Shown here in pieces: positions 1-50,819 of a stretch of 50,819 nt of DNA. The translations under genes and the position numbers were made by a program. This DNA comes from Candidatus Avispirillum sp. (GTDB lineage Bacteria > Bacillota > Clostridia > Oscillospirales > CAG-272), in the NCBI GenBank assembly GCA_045545335.1, contig JAZQAS010000027.1, forward strand, positions 1 through 50,819. Reading direction: 5' to 3'. The notes under the pieces are model-generated. The model was not told where the DNA came from, did not search any database, and saw only the letters and a program-made list of their open reading frames with translations. How positions within the stretch are numbered: the stretch's first letter is position 1; each line of letters opens with the position of its first letter.

Positions 1-599
1 TATGTTTTGTAGCTTGCGGCGAGAAATCCAACACCGATAAACAATCAACCGAAGGCACAAATCAAAGCGAAAGCAATAGCACTGAGAACTCTATCACAAA
101 TACGCAATCAACTGAAAGTACAAACCAAAACGAAACTGATAACATCGAAAACACAGACCATAATACTGAATCAACCGAAAGTACAAACGAAAACGAAACT
201 GATAGCATCGAAAACACAGACCATAATACTGAATCAACCGAAAGTACAAACGAAAACGGTACCAACAACCAAGAAATCGCCATTTTCAACACGAAAAACA
301 TTAAACGCATCACCTTCTATGCCTACTATGGTAACGGTAAAGGTAGCGATGTTCCTGCCGAACATTTAGATGAAATGATAGCTTGGCTCGATTCGTTTAA
401 GATTGATACCGATAGGGAGTTTCCCGATTTGGTTCCTCCTGGTACAAACACTATCCATGTAGAAATTGAGTATCTTGATGGAACTGTTGTTAAAGAAGGT
501 TTAGATACGGCAACTGTTGGCGGAATCACATACTACATAAAAGGTGACACCGCTCCCGAGTGCTATGAAGAAATTGTATCAAAGACAAGTTTGAATTAA
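1..599 (+). CDS. Lipoprotein-like secreted protein, 5' end cut by window edge; Thr/Glu/Ser/Asn-rich repeat linker plus C-terminal globular domain
   Basis: Frame from nt 3 is open to TAA 597-599. Translation starts ..CFVAC/GEKSNTDKQ (lipobox-like FVAC), then TESTNxNETDxIENTDHN repeats, then ITFYAYYGNGKGSDVPAEHLDEMIAWL... The ORF track lists only the Met-initiated tail 375-599. Confidence 0.6.
   Translation, partial: CFVACGEKSNTDKQSTEGTNQSESNSTENSITNTQSTESTNQNETDNIENTDHNTESTESTNENETDSIENTDHNTESTESTNENGTNNQEIAIFNTKNIKRITFYAYYGNGKGSDVPAEHLDEMIAWLDSFKIDTDREFPDLVPPGTNTIHVEIEYLDGTVVKEGLDTATVGGITYYIKGDTAPECYEEIVSKTSLN
108..257 (+). repeat. 63-bp in-frame tandem repeat, two full units plus partial third
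   Basis: Units begin at 108, 171 and 234 (tcaacYgaaagtacaaacSaaaacgaaactgataRcatcgaaaacacagaccataatactgaa). Period 63 nt = 21 codons. Confidence 0.85.
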
Positions 600-813
600 C
601 GAATTGTATTTCCTTCTTTTGCGGATAGCACCACAGGCAAATATCAAAGGTTGATAGGAGATTAATTTCCCTTGATTTACCCTTGAATTTCGAACAAGCT
701 TCTGCTTTTCGTAAAGCAAATGGTGAATATGTAAGGAAAAATCAATGGAAAGATACCACTTTAACGGTGTATATCGACATTGATTAACAATAAAATATTT
801 AAAAGCGTATCAT

Positions 814-846
814 TAGCAATAGTGATACGCTTTTTCTATAAAAATC
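814..846 (+). terminator. Rho-independent terminator-like hairpin after a short remnant ORF
   Basis: gcgtatca (814-821) / tgatacgc (833-840) stem followed by ttttt. Preceded by a 34-codon ORF remnant ending ..NQWKDTTLTVYIDID*. Confidence 0.45.
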
Positions 847-885
847 CCCTCGAACATTTAAAATTCAATTACACAAAAGACCTGT

Positions 886-915
886 CCTACGGGTCTTTTC
901 TTTATTAGATCAATT
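886..915 (+). terminator. Second terminator-like hairpin
   Basis: aagacc / ggtctt stem with 9-nt loop, followed by ttttctttatt. Confidence 0.4.
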
Positions 916-1115
916 TCATTTCTTGTTTAGTAAAAAATCTTTTTCTTTAGCACCAAGTATTGTATGTAAACAAAGAAGGGGCGGCTATGCCACCCCTTCA
1001 AGGTATTTATTGAGCATTTCAGTCACAAGGCACCTGATAGCACCGTATCCTCAAATTATATTTCTCTATCTCACTATAAATCACATAATCCTTATCATAA
1101 GTTCGTCTTAGCATA

Positions 1116-1190
1116 GGGCGGCAAAACCGCCGCCCTTGAGCTGGTTATTCAGTTGTTTCAGTTGAAGACACAGAACTGTCCCCTGTCTTT
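1116..1190 (-). repeat. Cassette-junction element, copy A (conserved 47-mer 1135-1181 plus GC hairpin 1116-1135)
   Basis: Minus strand: GGACAGTTCTGTGTCTTCAACTGAAACAACTGAATAACCAGCTCAAG then GGGCGGCGG-TTTT-GCCGCCC. The 47-mer is identical to 3305-3351. Confidence 0.9.
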
Positions 1191-2083
1191 CCTATTTCTC
1201 TCTGTACCTCTACAGTCATCTTCGCGCTTTCGCAGGCTACTTTGACGTAAACGGTCTTACCAGAAATCCCTTCCAAAAGCATTTCTGTTTTTTCGTTTAT
1301 GTTTACCTCTCGGTAAAGCTTATTATCGATAAAAACAAATACTTCCATATTACCAGACTCAACAGTGTTAGTTATACAGAGCTTCATACTGTCGTCATCG
1401 GTCTTTGTAGCGTTTGCAATAAATATTCCACTAATGGAATGAGCTGAGTATCTTGTTTTATCATAGTCAACGCCTTTAAGCGATTTGTCGGCAATATCAG
1501 AAGATGAACCTTCAACTTCTAAGCCAAAAGCAAAGGCAGTGTTTTTGCTATAAAGCGCGTTAGCAATCTCCTCATCCGTTATACTGACTACGGAAAAATC
1601 ATCGGGACCGTTTGAATCTTCGATCGTTTTTTCGTTTGAAATCATGAAGGAGTATATTATTCTATAACAAGCAAACACGGTTACTACAATAGCAAAAATG
1701 ATATGAGGCACTATTATCAACGCTATTTTATGCCTCTTAACAAAGAGTTTAAACTTATCCATTGCAGTGCTTTGGCTGTTTTCATCATTTTTACCCTTCT
1801 GTGAAGCTTCTACTTGAAGATGAATAAAATACATATTTGTGAGAAAAAGAAGCAAAGCAGAAACTATAAAATTAAGGACAAGATGTTCTCCCGTCATTAT
1901 CACACCGTTTACAATAGTAATTACAATAGCTGAAATGAAAAAATTCAATCCATATTTTAACCAACTAAAAGCGGGAGCTTTTCTTTTTTGTAACTCAATA
2001 TATGTAACAATTGCAATAAACAAAGTAGACCAGAAAGGGATAAAGCTTATCCATTGCTGGATTTTTTGAAACTTAGATAACAT
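1145..2083 (-). CDS. Hypothetical membrane protein: about 5 N-terminal TM helices plus ~170-aa C-terminal soluble domain (immunity-like cassette)
   Basis: 312-aa ORF with ATG at 2083 preceded by AAAGGAG at 10-nt spacing. Hydrophobic segments run through residue ~150. Ends with DSSVSSTETTE encoded by the junction element. Confidence 0.65.
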   Translation of the reverse strand: MLSKFQKIQQWISFIPFWSTLFIAIVTYIELQKRKAPAFSWLKYGLNFFISAIVITIVNGVIMTGEHLVLNFIVSALLLFLTNMYFIHLQVEASQKGKNDENSQSTAMDKFKLFVKRHKIALIIVPHIIFAIVVTVFACYRIIYSFMISNEKTIEDSNGPDDFSVVSITDEEIANALYSKNTAFAFGLEVEGSSSDIADKSLKGVDYDKTRYSAHSISGIFIANATKTDDDSMKLCITNTVESGNMEVFVFIDNKLYREVNINEKTEMLLEGISGKTVYVKVACESAKMTVEVQREIGKTGDSSVSSTETTE

Positions 2084-2130
2084 AATGAGGTTGCTCCTTT
2101 ATACGATCTATATCCAAGTCGAACGATACA

Positions 2131-2229
2131 CCCATACCAGTTGGTAGGATTACCAAGCTCGTCGTATTCGATCTCCTCACCCCAATATGAGGTAAGCAGG
2201 TCTGCCCACGTGCAGATTCTATCAACCCT
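2131..2229 (-). pseudogene. Isolated RHS/YD-repeat fragment (about 33 codons)
   Basis: Translation RVDRICTWADLLTSYWGEEIEYDELGNPTNWYG matches the ..LTSY.G..I.YD..GNP...Y.G YD-repeat pattern of Firmicute RHS/WapA-type proteins. No start codon or RHS core around it. Local GC is higher than the island. Confidence 0.6.
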
Positions 2230-2285
2230 CATCCACCGCCCTTCGGCGGTCCCCCTTCCCCCCAATCATGGGGGAAGGCCTTACT

Positions 2286-2345
2286 GGGCGGCGGGGTTGC
2301 CGCCGCCCTTGGGTCAGTTATTCAGTAGTTTCACTTGAACCCCAA
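2286..2345 (-). repeat. Cassette-junction element, copy B (diverged, with hairpin 2286-2308)
   Basis: Minus strand GTTCAAGTGAAACTACTGAATAACTGACCCAAGGGCGGCGG-CAAC-CCCGCCGCCC aligns with copy A. Lies just after the stop of the 2365-2742 gene. Confidence 0.8.
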
Positions 2346-2364
2346 ATTCTTTCCCTGTCATTTG

Positions 2365-2742
2365 CTAAGAAAAAGTAGATAAAATCAAATTATATCGGGA
2401 AACAAATCTTTCTGATTCATACAGTTCAAGCGTACTTGTATCGAAAACTAATTTGTAGGTGATGTCTGTTTTTGGCAATGCATTCTTCCCATCAAAAAAA
2501 GCAATGTTTTCATCAACAAAAAATGCTCCGCAACACAATGTGCTGGTTTTGTCTTTTGCCTCTTTTGTAAATGTGATCTGATCGTTTTTATAATATTTTA
2601 CATACAGGTACTCACTTTCGTTTTCATAAACCTCAAATTTCCATACATACCGTTCTCTATAAAAATATGTGCCGAAACCGATTAAGCAAATAATTGTAAA
2701 CAGCAATAATACTGACAATATGATTATAAACTTGTTAGTCAT
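2365..2742 (-). CDS. Hypothetical single-TM small protein (125 aa)
   Basis: ATG at 2742 preceded by TAGGAGAG. N-terminal helix MTNKFIIILSVLLLFTIICLIGFGTYF followed by a soluble domain. The TTG start at 2799 in the ORF track is unlikely. Confidence 0.6.
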   Translation of the reverse strand: MTNKFIIILSVLLLFTIICLIGFGTYFYRERYVWKFEVYENESEYLYVKYYKNDQITFTKEAKDKTSTLCCGAFFVDENIAFFDGKNALPKTDITYKLVFDTSTLELYESERFVSRYNLILSTFS

Positions 2743-2819
2743 ATCGAACTCTCCTAATCGGTCGAAAATATTTATACGGAGCAACGGTGGTATGTCCAAC
2801 TTGTATAGAATCTGTTACA

Positions 2820-2876
2820 CCGCCGCCGGCCTTTGGTAGTTATTTATCTGTTTTGCCCTAAGACACAGAAGCGTTT
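2820..2876 (-). repeat. Cassette-junction element, copy D (diverged, second hairpin arm missing)
   Basis: Minus strand GCTTCTGTGTCTTAGGGCAAAACAGATAAATAACTACCAAAGGCCGGCGGCGG aligns with copy A. Supplies the last codons ..ASVS* of the 2858-3286 gene. Confidence 0.7.
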
Positions 2877-3286
2877 CCTGCCTTTGCTCCCGTTCTTCTT
2901 ATTTTCGCGTGAACATAACCCCTTGCGATCAAAAAGACAAGCTGGATAACACAAGTAATTGATATGTGTATTATTTGGGTTGTTTCCATTTGGCCGTACT
3001 CTATCGAAGTTACTACAACGTTGATTAAATAAAACGATATGTACGTTAATGTTGTTACACCAAAAACAATACAATCATAGATAAATAATGCTTTAGCGTG
3101 CTTATGCTTTCCGTTTTTTAAAAAGTCTTTGTAATAGATATATGAATCAATACATATATACAAGATCAAAAGCAACGGAATTATGTATCTGAAAGGAGAA
3201 TCCTCAGGAAAAAAAGAGCGTATCATCGTACCCGTGAAGAATAAATATCCAAATGCAACGTAATGCAGAAATATAAATATTTTCAT
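2858..3286 (-). CDS. Hypothetical 4-TM small membrane protein (142 aa)
   Basis: ATG at 3286 with GGAGAG RBS 28 nt after the stop of the upstream gene. Strongly hydrophobic, AT-rich codons. Confidence 0.6.
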   Translation of the reverse strand: MKIFIFLHYVAFGYLFFTGTMIRSFFPEDSPFRYIIPLLLILYICIDSYIYYKDFLKNGKHKHAKALFIYDCIVFGVTTLTYISFYLINVVVTSIEYGQMETTQIIHISITCVIQLVFLIARGYVHAKIRRTGAKAGNASVS

Positions 3287-3304
3287 CGCGTTTTTCTCTC
3301 CGTT

Positions 3305-3362
3305 CTTGAGCTGGTTATTCAGTTGTTTCAGTTGAAGACACAGAACTGTCCACTATCTTTGC
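3305..3362 (-). repeat. Cassette-junction element, copy C (47-mer 3305-3351 identical to copy A; no hairpin)
   Basis: cttgagctggttattcagttgtttcagttgaagacacagaactgtcc is identical at 1135-1181 and 3305-3351. Downstream it runs straight into the RBS of the next gene. Confidence 0.9.
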
Positions 3363-3800
3363 GGTCTGTCTCTTTACCAGACACATTCTTGTACCGATAA
3401 ACAAGCCTCCCACAACTATGTCTATTAACGTACTGATAGCTATAAACGGTAGCGCTTGCGCAAAGGTATCACCTTCTAAAGAAACAGAAACACTAAACAC
3501 AATAAACAATATGCTTAATGCAATGAAATATAAAAACAACAATGAGTCAATTATCATAAAGAGCCGGACAGTAATCTTACGTGTTGATCTACTGATAAAA
3601 TACTTGATTGCAAAGTAATCCACAAAAATATAAATCAATGTTGCCAATTGTATTAAAATAGCTTCTAAATATGACAGTTCACCTATTATATCTACTTCAC
3701 CAATAAAAAATGCAGAATGATAGAAAAAGAATGCAAATAATATTGTATGAAAAAAGAAATATAAAAACCTAATGCCATAAAATGTGATTTTATTTAACAT
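3315..3800 (-). CDS. Hypothetical 5-TM membrane protein (161 aa), immunity-like
   Basis: ATG at 3800 overlaps the stop of the upstream ORF (ATGTTAAATAA). Hydrophobic throughout. C-terminus ..VDSSVSSTETTE is shared with the 1145-2083 protein. Confidence 0.6.
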   Translation of the reverse strand: MLNKITFYGIRFLYFFFHTILFAFFFYHSAFFIGEVDIIGELSYLEAILIQLATLIYIFVDYFAIKYFISRSTRKITVRLFMIIDSLLFLYFIALSILFIVFSVSVSLEGDTFAQALPFIAISTLIDIVVGGLFIGTRMCLVKRQTAKIVDSSVSSTETTE

Positions 3801-4158
3801 ATTTGCGACCTTCCCAAAATATTATTTCAGGCCTGGTGGATATCATTTCATTTCTTGTATTATTAAAATTAGCGTATCCATTTTCAGGCATATTATATCC
3901 AGATGCTATTTCTCCAGCTTCTACTATGTCGACTGCTGCTTTATAACTATTTGAATAATCTCCCTTCAATATAGTTGCATAATCGTAACCTGATTTATAT
4001 TGGTTACTGGCATTTACACTCTGTAAAATGCTTTCTTCTGTTAATTCACCACTATAATCAAATTCTTTTAACCAAGTTTTTAATGGTACATCTTTATGGC
4101 TAAAAAAACTATGTAGAAGATTTGAAATTCCATCGGCCCCCAGTAAAAATGATACCAA
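3790..4158 (-). CDS. Orphan soluble ORF (122 aa), possibly the 3' remnant of a larger toxin-like gene
   Basis: Only a TTG start, 1 nt after GGAG (poor spacing), and no ATG. An adjacent out-of-frame peptide ..RYDENGDWYHFYWG would fuse in frame if the G5 run (C-run 4137-4141 on +) gained one base. Its 11-nt overlap with the downstream membrane-protein gene is typical of toxin/immunity coupling. Confidence 0.35.
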   Translation of the reverse strand: MVSFLLGADGISNLLHSFFSHKDVPLKTWLKEFDYSGELTEESILQSVNASNQYKSGYDYATILKGDYSNSYKAAVDIVEAGEIASGYNMPENGYANFNNTRNEMISTRPEIIFWEGRKYVK

Positions 4159-4214
4159 TCTCCGTTTTCATCGTAGCGGCTACGGAGATAGCAGAATATT
4201 CTATCCGCATTTTC

Positions 4215-4243
4215 ATTATATCATTAGAATTTGTATTTGTCAA
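4215..4243 (-). promoter_or_regulatory. Near-consensus sigma-70/SigA promoter driving the cassette array
   Basis: Minus strand TTGACA (4243-4238), 17-nt spacer, TATAAT (4220-4215). Confidence 0.6.
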
Positions 4244-4357
4244 CCCGAGCGCGCGCGCTGTTTGGGCGAAAAAAGCGATCTTTCGGTCAGCGTTTATATT
4301 AATTGCATTATAAATCTAATCTTTTGCAACTGCACTGCAAACAGGCAACCATCAATC

Positions 4358-4387
4358 AAAAGCCACTCTTCGGAGTGGCTTTTTTAT
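4358..4387. terminator. Bidirectional terminator-like hairpin at island border
   Basis: agccactc-ttcg-gagtggct (4361-4380), with tttttt after it on + and an A-run before it. Confidence 0.5.
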
Positions 4388-4532
4388 TTCATTTTGTAAA
4401 TCCGAGGAGCTATTTTGTCAGATACTGTTCCATTTTGGAATTAATGTGATATAATATACAAAAATTATTGAGGAAATAACGTTGGCTACCAAGGAAAATA
4501 TCATATACTTTAACGACGAGGAGTTCGCCTTT

Positions 4533-5507
4533 ATGAAAAAGATAATATTTGCGGCCGTTGCTGTTTTTGTTGTTCTCGCGTCACTTTCGGGTTGCGCAAG
4601 GAACGCTCCGAAGGGAGACCCCGATTTTGACCTTTCCGGCCTGGATTTTGTGAATACAGACTGGGAACGCCACACCGGCTCCTGCACTGAGACCATATAT
4701 TTTAACGACGACGGAAATTGCGGCTACTACTGCGCCTGCGGCAACCCCGTAAACGACGACGATCTCTGCGAGGGATATTCCTACGACCCCGAAACCGAGA
4801 CTATTCATCTTGACTTTCCCTCCTCTGTCAAGGGCGTAGTAAGAGAGATAGCAGTTAAAAGCTGCGACGGCGAGACTTTGGTGCTTGACTTTGAGGGCGA
4901 CGTACGCACCTTTGAAAAAGCACCGGACGACGAAGGGGATGACGAAGGACCCCAGGCCGGAGACGCTATTTCATACAAAGAAGAGACCTACACCTATCTC
5001 GAATTCCCCGCCGATATCTTCTGCTACGATCTTACAAAAGGACTTGAGAATTACGAGGAGGACGAGTTCTACCCCGTGGATCACGAAAAGTGGGATATCA
5101 TTTTTTACAACGGAGATCTTTTCGTGCTCTCATCTCAGGCCGAAGAAGCTATAGAATATTACAGCGACCGCGCAAGCTATACCTGGTCAGTTATTATTTA
5201 CGACCCCAACGACGACCCCTGCGGACCTTACCCTCTCACCGTAAGTGACGGGGAAAGCGACTTTATTTACGGAATGGAGGAGCTTGAGCGCGACAAGACT
5301 CTTGCCTTTGACGATATAGAGAGCTTTGCTTCTCTCGTTAAGATAAGCAAGGACGGCTTTATCTCCGGTACTGCAAGCCTTGCAGGACGCGACGGCGTTT
5401 GGTACTGGCGCTCGGAGATCATAGACGACACCGCCGAAGGCTGGCCCGAATACGTCGTTCCCCTTCCCGAGGCTGTTATCACTCAGATAAACGGCCTTTG
5501 CAAATAA
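4533..5507 (+). CDS. Hypothetical lipoprotein (Asp/Glu-rich)
   Basis: ATG 4533 after GAGGAG. Signal peptide MKKIIFAAVAVFVVLASLSGC has lipobox LSGC. GC-rich codon usage like the core genes. Confidence 0.75.
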   Translation: MKKIIFAAVAVFVVLASLSGCARNAPKGDPDFDLSGLDFVNTDWERHTGSCTETIYFNDDGNCGYYCACGNPVNDDDLCEGYSYDPETETIHLDFPSSVKGVVREIAVKSCDGETLVLDFEGDVRTFEKAPDDEGDDEGPQAGDAISYKEETYTYLEFPADIFCYDLTKGLENYEEDEFYPVDHEKWDIIFYNGDLFVLSSQAEEAIEYYSDRASYTWSVIIYDPNDDPCGPYPLTVSDGESDFIYGMEELERDKTLAFDDIESFASLVKISKDGFISGTASLAGRDGVWYWRSEIIDDTAEGWPEYVVPLPEAVITQINGLCK

Positions 5508-5535
5508 TAATTATAAAAAAGACTCGGAGGTGCTT

Positions 5536-6807
5536 ATGAAAGCAAGGCTCGGCGCAAAATTCTGGATAGCTCTCACCGTTTTCAGCCTCATCGGCCAGGT
5601 GGCCTGGGTGGTTGAAAATATGTATTTCAACGTTTTTATCTACAAGATGTTCTCCGCCGATGCTGCGGATATCTCCAATATGGTGGCTCTCAGCGCCGTT
5701 TGCGCGACCTTGACCACCGTTTTTATGGGCGCCCTCTCCGATAAGCTCGGCAAGCGCAAGCTCTTTATCTGCCTCGGATACGTGCTTTGGGGCATCTCCA
5801 TCTTCAGCTTCGTTCTTCTGAGAGAGGACTATATCTCCGCGGCCTTCTCAGGCGCTGTATCCGCCTGCTCCGTCGGCATCAGCCTGACTATCGTCCTCGA
5901 CTGCGTTATGACCTTCTTCGGCTCTACGGCCAACGACGCCGCCTTTAACGCCTGGCTCCCCGACTCCACCGACAAGACCAACCGCGGCGCCGCAGAGGGC
6001 ATCAACGCTATGATGCCTCTCGTCAGCATCCTCTGCGTTTTCGGCGGCTTTATGTTCTTCGATCTTGAGAAAAAGGAAAGCTGGAGCCTTATCTTCACCA
6101 TCATCGGCTCCGTTGTAACCCTCATCGGCATTCTCGGCTTTTTCATCATCAAGGAGCCTGCCGTAGCCCCCTCCAAGGACTCCTACATAGGCAACATCGT
6201 CTACGGCTTTCGCCCAAGGACCATTGGCCAAAACCCCGACCTCTATATCTGCCTTTTGGCCTTTATCATATTCAATATCTCCATCCAGATATTTATGCCC
6301 TACCTCATTATCTACTACGAGGTCTCTCTCGGTATGAGCGACTACGTTATCGTTATGGCGCCTGCCATCATCATTGCCTCCGCTGTTACCGCGCTTTGGG
6401 GCAGAGTTTACGACAAGAGGGGCTTTCGCTTCTCAGGCGTCTTCGCCGTCGGCGCTTTGCTTCTGGGCTACGCTGTCCTCTTTTTCACCCGCGCAAAGCT
6501 GCCCGTGTTTTTCGGCTCCCTCTTTATGATGAGCGGATACCTTGCGGGGATGGCGGTCTTCGGCGCGGCAATTCGCCATAACACCCCCGAGGGCGTTGCA
6601 GGCAGGCTTCAGGGCATTCGCATCTTTTCTCAGGTGCTGATCCCCGGCGTTGTCGGCCCGATGATCGGCAAAACCGTTCTGAAAAGCGCCGAGGTCATCA
6701 CAAACTCCGACGGCACTACCTCATTCGTTCCAAACGCCAACATATTCCTTGCCGCCGCTATCGCACTTATATTCGTCATCCCTGTGTTCTTTAAAAAGAA
6801 ATCGTGA
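5536..6807 (+). CDS. MFS-type transporter (about 12 TM)
   Basis: ATG 5536 lies 5 nt after GGAGG. Twelve hydrophobic segments with a central loop. GALSDKLGKRK after TM2 resembles the MFS loop motif. Confidence 0.65.
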   Translation: MKARLGAKFWIALTVFSLIGQVAWVVENMYFNVFIYKMFSADAADISNMVALSAVCATLTTVFMGALSDKLGKRKLFICLGYVLWGISIFSFVLLREDYISAAFSGAVSACSVGISLTIVLDCVMTFFGSTANDAAFNAWLPDSTDKTNRGAAEGINAMMPLVSILCVFGGFMFFDLEKKESWSLIFTIIGSVVTLIGILGFFIIKEPAVAPSKDSYIGNIVYGFRPRTIGQNPDLYICLLAFIIFNISIQIFMPYLIIYYEVSLGMSDYVIVMAPAIIIASAVTALWGRVYDKRGFRFSGVFAVGALLLGYAVLFFTRAKLPVFFGSLFMMSGYLAGMAVFGAAIRHNTPEGVAGRLQGIRIFSQVLIPGVVGPMIGKTVLKSAEVITNSDGTTSFVPNANIFLAAAIALIFVIPVFFKKKS

Positions 6808-6862
6808 TAAAAGTAACGGATACGCAAAAGCCTCCCAAATAGTCCTCCGAATATATAAGAAG

Positions 6863-6888
6863 AAAATCGCATCCTTTGATGCGATTTT
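6863..6888 (+). terminator. Terminator of MFS gene
   Basis: aaaatcgcatc / gatgcgatttt hairpin. Confidence 0.55.
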
Positions 6889-6912
6889 CAACAACAATTA
6901 TTCATTATTCAT

Positions 6913-6941
6913 TAAAAAAGCTCCTCTTTTCAGAGGAGCTT
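6913..6941 (-). terminator. Terminator of asnS
   Basis: agctcctc-ttttca-gaggagct hairpin followed on the minus strand by TTTTT. Confidence 0.65.
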
Positions 6942-6948
6942 TTCAATA

Positions 6949-8364
6949 TTAGAACTCCGCAGAGCCTGTGGTTCTGGGATAGGGGATAACGTCGCGGATA
7001 TTGGAAACGCCTGTGAGGTACATGATGATACGCTCAAAGCCAAGGCCGTAGCCCGCGTGCTTTGTGGAGCCGTAGCGACGGAGGTTTACGTACCACCAGT
7101 AGTCCTTCTCCTCAAGGCCGCACTCTGCCATTCTGGAAAGAAGCACGTCAAGACGCTCCTCTCTCTGGCTGCCGCCGATGATCTCACCGACGCCGGGAAC
7201 GAGAAGGTCCATTGCGGCAACGGTCTTATTATCATCGTTCAAGCGCATATAGAAGGCCTTGATCTCCTTGGGATAGTCTGTTACGAATACGGGAGCGTTG
7301 AACACCTTCTCAGTCAGGTATCTCTCGTGCTCTGTCTGGAGGTCGCAGCCCCAGCTTACGGGATACTTGAAGTCCTCGCCGGACTTAAGAAGAAGGTCGA
7401 TGGCCTCGGTATAGGTAACGGTCTTATACTCGCTGTCTGCAAGCTTTTCAAGTCTTTCAAGGAGGCCCTTATCAACAAAGCTGTTGAAGAAGTTGAGCTC
7501 TGCCTTGCAGGTTTTCAGAACGTGGCGGATGATATAGATTATCATATCCCACGCAAGCTGCATATTATCCTTAAGATCGGCAAATGCGATCTCGGGCTCG
7601 ATCATCCAGAACTCTGCCGCATGGCGGGGAGTGAAGGAGTTTTCAGCGCGGAAGGTGGGGCCGAAGGTATAGATATTACCAAAGGCCTGCGCATAGGTCT
7701 CGCCCTGAAGCTGACCGGAAACGGTGAGGCTCGTGGGCTTCTTGAAGAAGTCCTGAGACCAGTCGATAGAGCCGTCCTCAAGACGGGGAGGATTATCCAT
7801 ATCGAGAGTCGTTACGTGGAACATCTCGCCTGCGCCCTCGCAGTCGCTACCCGTGATAAGAGGAGTATGAACGTATACGAAGCCTCTCTCATGGAAGAAT
7901 GAATGGATAGCATACGCTGTTTCGCTTCTTACTCTGAACACTGCAGAGAAGAGGTTTGTACGGGGACGGAGATATGCGATCTCGCGGAGATACTCAACTG
8001 TATGACGCTTCTTCTGAAGGGGATAGTCGGGAGTTGAGGTGCCCTCGATCTCAACCTCCTCAGCCTTCAGCTCAAAGGGCTGCTTTGCGCCGGGGGTGAG
8101 GACGAGAGTGCCCTTTACGACGATAGCCGCGCCAACGTTGAGGCTCGTTACCTCAGCGTAGTTTGCAAGCTTCTGATTTTCAAGAACGACCTGAAGAGAC
8201 GTGAAATAGCTTCCGTCGTTAAGATCGGCAAAGCCGAACTCGTTTGAAGCGCGAATGCTTCTCGCCCAGCCTGCAACGGTTATCTGTTTTCCGTCGTAGC
8301 TTTCGGGGGATCTATAAATATCGGAAATAAGTTCTCTTTTCAAAGAAACCACCGCCTTTTTCAA
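6949..8364 (-). CDS. asnS: Asparagine--tRNA ligase
   Basis: Class IIb aaRS motifs are present: [32 protein letters not shown] and [15 protein letters not shown]. The start is TTG in the track, so the exact start is uncertain. Confidence 0.9.
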
Positions 8365-8490
8365 TATAAACTACCAATTATTTTATCACACACGGCAACT
8401 CTTGTCAATATTATAATTCACATATAAATCGCCCTTAAGTCCAATTATTGCCCTTCTAAGGGATATGCGAGCCCCATTTTAAAGAACAGC

Positions 8491-8518
8491 AAAAAACCGA
8501 CGGAGACCGTCGGTTTTT
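8491..8518 (-). terminator. Terminator of dockerin-protein gene
   Basis: aaccgacgg-agac-cgtcggtt hairpin, with TTTTTT following on the minus strand. Confidence 0.7.
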
Positions 8519-8529
8519 AACGTTATTTA

Positions 8530-9738
8530 TTAAAATCCGCTGATGGAGCCGGAGACGAACTGGGTGAGGATATTGGAGTCCTTACCGTTGATCTCGCCGT
8601 CAAAATTCACGTCTGAGGCCATTTTCTCAGTTTGTGTGGGGAGGAGCGAGCCGCTTACGAATTTCTTCAGGGTGTTGGAGTCCTTACCGTTTATATCACC
8701 GTCAGCATTGATATCTCCGAGAGTATACGCAGGCTCGGGCTCGCCGCAGGCCGTGCAGGCGCCCTCCACGAAATCGTGGCCCGTTGCCTCTACCAGGAGT
8801 GCCTCGGCTGTTGTTTCAACGGTGCAATCGTCATTTTCATAATACTTATCGCAAACAGAGCAATACCAATACTCCTGCATACCCGCCTCGAGGCAGGTAG
8901 GATCAACGGAGGGGACGCACTCGACAGCGTGGCCCGTGGAAGGCTCGAAATAGCCCTCCTTGGCGTTATCCACAAGGCGAAGAACGAACACAGCGTCAAC
9001 AGCTGAGCCGTTGGTTATGCTGAAAGCGTAGTGAGGAGCGATCATTGCTCCGTCTGTGGCTGCGGGGAAGGAGAACTCTATCTTTCCGTCGCCGTCAAAA
9101 TCAACGTATTCGGTGGTGCCGTACGTGACGGTAGCATTTGCAACAGCTTCTGCAGGGCCCTCAAGGATAACGCCCTTGCCTGCATAAACGCCTGCCGTAG
9201 AACCGTCAAGATAGCATACGGTTTTATTTGAGCCCACGGGAGCTGTAAAGCCGTCCGCGCTCTTTACTCTTACGGGGTCTGAATCAAGAGCGGTAACCAT
9301 ATCAAGGCTCACGTACATCTTGCGGGAAGGAATATTTCCCTCCTCATCGGGGAGAGCCCACATACCGATCTTCACCTCGGTGCCCTTGGTCACTCTAAGG
9401 GTGGAAACGGGGTTTGAAAACACCGTATCGTTTGCATAGTATCTTTTATCGCCGATCTCAACCACCAGCTGATAATCATAAACTCGGTTTCCGTCTGCAT
9501 CGTTGGCGGCATTCTCGACAGAAACAATTCCTGCGCTTGGCGCTGCAAAGGAATACCAGATACCGTCGCTGTCACCTTCCTCAAGGGTATTATTGAGAAG
9601 ATACATTCCGTAAAACTCCGTGGGAGCCATGGGATCGTCATAGGTGCCGAGAGCATCTGCGGCACTCACGCTAAGGCCAAAGGACATACAGCCCAGAAGC
9701 ATTGCGAAAAGGGTAAGTATAGCTACTGTTCTCTTCAT
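8530..9738 (-). CDS. Secreted protein with C-terminal type-I dockerin
   Basis: ATG 9738 after GGAGGAA. Signal peptide MKRTVAILTLFAMLLGCMSFGLSVSAADA. The C-terminus has duplicated Ca-binding loops DINADGDINGKD ... DVNFDGEINGKD. A Cys-rich segment CSVCDKYY..CTACGEP is also present. Confidence 0.85.
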   Translation of the reverse strand: MKRTVAILTLFAMLLGCMSFGLSVSAADALGTYDDPMAPTEFYGMYLLNNTLEEGDSDGIWYSFAAPSAGIVSVENAANDADGNRVYDYQLVVEIGDKRYYANDTVFSNPVSTLRVTKGTEVKIGMWALPDEEGNIPSRKMYVSLDMVTALDSDPVRVKSADGFTAPVGSNKTVCYLDGSTAGVYAGKGVILEGPAEAVANATVTYGTTEYVDFDGDGKIEFSFPAATDGAMIAPHYAFSITNGSAVDAVFVLRLVDNAKEGYFEPSTGHAVECVPSVDPTCLEAGMQEYWYCSVCDKYYENDDCTVETTAEALLVEATGHDFVEGACTACGEPEPAYTLGDINADGDINGKDSNTLKKFVSGSLLPTQTEKMASDVNFDGEINGKDSNILTQFVSGSISGF

Positions 9739-9880
9739 TATTCCTCCGTGGACATAATTAATAAAAAAGCACACGACTATTATACCTTTTTTTGTGCCAA
9801 AAAGCAATATCAATTGAACACAAACAATTTATTTGAACTTATATCCAATTAATCACGCTTGTTTTTGTCACATTTATCAA

Positions 9881-9919
9881 TAAAAAAGAGACGGCAACGG
9901 CAATTGCTGTCTCTTTTTA
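9881..9919. terminator. Bidirectional terminator-like hairpin
   Basis: agagacggcaa / ttgctgtctct stem flanked by an A-run and a T-run. Confidence 0.6.
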
Positions 9920-9925
9920 TATCAT

Positions 9926-12079
9926 TTATCCCATTTTGGACATCTGCCTCTGAGCCATTACAAGCTCAAAATAGATGCCCTTTCTTCTCATAAGCTCATC
10001 GTGAGTTCCGACCTCGGCGACCTCGCCGTGATCGAGGACCACGAGTCTCGTTGCATTTCTGAGGGTTGAAAGCCTATGGGCAATGGCAATGGTAGTTCTG
10101 CCTGAGATGAGCTGCTGGAGCGCATCCTGGATATCCTTCTCCGTTTCCGTATCGAGGGCGCTGGTCGCCTCATCGAGAATGAGAAATCTCGGATCGTGCA
10201 GAAGGGCTCTCGCAATGGCAACTCTCTGACGCTCGCCGCCCGAAAGAGTATATCCCTTTTCGCCGATGACAGTATTATATCCGTCTGCAAGCTTTACGGC
10301 AAACTTATGTACTCCCGCAAGCTTTGCGGCGGTTATTACCTCATCGGGAGTAGCGCCGGGCTTTGAATACGCGATATTATCGTAAAGCGTTCCCGAGAAC
10401 AGCATGGTCTCCTGCAGAACTACGCCCATCTGACGGCGCAGAGACTCCTGAGTGATATCTCTGATATCAACGCCGCCGATGGAGATGGAGCCTGCATCGG
10501 GATCGTACATTCTCATTATAAGGTTTATGAGAGTGGATTTACCAACGCCCGAGCGGCCGACGATGCCTATCATCTCGCCGGGCTTGATATTCAGATTGAT
10601 ATTATGAAGAACGGTATGTCCGTTCTCATATCCGAAGGACATATTCTTGATCTCTATCTCGCCTGCAGGCTCAAGAGCTCTCGCATCTGCTCTGTCCTCA
10701 ACGTCGCACTCCTCGTCTATAACGTCAAACACCTTTGCAACGCTCGTCATAGTCGTGGTGATGCGGCGGGGCATCATAGCTATCCAGCGAAGGGGGCCGT
10801 ATATAAGGCTTACGTAGGAGGAGAACTGCTGCATCTCACCGAAGGTCATCTCACCGGAAAGGATGGCGTTACCCACGAAATAGAGAAGGAAAAATTCGCC
10901 AACGCCCATAAGAAAGCTGGTTATGGGGTTGATAACGGCGAAATAGGTCTCGTTATCTATTCGAACGTCGCACTCTTCCCTGATGGACTTATCGTAACGA
11001 GCCCTTTCAGCCTTTTCCGTTCCGAAGGCCTTGACAACTCTGATGCCTGAGAAGATATCGTGGAGTATGGTATTGGCCACAGCTCCCATATGCCACTGCC
11101 TGCCGTAGCGCGCTCTGAGGAATCTCCACATAAGTCTGTGGGAGAGGATGATAAGGGGCATGGGGGCGATAATGAGAAGTGCGAGGCGCCAATCGTAGAT
11201 AAACAGCACGGTTCCCACGCCGAGAAGCATAAGCACCTGCTCTATAAGAGAGCCGATATCGTTTGTTATAAACTGCTGGATATGGGCCGTATCCTCTGTG
11301 ACGCGGTTCATAAGCTCACCTGAGGTGCGCTTTGAAACTCGGGCAAGGGACAGATGCTGTATCTTATCGAAAATGATGGATCTCAGACGCACAATGAGCT
11401 TATTGCTGGCCTTGAGCTGAGTATAGGTCCTCAGCATTCCGAGGAGGCGGGATGCGAGGTTTACTATAAGTATCATTGCAACTGCGAGAACGTACTGCCC
11501 TACCTTGGGAAGGCCCTCTGCGCGGATGAAATCATCAACGAGGATCCTGTTGAAATAAGGGAGGAGCAGGTTTATTCCCGCAATGACGAAATAGAGAAGG
11601 ACGGAAAGATATATGAACTTTCTGTAAGGCTTTGCAATAGTCCAGAGCCTTTTTATATACTGTCCCTTCTTTTCGCAATGGGGGCATTTTTTAGAGCCGT
11701 GGGGAAAGGGCCTATGGCACTTGGGACAAAGAACTCCCTCCTCGATATTCTCCGAATTCTCAAAGGTACCATCCTCAAGGCAGCGGTTAAGTATCTTCAC
11801 CGCATTTGCGAAGGTATCGTTCTTTTCCATACTGCCGCGGCATATAAGTATCTCTCCGCCCTCAAGGCTTTCAGCCTCAAGAAGAGCGCAGCCAACACCC
11901 ATACCGCATTTATAGCTCTTTATATTATCTGTTTTAACGGTGCGCATCCCCTCTGCGCCCCATATCTCTATCCTGTCGGGATAGAAGTCAGCTCTGCCCT
12001 CTGTTCTTTTCCTGCCTGAATTGCCGGAAAGATCAAAGGTCACGCTGACGTACGGTGCTTTATTCTTCGTTTCTGCCAT
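9926..12079 (-). CDS. ABC exporter fused permease/ATPase with ~150-aa N-terminal cytosolic domain and zinc ribbon
   Basis: Walker A GRSGVGKST, signature LSGGERQR and Walker B ILDEATSALD, with 6 TM helices before the NBD. The N-terminal extension carries CPKCHRPFPHGSKKCPHC. Confidence 0.85.
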   Translation of the reverse strand: MAETKNKAPYVSVTFDLSGNSGRKRTEGRADFYPDRIEIWGAEGMRTVKTDNIKSYKCGMGVGCALLEAESLEGGEILICRGSMEKNDTFANAVKILNRCLEDGTFENSENIEEGVLCPKCHRPFPHGSKKCPHCEKKGQYIKRLWTIAKPYRKFIYLSVLLYFVIAGINLLLPYFNRILVDDFIRAEGLPKVGQYVLAVAMILIVNLASRLLGMLRTYTQLKASNKLIVRLRSIIFDKIQHLSLARVSKRTSGELMNRVTEDTAHIQQFITNDIGSLIEQVLMLLGVGTVLFIYDWRLALLIIAPMPLIILSHRLMWRFLRARYGRQWHMGAVANTILHDIFSGIRVVKAFGTEKAERARYDKSIREECDVRIDNETYFAVINPITSFLMGVGEFFLLYFVGNAILSGEMTFGEMQQFSSYVSLIYGPLRWIAMMPRRITTTMTSVAKVFDVIDEECDVEDRADARALEPAGEIEIKNMSFGYENGHTVLHNINLNIKPGEMIGIVGRSGVGKSTLINLIMRMYDPDAGSISIGGVDIRDITQESLRRQMGVVLQETMLFSGTLYDNIAYSKPGATPDEVITAAKLAGVHKFAVKLADGYNTVIGEKGYTLSGGERQRVAIARALLHDPRFLILDEATSALDTETEKDIQDALQQLISGRTTIAIAHRLSTLRNATRLVVLDHGEVAEVGTHDELMRRKGIYFELVMAQRQMSKMG

Positions 12080-12091
12080 TGCTTTCCCCCG

Positions 12092-12640
12092 TTACAAGTA
12101 AAGCTCAAGCTTTCTGAAGCTCTTTTTGTCAAGTGCCGAAAGTGATTCTATCTCGTATCTGTTTCCGCAAATGTCAAAAACGAAGGCGCGGTCCTCGCCA
12201 AGCCTTGAAATGCTTCTTGAGGTATCCTGCAAAGTGAAGGTAAGCTCCCCCGCATCGCTCATAACGCGCCAGAATGAGAAGCCTCTCGTTTCCTTGAGGG
12301 TGATTATCTTCTCGATCTTCGGAGTATAATACTTTCTTTCAAGCTCAGCGCGGATGAGCTCTGCGGTCTCCTCGCTGAATGCGCTTACGGAGCGGATAAG
12401 GCCAAGCTCCTCCTGATCCTTATTCTGAACGGAGATATACTCGAAGGGCATATTGAAGGGGAAGGAGCGATGGAGCCATACCCTCTCAAATCTTTCCGTT
12501 TTCATTTCTCCGTTCTCATCGGGGAGAGTCAGCTCAGCGCCCAGAAAGTCACAGCTTTTGAAAAACGCGGCGTTCTCCTCTGTCAGATATACTATCCCCG
12601 CCGCATCGGCAAGGGTGTATATATTTTTATTTTCACTCAT
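12092..12640 (-). CDS. DUF1854-like protein (small cytosolic protein characteristically sandwiched between two ABC exporter genes)
   Basis: 182 aa with the segment FERVWLHRSFPFNMPFEYISVQNKDQEELGLIRS. The family name is from memory. The position between two ABC half-transporter genes fits. Confidence 0.6.
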   Translation of the reverse strand: MSENKNIYTLADAAGIVYLTEENAAFFKSCDFLGAELTLPDENGEMKTERFERVWLHRSFPFNMPFEYISVQNKDQEELGLIRSVSAFSEETAELIRAELERKYYTPKIEKIITLKETRGFSFWRVMSDAGELTFTLQDTSRSISRLGEDRAFVFDICGNRYEIESLSALDKKSFRKLELYL

Positions 12641-12661
12641 ATAGATTTCCTTTCCTTGGCT

Positions 12662-15040
12662 TTACTCGCCGACGCCTGCGTTCTTGAGAGCCTGATACTG
12701 AAGAGTATACAGCTTGAAGTAGATGCCCTTCTTCTGTATAAGCTCCATATGGCTTCCCTCCTCTGCCACCTTACCGTTTTCAATTACGAAAAGCTTTTCG
12801 CAATCGCGGAGGGTGGAAAGGCGATGGGCTATCATAATGGTGGTTCTGTTTTCCGTCAGCTTCTCAAGCGCTCGCTGGATGCTTCTCTCGGTCTTCGTAT
12901 CCATTGCGCTGGTGGCCTCATCGAGAATAAGTATCTTCGGGTCGCGAAGGATTGCGCGGGCTATGGAAACTCGCTGTCTCTCGCCGCCCGAAAGCTCCTT
13001 ATATCCCCAGCCGAGGCGGGTAGCATATCCGTCGGGCAGCTTGATTATAAAATCGTGGGCTCCCGATATCTTTGCCGCGGTTATTATCTCCTCCACCGTT
13101 GCATCGGGCTTTGCATATTTGATATTATCAAGTATGGTGCCCTGGAAAAGATAGGTCTCCTGAGAAACGATGGCAACGTTTTTTCTGATGGTCTCAAAGG
13201 AAAGATCGCGAACGTCGTAGCCGTCGATGGAAATAGAACCCATATCCGTATCGTAAAGGCGGATAAGCAGGTTTGCAATGGTGGATTTGCCTGCGCCCGT
13301 ATGGCCGACGATGCCTATCTTTGACCCTGCGGGAATATCAATGGAAACGTTTTCGATGACCTTTCTCGTTTTATCATAGCCGAAGGTCACGTCAGAGAAG
13401 CGGACTGCGCCGTCTATGGACTCAAGGCGCACAGGGTCCTCCTTTTCAAAGACCTCGGGCTCTGCATCCATGACCTCCATAAGGCGGTACGTAGCGTTGA
13501 AGCAGTTAGTTACGCTCTGGGTTATATTAACGAAGAACATAAGGGGGCTCATCATCATGCCCGCGTATGCCGTGAAGGTCATAAGAGTACCGTAGGTCAG
13601 CTCGTCTATAATAACGAGCCAACCGCCCACTCCCAGAACGAGAGTTGAGCTGATGACGAAAAGGAAGGTGGCCATGGGGAACACCGTTCCCGAATAGAGG
13701 CCGGACTCAAAATCAGCATTGGCAAGACGCTCGCTTCGCTTATTGAATCTGCCGATCTCGTCCCTCTCTCTTGAGAAGGCCTTGACCACGCGCACGCCCG
13801 AAAGCACGTCGGAGAGCATACCGTTCATTGAGCGGGATGCGGAGAAGCGCTTTGCGTGGAACTTCTTCATCTTATGGGAAAGGCCCTTGATGATGAAGAA
13901 TATGAGGGGGCAGAAAACGAGAGCAACGATGGAGAGGCGCCAGTCTATGAAGAACATGATAACGCCAACCGCCACGGTCTGCACCACGTTTACGATAAGA
14001 TAGGGCAGTCCGTCAACAAAGAACCAATAGATGGTATTGGCGTCTCCGTTTACCTGATTCATAAGAGCGCCCGTTCTGCGGTTCGTATAGAATGAGAGAG
14101 AAAGCCTCTCTACGGAATCGAAAATGGTCTTTTTCATATCGTAGACCAGCTTCGGAACTATTCTCGCCGTTATGATATTATTGACCATATCAACGAGGAG
14201 GGAAACTATCCTCATAGAAACTATGAGAAGGATAACGAGAATGACCTGACCGTAGAACTTACCGCCCACAGTCAGTACCTGATCGTAATAAAATCCCGAG
14301 CTGATATAGGGGGAGATAACTCCAAGAGCGCTGACCATTGCCATTGCAAGAAGGATGAGCAGAACGCTGAACTTATATCTTCCGAGAAAGAACATAAGCC
14401 GCTTGATAACGCTTGCCTTATCCATACAGTGGGGGCATATCTTATTATGAGGATCGGGATATCGCCTCTGACATTTCGGGCAATATTCATCCTCCTTTTT
14501 TCTTCTTCCGTGAGGCCCGCCGGGGCCGTGGGGTCCGCCGTGAGGTCCGCCGGGGCCGTGAGGGACGTGGGGATGATCCTCCTTTTGGGGATGCTCCTCT
14601 CCCTCGGGGCCATCCTTTTTATCGCCCTCGTTAAGAAGGCGGCAAAGCTCCTGAAAATCCTCCTCATACTGACCTGTCAGATAAGTGATGAGGCAATAGG
14701 AGCCTGTATCCTTATTATAGGCCGTTAAAATACAGCCTGATATCTGCTTTTCCGTTTTAAAATCGGAAAGGGGCCTTCTGTCAAGCCTCTTTTCCGATAT
14801 CTTTCCGTAGCGGACGGTCAGCTTTTTGGGGTCGCGTTTCTTTACCCCCTCCTTCGGCACTACAAGCTGAATGCCGCCGATCATAACTATCTCCTCCTCT
14901 GTTACAAGGAGCCAGTTATCGCAATATACTCCGTCGCTATCCTTATCGGCGCGGGCTGCGAAAAGGATATCCTTTTCAAGGACACCGTATTTCTCGGCCT
15001 CGCGAAATACCTCATCGGGTATTCTGTCAAACTTTATCAC
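12662..15040 (-). CDS. ABC exporter fused permease/ATPase with ~220-aa N-terminal domain, His/Gly/Pro tract and zinc ribbon
   Basis: Walker A GHTGAGKST, LSGGERQR and ILDEATSAMD. GTG start 15040 after GGTGA. The N-terminus contains HPHVPHGPGGPHGGPHGPGGPHG followed by CPKCQRRYPDPHNKICPHC. Confidence 0.85.
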   Translation of the reverse strand: MIKFDRIPDEVFREAEKYGVLEKDILFAARADKDSDGVYCDNWLLVTEEEIVMIGGIQLVVPKEGVKKRDPKKLTVRYGKISEKRLDRRPLSDFKTEKQISGCILTAYNKDTGSYCLITYLTGQYEEDFQELCRLLNEGDKKDGPEGEEHPQKEDHPHVPHGPGGPHGGPHGPGGPHGRRKKEDEYCPKCQRRYPDPHNKICPHCMDKASVIKRLMFFLGRYKFSVLLILLAMAMVSALGVISPYISSGFYYDQVLTVGGKFYGQVILVILLIVSMRIVSLLVDMVNNIITARIVPKLVYDMKKTIFDSVERLSLSFYTNRRTGALMNQVNGDANTIYWFFVDGLPYLIVNVVQTVAVGVIMFFIDWRLSIVALVFCPLIFFIIKGLSHKMKKFHAKRFSASRSMNGMLSDVLSGVRVVKAFSRERDEIGRFNKRSERLANADFESGLYSGTVFPMATFLFVISSTLVLGVGGWLVIIDELTYGTLMTFTAYAGMMMSPLMFFVNITQSVTNCFNATYRLMEVMDAEPEVFEKEDPVRLESIDGAVRFSDVTFGYDKTRKVIENVSIDIPAGSKIGIVGHTGAGKSTIANLLIRLYDTDMGSISIDGYDVRDLSFETIRKNVAIVSQETYLFQGTILDNIKYAKPDATVEEIITAAKISGAHDFIIKLPDGYATRLGWGYKELSGGERQRVSIARAILRDPKILILDEATSAMDTKTERSIQRALEKLTENRTTIMIAHRLSTLRDCEKLFVIENGKVAEEGSHMELIQKKGIYFKLYTLQYQALKNAGVGE
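14508..14560 (-). repeat. 30-nt-period direct repeat encoding the (H)GPGGPHG tract
   Basis: ccgtgaggcccgccggggccgtg (14508-14530) and ccgtgaggtccgccggggccgtg (14538-14560), 22/23 identical. Confidence 0.8.
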
Positions 15041-15111
15041 TTACTTTATTCACCAATCCTTTAAATCTGCTCAGCAGGGCTTGCGCATTTTACAAGCTGT
15101 ATGCGCTTTTT

Positions 15112-15156
15112 GCAAAAATCAGGGGAGGCGCTGCACGACTGCAGCGCTCTCCCCCA
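15112..15156 (-). terminator. Terminator of RpiB-like gene
   Basis: Minus strand GGGGAGAGCGCTGCAG-TCG-TGCAGCGCCTCCCC followed by TGATTTTT. Confidence 0.7.
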
Positions 15157-15165
15157 AAAAATCTA

Positions 15166-15747
15166 TTATAAAGACTTGAGCTCTTCGGGCTTATCGCAAT
15201 CATCAAGAGGAATATCAATAGCATCGGGGAACTCGAAGCCGTTCTTCTTGAAGGTCTCGTAATCGAAGTTGTCAAGCTCATCGTATGCGAGCTTATGGAA
15301 CTCGTAGAAGTTGGGCCACCACTCGTAGCCATCGCCAAGGTTATGATAGAGGTATGCCTCTGCCATCTGGATACCGAGGTTCTTGCCTACCCAGTGTCCG
15401 CCCATGGAAAGAACGTTTACGTTGTTACCTGTGATAGCGCGGAGAGCCGCGTGGGGAGTTTCAACAACAGCTGCGTGAACGTGGGGGCACTTGCTTGCAG
15501 CGATATGGATACCCATACCTGTGCCGCAGAAAATGAGAGCGCGCTCAAACTCGCCCTCTGCGATCTTTGCGCCGACCTTAAGGCCGATGCGGTGGAACAT
15601 CTCGGGATTTTCCTCATCAACTGTCTTAACACCGATATCGGTGATGGTCCAGCCGTGCTTCTCGAGATGAGCGCAGATATGATTCTTAAGTTCAACGCCT
15701 GCAAAGTCAGCCGCTACGAGCAGCTGCTTATCCTTAATTGTTTTCAT
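15166..15747 (-). CDS. RpiB/LacA/LacB-family sugar-phosphate isomerase with ~45-aa acidic C-terminal extension
   Basis: CGTGMGIHIAASKCPHVHAAV and the overall layout match the RpiB family. At 193 aa it is longer than the ~150 aa typical of the family. The tail is ..DELDNFDYETFKKNGFEFPDAIDIPLDDCDKPEELKSL. Confidence 0.7.
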   Translation of the reverse strand: MKTIKDKQLLVAADFAGVELKNHICAHLEKHGWTITDIGVKTVDEENPEMFHRIGLKVGAKIAEGEFERALIFCGTGMGIHIAASKCPHVHAAVVETPHAALRAITGNNVNVLSMGGHWVGKNLGIQMAEAYLYHNLGDGYEWWPNFYEFHKLAYDELDNFDYETFKKNGFEFPDAIDIPLDDCDKPEELKSL

Positions 15748-15877
15748 ACTATCTATACCTCCGACAGATAAAATTAATTATTCTTTCATTATTTTAGCAT
15801 CCTAACCCTTTTTTGTCAATCAATTATCCGTTTATTTTACATTGTTTACAAAAAATATGAATTTTCATTTTTTCCTC

Positions 15878-15906
15878 TTTTCAAAGTAAAAAACGGGTGC
15901 TATAAT
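15878..15906 (+). promoter_or_regulatory. Extended -10 promoter for the 15937 gene
   Basis: ttttca, 17-nt spacer, then tgcTATAAT (15898-15906). Confidence 0.45.
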
Positions 15907-15936
15907 ATTCCCGTAAAAAATTCAGGAGGTTGGCAT

Positions 15937-16476
15937 ATGAAAAGCTATCACTTAAAAAAACTCGTTATCTCTGCAATCTTTGCGTCTCTTATCTGCGTCA
16001 CCACCGTCGCTCTGCCCATTCCCTTGCCCGGTAGCGGATATGCAAATCTCGGCGACACCTTCATCGCTCTTGCCGCCTTCTTCGTTGGCCCTGTTTGGGG
16101 CTTCTTTGCCGCAGGCCTCGGCTCTGCCCTCTCCGATATTATTCTCGGATATTCGGTCTACGCCCCCGCCACATTTATTATCAAGGGCGCGATGGCCGTA
16201 GTTTATATCCTGGTGTTCCGCCCCTTTGCGAAGACCAAGATAAGGATCCCCATGTCTGCCCTTAGCGCCCTAAGTGCTGAGGCCCTTATGGTTTTGGGAT
16301 ATTTTGCATACGAGGCTCTTATCTATTCCCCCGCATCAGCCCTCCCAAACGTTACGGGAAATCTTATGCAGGGCCTTTGCGGCACGGTGATCTCCACAGT
16401 TGCCGTTGCGATCCTTTCCCACAACAGGTTCATTATTAAAAACTCTTACCTTTCGGAAAGAACGAACGATAAATGA
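15937..16476 (+). CDS. Small 5-6 TM membrane protein, ECF-transporter S-component-like (substrate unknown)
   Basis: 179 aa, RBS AGGAGG. LPIPLPGSGYANLGDTFIALAAFFVGPVWG resembles ECF S components. No riboswitch-length leader. Confidence 0.5.
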   Translation: MKSYHLKKLVISAIFASLICVTTVALPIPLPGSGYANLGDTFIALAAFFVGPVWGFFAAGLGSALSDIILGYSVYAPATFIIKGAMAVVYILVFRPFAKTKIRIPMSALSALSAEALMVLGYFAYEALIYSPASALPNVTGNLMQGLCGTVISTVAVAILSHNRFIIKNSYLSERTNDK

Positions 16477-16484
16477 TATTTTTG

Positions 16485-16512
16485 AAAACCGCTTTTGCGG
16501 TTTTCTTTTTTT
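16485..16512 (+). terminator. Terminator of the S-component-like gene
   Basis: aaaaccgc-tttt-gcggtttt followed by cttttttt. Confidence 0.75.
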
Positions 16513-16562
16513 GATATTCTTTAAAACCGGAAAGAACGTCGAAAAAGGCGCGGCTTTTATTG

Positions 16563-17035
16563 TTAAAATTTTGGTCTGAGGGAGAGAGTTGCAGTTATCT
16601 TGTTGTAGGGGCGTGCATTGCACGTCCTCATATCTGCACGATAGCAGACAATTTAGAATACCTATATTTTGTCGACGTAATGAACGGATATATTGTAGGG
16701 ACAGGCGTCCTCGACTGTCCTAATTAATGAAACGATATTTTTCGCAAGGCGTTACGTCTGTAACGGACAGTCGGGGACGCCTGTCCCTACAACAACGTGT
16801 ATCTTTTGCTTTTGTCCCTGCATCAAATTTCGTACCCTTCGCGTGCAGATGACATATCAAGGGGCGTTCCGTTCGTTCTCTGCTGCGGGAGCACCAAGGC
16901 ACTCCCCTACGAATGAATTGCTCGTTTAAATTATAAAATATCGGTATTCCTAATCGTTCGCAATTGTGCTGATATCGGACGAGCGATGCTCGCCCCTACT
17001 GTGCTGCAACTCCCCGTCAAACCGTAATTTGCCGT
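16563..17035. repeat. Composite palindromic repeat block (GTAGGG-hairpin family, copy 1)
   Basis: Unit 16565-16672 aligns with the reverse complement of 16915-17033: aaattttggtctgagggagagagttgcag..gtaggggcgtgcattgcacgtcc versus aaattacggtttgacggggagttgcag..gtaggggcgagcatcgctcgtcc. Several GTAGGG(G)+hairpin modules are present. Confidence 0.8.
16694..16791. repeat. 27-bp inverted repeat (26/27) forming a long hairpin at the centre of the block
   Basis: tgtagggacaggcgtcctcgactgtcc (16694-16720) and ggacagtcggggacgcctgtccctaca (16765-16791). Confidence 0.9.
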
Positions 17036-17066
17036 CAAAAAGGCTGTCGCATTTTTCGACAGCCTT
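17036..17066 (-). terminator. Terminator of feo operon
   Basis: aggctgtcg / cgacagcct hairpin followed on the minus strand by TTTTTG. Confidence 0.7.
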
Positions 17067-17072
17067 TTCATT

Positions 17073-17261
17073 TTAATTTTCGTCTGAAGCGCCGCAGCCA
17101 CAGGAGCAGCAGCCGTTCTTTGCAGAGGGGCAGCTGCCCGAATCGGGACAGCCGATGCACTTCTTGCCCTGCTTTTTGGAGCGGACGATATAAACTATCG
17201 CCGCCGCAAGGATAGCCGCGATTATTGCGACTGTTACGATGGTAGTGATAATAGCTTTCAT
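17073..17261 (-). CDS. FeoB-associated Cys-rich small membrane protein
   Basis: 62 aa with one TM helix, then KKCIGCPDSGSCPSAKNGCCSCGCG. Lies 10 nt downstream of feoB. Confidence 0.8.
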   Translation of the reverse strand: MKAIITTIVTVAIIAAILAAAIVYIVRSKKQGKKCIGCPDSGSCPSAKNGCCSCGCGASDEN

Positions 17262-17270
17262 AATACTCGA

Positions 17271-19304
17271 TTATTTCTTAAGAGCGTATTCCGCCTTCAT
17301 CTTCCTGTTCGTATTGTTGATAAGAAGAAGAATGATGCCTGCAAATACGAGAACCGCAACAAGGCCGCATATGGCAGGTACGATCTCAAGAGACTTAGGA
17401 TCTGTGATAAGTGTGCCTACAGTGTATACGAGATATGCAATGGTATAGCCCGTTGCAAGCTGGAGGCCGATACCGCCCCAGAGCCACTTTGCGCTCTTCA
17501 TCTCGGAGTTCATAGCGCCGATAGCCGCAAAGCAGGGAGGAGTGAAGAGGTTGAACATAAGATATGCAAGTGCCGCAACCTTTGTGATACCGAAGACTGC
17601 CGCAACGCTGTCTCCCGCGCCGCTCTCAAGAGCAAGCTCATCAACGTTGATAAGGTTGGAGATGCCGTAGCAAACTGCGAGAGTACCGACAACGTTTTCC
17701 TTTGCGATAAAGCCTGTTACTGCTGCTGCCGCCATTTCCCAGGCCTTGATGCCGATGGGGATAAGAAGAACGGAGATGGGACCTGCGATGGATGCGAGGA
17801 TGGATGTGCTCTCTGCGCCCTCCTCAACGAGTTTCAGACTCCAGGTGAAGGACTGCATAACGTAAACGACTGCATTGCAAAGGAGGATGATGGTTCCCGC
17901 TTTTACTATGTAAGCCCAGCCGCGGGAGCACATAGACTTGAATGCGCGCCAGAGGGAGGGTGCCTTATACTCGGGAAGCTCGATGATGAAATAGGATTTT
18001 CTGTTCTTATAGCCTGTGATCTTATTGATAAGGAGCGCGCCGAGAAGGATGATGACGATACCTGCAAAGTACATAAGAGTACCTACCCAGGAAGCGTCGC
18101 CGAAGAACGCGCCTGCGAAAAGGGCGATAACGGGGAGCTTTGCGCCGCAGGGCATAAAGGGCGCGAGCATTGCGGTTGCCCTTCTTTCACGCTCATTTCT
18201 GATAGTACGGCAGGCCATAACGCCGGGGATAGCGCAGCCCGTGCCGATAACGAAGGGGATAACGGACTTGCCGGAGAGGCCCACCTTCTTGAAGATGGGG
18301 TCAAGAACTACGGAAACTCTTGCCATATAGCCGCAATCCTCAAGGAGCGCGATAAGGAAGTACATTACCATTACGAGGGGCAAAAATCCTACGACTGCGG
18401 AAACGCCGCCGATGATACCCTCTGTGAGCAGAGCTACGAGGAACTCGTTGCCGCCCTCGAGAAGGCCTGCCACCCATTCCTTGAACATATCTATAAGTGT
18501 TACAAGGCCGGGAATAGCTACGTCTCCGATCTCAACGCCCTCAGCGATCCAAACGCCGAGCCAGGCCTGAGAGATCTGGAAAACAAGGAACATTACCACT
18601 GCGAAAATGGGAATGCCCGCCCACTTGTTTGTAAGAACTGCGTCTATTCTGTCGTGAACGTTTCTCTTATTCGTCTTGACCTTGCGCTCTTCAACGCTCT
18701 CAACTATCTTATTTACAAAGGCAAAGCGCTTTCTGTCTGCCTCTTCAACAGTCTTCTTATCAAGAAGGTTGATTTCGCCCTGAACGTAGGGGGCTGTCTG
18801 CTCCTTACCCTTAACGGAGAGAGCCGCCTTTACTACATCCTCAAGGCCCTCGTGCTTTGCAGAGGAGGAAACGGTCATAACTACGGGGCAGTTAAGATGA
18901 GAGGAGAGAGCCTCTGTATCTATCCTTGTGTCCTTTTTCTTATTGATATCGCTCTTATTCAGGGCAACGACAACGGGAACGCCGAGCTCAAGAAGCTGAG
19001 TTGTGAAGAAAAGGCTACGGCTGAGGTTCGTTGCGTCAACGATATTGACGATAACGTCGGGGCGCTCATTCTTTACGTATGCGCTGGTGATGCTCTCCTC
19101 GCTTGTGAAGGGAGACATAGAATATGCGCCGGGGAGGTCAACTGCGATAAGCTCCTCATTTCCCGCATAGCTCTTTTTGATGGGGCTTTCTTTTCTCTCA
19201 ACGGTAACGCCTGCCCAGTTGCCCACCTTTTCGTTTCTGCCCGTGAGAGCATTGAACATAGTGGTCTTACCGCTGTTAGGATTGCCTGCAAAAGCAATTC
19301 TCAT
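17271..19304 (-). CDS. feoB: Ferrous iron transporter FeoB
   Basis: N-terminal G-domain MRIAFAGNPNSGKTTMFNALTG and DLPGAYS, followed by a polytopic permease domain. 677 aa. Confidence 0.92.
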   Translation of the reverse strand: MRIAFAGNPNSGKTTMFNALTGRNEKVGNWAGVTVERKESPIKKSYAGNEELIAVDLPGAYSMSPFTSEESITSAYVKNERPDVIVNIVDATNLSRSLFFTTQLLELGVPVVVALNKSDINKKKDTRIDTEALSSHLNCPVVMTVSSSAKHEGLEDVVKAALSVKGKEQTAPYVQGEINLLDKKTVEEADRKRFAFVNKIVESVEERKVKTNKRNVHDRIDAVLTNKWAGIPIFAVVMFLVFQISQAWLGVWIAEGVEIGDVAIPGLVTLIDMFKEWVAGLLEGGNEFLVALLTEGIIGGVSAVVGFLPLVMVMYFLIALLEDCGYMARVSVVLDPIFKKVGLSGKSVIPFVIGTGCAIPGVMACRTIRNERERRATAMLAPFMPCGAKLPVIALFAGAFFGDASWVGTLMYFAGIVIILLGALLINKITGYKNRKSYFIIELPEYKAPSLWRAFKSMCSRGWAYIVKAGTIILLCNAVVYVMQSFTWSLKLVEEGAESTSILASIAGPISVLLIPIGIKAWEMAAAAVTGFIAKENVVGTLAVCYGISNLINVDELALESGAGDSVAAVFGITKVAALAYLMFNLFTPPCFAAIGAMNSEMKSAKWLWGGIGLQLATGYTIAYLVYTVGTLITDPKSLEIVPAICGLVAVLVFAGIILLLINNTNRKMKAEYALKK

Positions 19305-19351
19305 AGGGATATCCTCCGAATATATAATATCTCAAAGCACTTACTGATGAA

Positions 19352-19371
19352 GTTAGCATCTGCTAACCATT
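19352..19371 (-). promoter_or_regulatory. Candidate operator upstream of feoB (GTTAGC-N4-GCTAAC)
   Basis: gttagcatctgctaaccatt is 18/20 identical to 19640-19659. Perfect 6-bp arms. Confidence 0.5.
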
Positions 19372-19373
19372 GG

Positions 19374-19400
19374 CAAAAAAAGTCAGCCGCCAAGGCGGCT
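19374..19400 (-). terminator. Hairpin/terminator between feoA and feoB
   Basis: Minus strand AGCCGCC-TT-GGCGGCT followed by GACTTTTTTT. Confidence 0.6.
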
Positions 19401-19411
19401 TTAACAGGCTA

Positions 19412-19624
19412 TCAGATAATGATAGCCTCAGCAAGCTGACTGTCGATATTGTAGCGCGCATCCTTTATGGATACGGTACAGCCGCCGCGGCGGTGGGCAA
19501 CAACGGTGATAGGCTCGCCGCTGTAGCAGCCGAGAGAGAAAAGGAACGCGTCCATCTCCTCGTCGTCAGTCACGATCTCGCGAATGATATACTCTTTTCC
19601 TTCAATAGCTTTTGTCAAGTTCAT
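19412..19624 (-). CDS. feoA: FeoA family protein
   Basis: 70 aa with a FeoA SH3-like pattern: KEYIIREIVTDDEEMDAFLFSLGCYSGEPITVV... Confidence 0.85.
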   Translation of the reverse strand: MNLTKAIEGKEYIIREIVTDDEEMDAFLFSLGCYSGEPITVVAHRRGGCTVSIKDARYNIDSQLAEAIII

Positions 19625-19639
19625 AGCAATACCTCGGGT

Positions 19640-19659
19640 GTTAGCATACGCTAACCATT
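19640..19659 (-). promoter_or_regulatory. Candidate operator at the feoA transcription start
   Basis: gttagcatacgctaaccatt lies between the -10 box and the feoA RBS. Confidence 0.5.
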
Positions 19660-19663
19660 ACAT

Positions 19664-19692
19664 AATATAGCATCGCCGTCGTATTTTGTCAA
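19664..19692 (-). promoter_or_regulatory. feoA promoter
   Basis: Minus strand TTGACA (19692-19687), 17-nt spacer, TATATT (19669-19664). Confidence 0.6.
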
Positions 19693-19778
19693 GAAGTTTT
19701 TGGAAATTTTTTGATATTTTTTTGATGCCGTTGTTGAATGATTATGCAGATGGCAGTATAGTTATTCGCATCTGCTAT

Positions 19779-20030
19779 AAAAATTCGGGTTTGAGGGGAG
19801 GCATCCGGGATTTTTCGGTAAAATGAACGGATGAATTGTGGGGACAGGCGTCCTCGACGGGAACCCCCAAAAGCCCACGAGTTCCCTTTCGGGGAACCCC
19901 TACGACTGTCCGTTACAGACGCAACCCATAGCGGTGAATATGGTTTTTTACTACGCCCGTCGGGGACGCCTGTCCCTACAACAATGTATATCTTTACCGC
20001 TCGTTTACATACAAAATTTCGTTTCGCTAA
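19779..20030. repeat. GTAGGG-hairpin family, copy 2
   Basis: aaaaattcgggtttgaggggagg..aaaatgaacggatgaattgtggggacaggcgtcctcgacgg (arm 19837-19860) pairs with ccgtcggggacgcctgtccctaca (19957-19980). The tail ccctacaacaatgtatatcttt.. parallels 16785-16850. Confidence 0.8.
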
Positions 20031-20120
20031 TAAATAGCTCACCATGACTGCGAATTCAGTTGGAACAAGAAAATGCCCGAAGGTGATTTATATAATTTAA
20101 TAAAAGAAGCTTCTTGTTAT

Positions 20121-20408
20121 TTAAATGAGATCAATGTCATCAGTGCCGATCAATGCCTCAGCCAGAATTCTTGCGCCAAGACTAAATCCGTCGCAAAAGG
20201 CTTGCTCACAAGAATTGAACAAATACTCATCCATACAATCATTGTATTTTTCAAAAAGCTCCCTCTGCTTTCGGTCTAAGCCTTCACTTAGCTCGTCCGA
20301 ATTACGTGTTATCAGTTTTTCAAGACTTTTTAGCTTTTCGTTGTTTCGACCTGATCTTGATATTGGGTCAATATTACCGCACCAAAGTTCTGCAATGGTT
20401 TTTGTCAT
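20121..20408 (-). CDS. Small hypothetical protein of a family seen on Clostridial mobile elements (I recall DUF6809; unverified)
   Basis: ATG 20408 lies 6 nt after GAGGTG. MTKTIAELWCGNIDP...EKYNDCMDEYLFNSCEQAFCDGFSLGARILAEAL. AT-rich. Confidence 0.55.
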   Translation of the reverse strand: MTKTIAELWCGNIDPISRSGRNNEKLKSLEKLITRNSDELSEGLDRKQRELFEKYNDCMDEYLFNSCEQAFCDGFSLGARILAEALIGTDDIDLI

Positions 20409-20444
20409 TTTACTCACCTCGTGATTTAAATCATACCATTAACA

Positions 20445-20517
20445 TACCACGGTGGTACCTCGTTGTCAAGGACAAAAAGCAAAATTCTGCACTATGACCA
20501 AATGTACCACCGTGGTA
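20445..20517. promoter_or_regulatory. Two 13-bp palindromic operators TACCAC-N-GTGGTA in the divergent promoter region
   Basis: taccacggtggta (20445-20457) and taccaccgtggta (20505-20517). Extra GTGGTA half-sites at 20537-20542 and 20557-20562. Confidence 0.6.
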
Positions 20518-20519
20518 TC

Positions 20520-20548
20520 TTGCTAATTGTACAAAAGTGGTATATAAT
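20520..20548 (+). promoter_or_regulatory. Promoter of the RHH gene
   Basis: ttgcta (20520-20525), 17-nt spacer, tataat (20543-20548). Abuts the second palindrome. Confidence 0.55.
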
Positions 20549-20565
20549 CGTATCGAGGTGGTATT

Positions 20566-20709
20566 ATGACAAATAAGGTACAGGTAAATTTAAGATTACC
20601 GGAAGAGGTTATTCAGCAATTAAAAACAGAAGCTGAAAAGCAAAAAAGAAGTGTTAATAATCTTCTCGAAGTTATTATTGATGAATACTTGAACAAGCAA
20701 AAAAGCTAA
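20566..20709 (+). CDS. Ribbon-helix-helix (Arc/CopG-like) DNA-binding protein, 47 aa (below ORF-track cutoff)
   Basis: GAGGTGG RBS. MTNKVQVNLRLPEEVIQQLKTEAEKQKRSVNNLLEVIIDEYLNKQKS* has a beta-strand then two-helix pattern. Confidence 0.65.
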   Translation: MTNKVQVNLRLPEEVIQQLKTEAEKQKRSVNNLLEVIIDEYLNKQKS

Positions 20710-20880
20710 ATTACTCCGCTTCGCTGCGTAGCTAAATAGCTCGCTACGCTCACAGCTGAATTTCACTTCGTGAAGCTAAATTAAATTCGGCATAGCTTGG
20801 CAAAGCCAAATTTAGCGCCGCAGGCATTTAGCTGACCCTATGTCAATTTAGCTCGGCGACCCAAGGAGCCGAATTTAGCT
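20704..20880. repeat. Symmetric array: 4 x AGCTRAAT(T) then 4 x (A)ATTTAGC(T)
   Basis: Forward motifs at 20704, 20730, 20754 and 20774. Inverted motifs at 20809, 20826, 20845 and 20872. Spacings are 17-26 bp and the symmetry centre is near 20793. Confidence 0.8.
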
Positions 20881-20885
20881 GAAAT

Positions 20886-20909
20886 AAAAAATGCCCCGAA
20901 GGGCATTTT
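20886..20909. terminator. Bidirectional terminator (fucI / RHH side)
   Basis: atgccc-cgaa-gggcat flanked by A and T runs. Confidence 0.75.
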
Positions 20910-22706
20910 TTATTTCTTATACATAGGACCGTAAGCCGCGCAAGCTCTGTAGTCCTGTCCTTCCTTATCCATACCGAATGCATTGAACGCTGCGGGACGG
21001 AAGATATCCTCCTCGGGAACGTTGTGCATAGATACGGGGATGCGGAGCATGGAGCACATTGTGATAAGGTCTGCGCCGATATGACCGTAGCTGATAGCGC
21101 CGTGGTTTGCGCCCCAGTTGTTCATAACGTCGTATGCAGACTTGAACGCGCCCTTACCTGTAAGTCTGGGAGCGAACCACGTGCAGGGCCATGTATAGTC
21201 TGTTCTCTTCCAGAGAGTATCGGAAACTTCCTCAGGGAGAGCAACCGTCCAGCCCTCTGCGATCTGAAGAACGGGACCGAGACCCTGAACCAGATTGAGA
21301 CGGATCATTGTTACGGGCATCTCAGCGTTTGTATAGAAACGGCTGGAGTATCCGCCGCCTCTGAAGTAGCCGAGGTCAGCGTAGTTCCAGGTGCAGTCAG
21401 CCATAACAGCGTCGCAGTCAGCCTCGGTCATCTCATACCAGGGCTTCATTACAGCGTTTCCGTTCTCATCCTTAACTGCAGCGCAGGCATCAAGACAGCA
21501 AGCGCCGGAGTTGATAAGGTGGATAACGCCGTCTGCTTCCTTTGCCTTGCCCTCCATATCGTAGCCCGTTACTCTCTTTACAGCCTCGGGGCTCCAGTAT
21601 GTACGAACGTCGGCAAACATCTGAGCGCGGTTGGTAAGCAGCTTCATAAAGAGCATACCGAGACCGTTGAGAACGTCGTTTTCAGTTGCGAGGATATAGG
21701 GCTCGCGGGCGCCGTTCCAGTCGAAGGAGGTATTGAGAAGAGCCTCGGGATAGTCGCAGTTGGGATAGAAGTCTGTCCACTGTCTCTGACCCTGGAAGCC
21801 TGCGGCGATGGCGTTATGACCTACCATCTCCTCCTCGCAGCCCTCGGGAAGATTCTTGTTGCCGTTCATAAGGTCCTTGATGATGACCATCATCTTAACG
21901 ACGAACTCCCAGTCGGAATCCTTCTGCTCGCGGGTCTTCTGGAGCTCCTCGGGGTTCTTGTCAAAGCCCTCGATGCACTTAGCCTTAGTCCATGCAAGAG
22001 CCTTTTCATATTCAGCGTGATCGTAAACGCCCTCTGTCATTCGACGGATGATCTCAACCTCATCAACAGACTCAACTCTCATACCGAGATATTCCTCGAT
22101 AAATGCAGAATCGATGATGGAGCCGCCGATACCCATGCAGATAGAGCCGATCTGGAGATAGGACTTGCCGCGCATGGTAGCGCAGGCAACAGCGGCGCGG
22201 CCGAAGCGAAGGATCTTCTCCTTAACGTCCTCGGGGATAGTAGTATCGTCAAGATCCTGAACCTCGTGACCGTAGATGCCGAATGCGGGGAGACCCTTCT
22301 GAGCGTGGGTCGCAAGAACGCTTGCAAGGTAAACTGCGCCGGGGCGCTCAGTTCCGTTGAAGCCCCATACAGCCTTGATAGTGTTTCTGTCCATATCCAT
22401 GGTCTCAGCGCCGTAGCACCAGCAGGGAGTAACTGTGAGGGTGATATCAACGCCCTCGCGCTTGAACTTCTCAGCGCAAGCGGCAGCCTCGCCTACACGA
22501 CCGATGGTAGTATCAGCGATGACTACCTTAACGGGCTCGCCGTTTGAATACTTAAGATTATCGGAAAGAAGCTTTGCCGCGCTCTTTGCCATATTCATGG
22601 TCTGAACCTCGAGAGACTCACGAACCTTGAGAACGCCGCGTCTGCCGTCAATGGTGGGGCGGATACCGATAACAGGGTATGAGCCCACAAGTCTGTTTTC
22701 TGCCAT
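20910..22706 (-). CDS. fucI: L-fucose isomerase
   Basis: The N-terminus [32 protein letters not shown]...[16 protein letters not shown] closely parallels E. coli FucI. About 598 aa from ATG 22706; the track start is 22730. Confidence 0.9.
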
Positions 22707-22893
22707 AATGTATATTTCCTTTCGAAGCATAATTTAGTAGCTTAATGATACCACATTTTGCACAACAATTCAAGGAGAGAGACAAGTTTTTTATAACAAA
22801 CAAAAAAACTTTTTTATTAACATTTTTTATATTGAAAAATAACGTAATTAGGAATAAAATAAACGGTGAACGTTTTTTGATTTGGAGAAGATT

Positions 22894-23619
22894 ATGAAGT
22901 GGACAGGCAGCTATAAGGTCAACGCCCACGATACGGACCTTAACAACATCGTCAGCCTCACGGGCCTTATGAGATATATGCAGGACGCGGCAAATTGCCA
23001 GATGGAATGCGAGGGCCCTTCCTATAACGAGCTTTTCGAGCAGGGACTTGCCTTCGTTCTCAGCCGTTTCAGACTCAGCGTTTACCACCCCATCTGCGCT
23101 CACGATAATATTGAGGTGCAGAGCTGGGCCTGCGAGTCCACGGGAGTTTCCTTCAACCGCTGCTATTGCATAAAAAAGGACGGAGAGGTCATTGCCGAGG
23201 CATCCAGCGTCTGGGCACTTTTCGACACCGCAAACCACAAGCTGGTCCGCGTTTCGGAATTCAATTCCAACTACAGCGAGGACCTTCCCGTTGAGCTTGA
23301 TATGCAGAAGCGCTTCCGCCTTCCCGCCTCCGTTCCTCTCACCCTTGTCGGCGAAAGGAGCGTTGAATATCAGGACGTTGATATGAACCGCCATATAAAC
23401 AACACCCGCTACGGCGACATCCTTTGCGGCTACCTTCCCGATATGAAGGGCCAGAGGGTCATACAGTTTGAGATAAACTACGTTTCCGAGGCCCCCCTCG
23501 GCGAAACTCTCAAGGTCTATATGGGCCGCGGAGACGATGAGAGCACCTACTATTTCCGCACCGTTCGCGACGGAGGCAAGACCAATATCGAGGCTGAGAT
23601 AATGGTTGAGGAAATTTAA
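22894..23619 (+). CDS. Acyl-ACP thioesterase (double hotdog)
   Basis: YKVNAHDTDLNNIVSLTGLMRYMQDAA and a second half VEYQDVDMNRHINNTRY. ATG 22894 after TGGAGAAG. Confidence 0.8.
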   Translation: MKWTGSYKVNAHDTDLNNIVSLTGLMRYMQDAANCQMECEGPSYNELFEQGLAFVLSRFRLSVYHPICAHDNIEVQSWACESTGVSFNRCYCIKKDGEVIAEASSVWALFDTANHKLVRVSEFNSNYSEDLPVELDMQKRFRLPASVPLTLVGERSVEYQDVDMNRHINNTRYGDILCGYLPDMKGQRVIQFEINYVSEAPLGETLKVYMGRGDDESTYYFRTVRDGGKTNIEAEIMVEEI

Positions 23620-23642
23620 GCGAAATGAATAATTAATGCAGA

Positions 23643-23668
23643 AAACCTCCCGATGACGGGAGGTTTTC
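23643..23668 (+). terminator. Terminator of thioesterase gene
   Basis: aaacctccc-gatgac-gggaggttt followed by tct. Confidence 0.7.
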
Positions 23669-23767
23669 TCAGCTTGTCGATAAAGGTATCGACAAGCTGA
23701 ACTCGGGCTGTCGAAAAGGATGCAGAAGCCGTGAATTGTCCATCGTCGGCGTACAAAGGTACGACAG

Positions 23768-23905
23768 AGGGACAATTCGCGGCTAAAAAGCCGCATATAA
23801 CAATGAAATCCGCCGATTTTCGGCGGATTTCTACTTTTTAACTTTATTTTTTCACTAAACTGAATATTATATGTTTTGCGGCTTTTGATCTGCGCCTTTT
23901 TCTTG
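23768..23905 (+). repeat. Dispersed intergenic repeat family C, copy 1
   Basis: agggacaattcgcggctaaaaagccgc..gaaatccgccgattttcggcggatttc..atatgttttgcggcttttgatctgcgcc aligns (~88 % by eye) with the reverse complement of 50684-50819. Confidence 0.85.
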
Positions 23906-23907
23906 GT

Positions 23908-24801
23908 TTATTTTGCAATTTCGGGAATATCGGCGTCGGTGTGGAGGCATTCTGTGAAAGAATACTCGGTTACTTCAAAATGCTCTCTGCCCGTATAGGA
24001 TGCGTGACCGAAAAGTCCCGTTTCGCGGTCAAGCTTAAATCTCAGCTCAGTTCCGTCGATCTCGGTCTTGTACACAAAGCAATTTCCCTCATCGGGTCGC
24101 TTTGTGAATTTAACGTCGGGATAATTGTTTTTCATAAAATCAAAAAATCCGATTCCCGTATACATTCCGAGAAGCCCGTCTAAACTCTCTTTGGCAGTTT
24201 CGTAGGTATATTTGTCGGAAACATCCCTGTATTCTCCGTTAAAAACGGAACCGAAAAGGCCGAGTATTCCGCCTACGATATCATCTTCTCCGGCTTCAGC
24301 TTCCGCGCTTTCAAAGGCTTCGTCAAAAAAGCCGCTTGTGCTTTGCGCTTCGCATACCTTGAAGGTCTTGTTTTTGTTATCAAGAATTATAATTGCACTT
24401 GCAGAGGTGGTCATAGTATTATCTTCCCATATCTCCGCTGTGCTTTGCTGTTTAAATACAAGCTCGGTCATGTCAGTGCCGTATCCCTTTACGGATATAG
24501 CGATCTCTAACAAAGACTCCCTACCGTGGAAGCTTGTAGTATCTTTTGTTACGGTATAAAAATCCCGAAGGCGCGAAATATCTGTTTCTATCTCCGGGCG
24601 GTCCAGCACCTCGTCGATCTCGGCATACTTATGGCGTATCACGTACTCGCCGACGGGGGCCTCTGTGGTCTCGGGCTCCGTTGTCGCCTCGGGCTCTTTT
24701 TCTGAAGTATCGGCGGGAGAGCCGTCCCGTCCGTTATCGGCGCAGGCAACCAAAGACAAAAGAAATGCAAATACGAGCAAAAGAGAAAAAAGCTTTTTCA
24801 T
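23908..24801 (-). CDS. Hypothetical lipoprotein
   Basis: ATG 24801. MKKLFSLLLVFAFLLSLVAC has lipobox LVAC, followed by an acidic linker. Confidence 0.7.
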   Translation of the reverse strand: MKKLFSLLLVFAFLLSLVACADNGRDGSPADTSEKEPEATTEPETTEAPVGEYVIRHKYAEIDEVLDRPEIETDISRLRDFYTVTKDTTSFHGRESLLEIAISVKGYGTDMTELVFKQQSTAEIWEDNTMTTSASAIIILDNKNKTFKVCEAQSTSGFFDEAFESAEAEAGEDDIVGGILGLFGSVFNGEYRDVSDKYTYETAKESLDGLLGMYTGIGFFDFMKNNYPDVKFTKRPDEGNCFVYKTEIDGTELRFKLDRETGLFGHASYTGREHFEVTEYSFTECLHTDADIPEIAK

Positions 24802-24853
24802 ATTTTCACCGTGCCTTTCATAAAGTTTCATTATAAGCATAATAGCATATAAT

Positions 24854-24896
24854 ACATCATATGTCAAGTGATGTAACACATCATTTTATGATGTGT
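24854..24896. promoter_or_regulatory. Candidate XRE operators (ACATCA/TGATGT inverted repeats)
   Basis: acacatcat-ttt-atgatgtgt is a perfect 9-bp IR (24876-24896). acatca-N9-tgatgt lies at 24854-24874. Confidence 0.5.
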
Positions 24897-24945
24897 CTAT
24901 TCAGCTTATAATTGAAGTATAAAATCAACAAAGGATGATATAGCT

Positions 24946-25296
24946 ATGAAAAACGATCCGGCATCCGCAACCATAAATACACTTCTCGGAGAAAAGGTGC
25001 GCTCCCTCAGAGCGGAAAAGCGCATAACGAGAGAGGCCCTTGCAGAGAGGGTAGACGTCAGCACAAGATTTCTCGCAGACGTTGAGGCGGGAAAGGTTGG
25101 CGTTTCTCTATCCACCCTCAAAAAGCTCTGTATCGCTCTCGATACCTGCTCCGATCACCTTCTCGGCCTTTGCGAGCTGACCGACAACGAGATACTCCTC
25201 ACGGAGATAGACTCAAAGATCAAAAAGATCGATAAAAAGCACCTTATCGACCTTATCAGAATAATAGATGCTTTTTCCGATGCGCTGGACAAATAA
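24946..25296 (+). CDS. XRE-family HTH transcriptional regulator
   Basis: LGEKVRSLRAEKRITREALAERVDVSTRFLADVEAGKVGVSLSTLKKLCIAL. Confidence 0.85.
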   Translation: MKNDPASATINTLLGEKVRSLRAEKRITREALAERVDVSTRFLADVEAGKVGVSLSTLKKLCIALDTCSDHLLGLCELTDNEILLTEIDSKIKKIDKKHLIDLIRIIDAFSDALDK

Positions 25297-25378
25297 GCTC
25301 CCCAAAGAAGACCTTTTCGGTCTTCTTTTTTGTTTCATCATACGTTTTGCCGTAGTGGCTCCCTTGTGCGCCGCGGTT

Positions 25379-27874
25379 TTAATGAGGCAGTACTTCAACG
25401 TCGATATTCGTTTCGGGGTCATATTCTGCGTCGATCACGATAAATTCTCCTAAGGCTTCATCGTAATTCCACGTTGAAATTGAATATCCGATAAATCCGG
25501 CAGTGCTGCCAAAATACGTATATTGCTTGCAGATCAGCTCGTAGTCTCCCTCGCCGTCCACGTCATCGGTAATGATCTGACTTATATTATCTAATTCGGC
25601 GCCGCCCTCAAAGGTTGGGTCGCCATTCGCATCAAAGTAATTTCTTATCCAGTGACCTTCCTCTAAGGATTCCACGTATCTGTAACCGGTGTATTTATTT
25701 GTTATCTCAATACTGAAAGGGGCTATAAGCTTTGATTCAAAGCCGCTTTCCCGCGAGGTTGCTCTTGAGGCGTAGAAAATACGGTTGAGAGAGCCTTTGT
25801 CAACGTTGAATACATACGTATCGTAACCGCCTGCGCCGCCGCACCCGCCGTTAAACGCTACAAAGATGATCTCATCCCCTGCTTTCCCGTCTACGTTGCA
25901 AATTTTAATATCGGCAAGCTCTCCTCGCGTTACCTGATTTAACATTATATCACTGCCGTTTTCCACGGCAAAGTATATTTCCCAAAGGGGAGTCTTTTCA
26001 GTTTTTCTCGAAATAACGTACAGATTACCAAATGACGCGCTGTAGGGCTCGCTGATCTCCGTGTCTTCCTTGTTAAAAACCGTCTCTTTAAACAAGAAAC
26101 TCTTCCAGTTATCAGAGTTTGGGATACTCTCCGGTATTTCCAATAAAGCAAACTCCGCATCCACTACCCTAAACTCTTTTGCCTTTTTGTCATATTTCAA
26201 AATACTGACGCATTCTCCGAAGTTGTCTGCATTACTAATAAGACAAGTGCTTTGGTTTGCCACAAGCTCATATACGCCGTCACCGTCTGTATCTGAGGGA
26301 AAAACGGTAGTGTGCCACAGCCAAACAGATTTATTCTCCAAAGGATTTCCCGATTTGTCGTAAACCTGTTCGTATTCTTCATCGTCAGTGCCGAAAGCGT
26401 ATTCCGTTTCGTAACCGGTATGCTCGTTCTTTATGACTACCCTGTACGGCGCACGAAGCTCGAAAGAGAAGCCTGTGTCAAATCCTCTTTCTCCCACCCC
26501 GAACGTAGAAAAGATCTTCGTTAGTCTGCCTTTGTTTACTGAAAAAACGGCAGTTGATTTCACAGCGTTTCCGGTTAGCTCCTGTATACATATCTCATCA
26601 CCATTTTCACCGTCAAGATCGCAGATAGTCAGGCTTTCGATCACACTAAGCTCATCGTTTTTTTGGAGATATACGGTATCTTTGGTTTCTATTGCGAAAA
26701 ACGTGTCGTAATAAACACCCGAAACGTTATAGTGCTTTAATATGTAGAGATCACCGAATGACGCGCTGTAGGGCTCGCTGATCTCAACTCCGTACAGTCC
26801 CGCGCTTTCAAGGCCCTGTGTTTTCCAGTCCTTGGTGTTGGGGATGCTGTCTTTGGTTAATTCAAGGGGTAATGCTATCTCCTCCGTTTCAAACTTCACG
26901 GGAAGGGTAAAACTGTAGTTTGAAGAGCTGAAATACATGCTTATTCCGATACCGTCTTCATTCTTTACTTCGGATGGAACAGAAACTATTATCCAGAACT
27001 CTCGCTCTTCTTGTGGTTCAACTATGCTATACCTCATGTAATCTCTGACAGTCGAGTGTTCGTAGTATCTTTTTTCATTATAAACTATGGATGCACTGGT
27101 TGTTACCTGATGTGCCTCATCAAGATTTTTGACAAGCAGCTTTGCGCCAATAAATATATGCCCGTCATCGGGATAGTACACTTCCGTATCACCTGTTTCA
27201 CCGTAAGCATCCTCATAATTCATTGACTCAAGAACAGCAGTCTCAAGAACCGAGAACTCCATATATCCGTTAAGATCATAGATCGTTCCGATTTCAAGGT
27301 TTCCGTAATGCGTAAAAAAAGTGTCGCCATTTTCGTTATATCCGGTTCCTTCTATTTTCACATATTCATTACCCGCGTAATCGCTTGAAACTTTCCCGCT
27401 TATCTCAAACTCGATCCAGGCCTTGCCTTCTTTTTTGCCATCTTTGTCTGAAAGCTTGACCTCAATACGGTATTTGGCCCCCGTTCTCAGCTCTGCATAT
27501 TTGAGAGAGTACTCATCCGCACAGGTCTTAAATGGATGAAGCGCCCATTTGCCGGAATAAGAGGGCTCCGATATTTCTGTTTTTTCAAAGGTGCCGTTGC
27601 TTTCGATATATACCGTGTGGTGGGTAGATATGTAATACTCCTTTGGGGTACGGTTCGTCCATTTGATTTCGAGAAGAGGGTCCTCGTCATCAAGAATGGC
27701 CGATACGATCTCGGCGCTGATGCCGAAAACGTCGCATCCGCTGTCTGTGACCTTGATGCCGTCGACCTTTGAGTGTTTGCCGGACATTGTAAAAAGCATC
27801 ACCGCAGCGCAGACGATCAAAACGGTAACGATAACAGCACATATTATAATTATTCGCAGAGTATGCTTTTTCAT
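25379..27874 (-). CDS. Large membrane-anchored extracellular protein, hypothetical, with duplicated C-terminal modules
   Basis: 831 aa, RBS GGAGGGG, N-terminal TM anchor. Two ~242-aa modules each start ..EISEPYSASFG.LY and contain DxDGxGDxE loops (DLDGENGDE, DTDGDGVYE, NVDGKAGDE, DVDGEGDYE). Lower GC than neighbours. Confidence 0.7.
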   Translation of the reverse strand: MKKHTLRIIIICAVIVTVLIVCAAVMLFTMSGKHSKVDGIKVTDSGCDVFGISAEIVSAILDDEDPLLEIKWTNRTPKEYYISTHHTVYIESNGTFEKTEISEPSYSGKWALHPFKTCADEYSLKYAELRTGAKYRIEVKLSDKDGKKEGKAWIEFEISGKVSSDYAGNEYVKIEGTGYNENGDTFFTHYGNLEIGTIYDLNGYMEFSVLETAVLESMNYEDAYGETGDTEVYYPDDGHIFIGAKLLVKNLDEAHQVTTSASIVYNEKRYYEHSTVRDYMRYSIVEPQEEREFWIIVSVPSEVKNEDGIGISMYFSSSNYSFTLPVKFETEEIALPLELTKDSIPNTKDWKTQGLESAGLYGVEISEPYSASFGDLYILKHYNVSGVYYDTFFAIETKDTVYLQKNDELSVIESLTICDLDGENGDEICIQELTGNAVKSTAVFSVNKGRLTKIFSTFGVGERGFDTGFSFELRAPYRVVIKNEHTGYETEYAFGTDDEEYEQVYDKSGNPLENKSVWLWHTTVFPSDTDGDGVYELVANQSTCLISNADNFGECVSILKYDKKAKEFRVVDAEFALLEIPESIPNSDNWKSFLFKETVFNKEDTEISEPYSASFGNLYVISRKTEKTPLWEIYFAVENGSDIMLNQVTRGELADIKICNVDGKAGDEIIFVAFNGGCGGAGGYDTYVFNVDKGSLNRIFYASRATSRESGFESKLIAPFSIEITNKYTGYRYVESLEEGHWIRNYFDANGDPTFEGGAELDNISQIITDDVDGEGDYELICKQYTYFGSTAGFIGYSISTWNYDEALGEFIVIDAEYDPETNIDVEVLPH
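25400..26850 (-). repeat. Tandem intragenic duplication, period 726 nt
   Basis: A 29-nt identical patch aatgacgcgctgtagggctcgctgatctc occurs at 26031-26059 and 26757-26785. The protein modules align along their length. Confidence 0.7.
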
Positions 27875-27999
27875 AGTACCCCTCCGTGTTTGTCTTTGTC
27901 AATTTAATATTAACATACAAAGAGATATACTGTCAAGGAAAAAGGGATTGCACTTTACACAGAAAATACCGTCTGTATGATATCATGCTCCTTCCACAG

Positions 28000-28075
28000 A
28001 GCGCAAACCGAATTAATTTTGATGCACAAACGAAGAAAAAAGATACACGTTGTTGTAGGGGTCGACGTCCCCCAA
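28000..28075. repeat. GTAGGG-hairpin family, partial inverted copy 3
   Basis: aattttgatgcacaaacgaagaaaaaagatacacgttgttgtaggggtcgacgtcccc aligns with the reverse complement of 16785-16850. Confidence 0.65.
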
Positions 28076-28189
28076 AAAAACAATACCGCTCTTCCGCCTA
28101 CGCTCGGGATTTAGTTATTTTTTATATTAACAAACTGTTAGAAATTGTATTTTTGTTCCTTAATTATATGTAATACTTTTCAATAATCC

Positions 28190-28218
28190 TTGAAATCAGA
28201 TGCGTTTTGTAGTATAAT
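28190..28218 (+). promoter_or_regulatory. Promoter of the envelope cluster
   Basis: ttgaaa (28190-28195), 17-nt spacer, tataat (28213-28218). Confidence 0.55.
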
Positions 28219-28256
28219 ACACTATGTATAGTTATGTACAGAAAGGAGGTCGGCAT

Positions 28257-30041
28257 ATGGACACGCAAAAGGGTAGCTATACCAATGGCAAAAGGGCGGC
28301 TCTCGCCCGCATATCGGACGTTCGCACCCGCGTTGCAAGGCTTTTTGACAGAAGCATCGCCGTTCGTATGACCGATATCCTGAGGCGGCGCTTTCTCGCC
28401 CTCTCAACAAAAGCTCTCGGAGTTTTCTTTCTCACTCTCGGCGCCTACGCCTTCATCATCTCCCTGATGCTGACACTCTTTACGGACAGAAGCCCCGATG
28501 CCTCCGCGATCTACGGCGGCCTTTTGACGGCTATCTCCTCCCTGCCCCTTCTTTTTTCCAAGGGCAACGTTACTACCCTCCTAAAGTTCAGCCGCGCAGG
28601 CGAGGTCATCTGCGATCATCTCAGCATCCGCACCGAGGCCCTTCGCGACCACGTGCCCGGCGGCCATCTGAGCATCGGTTTTACCGCAGGCGTTATCGCA
28701 AGCCTTGCTACCCTCTTTATACCATACCGCACCGTGATGCTTATTCTTTTCCTCTTTCTTGCGGCCTGCATCATTATGTGCTCCCCCGAATCCGGCCTTG
28801 CGTTTTCCCTTCTCTTTCTCTTTACGGCTGATATCCGCCTGCAATACCTCGTTATTCTGGTGACTATGATCTCCTACGCCGTGAAGCTCATCCGCGGCAA
28901 GCGCACGTTGCGTATGGGCAGGAGCGATATCCTTATTGCCCTTTTTGCCCTCTGCACTTTAGGCGCAGTCTTCTTCGTTTCCGAGGGAAAGGGCGATGCC
29001 AAAAACCTGAGATACGTTTTTCTCATCATCCCCTATTTTCTCACCGTTTGCCTTTCGGCAGACTGCAGAAACATCAAAAAAACCATGAGCGCTGCCACAA
29101 GCCTTGCAGGTCTTATTGCAGCTCTCTACTGCCTCGGCTTTGCCCTTCGCGCTCTTATCCCCACGGACATCGCCGTTGACCCCTCGTTCCTTATAAGAAA
29201 AATCAGCGGACTGCCCCTTTTCGAGAGCGGCGCCGCTCCATTCGTTTTCGCTTCGCTTATTCCCGTTTGCTTCGCATTTATTATGAAGCCCCGCAGCGAT
29301 GGCAACCGCTTTACCATTCTCCTTTGCCTTATCTCCATGGTCAGCGCCCTTATGCTGACGGAGGAGCTTGCTTTTCTCGCCGCTGCCACTATTGCAACGG
29401 TGGTGCTTCTCCTCTCCACGGGAAGCAAGAGGATATATTTCATTCTCACCGCGGTTCTCGCCGTTTGCATCGTTACCTCCCTTGCGGGAAGCGTTGGCGA
29501 CACTATAACCGCCTACGTTACGGACCACATCCGCGAGGCCTACTCTCAGGCTGAAAACACCTTCGCCTTCAGCAAGGCCCCCGTTTCAAGTGAGTTTCTT
29601 TTCTCGGGCCGCGGCTTTGGCGACGGGGGAAGCGACGCAGGCTTTATCTACAGCCTGCTCTCCCGCCTCGGTCTTTGCTCGCTTCTCATTCTTGCAGTAT
29701 TCTTCCTCTTCCTCATTGCCGATGCCGGCCACCTTATCCGCTCGACCCGCAGGCAAAACGCCTCCAGCGATTGCCTCGCCCGCTTTGCAAGCACGAGCAA
29801 TCCCTCCGAAACGAGAATGGGTATGATCGCAGTGCTCTCCGCTCTTTTATCCGCAGCACTCTGCGCTACCTTTTTCGATCTCTACTCAAGAGAGCTCTCC
29901 TACCTTTGGTTCTTCATCCTCTGCGGAGTATGTTCGGCATATGCAGAAAATTCCCGCCGCGAGATAGCCAAGGCTGAATGCTCCCTCTCCTTCGACGTTG
30001 GATGCGACCGCGCCTTCGCAATTCTTGAAAAGGATCGCTGA
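28257..30041 (+). CDS. Polytopic membrane protein, O-antigen ligase/polymerase-like (tentative)
   Basis: ATG 28257 after AAAGGAGG. 594 aa with at least 12 hydrophobic helices. The function call rests on context and general resemblance only. Confidence 0.45.
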   Translation: MDTQKGSYTNGKRAALARISDVRTRVARLFDRSIAVRMTDILRRRFLALSTKALGVFFLTLGAYAFIISLMLTLFTDRSPDASAIYGGLLTAISSLPLLFSKGNVTTLLKFSRAGEVICDHLSIRTEALRDHVPGGHLSIGFTAGVIASLATLFIPYRTVMLILFLFLAACIIMCSPESGLAFSLLFLFTADIRLQYLVILVTMISYAVKLIRGKRTLRMGRSDILIALFALCTLGAVFFVSEGKGDAKNLRYVFLIIPYFLTVCLSADCRNIKKTMSAATSLAGLIAALYCLGFALRALIPTDIAVDPSFLIRKISGLPLFESGAAPFVFASLIPVCFAFIMKPRSDGNRFTILLCLISMVSALMLTEELAFLAAATIATVVLLLSTGSKRIYFILTAVLAVCIVTSLAGSVGDTITAYVTDHIREAYSQAENTFAFSKAPVSSEFLFSGRGFGDGGSDAGFIYSLLSRLGLCSLLILAVFFLFLIADAGHLIRSTRRQNASSDCLARFASTSNPSETRMGMIAVLSALLSAALCATFFDLYSRELSYLWFFILCGVCSAYAENSRREIAKAECSLSFDVGCDRAFAILEKDR

Positions 30042-30058
30042 CGAAAGGAACCTGATTT

Positions 30059-30526
30059 ATGAAAAACAGAAAAAGCTTTAACATTATTGATATAGTTATC
30101 ATCCTGTCCCTCCTTGCCGTTATCGGCGCGGCGGTGTTCGGCTTCGTTTCCGGCATCGGCGCCGTGGGCGAAAAGGCCGTTATCCGCTACGTGCTTGAGG
30201 TGGACCCCATTGACAGCGAGCTTTGCGCCAAGGTCAGCGTAGGCGACGGAGTTTACAGCTACGACGACTCTCAGCGAATCGGCACCGTTTATGCCGTTTC
30301 CACAGCGCAGGCCTACCACACGGGAACCGACTCTCAGGGCTCTGCCGTTTCCTCCCCTCTCGAGGGCAAAAGCGTTCTCTACGTTACCGTTGAGGCGGAG
30401 GCTATGGTCAGCGAAAAGGGCTACACCGTGGGAACCCAGCTTATCAATGCAGGCAAAAAAATAGATATACGCTACCCCCATCTTTTCTGCTCCTCGACCT
30501 GCGTCAGCGTTGAGGTAGCAAAATGA
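30059..30526 (+). CDS. DUF4330-like single-TM protein
   Basis: MKNRKSFNIIDIVIILSLLAVIGAAVF is an N-terminal anchor, followed by a beta-rich domain. Confidence 0.6.
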   Translation: MKNRKSFNIIDIVIILSLLAVIGAAVFGFVSGIGAVGEKAVIRYVLEVDPIDSELCAKVSVGDGVYSYDDSQRIGTVYAVSTAQAYHTGTDSQGSAVSSPLEGKSVLYVTVEAEAMVSEKGYTVGTQLINAGKKIDIRYPHLFCSSTCVSVEVAK

Positions 30527-30567
30527 CCGCTCCGGAATTTTAAGAACAACAAAGGAATGGTGAAATT

Positions 30568-31761
30568 ATGACTTTTACTTCTTTTATCATCGCGATCGTT
30601 GCAGTAGTCTGCGCGGCTCTGGTATCCTATACCACAACGCCGCCCGTTCGTCTTCTTGCATTCCGCATCGGCGCTATCGACATCCCCACGGATGCCCGCC
30701 GTATGCATAAGAAGCCTACCCCCCGCATCGGCGGCCTTGCTATCTTTGCAGGCTTTCTGGTTGCCACCCTCGTTTTCTGCGAGCCCTCCGCTCAGCTCTA
30801 CGCTATCTGGATCGGCGGCGGCATCCTCGTCATCCTCGGTGTTCTTGATGATATCTTCCGCCTCTCTGCGTGGCTCAAGCTCATCGTTCAGCTCTGCGTT
30901 GCGGGTATTGCCGTTTCCTTCGGCATCGTTATCGATCATATAACCTTTGCAGGCGCTGTTATCGAATTCGGCTATTTCTCCATCCCTATCACCATGCTCT
31001 GGATCGTTGGCCTCTCCAACGCCATCAACCTTATAGACGGACTTGACGGCCTCTCCTGCGGTATCTCCGCCATCACCTCCGTTTCCATCTTTATGGTAAT
31101 GCTCATCACAGGCGACTTTACAAGCGCCCTCATTACCGCCATCCTCACAGGCGCATGCCTCGGATTTCTCCCCTACAACAGAAACCCCGCAAAGATCTTT
31201 ATGGGCGATACGGGAGCTCTTTTCCTCGGATATACCCTCTCCATCATATCCGTTCAGGGACTTTTCAAGCTTCACACAATGCTCTCCTTCCTCGTTCCCA
31301 TTTCCATCTTCGCGCTCCCCATTCTCGATACCCTTATCGCAATCATCCGCCGCGTGCTTCACGGACAGAGCCCCTTCCACCCCGACCGCGGCCACTTCCA
31401 CCACAAGCTCGTTGATATGGGCTTTACCCACAAGGAGGCCGTTAAGCTCCTCTACGCTATCAGCGCTCTTATGGGTCTTGTAGCCGTTACTTATACGGAC
31501 GCCATCTTCCAGGAGGCTACCACAAAGATCTGGAAAACTCTCATAATCCTCATCGCGGCTATCATCATCATCATTCTCGTCTTCATCTGCATGAAGAAGC
31601 CCAGCACCCGTATCCTCTCAGGCCTTGCGGCTCACGTCAGCGAGATCAGACTTGAGGCGGACAAGCAGGAACGCGAGGCAAGAGAAAAGGCTGAGGCTGA
31701 GGCCGAGGCCGCTGAAAAGACTGCCTCTCACGAGAAAAAGAAGAAGAATAAAATCGACTGA
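30568..31761 (+). CDS. MraY/WecA-family (GT4) undecaprenyl-phosphate sugar-1-phosphate transferase, TagO/WecA-like, with Lys/Glu-rich tail
   Basis: DARRMHKKPTPRIGGLAIF, NAINLIDGLDGL and MGDTGALFLGY. The C-terminus is EADKQEREAREKAEAEAEAAEKTASHEKKKKNKID. Confidence 0.85.
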   Translation: MTFTSFIIAIVAVVCAALVSYTTTPPVRLLAFRIGAIDIPTDARRMHKKPTPRIGGLAIFAGFLVATLVFCEPSAQLYAIWIGGGILVILGVLDDIFRLSAWLKLIVQLCVAGIAVSFGIVIDHITFAGAVIEFGYFSIPITMLWIVGLSNAINLIDGLDGLSCGISAITSVSIFMVMLITGDFTSALITAILTGACLGFLPYNRNPAKIFMGDTGALFLGYTLSIISVQGLFKLHTMLSFLVPISIFALPILDTLIAIIRRVLHGQSPFHPDRGHFHHKLVDMGFTHKEAVKLLYAISALMGLVAVTYTDAIFQEATTKIWKTLIILIAAIIIIILVFICMKKPSTRILSGLAAHVSEIRLEADKQEREAREKAEAEAEAAEKTASHEKKKKNKID

Positions 31762-31781
31762 TATACCGATATAATAAGACT

Positions 31782-32282
31782 ATGAACAACAAAGAAAACA
31801 TACAGAAAAAAAGAAGAGCCACGGCTGTTGATATCCTTATAGCCGTGCTCCTCCTCCTCTGCCTTGCAGGGATCGGCGTTCGCATCGCCGTTGGCGACGG
31901 AGGCCTCTTCTCAAGCGACAAAAAGGGAACATACCTCGTTTCCTACACAGTTTGCGCAGAGAGAGACGAGTTTACCAACTGCTACTCCGAGGGACGGGAG
32001 TTCTACCTTGAAAACGGAGATACCTTCGGCACACTTACGGGCAACGCCACCTTTACCCCCGCAGAAATGCTCACCGAAAACTCAAGGGGCGAGGCCGTTC
32101 TCGGCTATGCCACAGACGGCACCGTTGACGTTTCGGGCACCTTCCTCGTTAAGGGCACTATGACGGACAGCGGATTTCTCCTGAACTCCAACACCTATAT
32201 CGCCGCTAATATGGCTCTCACCGTTTCCAGCGCCGATATCACCTCTGAAATAATCATTACCGACATCGTTAAGGCTCCCTGA
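31782..32282 (+). CDS. DUF4330-like single-TM protein (second copy)
   Basis: KRRATAVDILIAVLLLLCLAGIGVRIAV anchor. Same architecture as 30059-30526. Confidence 0.55.
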   Translation: MNNKENIQKKRRATAVDILIAVLLLLCLAGIGVRIAVGDGGLFSSDKKGTYLVSYTVCAERDEFTNCYSEGREFYLENGDTFGTLTGNATFTPAEMLTENSRGEAVLGYATDGTVDVSGTFLVKGTMTDSGFLLNSNTYIAANMALTVSSADITSEIIITDIVKAP

Positions 32283-32314
32283 GGCGCCTCTCAGCTTCCC
32301 AAAGGAGGAAAAAC

Positions 32315-33469
32315 GTGACAAATCTTCGTAACTTCGGAATAATTTTCGCCGTATCCCTTGTTATTCTCGGCATCATCGCCATTATCGCCTGCGGATACGT
32401 TGCAGACACGGTCTGCGCCATTTTTGAGGACCGCGGCGACGAGCTCGACGACCTTCTCGCAAGCGACCCCAAGGAGACCACGGGCATCGGCAACGAGGGC
32501 GAGGACGACAGACTGACCCGCCCCATAAACGGCGAAAGCTTCTCCTGGCTTATGATAGTTTCCGACTATCGCCCCTCCGTTTTCAAGAACTACTTCCCCA
32601 CCTCTGCAAAGGACGTGGATAAGCTTGAGGACTTCGGCATCCTTGACGACGACTATAAGCTGGTTGAGGCTACGAGCATCGTTCTCGTTCACGCTGACGT
32701 TGAGACCCGCGAATACGTTATTATGACCTTCCCCACCGCCACAAAGGTGGACACCGCCTTCGGCACGGTGACTCTCGGAGAGCTCTACGCCATTGACGGA
32801 GCAAACGCTCTCTCCAAAAAGGTCAGCGCTATGACGGGCCTTGAAATAGACTACTACTCCGTTATGCACTCCTCAGACCTTACCCTTATCGCAAACACCA
32901 TAGGCAGCATTGAATGCACTGTCCCCGTTGATATCGCATACGACGGCAAGAACTACGTTACCCTCCCCGAGGAAAAAGAGGAGGACACGTCGAAAAAGCC
33001 CGACACGACGAAGGCTGACAAGGACAAGGACGAGGACGGCAAGGACAAGGAGGATAAGGACGAGACCACGGAGCCTGAGACCACCTACGTTTCCGAGATC
33101 GACCGCGCCTCAAGCGTGCGCCTTGCGAAAAAGCTGATGGCGGCTCTCCTCTACTACGACGATACCGACGGCATCGACGACGAGATGCTCATCCTTCAGA
33201 GCTTTGCAAACGGACTTATGCTCAACCTCTCCGACGACTCTGACGGCTCTCTTACTCAGGAGTTCACAAGCATTCAGAAAAAGATGGTCAAGACCAACAT
33301 CACAAAGGACGACGTTCTCGCAAATGCAGAGGTCATCCGCGCATACAGCTGGTTCAAGATCCAGACCCTTACCTACCCCGGCAAGTTTATAAATGGCAAG
33401 GCAGGCAGAGAGGGCTTCTACAATCCCGATATTGACGCGGCTATCAGCTTCTTCGCAGATTACCGCTGA
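32315..33469 (+). CDS. LytR-CpsA-Psr (LCP)-like protein, diverged, with acidic Lys/Asp insert
   Basis: GTG 32315 after AAAGGAGG, with a TM anchor. ..IVLVHADVETREYVIMTFPTATKV...AMTGLEIDYYSVMHSSDL..IGSIECTVPVDI resembles the LCP core. Contains a KADKDKDEDGKDKEDKDE insert. Confidence 0.55.
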   Translation: MTNLRNFGIIFAVSLVILGIIAIIACGYVADTVCAIFEDRGDELDDLLASDPKETTGIGNEGEDDRLTRPINGESFSWLMIVSDYRPSVFKNYFPTSAKDVDKLEDFGILDDDYKLVEATSIVLVHADVETREYVIMTFPTATKVDTAFGTVTLGELYAIDGANALSKKVSAMTGLEIDYYSVMHSSDLTLIANTIGSIECTVPVDIAYDGKNYVTLPEEKEEDTSKKPDTTKADKDKDEDGKDKEDKDETTEPETTYVSEIDRASSVRLAKKLMAALLYYDDTDGIDDEMLILQSFANGLMLNLSDDSDGSLTQEFTSIQKKMVKTNITKDDVLANAEVIRAYSWFKIQTLTYPGKFINGKAGREGFYNPDIDAAISFFADYR

Positions 33470-33569
33470 GGTTACTTTTCGAAGGTATTTTGCCTGTCTA
33501 TACTATTTTTGACAGGCTGATATATATAAAACATTTCATTTTGTAAATAACCGAAAGGACATAAATATC

Positions 33570-34976
33570 ATGGCAAGAATGAAAAACACAGATAAGACGA
33601 TGGATAAGATCGTCGCACTTTGCAAGAACCGCGGCTTCGTCTACGCAGGCAGCGAGATCTACGGCGGTCTCGCAAACTCCTGGGACTACGGCCCCCTCGG
33701 CGTTGAATTCAAGAACAACGTTAAGAAGGCTTGGTGGAAGAAGTTCGTTCAGGAATCCAAATATAACGTCGGCCTTGACGCAGGTATCCTTATGAACCCC
33801 CGCACCTGGGTAGCTTCAGGCCACGTCGTTAACTTTAACGACCCCCTTATCGACTGCCACTCCTGCAAGATGCGCCACCGCGCTGACAAGCTTATTGAGG
33901 ACTGGAATGCTGAAAACGGCATTGATATGGTGGTTGAGGCTCTCTCCAATGAGGAGATGACCGCTTATATCCGCGAAAAGGGCGTTCCCTGCCCCGGCTG
34001 CGGCAAGTGCGATTTCACCGATATCCGTAAGTTCAATATGATGTTCAAGACCTTCCAGGGCGTTACAGAGGACTCCTCTACCGAGCTCTACCTCCGCCCC
34101 GAGACCGCGCAGGGCATCTTCGTTAACTTTAAGAACGTTCAGAGAACTACAAGAAAGAAGGTCCCCTTCGGTGTTTGCCAGATCGGTAAGTCCTTCCGTA
34201 ACGAGATCACTCCCGGTAACTTCACCTTCCGTACCCGCGAGTTCGAGCAGATGGAGCTTGAGTTCTACTGCAAGCCCGGCACCGACCTTGACTGGTTCAA
34301 CTACTGGAAGGATTACTGCCACAAGTGGCTCCTTGACCTTGGCATGAGAGACGAGAACCTCAAGCTCCGCGATCACGAGCAGGCTGAGCTCTCTCACTAC
34401 TCCAAGGCCACCACCGACTTTGAGTTTATGTTCCCCTTCGGATGGGGCGAGCTCTGGGGCATTGCCGACAGAACCGACTTTGACCTTAAGTCTCACCAGA
34501 ACGAGTCCGGCGAGGCTATGGACTACTTCGATCCCGAAACGAACGAAAAGTACATACCCTACGTTGTTGAGCCCTCCCTCGGCGCTGACCGCGTTGCCCT
34601 CGCATTCCTTATCGAGGCTTACGACGAGGAGATCGTTGACGAGGCAAAGAACGACGTCAGAGTAGTTCTTCACCTCCATCCCGCTCTCGCGCCTATCAAG
34701 GCTGCAGTTCTTCCCCTCTCCAAAAAGCTCTCCGAGGGCGCTGAAGAGGTTTACGCTGAGCTTGCAAAGTACTTCCGCGTTGACTTCGATGAGACAGGCT
34801 CTATCGGTAAGCGCTACCGCAGACAGGACGAGATCGGTACTCCCTTCTGCATTACCTATGACTTCGACTCCGTTGAGGACGGCTGCGTGACCGTTCGTGA
34901 GCGTGACTCCATGGAGCAGGTCCGCCTCCCCATCGCAGAGCTTAAGTCCTACCTTGAGGAAAAGCTTTATTTCTAA
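33570..34976 (+). CDS. glyQS: Glycine--tRNA ligase (dimeric class II, GlyQS)
   Basis: [61 protein letters not shown] and GADRV. Confidence 0.92.
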
Positions 34977-35012
34977 GATGAAATATTTCGCAGAAACTTT
35001 TCTGAAAAAAAG

Positions 35013-35190
35013 TTTCCGCACCTTCAAAAAACTTTAAAAATTGGTATAGCTGAGCTTTGAAGGCAAAAGCTACAGCGTGAAACGCTGCGGCGCATACGCG
35101 CCGGTCATCGCCCGTAAAATATGCAAAAATGAGCTCGTTCATTTTTGCATACTTTACGGATAGGGATCGCTTTTGCCCTTCTGTATCTTT
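35013..35190 (+). repeat. Multi-hairpin dispersed repeat family B, copy 1
   Basis: ccgca..caaaaaactttaaaaattggtatagct..aggcaaaagctacagcgtgaaacgctg..caaaaatgagctcgttcatttttg aligns with the reverse complement of 46060-46230. The 21-bp stem spans 35112-35159. Confidence 0.85.
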
Positions 35191-35307
35191 GTCATATTTA
35201 AAAGTTTTCGTAAACCTTTTTCAAAAGGTTTCGCGGTCAAGGGCGCGGAGCCCTTGTCGCCCTCGCAAGGGCGAAACATCCCTATGCTTTCAAGAAAGGA
35301 CAATATT

Positions 35308-36189
35308 ATGGAATTCATTATCTCCAAGGGCGATACCGTTGCAAAATGCACGTCAGTCGGCGGCGAGCTCATCTCCTTTGTAAAGGACGGCAAGGAGTAC
35401 GTATGGTACGGCCACGCTGAGCACTGGAGTGGTCAGGCTCCCTGCCTTTTCCCCGTTGTTTGCCGCCCCAAGGACGACTGCGTTATTATCGACGGCATGA
35501 CCTATCCCATGAAGAAGCACGGCTTTGCAAGAAAGGCAGCCTTCACACCCGTTGAGGTGACTCCCTCAAGCGTTACCTTCCGTCTCACGGAGAGCGACGA
35601 GACAAAGGCATCCTTCCCCTACGAGTTTATCCTTGATATCACTCACTCCGTTACAGAGGACAGCTTCACAACGGAATATAAGGTGACCAACAAGAGCGAC
35701 AGAGCTATGACCTTCTGCATCGGCGGCCATCCCGGCTTCAACTGCCCTATTTGCGAGGGCGAAAGCTTTGAGGACTACAGCCTTGTTTTTGACAATGCAA
35801 AGGGCGCTGTTGCTCACAACTGCGATCTTGATGCAGGCGGCTATATGAGCCCCGATATGCCTGAGCTTGACTACATCAAGGACTCTAAGATGGACCTTAT
35901 CTACGACCGCTTCGACTTTGACGCAGTTGTAGTTGAGAATCTCCCCGTAAAGAAGGTAAACCTCGTTAACCGCAACACCGGCCACGGCGTTCGCTTTGAG
36001 TTTGACTCCTTTGACGCCATCGGCTTCTGGACACCTATCAAGATGTCCTCCCCCTTCATCTGCCTGGAGCCCTGGAACGGTCTCCCCGGCGGACTTGACG
36101 AAACAAGCGAATTCACCTCTAAAAAATACGCAAAGACTATCGCCCCCGGCGAAAGCTTTGTTACTTCCTATAAAGCAACTGTGATCTGA
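35308..36189 (+). CDS. Aldose 1-epimerase family protein (LacX-like)
   Basis: ATG 35308 after AAAGGA. GGELISFVKDGKEYVW..WSGQAPCLFPVV and GGHPGFNCP. The long N-terminal extension in the ORF track lies inside the repeat and is rejected. Confidence 0.75.
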   Translation: MEFIISKGDTVAKCTSVGGELISFVKDGKEYVWYGHAEHWSGQAPCLFPVVCRPKDDCVIIDGMTYPMKKHGFARKAAFTPVEVTPSSVTFRLTESDETKASFPYEFILDITHSVTEDSFTTEYKVTNKSDRAMTFCIGGHPGFNCPICEGESFEDYSLVFDNAKGAVAHNCDLDAGGYMSPDMPELDYIKDSKMDLIYDRFDFDAVVVENLPVKKVNLVNRNTGHGVRFEFDSFDAIGFWTPIKMSSPFICLEPWNGLPGGLDETSEFTSKKYAKTIAPGESFVTSYKATVI

Positions 36190-37142
36190 TGAATCTTTGT
36201 AATCTTACTACGGTAAGGGAATTGCTTGACAGATACGGCCTCGCTCCGAGAAAGGGCTTTGGCCAGAACTTTCTCATCAATCCCGACGTTCCCGCCCGCA
36301 TTGCAGGCTCCTCCGCCCTCGGAGGGGACTGCGGCTGGGGAGGGGCTGACAGCACAGCCCCCGAGGGGGTCTGCGCTCTTGAGATCGGCCCCGGCATCGG
36401 CGCTATGACGAGAGAGCTCTCAGCCCTTTTTGATCGGGTGCTTGCAGTTGAGATAGACCGCGGCCTTATCCCCCTGCTCTCGGAGACCCTTTACGACTGC
36501 GAAAACGTCACCGTTATCAACGAGGACTTTATGAAGCTCTCCGTTAAGGACCTTCTTCGCGAGAGCTTTGGCTCATCTCCCGTTCGTATCTGCGCAAATC
36601 TGCCTTACTATATAACGTCGCCCATTATTATGGCGATCCTTGAAGCCTACGCCCCCAGCGAGCGCCCTCAGGTCCAGTCTGTTACCGTTCTCGTGCAGAA
36701 CGAGGTTGCAGACAGGCTTTGCGCCGAGGCGGGCAGCGATGAATACGGCTCCATCACCGCGGCGGTGAACCTTTGCGGAACTGCAAGAAAGCTCTTTACC
36801 GTTCCCGCAGGATGCTTCTACCCCGCTCCCAAGGTGACAAGCGCCGTCGTTCAGATAACCCTTTATCCCGGCGGAGTTCGGGATGCATTCGACTCTCTTC
36901 CCGAGGATGACGGGGAGCTTGACAAGCTTATCTCCCTTGCAAAAAGGCTTATTGCCGCGGCATTCGCCCAGAGAAGAAAGACCCTTACGAACGCACTCTC
37001 CTCAGTTTGCCCCAAGGAGAAAACCGAGGCGGCCCTCGCAAGCCTTAATATCCGCGCCGATATTCGCGGCGAAAAGCTTTCCGCTTGCGATTTCGTTGCC
37101 ATTGCAAAGTTTATCAGAGGAAAGGAGGAAGCAGCACAGTGA
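36189..37142 (+). CDS. rsmA: 16S rRNA (adenine1518/1519-N6)-dimethyltransferase
   Basis: GQNFLINPDV, LEIGPGIGAMT and ANLPYYITSPII. The ATG overlaps the upstream stop (ATGA). Confidence 0.9.
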   Translation: MNLCNLTTVRELLDRYGLAPRKGFGQNFLINPDVPARIAGSSALGGDCGWGGADSTAPEGVCALEIGPGIGAMTRELSALFDRVLAVEIDRGLIPLLSETLYDCENVTVINEDFMKLSVKDLLRESFGSSPVRICANLPYYITSPIIMAILEAYAPSERPQVQSVTVLVQNEVADRLCAEAGSDEYGSITAAVNLCGTARKLFTVPAGCFYPAPKVTSAVVQITLYPGGVRDAFDSLPEDDGELDKLISLAKRLIAAAFAQRRKTLTNALSSVCPKEKTEAALASLNIRADIRGEKLSACDFVAIAKFIRGKEEAAQ

Positions 37143-37612
37143 ACTTCAGAACAGAAGAAGAAAAAACAAACGATATGATAGTTTATGAGAAGAAGGCCAA
37201 GGCAGGCGATATCGTTAAGGAATACAAGCGCGTTGCCAAAAAGGCAAACGTTTCTGCAGTGATCGCCGCCGTTATCCTTTCTTCCATCGCTTTTCCCATT
37301 TTCTTTGAGCCCGCTTATAATAACGAGCTGGTTCTCGGTATGGTCTCCGCGGCGCTTATGGTGGTCATTCTGGTGGTTGGCATCAGATTTCTCACCGGCG
37401 CTATCATCACTCGCTCCCTCCCCGCTTTTATGAAGTGGGGCACTCTCTCGGCCCGCTGGACCGAGGCAAGAAGCGATATGCACTCTCTTGAAGAAAAAAT
37501 GGCAGAGCAGAAGGCATTTCCCGATGACGTTGAAAAGGCTGAGGAAAAGCTCATTTCCCTCTCCGAAATGCTCATCGCTTTTGCTGAGGAAAACGAAATA
37601 GAAGCAGAATAA
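37139..37612 (+). CDS. Hypothetical 2-TM membrane protein
   Basis: GTG 37139 lies 9 nt after AGGAGG and overlaps the rsmA stop. An alternative start is ATG 37175. Two hydrophobic helices are followed by a charged helical tail. Confidence 0.55.
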   Translation: MNFRTEEEKTNDMIVYEKKAKAGDIVKEYKRVAKKANVSAVIAAVILSSIAFPIFFEPAYNNELVLGMVSAALMVVILVVGIRFLTGAIITRSLPAFMKWGTLSARWTEARSDMHSLEEKMAEQKAFPDDVEKAEEKLISLSEMLIAFAEENEIEAE

Positions 37613-37652
37613 AAAAGAGAAGATTCGCATTAAACGAATCTTCTCTTTTTTT
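37611..37652. terminator. Bidirectional terminator
   Basis: gagaagattcg / cgaatcttctc stem flanked by A6 and T7. Confidence 0.8.
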
Positions 37653-37657
37653 GTTTG

Positions 37658-38200
37658 TTATTTTTCAGCTTCTATTATGACCTCATCGCTGCCCTCACGA
37701 AGCAGGTCAAGAGAATTATTGACGAAAACGATGTGGGCCGCCGCAACGATAACGCTTGAAAGCGTGGTCTTGAGCTTTGACTCGGTGACGCCTACGGGCT
37801 CCAACGAGGCTTTAAGGCCGCAGATATATGCAAGCATATTCTCAAATTCATCGCAAAAATAGTTATAGGCCGTTGGCGTATCGTACAGCTCTCTCTGCTT
37901 TTCATAAAGCATTGCAACGTCATCAATTGAGAGCACGGTCTTGCCGATGCCGATAAATATAAAATATACGAGATGATCTCTGCTGTAAAGCTTTTTTGAA
38001 GGCGCACTGACAACACCCTGCTTCACGTAGTTTGATACCATGGAGGGCGTGATGGCAGGGCACCCCAAAGGGGAAAGAACACCGTTTACATATTTCGTTA
38101 CCTGCTCAAGATAGAGACCCACGTCGGGTATCTCTGCGTATCTGGGCAAACGGAAATCCCGTACCTTTTGAGCAAAAAGTGTTTTGATTTCATTACTCAT
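37658..38200 (-). CDS. DUF1836-like protein (family typically adjacent to DegV genes)
   Basis: ..FRLPRYAEIPDVGLYLEQVTKYVN...ITPSMVSNYVKQGVVSAPSKKLYSRDHLVYFIFI. Divergent from a DegV gene. Confidence 0.6.
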   Translation of the reverse strand: MSNEIKTLFAQKVRDFRLPRYAEIPDVGLYLEQVTKYVNGVLSPLGCPAITPSMVSNYVKQGVVSAPSKKLYSRDHLVYFIFIGIGKTVLSIDDVAMLYEKQRELYDTPTAYNYFCDEFENMLAYICGLKASLEPVGVTESKLKTTLSSVIVAAAHIVFVNNSLDLLREGSDEVIIEAEK

Positions 38201-38253
38201 ATGTATATATTATACCATCTTTCATCATCTGTCAACAAGTTATACAAAATCAC

Positions 38254-38282
38254 TTGACAAGTTTTTGAAAAACCGATATAAT
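38254..38282 (+). promoter_or_regulatory. Consensus promoter of first DegV gene
   Basis: ttgaca (38254-38259), 17-nt spacer, tataat (38277-38282). GTCAACAAGTT and TTGACAAGTT are direct repeats nearby. Confidence 0.6.
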
Positions 38283-38365
38283 AGATTTAGTATAATGCGT
38301 TAGTGTGCGCCTGCACAAATTTGAAAACGCAGCTTTGCTCTATGCAAAGAAGAAAGCAGGATACT

Positions 38366-39208
38366 ATGAATTTCAAGATCATATCCGACTCCTCTTCCGA
38401 TATATTCGCTCTCAGCGGCACTGCATACGAGTCAGTACCTCTCAAGGTCATTACAGACGAAAAAGAATTTACCGATACAAAGGATCTCAATGTTTCCGAG
38501 ATGACGGAGTATCTTAAAAAGTACAAGGGCACCTCCAAATCCTCCTGCCCCAATATGGAGGACTATAAGGACGCTTACGCAGGCTGCGACGGCTTTTTCT
38601 GCGTTACCATTACCCGCAACCTCTCCGGAAGCTACAACAGCGCGACTCTCGCCCTTGAGGACTTTGCCGAGGAAAACCCTGACGTTCGCGGCTGCGTTAT
38701 CGACACGCTCACCGCAGGCCCCGAGATCGCTCTCCTTATAGACAAGCTTGAAGCACTTATTGCAGAGGGCCTTGATTTTGACACTATCAAGGAAAAGATC
38801 TGCGAATATAAGAACACCACTCACCTTCTCTTCTGCCTTGAATCTATGACCAATCTTGCAAACAACGGCAGAATAAGCCACGCAACTGCAAAGATGGCAG
38901 GCCTCCTCGGCATTCGCGCCATCGGCAAGGCAAGCCTTGAGGGCACCCTTGAAATGGTCTCCAAGGTGCGCGGAAGCGATAAGGCAACGGCTGAGCTTTT
39001 CGACCGGATGAAGGCCCACGGCTACTGCGGCGGCAGAGTTCGCATCCACCACTGCCAGAACGAGGCGGCGGCAACGGCCCTGAAGGCAAGGATCGCCGAG
39101 AGCTACCCTGCAGCCGAGGTCATTATTGAAACCACGGGCGCCCTTTGCTCCTTCTACGCGGAGCGCGGCGGATTTCTCATCGGCTACGAGGGCGCACCCA
39201 AGAACTGA
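38366..39208 (+). CDS. DegV-family fatty-acid-binding protein (FakB-like) 1
   Basis: MNFKIISDSSSDIF..., ..FCVTITRNLSGSYNSA.. ATG 38366. Confidence 0.85.
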   Translation: MNFKIISDSSSDIFALSGTAYESVPLKVITDEKEFTDTKDLNVSEMTEYLKKYKGTSKSSCPNMEDYKDAYAGCDGFFCVTITRNLSGSYNSATLALEDFAEENPDVRGCVIDTLTAGPEIALLIDKLEALIAEGLDFDTIKEKICEYKNTTHLLFCLESMTNLANNGRISHATAKMAGLLGIRAIGKASLEGTLEMVSKVRGSDKATAELFDRMKAHGYCGGRVRIHHCQNEAAATALKARIAESYPAAEVIIETTGALCSFYAERGGFLIGYEGAPKN

Positions 39209-39228
39209 GACAACACCCACCCTCCAAG

Positions 39229-39269
39229 TAGGCCCCAAGGTGCACGCACCGAGGGGCTTACATTTTTAT
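39229..39269 (+). terminator. Terminator of DegV-1
   Basis: ggcccc-aaggtgcacgcaccga-ggggc with an inner ggtg/cacc stem, followed by ttacattttt. Confidence 0.55.
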
Positions 39270-39385
39270 AGGCAAGCGCAGCTATATTAGGCAATAGCCT
39301 AACCGCCCCGTCGATTATAAAAAAGCCACCCCACAGTCGTGGTTTCAGGACAGCGACTATGGGATGGTTTTTCTATGTTTTTTCC

Positions 39386-40270
39386 TTATTTTACTTGAAG
39401 AGCGACGGTTTTTTCTTCTTTTTCTACTTCATCGCAAAGCTCATCAAAGGTGACGAAGGTATAGCCCTCTCTCTTCAGCATTTCTATGATACGCTCTATC
39501 TTTTCTGCATATGCCGAAATTCCTCTGCTCAGATAAAACCTTTCCGAGCGAGGCAGCTCTGCAACTGCATCTGAGCGGTTATCCGAAAGCTCAAAGGGGT
39601 GGAGATAGAAAACGTAGCAATCGTTTTTCTTTATATATCTTTTGATACCGTCCTGCACCAGGGGCCATGGGCAAAGGCGCACGTAGCCGCCGCCCGAAAC
39701 GGGATATGTACAGCCGAGGATATTCTCGCAGGAAAGGCTGAACTCATAAAGCCCATCCTTTGAATATACTCCCGAAAGGCGCTTTTCAAAGCCCTCAAGG
39801 CTGAAGCCGCCCTTGAGATAATTTCTCGTAAAGCCATGGCTGCTGGAATCATACTTAAAGCCGAGGGAGCGGAGCACCTCTATCTTTTCATCGTCCATGC
39901 TGAAAAACGGCGCTCTGTAGCCCTCTACCCTTTTGCCGAGTATCCCTTCAAGATATTCCTTTGCCTTTTTCGTTTTCTCTTTGAACTCCTCGGCCGTCAG
40001 CTTATCAAGGGAGGTATGATCGTAGCCGTGGAGGGCGATGGCGTGTCCTCTCTCGGAAATAGAAGTAAGCTTTTCCTCAATCCTTTTTGCCGTATGGCAA
40101 AGGGTGAAGAGCGTTGCCCTGATACCGTGGCGCTCAAGGAGAGACACGTATTTATCAATTCCGTCCAGCATATCGTCATCAGGGGAGAGACCTCTCCTTG
40201 CAAGACAGCCTGCATCGGAGAAATCCTCAACGTCCATGGTGAAGACAGCGTATTTCTTTTTACTGCACAT
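39386..40270 (-). CDS. Polysaccharide deacetylase (CE4)-family protein
   Basis: AVFTMDVEDF, GIRATLF, ALHGYDH and GYRAPFF. Confidence 0.75.
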   Translation of the reverse strand: MCSKKKYAVFTMDVEDFSDAGCLARRGLSPDDDMLDGIDKYVSLLERHGIRATLFTLCHTAKRIEEKLTSISERGHAIALHGYDHTSLDKLTAEEFKEKTKKAKEYLEGILGKRVEGYRAPFFSMDDEKIEVLRSLGFKYDSSSHGFTRNYLKGGFSLEGFEKRLSGVYSKDGLYEFSLSCENILGCTYPVSGGGYVRLCPWPLVQDGIKRYIKKNDCYVFYLHPFELSDNRSDAVAELPRSERFYLSRGISAYAEKIERIIEMLKREGYTFVTFDELCDEVEKEEKTVALQVK

Positions 40271-41240
40271 CTGTGATATACTCTCTTATCGCCTTATCGT
40301 ATGCATCCTTATTGTTGGGGCGCAGGTGAGAATGGCGGCCCGTGGGGAGCCAGACTATTCTCTTTGTTTCGCTCTTCGTTGCCGCAAAGAGCTCACGGCT
40401 TTTCTTGGGAAGGGAGAAAACGTCCTCCTCGCCAAAGATATAAAGGATATGCTTATCGTATTCGCGGCAGAGCCTGATGGGAGTAACGTCTCTGTAATCC
40501 GCGCCCGTTACCCTCTTTATTCTCATCATAATAAGGTCAACAAGGGGCCAGACAGGCTTCTTGAGCTGAATGAGATGCTGCTTATAGGTCTCGCGGAAGG
40601 TGACGTAGGGTCCCTCTGCAACGATGCCCTTGATACTCTCGGGAGCTCCCTCGCCGACGCAGGCCTTGAACGCCGCCGCGCCTCCAAGGCAAATAGCGTG
40701 GAGCCACACCTTTTTGATACCACGCTCTCTTTCAAGATACTCGCACCAGGAGCGAACGTCACGGCTTTCAAGAAGGCCTATGGTGCTGTACTTACCGTCG
40801 CTCTTGCCGTGGCATCTCGTATCTATAACGAGGATATTTATACCCATATCCGCATAGGGCTTTGCAAAATAGCAGGAATATCTGAGGCATTCGCATCTTC
40901 CGGGAAGGAAGATTACGGCGCTGTCGCCGCCGAAATCGTAATACTCTGCGTGGAGATGGAGCCCGTCAAAGGAGGTTATATCAGCCTCGCTCATTTTTTC
41001 GGCGTTTTCCTCCGCCCAAAGGACGCCCTCATTCCACATCGTCATCTGCTCGCAGTCCTCAGGATCGGAGCAGCTGTATCCCCATTCTCCCTCCTTGCGA
41101 ACGAGAGTGCCCTCAAAGACCCTCCTTGCAACGTAAAGAAGAAAGAAAAATGAGCCGACGCCGCCGAGAACGATGAGCGCCGCCGCTATCCATATTATTA
41201 CAAGCCCGTAGGTGGGCAGATTCATTATCGCATTTATCAT
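40260..41240 (-). CDS. Membrane-anchored alpha/beta-hydrolase-fold protein with Cys at the nucleophile elbow
   Basis: N-terminal TM helix. The elbow reads LHAICLGGAAA (A-x-C-x-G) where G-x-S-x-G is expected. 11-nt overlap with the deacetylase gene. Confidence 0.65.
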   Translation of the reverse strand: MINAIMNLPTYGLVIIWIAAALIVLGGVGSFFFLLYVARRVFEGTLVRKEGEWGYSCSDPEDCEQMTMWNEGVLWAEENAEKMSEADITSFDGLHLHAEYYDFGGDSAVIFLPGRCECLRYSCYFAKPYADMGINILVIDTRCHGKSDGKYSTIGLLESRDVRSWCEYLERERGIKKVWLHAICLGGAAAFKACVGEGAPESIKGIVAEGPYVTFRETYKQHLIQLKKPVWPLVDLIMMRIKRVTGADYRDVTPIRLCREYDKHILYIFGEEDVFSLPKKSRELFAATKSETKRIVWLPTGRHSHLRPNNKDAYDKAIREYITDVQ

Positions 41241-41340
41241 AATATTCGCCTCTATATTTTTTATCCTTATAATTATAACAGATTATATCTCAATTACCAC
41301 TCTTTTTTTAAAAGTTTATGTCCTTTTTTGTTGAAAAAAA

Positions 41341-41369
41341 GGAAGGGGTGTGCTAATATATACTTGGTG
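41341..41369 (+). promoter_or_regulatory. Promoter of DegV-2/DegV-3/fakA/plsX operon
   Basis: ttgaaa (41341-41346), 17-nt spacer, tgcTAATAT (41361-41369). Confidence 0.5.
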
Positions 41370-41423
41370 TATTATGATATATAATGTACTTATAAAATAT
41401 ATTCAACCAAGAAAGGCACCGAT

Positions 41424-42359
41424 ATGGCTAACTTTGTTATTATCCCCGACGCCTCCTGCGACCTTACCAAGGAGCTGAGAGAGCGCTTTGATATTCCCGA
41501 ATATCTCCACGGCACCATCACCTTCCCCGACGGCCACGACGAACGCTGCAGCCTCGACTGGGAGACCATCTCCGCTGAGGAGTATTTCCGCACCATGGCT
41601 GAGGATAAGGCCATCTACAAGACTGCAGGTGTTGGCATCACCGAGGCGGAGACCGTTTTTGAGAAATATCTTTCTCAAGGCATCGACGTTATCAATATAA
41701 CTCTCTCCTCCGGTATCTCCTCCACCTACAGCTACTGCAAAAAGGCGGCTGACAATATGCAGGCAAAGTATCCCGAAAGAAAGGTCATCTGCATAGACTC
41801 TCTTCGCTACTCAACCGCACTTTCCCTTCTCGTTATCCTCGCCGCTCAGAAGAGAGCCGAGGGCGCAACCATTGACGAGGTCAGCGCTTTTATTGAGGAA
41901 AAGAAGCACAGCATCCATCAGATGGGCCCCATGGACGACCTTTTCTTCCTCGTGAGAACAGGCCGTATCTCAAACGTTAAGGCCTTCTTCGGCTCACTTG
42001 TTGGCGTTAACCCCATGGCAGACTTCAATGAGCGCGGCCTTTCCGAGGTGCTTGCAAAGTTCAAGGGCAAGAAGGCGGCTCTCGACGCTGTTATCAAATA
42101 TATGAAGGGCACCATCGTTGACCCCGAAAAGCAGATCATCTTTGTTGCACACTCCAACAGAAAGGAAGCTGCAGAAAAGCTTTCCGCAATGATCGAGGCG
42201 GAATTCCACCCCAAGGAGATCATCATAAACACCGTTGGTATGTCCTGCGGTGCCAATATCGGCCCCGGCCTTTGCGCCGCATTCTACGAGGGCAAGCCCA
42301 TCAGCGCAGGTATGGCTGAGGAAAAGGCCCTTATGGATTCCATCGCACAGAAGAAATAA
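41424..42359 (+). CDS. DegV-family protein (FakB-like) 2
   Basis: MANFVIIPDASCDL.., INITLSSGISSTYSY. Confidence 0.85.
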   Translation: MANFVIIPDASCDLTKELRERFDIPEYLHGTITFPDGHDERCSLDWETISAEEYFRTMAEDKAIYKTAGVGITEAETVFEKYLSQGIDVINITLSSGISSTYSYCKKAADNMQAKYPERKVICIDSLRYSTALSLLVILAAQKRAEGATIDEVSAFIEEKKHSIHQMGPMDDLFFLVRTGRISNVKAFFGSLVGVNPMADFNERGLSEVLAKFKGKKAALDAVIKYMKGTIVDPEKQIIFVAHSNRKEAAEKLSAMIEAEFHPKEIIINTVGMSCGANIGPGLCAAFYEGKPISAGMAEEKALMDSIAQKK

Positions 42360-42379
42360 TCTTTTTGAGAGGTATAAAA

Positions 42380-43267
42380 ATGAAAAACTACGCAATCGTA
42401 GCAGACTCCACCTGCGACCTCCCCCTTGAAGCCCGCGAAAAATACGGCATTGACTACATAAAGATGGGTTACGTCATAGACGATACCACCTATCCCGCAT
42501 CCCTTGACTGGGAGACCCACTCCGCAAAAGAATTTTACGACCTCATGAGAGACGGAAAATACGTTCGCACGGTGCAGATAGTTCGCGAGGAGACTCTCGC
42601 AGTTTTCAAGAAATATCTCTCCGAGGGTATGGACGTTATATATATATCCTGCTCCTCCGCCCTCTCCGGCTCATATAACTTCGGCTCTCTCATTGCAAGA
42701 GAGCTTAAAGGCGAATACCCCGAAAACACCGTTCACTGCGTTGACGCTCTCATAAGCTCTCTCGGCCAGGGCTTTCTTGCCATCAAGGCTGCCCAGCTCA
42801 AGAGCGAGGGCAAGAGCGCAGAGGAGGTAGTTGCATGGCTTCTGGAAAACCGACTGAAGGTCAATCAGTACGGCACCGTTGAGAGCCTTGAATATCTTCG
42901 CCGAGTTGGCCGAGTTAAGGCCTCCAGCGCATTTTTCGGAAACCTCTTCGGAGTTAAGCCCATTATCCTTTCCGATATCAAGGGCCAGAACTTCGCATTC
43001 AAGAAGGTGAAGGGCGCGGCAAATGCAAAGCGCGAGATAGCCGCCCTCATCAAGGATGCCTCCGTTGACGCTGAAAACAGCACCCTCTTTATCTCCCACG
43101 CAGACGCTATCGACTCTGCCGAGGCCTTTCGCGACGAGATACTCGCCATCTGCCCCTTTAAAGAGGTATTCATAAACCACATCGGTCCCATCGTCGGCGC
43201 AAGCGTCGGCCCCGGCACCGTTATCGCTTTCTGCTTTGGCAAGGAAGTTACCATTGAAGGAAATTAA
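42380..43267 (+). CDS. DegV-family protein (FakB-like) 3
   Basis: MKNYAIVADSTCDLP.., IYISCSSALSGSYNF. ATG 42380. Confidence 0.85.
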   Translation: MKNYAIVADSTCDLPLEAREKYGIDYIKMGYVIDDTTYPASLDWETHSAKEFYDLMRDGKYVRTVQIVREETLAVFKKYLSEGMDVIYISCSSALSGSYNFGSLIARELKGEYPENTVHCVDALISSLGQGFLAIKAAQLKSEGKSAEEVVAWLLENRLKVNQYGTVESLEYLRRVGRVKASSAFFGNLFGVKPIILSDIKGQNFAFKKVKGAANAKREIAALIKDASVDAENSTLFISHADAIDSAEAFRDEILAICPFKEVFINHIGPIVGASVGPGTVIAFCFGKEVTIEGN

Positions 43268-43287
43268 CGCTTGAAAGGTGTGGTGCT

Positions 43288-44913
43288 ATGTCCACAAAAA
43301 AGCTTGACGGCATCGCTCTGAGGAATATGCTCCTCTCGGGATATGCAAACCTTGAAAACGATAAGGACAGAATAAACGCCCTTAACGTTTTTCCCGTTCC
43401 CGACGGCGATACCGGCATAAATATGTCTAAAACTCTGGAAGGCGGCATTGCCGCTCCCGAAGGGGAGAATGCCGCTGAATATATAAAGACCTTCTCCAAA
43501 AAATCCCTGCTCACGGCCAGAGGCAACTCGGGAGTTATCTTCTCTCAGTTCATCCGCGGTCTTGCCGCAGGCTGCGAGGGAAAGGACTCCGTTTCCGTCA
43601 GCGATTTTGCAGAGGCCTTTAACAAGGGCGTTGAATGCGCCTACTCCTCCGTTATCAAGCCCGTTGAGGGAACTATGCTGACGGTGCTCAAGGATACGGG
43701 AGAGTTTCTTAGCGAAAACTGCAACAGCTTCTCCGATTTTGAGGAATGCTTCGATGCTCTTTGCAAAAGAGCCGAGGCAAGCCTTGACCATACCCCCGAG
43801 CTTCTCCCCATCCTTAAGGAGGCGGGAGTAGTTGACTCAGGCGGCGCGGGGCTTCTCTCGGTGTTCACAGGTATGCGCTCCGCCCTTCTCGGAGAGAGCA
43901 TCACCGTTGGAGATGGAGCAAAGGCTGATGCCGCCCCCTCCGTTTCTCTTGATCTGGGCCCCGATTTCGATTTTGAATTCGGCTATTGCACCGAATTTAT
44001 CCTCCAGCTTCTCAATTCCAAATGCGACGTGGCCTCCTTTGATATAGCTCCCCTCTCCGACAGCCTCACCGCTATCGGCGACTCGGTCGTCGCCGTTCAC
44101 GACGGGGATATCGTTAAGATACACGTTCACACAAGGACCCCCGAGGCGGCCATCGCCGAGGCGAGAAGATACGGCGAGCTCATCACCGTTAAGATCGAGA
44201 ATATGTCCGTTCAGCACTCTGAAAATACAGCCGCCCCCAAAAAGAAGGAAAAATACGCTGTCGTTGCCGTGACCAAGGGCGACGGCATCAGAAAATATTT
44301 CTCCGAGATCGGCGTTAACGCCTTTGTTGACGGCGGACAGACCAACAATCCCTCCACCGAGGACTTTATCAAGACCTTCAAGGGTGTTTCGGCAGAGCAT
44401 ATTATAGTTCTGCCCAACAATTCAAACATCATCCTCACAGCCCGTCAGGCGGCTGAGATGTATAAGGATGCGGACGTTCGCGTCGTTCCCACAAGGTCAT
44501 ACGCCGAATGCTACACCGCCCTCTCCATGATGGACCTTACCGCCGAAAGCGCAGACGGCCTTGCAGACAGCATGATGCAGTATCTCCCCTACGTTACCAG
44601 CGGCTACGTTACAACCGCAACGAGAAACGCCACCATCGGCGGCATCGAGCTTTCCGAGGGGGACTACATAGGCCTTGATAACGACAGCATCCGCTCCTGC
44701 GAAAAGGATAAGGTCTCCTGCGCGCTCAGCCTTTTCAAGGCTCTTCCCGATATTGACGATAAAGCGGTCATCACCGTTTTCTACGGAAATGACGTTACAA
44801 AAGAGGAGCTCTCTCTTCTGCGGTCGCGCATTTCAAAGGAGCTTCCCCTTATTGAGGCGGGATACATCTACGGCGGGCAGGACGTTTACAGCTTTATCTT
44901 TGCCATTGAGTAA
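43288..44913 (+). CDS. fakA: DAK2-domain fusion protein YloV = fatty acid kinase FakA-type
   Basis: ..LNVFPVPDGDTGINMSKTLEGG.., ARGNSGVIFSQ. 541 aa with a C-terminal DegV-like/uncharacterised domain. Confidence 0.85.
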   Translation: MSTKKLDGIALRNMLLSGYANLENDKDRINALNVFPVPDGDTGINMSKTLEGGIAAPEGENAAEYIKTFSKKSLLTARGNSGVIFSQFIRGLAAGCEGKDSVSVSDFAEAFNKGVECAYSSVIKPVEGTMLTVLKDTGEFLSENCNSFSDFEECFDALCKRAEASLDHTPELLPILKEAGVVDSGGAGLLSVFTGMRSALLGESITVGDGAKADAAPSVSLDLGPDFDFEFGYCTEFILQLLNSKCDVASFDIAPLSDSLTAIGDSVVAVHDGDIVKIHVHTRTPEAAIAEARRYGELITVKIENMSVQHSENTAAPKKKEKYAVVAVTKGDGIRKYFSEIGVNAFVDGGQTNNPSTEDFIKTFKGVSAEHIIVLPNNSNIILTARQAAEMYKDADVRVVPTRSYAECYTALSMMDLTAESADGLADSMMQYLPYVTSGYVTTATRNATIGGIELSEGDYIGLDNDSIRSCEKDKVSCALSLFKALPDIDDKAVITVFYGNDVTKEELSLLRSRISKELPLIEAGYIYGGQDVYSFIFAIE

Positions 44914-44938
44914 TCCATAAAACAGAACAGGTAATTAT

Positions 44939-45937
44939 ATGAAAAAGATCGTTATTGATATTTACGGAGCAGACCGCGGCGAGATGCCCGTTCTTTGCGG
45001 AAGCGCCAAGGCCATCCTTGAGGACTCCTCTCTCTACGGCGTTTTCGTCGGCGACGGGGATACGGTCACCTCTGCTATGGCCGAGCTCGGCGTTTCCGAG
45101 GACCGATACAGCATCATCCACACCACCGAGAAAATAGAGAATACCGATATCCCTATGGATATCCTTAAGGGAAAGGCAAAGGAGAACGCCTCCATGGGCC
45201 TTGCCATCGACGCCCTTCGGGATGACCCCGAGACCATCGGCCTTCTCAGCTGCGGAAGCACGGGCGCTCTTATGATCGGCTCTATTTTCCGCCTCGGCCT
45301 TATCAAGGGCCTTAAGATGCCTGCTCTCTCCTCCGCACTCCCCGCATACGACGGCGAAAAGCTGGTCTGCCTTCTTGACTGCGGCGCAAATATCGACTGC
45401 AAGGCAAAGGACCTCTTAAACTTCGCCCTTCTCGGAGAGGCATATATCAAGAGCATGTTTGATAACGACTCTCCCCGCGTTGGCCTTATGTCCGTTGGAC
45501 GCGAGGACTCAAAGGGCAACGCTCTTACAAAGGAGGCCTTCGCCCTCCTTCGGGACTCCGACCTCAACTTTATCGGAAACATTGAAGGAAACGACCTGCT
45601 CTCGGGCTATGCCGACGTTATCGTGGCAGACGGCTTTGCAGGCAACATCCTTCTCAAAAACGCAGAGGCCTGCGGCCGCTACGCTCAGGCCCTGGTTGAA
45701 GCCCTCTGCGACAAATACGGCGCCGCTCCCGAGCTGAAAAGCGCGGTCAGCGACCTGCTTGATTATCGCTTCAACTTCAACGCAAACGGCGGCGCGACCT
45801 TCCTCGGCACGAAGAAGACCGTTATCAAGATGCACGGCTCTGCAAACGATCACACCGCATACGCCTGCATAAAGCAGCTCCTCAGGCTCCACGCCCGCGA
45901 CTTCGACCGCCGCATCGCGCAGTGCCTTGAGAGGTAA
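44939..45937 (+). CDS. plsX: Phosphate acyltransferase PlsX
   Basis: MKKIVIDIYGADRG.., VADGFAGNILLKNAEA. 332 aa. Confidence 0.88.
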   Translation: MKKIVIDIYGADRGEMPVLCGSAKAILEDSSLYGVFVGDGDTVTSAMAELGVSEDRYSIIHTTEKIENTDIPMDILKGKAKENASMGLAIDALRDDPETIGLLSCGSTGALMIGSIFRLGLIKGLKMPALSSALPAYDGEKLVCLLDCGANIDCKAKDLLNFALLGEAYIKSMFDNDSPRVGLMSVGREDSKGNALTKEAFALLRDSDLNFIGNIEGNDLLSGYADVIVADGFAGNILLKNAEACGRYAQALVEALCDKYGAAPELKSAVSDLLDYRFNFNANGGATFLGTKKTVIKMHGSANDHTAYACIKQLLRLHARDFDRRIAQCLER

Positions 45938-46059
45938 AAATAGTTTTTCTCTTCTTTCCTTGGAAGGAAAGAAGCAAAGGAACTTCGCCCTATGGGTCTG
46001 CATTATATCTTAGTTTATCTGTAGCCGTAGCTTCAGCTGAATTTAAATTAACAAAGTAA

Positions 46060-46230
46060 CCAAAGGCAAAAGCCCAAAAAAGGAATAACCCTCAAAAATG
46101 AACGAGCTCATTTTTGAGGGTTATTCCTTTTTTGATGGCGCCGACGGCGCTACGGCGTTGCAACGCCGTACTTTTGCCTGCAAAATATAGCTAAACCAAT
46201 TTTTGAAAGTTTTTTGCGGAGTGCAGAGGG
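46060..46230 (-). repeat. Multi-hairpin dispersed repeat family B, copy 2 (inverted)
   Basis: A perfect 26-bp stem spans 46076-46101 / 46108-46133 around loop acgagc. A palindrome tacggcgttgcaacgccgta lies at 46151-46170. Confidence 0.85.
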
Positions 46231-46298
46231 CTTTTTTCCAAAAAAGCCCTTTGCAAAAAGCTCAAACCTTAATATAAATACCACCGGCGGCCGAATAT

Positions 46299-47339
46299 TT
46301 ATTCCTTAACTATCTCTCTGTACTTAAACTTATGCATGAACTTATGGAACACGTATTCCACGGGGATCATTGCAACGGCCACCACGTTGAAAAGGAGGAT
46401 GAGGCTGGCCCATCTCCAGGGGAACATCAAATGGAGGAGACTGCAGAGGACTCCGTAGACGCAATAGCGGCAGAGAGTGAATATGACGGTCTTAAGTCCG
46501 TCTGCATACCTGAACCTTCTGAACGCAACGAACTTATTGAGAAGCACGTTAAAGAAGGCTATCTGGATTCCCACGGAGGGGACGGAGAGGAGCACGTACT
46601 CAAAATTCAATTCAAGTGTAAGCTCCAGCATCATCAGCTCCGCAAGGAAGAAGGCCGCAAAGGTTACCCAGGCGCTTGAGAAGAGCTTTCTGTATATTCT
46701 CAGCGTATCGGGTATGGCATTGAAATGGGAGGACTTATTCCCATCGAGATAGATGGTATCTATGCTCATGGTGGTTATGGGGATGGCCTGCTTATCGGCG
46801 CAATAGAGCACGTTCATCTCATAATCGTACTTATCTCCGCCAACGTTCACCATCCAATCAACATACTCAGCCGCAAAGCCGCGAAGGCCCGACTGATTAT
46901 CATTGAGATAATGACCTGTGAGAATAGTATAAACTATTCGGGAAATTCTGTTTCCAAGCTTTGATTTTTTGGGGATATCGCCCCTCAGGTTGCGGACCGT
47001 GAGAACGAAGCGGCTGCCTGTTCTCAGCTCATCCATCACCCTTTTGATATCCTTGACGGAATGCTGTCCGTCTGCATCGGCGGTGACAAAGCGGAGGCAC
47101 TGAGGATAGTGCTCGCGAATGACCTTCATTCCCGCCTTGAGAGCCGCTCCCTTGCCTCGGTTTTCGGGCAGGGTGACAACTCCCGCAAGATGGGATACCG
47201 CCTGAAAATAACAGTCGTGGCAGGCGGGAGAGCCGTCGTTTACGACGATTATGCCGTAGCCCTCTCTGTAAAGCTCGTTTACAAGAGCGACCATTTTTTC
47301 ATCAGGCTTATACGCAGGTATCAGAACTATTTCCTCCAA
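46299..47339 (-). CDS. GT2-family glycosyltransferase fused to GtrA-like membrane domain
   Basis: TTG start after GGGAGGTGA. IPAYKPDEKMV..VVNDGS and TADADGQH. The C-terminal third has 4 TM helices. Confidence 0.75.
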   Translation of the reverse strand: MEEIVLIPAYKPDEKMVALVNELYREGYGIIVVNDGSPACHDCYFQAVSHLAGVVTLPENRGKGAALKAGMKVIREHYPQCLRFVTADADGQHSVKDIKRVMDELRTGSRFVLTVRNLRGDIPKKSKLGNRISRIVYTILTGHYLNDNQSGLRGFAAEYVDWMVNVGGDKYDYEMNVLYCADKQAIPITTMSIDTIYLDGNKSSHFNAIPDTLRIYRKLFSSAWVTFAAFFLAELMMLELTLELNFEYVLLSVPSVGIQIAFFNVLLNKFVAFRRFRYADGLKTVIFTLCRYCVYGVLCSLLHLMFPWRWASLILLFNVVAVAMIPVEYVFHKFMHKFKYREIVKE

Positions 47340-47343
47340 GGGC

Positions 47344-48255
47344 TCACCTCCCGTTCAAGCATTCCTTATAAAACCCGTTTATCTTATCCATGAGAGAAGC
47401 ATCAAGCTCCCCCGAAAAAGCGGCGCTGTGTCCGCCTTCTATCTTAAAAAACTCTACGCCGTCCCGCGCTATCTCGTCCCTATGTGCGCCGATTGAGCAG
47501 CGCTCCTCAAAAAGCACCTCATCCTCCTCAGACTCAACTATGAGAACCGGAACGCTTGATGAGTTGATGGCATCAATGCCCGTAAGGTCCACGGCCTCGC
47601 GGCCAAAGAGCATTACCTGATAGAGCCAAAGCATGGGATAATTAAAATATGCAAGAGGGCCTATCTTCTCCTCTGCAGGAGAGATGACCGCCTCCATTGC
47701 GCTGTTCACTCCGTTTACCGAGACAACCGCCGAAACGCGGTGATCCCCTGCAAGGGCGCAAAGAGCGCCGTAGCCCCCGCGGGAATGGCCGAGCAGAAGC
47801 ACGTCGGAATAATCGTATTCACTTTCAATAAAGGAAAGAGCGCAATCAAGATCAAGAGCCGCCCTTGAAAAGCCGACGGCGCTTTCCCCGTCGCTCGCTC
47901 CGGAGCCCGTCATATCAAAAATGAAAACGTCGTATCCCTCAGAAAGAAAATGATCTATCTCCTCAGAAAAAGCGCAGCCATGGCTGTTTATTCCCTGAGC
48001 AATGACTATGAGAGCCTCTCCGCCGCTCTTAAAGAGGGCGCCGGAAAGCATAACGTTATCCTCTGTAAGAAAGCTGCAGGCCTCAGCATTCTGAGACTTA
48101 TAGATACAGGTCTTGTGCACTCCCGACTCGTAGCGGGAAAACACCGAATCGTAAACAAGCTTCGTCACAAAGCCCTGTATTACAACATTTATTATAAGGA
48201 TTATAACGATAATTCGCAATACTTTTTTCACAATTTTCTTTTTTTCGACAGCCAC
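47344..48255 (-). CDS. Membrane-anchored alpha/beta hydrolase
   Basis: GTG start after AAAGGAGG. N-terminal TM helix, GHSRGG nucleophile elbow. Confidence 0.7.
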   Translation of the reverse strand: MAVEKKKIVKKVLRIIVIILIINVVIQGFVTKLVYDSVFSRYESGVHKTCIYKSQNAEACSFLTEDNVMLSGALFKSGGEALIVIAQGINSHGCAFSEEIDHFLSEGYDVFIFDMTGSGASDGESAVGFSRAALDLDCALSFIESEYDYSDVLLLGHSRGGYGALCALAGDHRVSAVVSVNGVNSAMEAVISPAEEKIGPLAYFNYPMLWLYQVMLFGREAVDLTGIDAINSSSVPVLIVESEEDEVLFEERCSIGAHRDEIARDGVEFFKIEGGHSAAFSGELDASLMDKINGFYKECLNGR

Positions 48256-48424
48256 CGTTATCCTCCTTTTTACTCTTTTCTGTTTTTAATAATACCACAT
48301 ATTATCCCCTTTGTCTACGGATATTTTTTCCATAGGCGCAGTATATGAAGGTCCTCCCTGCAACAAATATCACGCTTTTTCCATAGCTCAATTCGCAAAA
48401 ATCCAACAAAAAAGCTCCCGCCGC

Positions 48425-48466
48425 TTGACAAGCGCAATACTTCGTGATATGATGTATTACACGAAG
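48425..48466 (+). promoter_or_regulatory. padR promoter with overlapping 7-bp inverted repeat
   Basis: ttgaca (48425-48430), 17-nt spacer, tatgat (48448-48453). cttcgtg (48440-48446) and cacgaag (48460-48466) form the inverted repeat. Confidence 0.55.
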
Positions 48467-48477
48467 GGAGGTATTAT

Positions 48478-48798
48478 ATGGATATTCAGCTTAAGCGAGG
48501 GCTCCTTGACGTTTGCGTTCTTGCGGCCATTAAGGACGGCGAGTCCTACGGCTACAGAATAATAAAGGACCTGAGCCCTTATACCCGTCTTTCCGAATCC
48601 ACTTTATATACTATTCTCAAGCGACTTGAGGCGGGCAATATGCTCACCGTTCGTATGTCGGAGCACGGCGGCCGCCTTCGCAAATACTATAAGATCACCG
48701 ACGAGGGTCTGCGTCGCATCGAGGATTTCAAGGCAGACTGGGACGAGATATTATCTATATACAAATTTGTGACAAAGGAGGACTCGGGCAATGACTAA
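48478..48798 (+). CDS. PadR-family transcriptional regulator
   Basis: LKRGLLDVCVLAAIKDGESYGYRIIKDL...LSESTLYTILKRLEAGNML. Confidence 0.88.
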   Translation: MDIQLKRGLLDVCVLAAIKDGESYGYRIIKDLSPYTRLSESTLYTILKRLEAGNMLTVRMSEHGGRLRKYYKITDEGLRRIEDFKADWDEILSIYKFVTKEDSGND

Positions 48799-49384
48799 AA
48801 ACGAATTTTTGCGCGCTCTTCGCAACGAGCTTACGGGCCTTGAGCCAAACGAGATAGAGGAGCGCCTGCTTTTTTACAGCGAGATGATAGACGACAGGAT
48901 CGAGGAGGGCCTCTCCGAGAGCGATGCGGTTGCGGCCATTGCAGAAAACGCTGACGTTACTGCAAGAAATGCTGACGAGCCGCCAATTTCTGTGCCTGCG
49001 GAGGAAAAGAAAAAAGAGAAAAAGAGCCTCAGAGCCTTTGAGATAGTTCTCCTTGTGCTTGGCTCTCCCATCTGGCTTTCTCTTCTTATTGCGGCTGCCG
49101 CCATCGTTGCGGCAATATATATTTGCCTCTGGGCTGTGATCGTTTCCCTATGGGCCGTTTTCGCATCCCTTTGCGCCTCCTCTCTCGGCGGCCTCTTTGC
49201 GGGAGCTGTATTTATTTTTGAATCAAGCCCCGTTTCGGGCATAGCCGTTATCGGAGGGGCTATCGCCTTGGCAGGCATCTCCATCCTTGCATTTTTCGGA
49301 TGCAGGGCGGCAACCAAGGGCGCCATATGGCTGACGAAAAGATCGGCAAGGCTTATTAAACGTCTTTTTACTAAGCATCACTAA
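48791..49384 (+). CDS. DUF1700-like membrane protein
   Basis: MTKNEFLRALRNELTGLEPNEIEERLLFYSEMIDDRIEEG followed by a TM hairpin. Overlaps the padR stop. Confidence 0.7.
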   Translation: MTKNEFLRALRNELTGLEPNEIEERLLFYSEMIDDRIEEGLSESDAVAAIAENADVTARNADEPPISVPAEEKKKEKKSLRAFEIVLLVLGSPIWLSLLIAAAAIVAAIYICLWAVIVSLWAVFASLCASSLGGLFAGAVFIFESSPVSGIAVIGGAIALAGISILAFFGCRAATKGAIWLTKRSARLIKRLFTKHH

Positions 49385-49399
49385 ACAGGAGGGAAAATA

Positions 49400-50308
49400 A
49401 TGGAAACAAAAACTGTTGTATGGATCGTTTTGGCGGTGGCTCTCACGCTTTTGGGAACCATGATATTTGCCGCGGCTCTGGCTTCCGTTGGCTGGGACTT
49501 TTCAAAGCTCTCCACCGTGGGATACGAGACCAACGTTCACCACATTGAAAAGGAATTTGAAAGCATATCCGTAAATTGCGACACTGCCGATATCGTGCTT
49601 ATCCCCTCCGAAAATGAAAAGGCCTCCGTTGAATGCTTTGAAGAAAGCTCTGCAAAGCACTCCGTTACGGTAGAGGACGGCACCCTGAAGATAGAGCTTG
49701 TCGATACGAGAAAATGGTATCGGTATATCGGCATAAATCTGAATACCCCGAGGATCACCGTTTCTGTTCCCGTCGGCCAATACGGCGCTCTCACCGCGGC
49801 CTCCGACACGGGCGACGTTACCATACCCGAGGGCTTTACCTTTTCGGCCGTCAGCATCTCCTCATCCACGGGAGACGTTGAGATACGCGCAAGGGCTACG
49901 GGCGATATCAAAATAAAGACGAGCACGGGCGACGTGCAGCTTGAAAACACGTCTGCCGAGAGCATCGGGCTTTCCTCCTCTACGGGAGACACGACCCTCA
50001 GCCGCGTGGACTGCGAGAGCCTTACCTCCAATGCAAGCACGGGAGATATTACCCTGAAAAGCGTTAACGTGACAAAAAAGCTATACGCAAAGACCAGCAC
50101 GGGCGACGTTGAGCTCTTTTCCTCTGACGCCGCAGAGATCTATATCGAGACCGACACGGGCGACGTTACGGGCAGCCTTCTCACCGAAAAGACGTTTATA
50201 GCAGAGAGCGACACGGGAAACATTGACGTTCCCCACGGAAGCGGCGGCCCATGCGAGATCATCACCGACACGGGAGACGTTGAGCTGACCGTCTCCTCTC
50301 TTAACTGA
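49400..50308 (+). CDS. DUF4097-like beta-repeat protein (putative adhesin fold)
   Basis: N-terminal TM helix, then about 10 repeats centred on (S/T)xTGD(V/I/T)x(L/I): SDTGDVTI, SSTGDVEI, ATGDIKI, TSTGDVQL, SSTGDTTL, ASTGDITL, TSTGDVEL, TDTGDVTG, SDTGNIDV, TDTGDVEL. Confidence 0.75.
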   Translation: METKTVVWIVLAVALTLLGTMIFAAALASVGWDFSKLSTVGYETNVHHIEKEFESISVNCDTADIVLIPSENEKASVECFEESSAKHSVTVEDGTLKIELVDTRKWYRYIGINLNTPRITVSVPVGQYGALTAASDTGDVTIPEGFTFSAVSISSSTGDVEIRARATGDIKIKTSTGDVQLENTSAESIGLSSSTGDTTLSRVDCESLTSNASTGDITLKSVNVTKKLYAKTSTGDVELFSSDAAEIYIETDTGDVTGSLLTEKTFIAESDTGNIDVPHGSGGPCEIITDTGDVELTVSSLN

Positions 50309-50314
50309 GCGCAA

Positions 50315-50665
50315 ATGGCGACCATCAGCGAAGCTTTGGAAAGGCTTGAACACTCCGATTTTCGCAGAAGATTTCATCTGACAGAAAAGGATCGGGCATA
50401 TATCAAAGAAAAGGGGCTGCCGACGGTGAGGCGGCACGCCGAGGATATGGTGCTACAGCGACTTGCCCCCGCAGAGCCGAAAAACGACGGAAAGCAGACC
50501 CCAATGCGAGGCCACCCCGTATTCATCGCTCAGCACGCTTGCGCCTGCTGCTGCCGCAGCTGCCTTTACAAATGGTATAAGGTAAAGCCCGGACGGGAGC
50601 TCACCCCCTCACAGCAGAAAAAAATAGTTGATCTTCTTATGGCCTGGATAGAAAAAGAAATATAA
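50315..50665 (+). CDS. DUF4186-like protein
   Basis: 116 aa. ..FHLTEKDRAYIKEKG...GHPVFIAQHACACCCRSCLYKWY... The family name is from memory. Confidence 0.6.
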   Translation: MATISEALERLEHSDFRRRFHLTEKDRAYIKEKGLPTVRRHAEDMVLQRLAPAEPKNDGKQTPMRGHPVFIAQHACACCCRSCLYKWYKVKPGRELTPSQQKKIVDLLMAWIEKEI

Positions 50666-50683
50666 ACTCAAAAAGAGGCTGTC

Positions 50684-50819
50684 GAAAAAGGCGCAGAACA
50701 AAAGCCGCAAAACATATAACATTTAGTTTAGAGAAAAATACAGCAAAAAAGTAGAAATCCGCCGAGAAAATCGGCGGATTTCATTGTTATAAGCGGCTTT
50801 TTAGCCGCGAATTGTCCCT
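50684..50819 (-). repeat. Dispersed repeat family C, copy 2 (inverted, truncated by window end)
   Basis: The reverse complement agggacaattcgcggctaaaaagccgc..gaaatccgccgattttctcggcggatttc..atatgttttgcggcttttgttctgcgcc matches 23768-23905. Confidence 0.85.

Follow-up and report, generated by a model that had tools for sequence, protein, structure and literature searches.

The AT-rich island described here probably began as an Rhs (YD-repeat) polymorphic-toxin orphan array and has since decayed into a poly-immunity operon of four genes, in which the sequence closing each gene, here called element J, would be a recombination homology block. That the island is probably an Rhs-derived poly-immunity operon follows from the Rhs context of its gene A, from a related Rhs orphan array in a metagenome-assembled genome (MAG; L007), and from the Rhs and toxin remnants still present in the window, as we call the whole 50.8-kb stretch of DNA that was analysed.

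Results

An AT-rich island with four genes in one orientation

The island occupies approximately positions 900-4250 of the minus strand and has a GC content of 33-38%, as against about 50%. Its four cassette genes share one orientation, are separated by short spacers and lie between one promoter and one terminator (Table 1), while toxins are present as remnants only; upstream of the promoter, the genes are unrelated and on the plus strand. No homologues could be detected for genes B, C and D or for ORF T122: a search of 5.8 billion proteins returned none for gene C, and T122 gave no usable match in homology search. In Pfam, gene A, gene C and T122 had no match, and genes B and D had only sub-threshold ones, including a weak match of gene B to DUF3139, below the cutoff. 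Exact-protein look-ups with A, C and the asparaginyl-tRNA synthetase found no further contigs and no strain variants. Of the four cassette genes, only gene A has support for an immunity role; genes B, C and D are putatively of the immunity type, judging by their position, size and TM content, and T122 is, from its position, a putative 3' remnant of the cognate toxin of gene C.

The four proteins show no detectable likeness beyond their tails, and the match between A and C covers the last 20 aa only. An apparent paralogy of C and D (26% identity, E = 5e-5 uncorrected) was rejected, since E rose to 2.5 with compositional adjustment. The initial annotation had argued for recombination at a common junction rather than paralogy, and this is borne out both by the lack of protein likeness and by the lack of the tail in all the aligned homologues of gene A (see below).

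Table 1. Features of the island, in window coordinates, and of the related array in L007 (last row).
Feature	Position	Strand	Description
Intrinsic terminator	975-999	-	11-bp stem, then TTTGTTT; end of operon
J copy A	1095-1208	-	complete; hairpin 1115-1136; profile E = 3.8e-20
Gene A	1145-2083	-	312 aa; last ~12 codons from J
End of gene A's cognate toxin	2094-2144	-	last 17 codons (PTGMGVSFDLDIDRIKE); upstream of gene A; fused out of frame to Rhs fragment
Rhs core fragment	2137-2214	-	CTWADLLTSYWGEEIEYDELGNPTNW; 77% aa identity over 26 aa, E = 1.7e-11, to three L007 ORFs
Two more GC-rich hairpins	2215-2265	-	CCTTCCCCC..GGGGGAAGG and ACCGCC..GGCGGT; between copy B and Rhs fragment
J copy B	2266-2366	-	9-bp GC hairpin intact, 2286-2308
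Gene B	2365-2742	-	125 aa; one TM helix plus soluble domain; stop just 5' of J
J copy D	2812-2888	-	diverged; 5' arm of hairpin only, cut in loop; profile E = 3.5e-11
Gene D	2858-3286	-	142 aa; multi-TM; stop TAG inside J (..NASVS*)
J copy C	3300-3378	-	cut at first base of hairpin; gene D start codon (ATG) 20 nt on
Gene C	3315-3800	-	161 aa; multi-TM; last 11-12 codons from J
ORF T122	3790-4158	-	stop overlaps gene C ATG
YD/Rhs-like short fragment	4150-4185	-	..SRYDENGDWYH..; runs out of frame into next ORF
Sigma-70 promoter	4215-4243	-	consensus TTGACA-17-TG-TATAAT, 12/12; head of island; sole 12/12 match in 1-4600
J-like elements of L007	1221-1301; 5034-5119; 7919-7999; 10894-10976

Element J

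Element J is present on the minus strand in four copies, each closing one of the four consecutive genes, as the initial annotation had reported, and a J profile (nhmmer) found these copies and no others in the window. The element had been described as a repeat of about 55 nt ending with a hairpin; the repeat is real, but it is about 100 nt long, consisting of an AT-rich 5' half, a GC hairpin (GGGCGGCGG-loop-CCGCCGCCC) and about 20 nt more on the 3' side. The AT-rich half has stop codons in two to three frames, forming a multi-frame stop block (TGAATAAC) that is followed in some copies by TGA. The pattern TGAAACNACTGAATAACNNNCNCAAG matches copies A, B and C and had 0 matches in 100 shuffles.

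Copies A and C are identical at 47 of 47 positions (1135-1181 and 3305-3351), exactly as claimed at the outset. The identity was also said to end abruptly, but likeness extends about 30 nt further 5' at about 70% (87% over 79 nt); a stretch 5' of the identity (AGCAAAG.CAGGG) is in fact common to all four copies. J identity is otherwise 53-79%, within and between genomes alike, the A/C pair being the sole outlier, and its 47-nt identity most likely results from a recent conversion or exchange.

The way in which J meets the genes differs from copy to copy. Genes A and C stop in frame within J, both ending ...DSSVSSTETTE*, gene D stops inside J, which supplies its last codons, and the stop codon of gene B precedes the element; copy B has a 1-nt deletion, which places its ...SSETTE* reading out of frame relative to gene B. 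Apart from this deletion, all this agrees with the initial description, as does the retention of the GC hairpin in A and B and its loss from C. The 3' ends of J are ragged, with C cut at the hairpin, D cut in the loop, and additional hairpins plus an Rhs fragment coming after B, a pattern that fits homologous plus illegitimate recombination. The stop-codon register relative to J varies among copies and genomes, and the codon-position variability of J is 0.48/0.33/0.25 (positions 1/2/3), the reverse of a coding signature; the early suggestion of a shared C-terminal tag fails on both counts.

Gene A and the Rhs remnants

The Rhs polymorphic-toxin context, the toxin remnants and the junctions in other genomes had all been overlooked in the initial annotation. 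In other MAGs (L007, L016-L019, L021 and L022), gene A homologues lie 9 nt 3' of Rhs C-terminal toxin ORFs, with RHS_repeat scores of 57.7 and 78.9 bits at the two L007 ORFs scanned (cutoff 22). From its sequence relatives, gene A is the predicted immunity protein of an Rhs C-terminal toxin. Eight homologues from other metagenomes were aligned, seven of them at 54-61% identity. Since all eight end at ..VEREI plus 0-4 aa and have no tail GKTGDSSVSSTETTE, the 12-15-aa tail is foreign to the gene A family; the peptide shared with gene C is most likely a by-product.

In L007, L016, L021 and L022, the toxin that precedes the gene A homologue ends ..GFGPPTTGLGYSFDLDIDKLK*. In the window, the end of the cognate toxin is fused to a fragment of the Rhs core, with the microhomology CCAACT at the fusion point. 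Two of the three L007 ORFs that match this fragment were scanned and both were RHS_repeat-positive; the 72-aa fragment itself had no Pfam match. The window contains no full-length rhs gene and the island no long Rhs ORF, and the core-end motif ..YYDPxxGRFxxxD, present in L007 and L016, is deleted in the window. A further short fragment, close to the promoter, resembles the start of an L007 orphan (1366-1403; GCTACGTGTACGATGAAAACGGAAATGTGGTATC), a weak resemblance given how short the fragment is. Toxins have been removed by deletion, that of gene A by microhomology deletion, and what is left derives from an Rhs orphan array and is not itself an active toxin locus.

J in other genomes

The element is not unique to this locus, a possibility raised at the start: J-like elements follow all four immunity genes of the L007 array and the one immunity gene of L022. 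In L007, homology between modules comprises the Rhs core, up to about 3989, 6511 and 9442, and then J, and nothing else; the toxin-plus-immunity segments lying between Rhs core and J are mutually unrelated. The second immunity gene stops in frame within J (..GSMCSSNLSE*), and the third and fourth stop before it. The copies J2 and J3 of this array join an internal Rhs position, and the terminal copies J1 and J4 have a canonical terminator about 40 nt downstream of the hairpin. Outside the window J was found after Rhs-linked immunity genes only, and its placement relative to immunity genes was seen in three contig lineages. Beside the gene A homologues of L016-L020 and L023-L025, J is absent or the contig ends first; J is not a general feature of gene A-type toxin/immunity modules.

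L012 has a partial match only, of 24 nt, to the 5' half of J. Exact-pattern scans with GAAACNACTGAATAACNNNNNCAAG, run on representative GTDB genomes, on JGI metagenomes and on viral contigs, yielded chance matches only, two of which represent the same leader upstream of metK (S-adenosylmethionine synthetase), which we take to resemble a SAM riboswitch, the rest being unrelated. No J match was obtained by blastn against plasmid and phage collections.

The hairpin as a possible RNA element

The J stem is a 7-10-bp, near-perfect GC stem, and the 5' half of the element has no complementary second arm. J folds are stable (z from -2.5 to -3.9), and the hairpin with its flank (CCCAAGGGCGGCGG..CCGCCGCCCTGCCGTAAAAGACC) is the best-conserved segment of J across two genomes; conservation this strong between genomes could point to a function of the RNA or DNA and not to homology alone. 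The region 2215-2362, which includes the additional hairpins, folds with an MFE of -62.8 kcal/mol (z = -3.5). The J hairpin is not the canonical terminator that had been proposed: the bases that follow it (TATGCTAAGA for copy A, AGTAAGGCC for copy B) form no U tract, and a terminator scan left it uncalled while calling the true terminator at 999-975. Rfam 15 covariance models gave no match overlapping any J copy at E <= 1.

J might be kept mainly as a functional RNA element, with recombination as a side effect, an explanation that we consider unlikely and that is compatible with a role as homology block. The GC hairpin would then block 3' exonucleases, serve as a processing site for an RNase or act as a partial terminator, stabilising the immunity cistrons or, in full arrays, insulating the immunity gene from the silent orphan downstream. 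The conservation of the hairpin and flank, the stable folds and the pairing of the hairpin with a canonical terminator in J1 and J4 of L007 speak for this. Nevertheless, the hairpin has neither a U tract nor a terminator call nor an Rfam match, its stem is merely conserved, without covariation, and copies C and D have lost it, yet their genes look intact. With J as a homology block, we infer that the hairpin also acts as an RNA 3'-end or stability element.

Site-specific and mobile-repeat explanations

J could instead be a dedicated site of cassette capture or exchange, either recognised by an unlinked recombinase or acting through a hairpin that promotes template switching; we regard this as quite improbable. 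Very improbable, too, is that J is the site-specific site of an integron-like cassette system with an unlinked recombinase, comparable to attC or to rAID-1 repeats. The island has the corresponding look, namely small, mutually unrelated genes arrayed in one orientation, with a conserved, hairpin-bearing repeat after each of them, and a skewed GC content. Moreover, rAID-1 orphan immunity arrays have integron-like intergenic repeats (bioRxiv 10.1101/471110), and recombinases adjoin some poly-immunity loci, as Zhang et al. note (PMC3482391). The following points stand against it: (i) No integrase or recombinase was found on the island or among the neighbouring ORFs at 5530-23796, the scanned set, to which a lipoprotein-like ORF (<1-599) and that of the asparaginyl-tRNA synthetase do not belong. 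(ii) A recombinase co-occurring with other copies, as had been envisaged, was not found in 20 kb of L007, the only candidate being a weak match to an IS1595-like transposase, 3.5 kb away on the other strand; and the serine recombinase of L016 and L017 sits in a lineage without J. (iii) An attC site is a long imperfect palindrome with R''/L'' and L'/R' boxes, a GTTRRRY core and precise cassette boundaries, whereas J has a short, perfect GC stem, lacks the long imperfect palindrome and the paired R/L boxes, and has ragged cassette boundaries. (iv) Rhs fragments and toxin remnants lie between the cassettes.

It is highly improbable that J is a MITE- or REP-type dispersed repeat inserted at gene ends by chance. 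J is short and has a hairpin, and the genome carries REP-like GC palindromes elsewhere (about 16690-16795 and 19959-19984), but these belong to a different sequence family. Only four J copies exist in 50.8 kb, all within the island; genome, metagenome and viral scans gave only chance matches and plasmids and phages none; J has neither terminal inverted repeats nor target-site duplications; and in other genomes it follows Rhs-linked immunity genes only. Finally, the idea that DSSVSSTETTE is a C-terminal tag selected for sorting or degradation, suggested by the identical 11 terminal residues of A and C and by the related end of the second L007 immunity protein (..GSMCSSNLSE), is already effectively refuted by the gene A homologues without the tail, by B and D, neither of which encodes it, by the third codon positions, which are the least variable, and by the frameshift in copy B.

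Discussion

The explanation that we favour, that of J as a homology block in an Rhs-derived array, can be set out as follows. In one lineage of Rhs loci, J would be a conserved sequence of about 100 nt placed after the immunity gene of each module, and the variable toxin-plus-immunity segment would be bracketed by the Rhs core on its 5' side and by J on its 3' side. J would be the first homology downstream of an otherwise unique immunity gene, and RecA-type recombination or gene conversion, whether one module pairs with another or with DNA entering the cell, would resolve inside it, so that unrelated immunity ORFs run into the same sequence. These ORFs would stop at the multi-frame stop block of J, gaining the same few codons. 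J most likely acts as a downstream homology block for recombination.

Several known systems resemble this one, with differences. In the orphan rhs-CT/immunity arrays of Salmonella and E. coli (Koskiniemi et al. 2014, PMC3967940), tandem modules consist of a partial Rhs core, a variable C-terminal toxin and an immunity gene, as they do in L007. There, the conserved sequence is a substrate for homologous recombination, and it is the Rhs core, 5' of the variable part, that provides the homology; the loci described here have another conserved block on the 3' side as well, overlapping the immunity stop codon. Besides, the host here is a Gram-positive Clostridium, and the window has neither toxins nor a main rhs gene.

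Another parallel comes from the esaG and tipC T7SS immunity arrays of Firmicutes (Garrett et al. 2022, PMC9484751), in which a homology block also covers the immunity 3' end and the intergenic region and is a demonstrated recombination site for gene loss or gain; in S. aureus esaG arrays, the block that mediates recombination extends over the gene end and the downstream intergenic region. However, those genes are paralogues with shared internal blocks, whereas here unrelated genes share a 3' junction only, and their toxin is of the LXG/T7SS type, whereas the one associated here is an Rhs protein.

Poly-immunity loci (Zhang et al. 2012, PMC3482391) and the T6SS arrays of V. cholerae (Kirchberger et al. 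2017, PMC5361080) are like the island in having unrelated, closely spaced and probably co-transcribed genes in the same orientation, and they are, as the island appears to be, relics of successive toxin/immunity acquisitions, each displacing or deleting a toxin. Both papers describe how toxin-tip replacement leaves immunity genes behind in strings (PMC3482391, PMC5361080), and the model for V. cholerae is one of homology-facilitated illegitimate recombination without specific sites (PMC5361080). A conserved junction element at the immunity 3' ends, as present here, does not appear to be described in either paper. The Bacteroidales rAID-1 arrays (Ross et al. 2019, bioRxiv 10.1101/471110) and attC arrays share with the island orphan immunity genes, a skewed GC content and repetitive intergenic sequences; they have a linked tyrosine recombinase, with attC in the case of integrons, and neither was found here.

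In view of the toxin remnants between the cassettes and of the same junction in other Rhs orphan arrays, J is not a new class of element. It adds a new detail to a type of locus already known, here the Rhs toxin arrays found in a few Clostridia of the ruminant gut, and is a variant of the conserved homology blocks known from toxin/immunity arrays (PMC9484751, PMC5361080, PMC3482391).

Were the capture-site explanation true, these Clostridia could build up arrays of mutually unrelated immunity genes with no integrase linked to them, a Gram-positive counterpart of rAID-1, and any ORF that was captured would be provided with a terminator by the multi-frame stop block. As to the homology-block explanation, our results suggest that conserved DNA lies on both flanks of the variable Rhs toxin/immunity segments in at least one gut clostridial lineage. 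Such bracketing would permit clean swapping of modules by double crossover, as well as the loss or gain of immunity genes through the repeats, and would account for the meaningless C-terminal tail that unrelated immunity proteins have in common. For annotation, the lesson is that C-terminal peptides shared in islands of this kind are by-products of recombination, not domains. The window is a clear case of toxins lost and immunity kept: what remains in this rumen organism of the cellulosome type is a probable poly-immunity operon with a strong promoter.

An AT-rich island of four small genes

The AT-rich island (900-4250, minus strand; 33-38% GC against ~50% in the flanking genes) carries four ORFs in succession, each overlapped or trailed by one copy of a ~100-nt junction element, J, whose copies are named after the genes that they close (see table). 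The flanking genes, among them those for a dockerin protein, ABC transporters, feoB and fucose isomerase, fit a cellulosome-type, Ruminococcus-like host. T122, the third feature at the island head, has a stop codon overlapping the start codon of gene C and is, positionally, a toxin remnant; the terminator scan called only one canonical terminator on the minus strand, at 999-975.

Features of the island and of the remnants upstream of gene A
Feature	Position	Strand	Remarks
Promoter TTGACA-17-TATAAT, extended -10 TG	4243-4215	minus	perfect 12/12 sigma-70 consensus; first feature at island head
Short YD-like fragment ..RYDENGDWYH..		minus	after promoter, ahead of T122
T122	3790-4158	minus	ORF ahead of gene C
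Gene C	3315-3800	minus	161 aa, Shine-Dalgarno upstream
Gene D	2858-3286	minus	142 aa, Shine-Dalgarno upstream
Gene B	2365-2742	minus	125 aa, Shine-Dalgarno upstream
Rhs core fragment (CTWADLLTSYWGEEIEYDELGNPTNW)	2137-2214	minus	just upstream of gene A; 77% identity to three L007 Rhs ORFs, E = 1.7e-11
Last 17 codons of gene A's cognate toxin (PTGMGVSFDLDIDRIKE)	2094-2144	minus	just upstream of gene A
Gene A	1145-2083	minus	312 aa, Shine-Dalgarno upstream

No island ORF had a significant Pfam match (sub-threshold matches only for genes D and B), and no relatives were detected for gene C in a 5.8-billion-protein search or for D and B against Pfam; a similarity between genes C and D was lost under compositional adjustment (E = 2.5). 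T122 had no homologues in the same search, nor in a 1.84-billion-protein library, and at least T122 and gene C are lineage-specific ORFans. Consensus promoters also precede immunity-type genes in loci from other genomes or metagenomes (L012, 1-70 and 3351-3420; L021, ~1120-1150; L023/L024), which suggests strong expression of orphan immunity genes in these organisms. Convergent with the island, an AT-rich, lipoprotein-like plus-strand ORF (from before position 1 to 599; lipobox ..VACGEKS) contains three 63-nt tandem repeats (43-276) coding 21-aa units (TESTNENETDSIENTDHNTES), and could be another immunity-type lipoprotein. Elsewhere, a 29-nt exact direct repeat (26031-26059 and 26757-26785) lies within an 831-aa ORF (25379-27874, minus).

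The junction element in the window

Repeat finding recovered a four-copy family (1144-1193, 2317-2366, 2839-2888 and 3314-3363), in which copies A and C pair over 79 nt at 87% identity and are identical over 47 nt (1135-1181 and 3305-3351). A degenerate J pattern matched copies A, B and C and had no match in 100 shuffles, and an nhmmer profile found the four copies and none beyond these in the 50.8-kb window. The hairpin GGGCGGCGG-loop-CCGCCGCCC is confined to copies A and B. The initial annotation, which had described a shared element at the end of each gene, was right in every detail, and three refinements can be added: (i) ~15 more bases on the 5' side are common to all four copies (AGCAAAG.CAGGG); (ii) J runs ~20 nt beyond the hairpin; and (iii) copy B has lost 1 nt, so that its ..SSETTE* does not share the frame of gene B. 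The 3' boundaries are ragged, copy C being cut at the hairpin and copy D in its loop.

Right after copy B come two extra GC-rich hairpins (2215-2265, minus), which bring the number of consecutive stable hairpins before the Rhs fragment to three, and a much longer run of GC-rich palindromes follows a gene A-like gene at L012:970-1330. The first ~15 nt of J (1182-1208, minus; ATAGGAAAGACAGGGGA) resemble the native 3' ends of gene A homologues at L016:4195-4215 and at the end of L025 (ATAGGAATGCAGTGA, ACAGGAGCGCAGTGA), and GAAAGACAG lies just past the stop codon of the homologue in L021; speculatively, the terminal part of a gene of the A type may have been the ancestor of the 5' end of J.

Gene A has lost its Rhs toxin

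Homologues of gene A (35-61% identity) come from ruminant-gut metagenomes. All eight that were aligned stop at ..VEREI plus 0-4 residues, and the C-terminal continuation GKTGDSSVSSTETTE is seen in the window protein only. One homologue, P0004, follows a 614-aa RHS-repeat ORF at a distance of 9 nt in L007, a locus of the Clostridia MAG GCA_017416205.1 that is an array of four modules, each an Rhs (YD-repeat polymorphic toxin) fragment plus a small gene (two of the Rhs ORFs were scanned and scored 57.7 and 78.9 bits for RHS_repeat). Other homologues (L016-L019, L021, L022) follow orphan Rhs C-terminal toxin ORFs, and the toxins ahead of gene A homologues all end ..GFGPPT.G.G.SFDLDID.LK*. In the window, the end of such a toxin meets an Rhs core fragment out of frame, the two being joined at a motif that they share, CCAACT; therefore, an internal deletion of ~1.1 kb took out the toxin and spared immunity gene A. 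Among the four island genes, only gene A has an anchored toxin link.

L016 and L017, from an AT-rich lineage that lacks J, encode a large serine recombinase (Resolvase + Recombinase + Zn_ribbon_recom + DUF4368) at 915-2528 and 604-2217, respectively. Immediately downstream of it come an orphan Rhs C-terminal toxin (191 aa) and a homologue of gene A, which hints that some toxin/immunity modules are carried on serine-recombinase elements.

J is a component of Rhs modules

J-like sequences follow all four immunity genes of L007 (1221-1301, 5034-5119, 7919-7999 and 10894-10976) and the gene A homologue of L022, and L012 has a partial J, the 5' half; the consensus is ..AAAG.CAGGGGACAGTTCTRTGTCTTCAA.TRAAACA..TGAATAAC.A.CCCAAGGGCGGCGG-loop-CCGCCGCCCTGCCGTAAAAGACCT.. 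Homology among the L007 modules is confined to the Rhs core (up to ~3989/6511/9442) and, further on, to J, and the toxin-plus-immunity segments in between are mutually unrelated; thus, the variable segment has a conserved block on either side. A canonical terminator comes ~40 nt after the terminal copies J1 and J4, and J2 and J3, which are internal, run straight into an internal position of Rhs. J cores are 53-79% identical in pairs, in the same range within and between genomes, with window copies A and C as the sole outlier (94% over the core, 100% over 47 nt); therefore, J has long been part of these Rhs modules, and copies A and C became identical recently.

Other readings of J

A known RNA family and a terminator are both disfavoured: J had no Rfam match, and its hairpin, although stable (z -2.5 to -3.9), lacks a U tract and was not called by the terminator scan. 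The stem is conserved and shows no covariation. A putative role of the hairpin in stabilising or processing RNA 3' ends would agree with the homology-block reading set out below. A shared C-terminal peptide is contradicted by the stops, which are in frame with the J tail in window A, window C and L007 imm2 (..GSMCSSNLSE*), inside J in window D, and ahead of J in window B and L007 imm3 and imm4, and by tail variability, which at codon positions 1/2/3 is 0.48/0.33/0.25, opposite to the pattern of coding sequence. The best-conserved block outside the hairpin, TGAATAAC (followed by TGA in some copies), has stop codons in two or three reading frames, and an ORF that enters J therefore ends quickly. 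An attC site is disfavoured by the ragged 3' boundaries and by the failure to find a recombinase on the island, among the neighbouring ORFs scanned or in 20 kb of L007. A dispersed repeat is unlikely, all copies of J in the 50.8-kb window being the four of the island and the REP-like palindromes elsewhere in the window belonging to a different family.

Those GC palindromes (TTGTAGGGACAGGCGTCC.. / ..GTCGGGGACGCCTGTCCCTACAACAA; ~16690-16795 and 19959-19984) flank feoB (17271-19304), include a 26-nt exact repeat and differ in sequence family from the J hairpin. Neither plasmid nor phage sequences matched J, and chance matches were all that exact-pattern scans returned from genomes, metagenomes and viral contigs. 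Near-matches to the J core turned up in the public scans only at L001:3375-3409 and in L003, both in the same leader ahead of metK (S-adenosylmethionine synthetase; ..GAAACAACTGAATAACCTTATCAAGAGTGGCGGAGGGA..), which looks like a SAM riboswitch; we judged the 17-nt identity to be chance.

Known systems and proposed mechanism

Zhang et al. 2012 (PMC3482391) described heterogeneous poly-immunity loci and rows of immunity genes left behind when toxin tips were replaced, and in V. cholerae effector displacement leads to orphan immunity arrays (PMC5361080). In S. aureus esaG arrays, recombination has been demonstrated at a homology block that spans the gene end and the intergenic region after it (PMC9484751), and Bacteroidales rAID-1 arrays combine a recombinase with repetitive intergenic sequences (bioRxiv 10.1101/471110). 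In contrast to these systems, the genes with the common block are here mutually unrelated, the block overlaps stop codons, and it is part of Rhs modules in Gram-positive anaerobes.

The reading with most support makes J the homology block on the downstream side of a toxin/immunity module. Modules would recombine or undergo gene conversion with one another, or with an incoming module, and such events would resolve in the first conserved DNA past the unique immunity gene, grafting J onto unrelated ORFs and at times replacing their last codons. Later deletions, by microhomology or illegitimate joining, would have removed the toxins and parts of J (C at the hairpin, D in the loop), and the outcome would be a promoter-driven poly-immunity operon. 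RecA-dependent recombination could plausibly use the 47-nt perfect direct repeat, with copies 2.17 kb apart, to delete or duplicate cassettes D, B and A.
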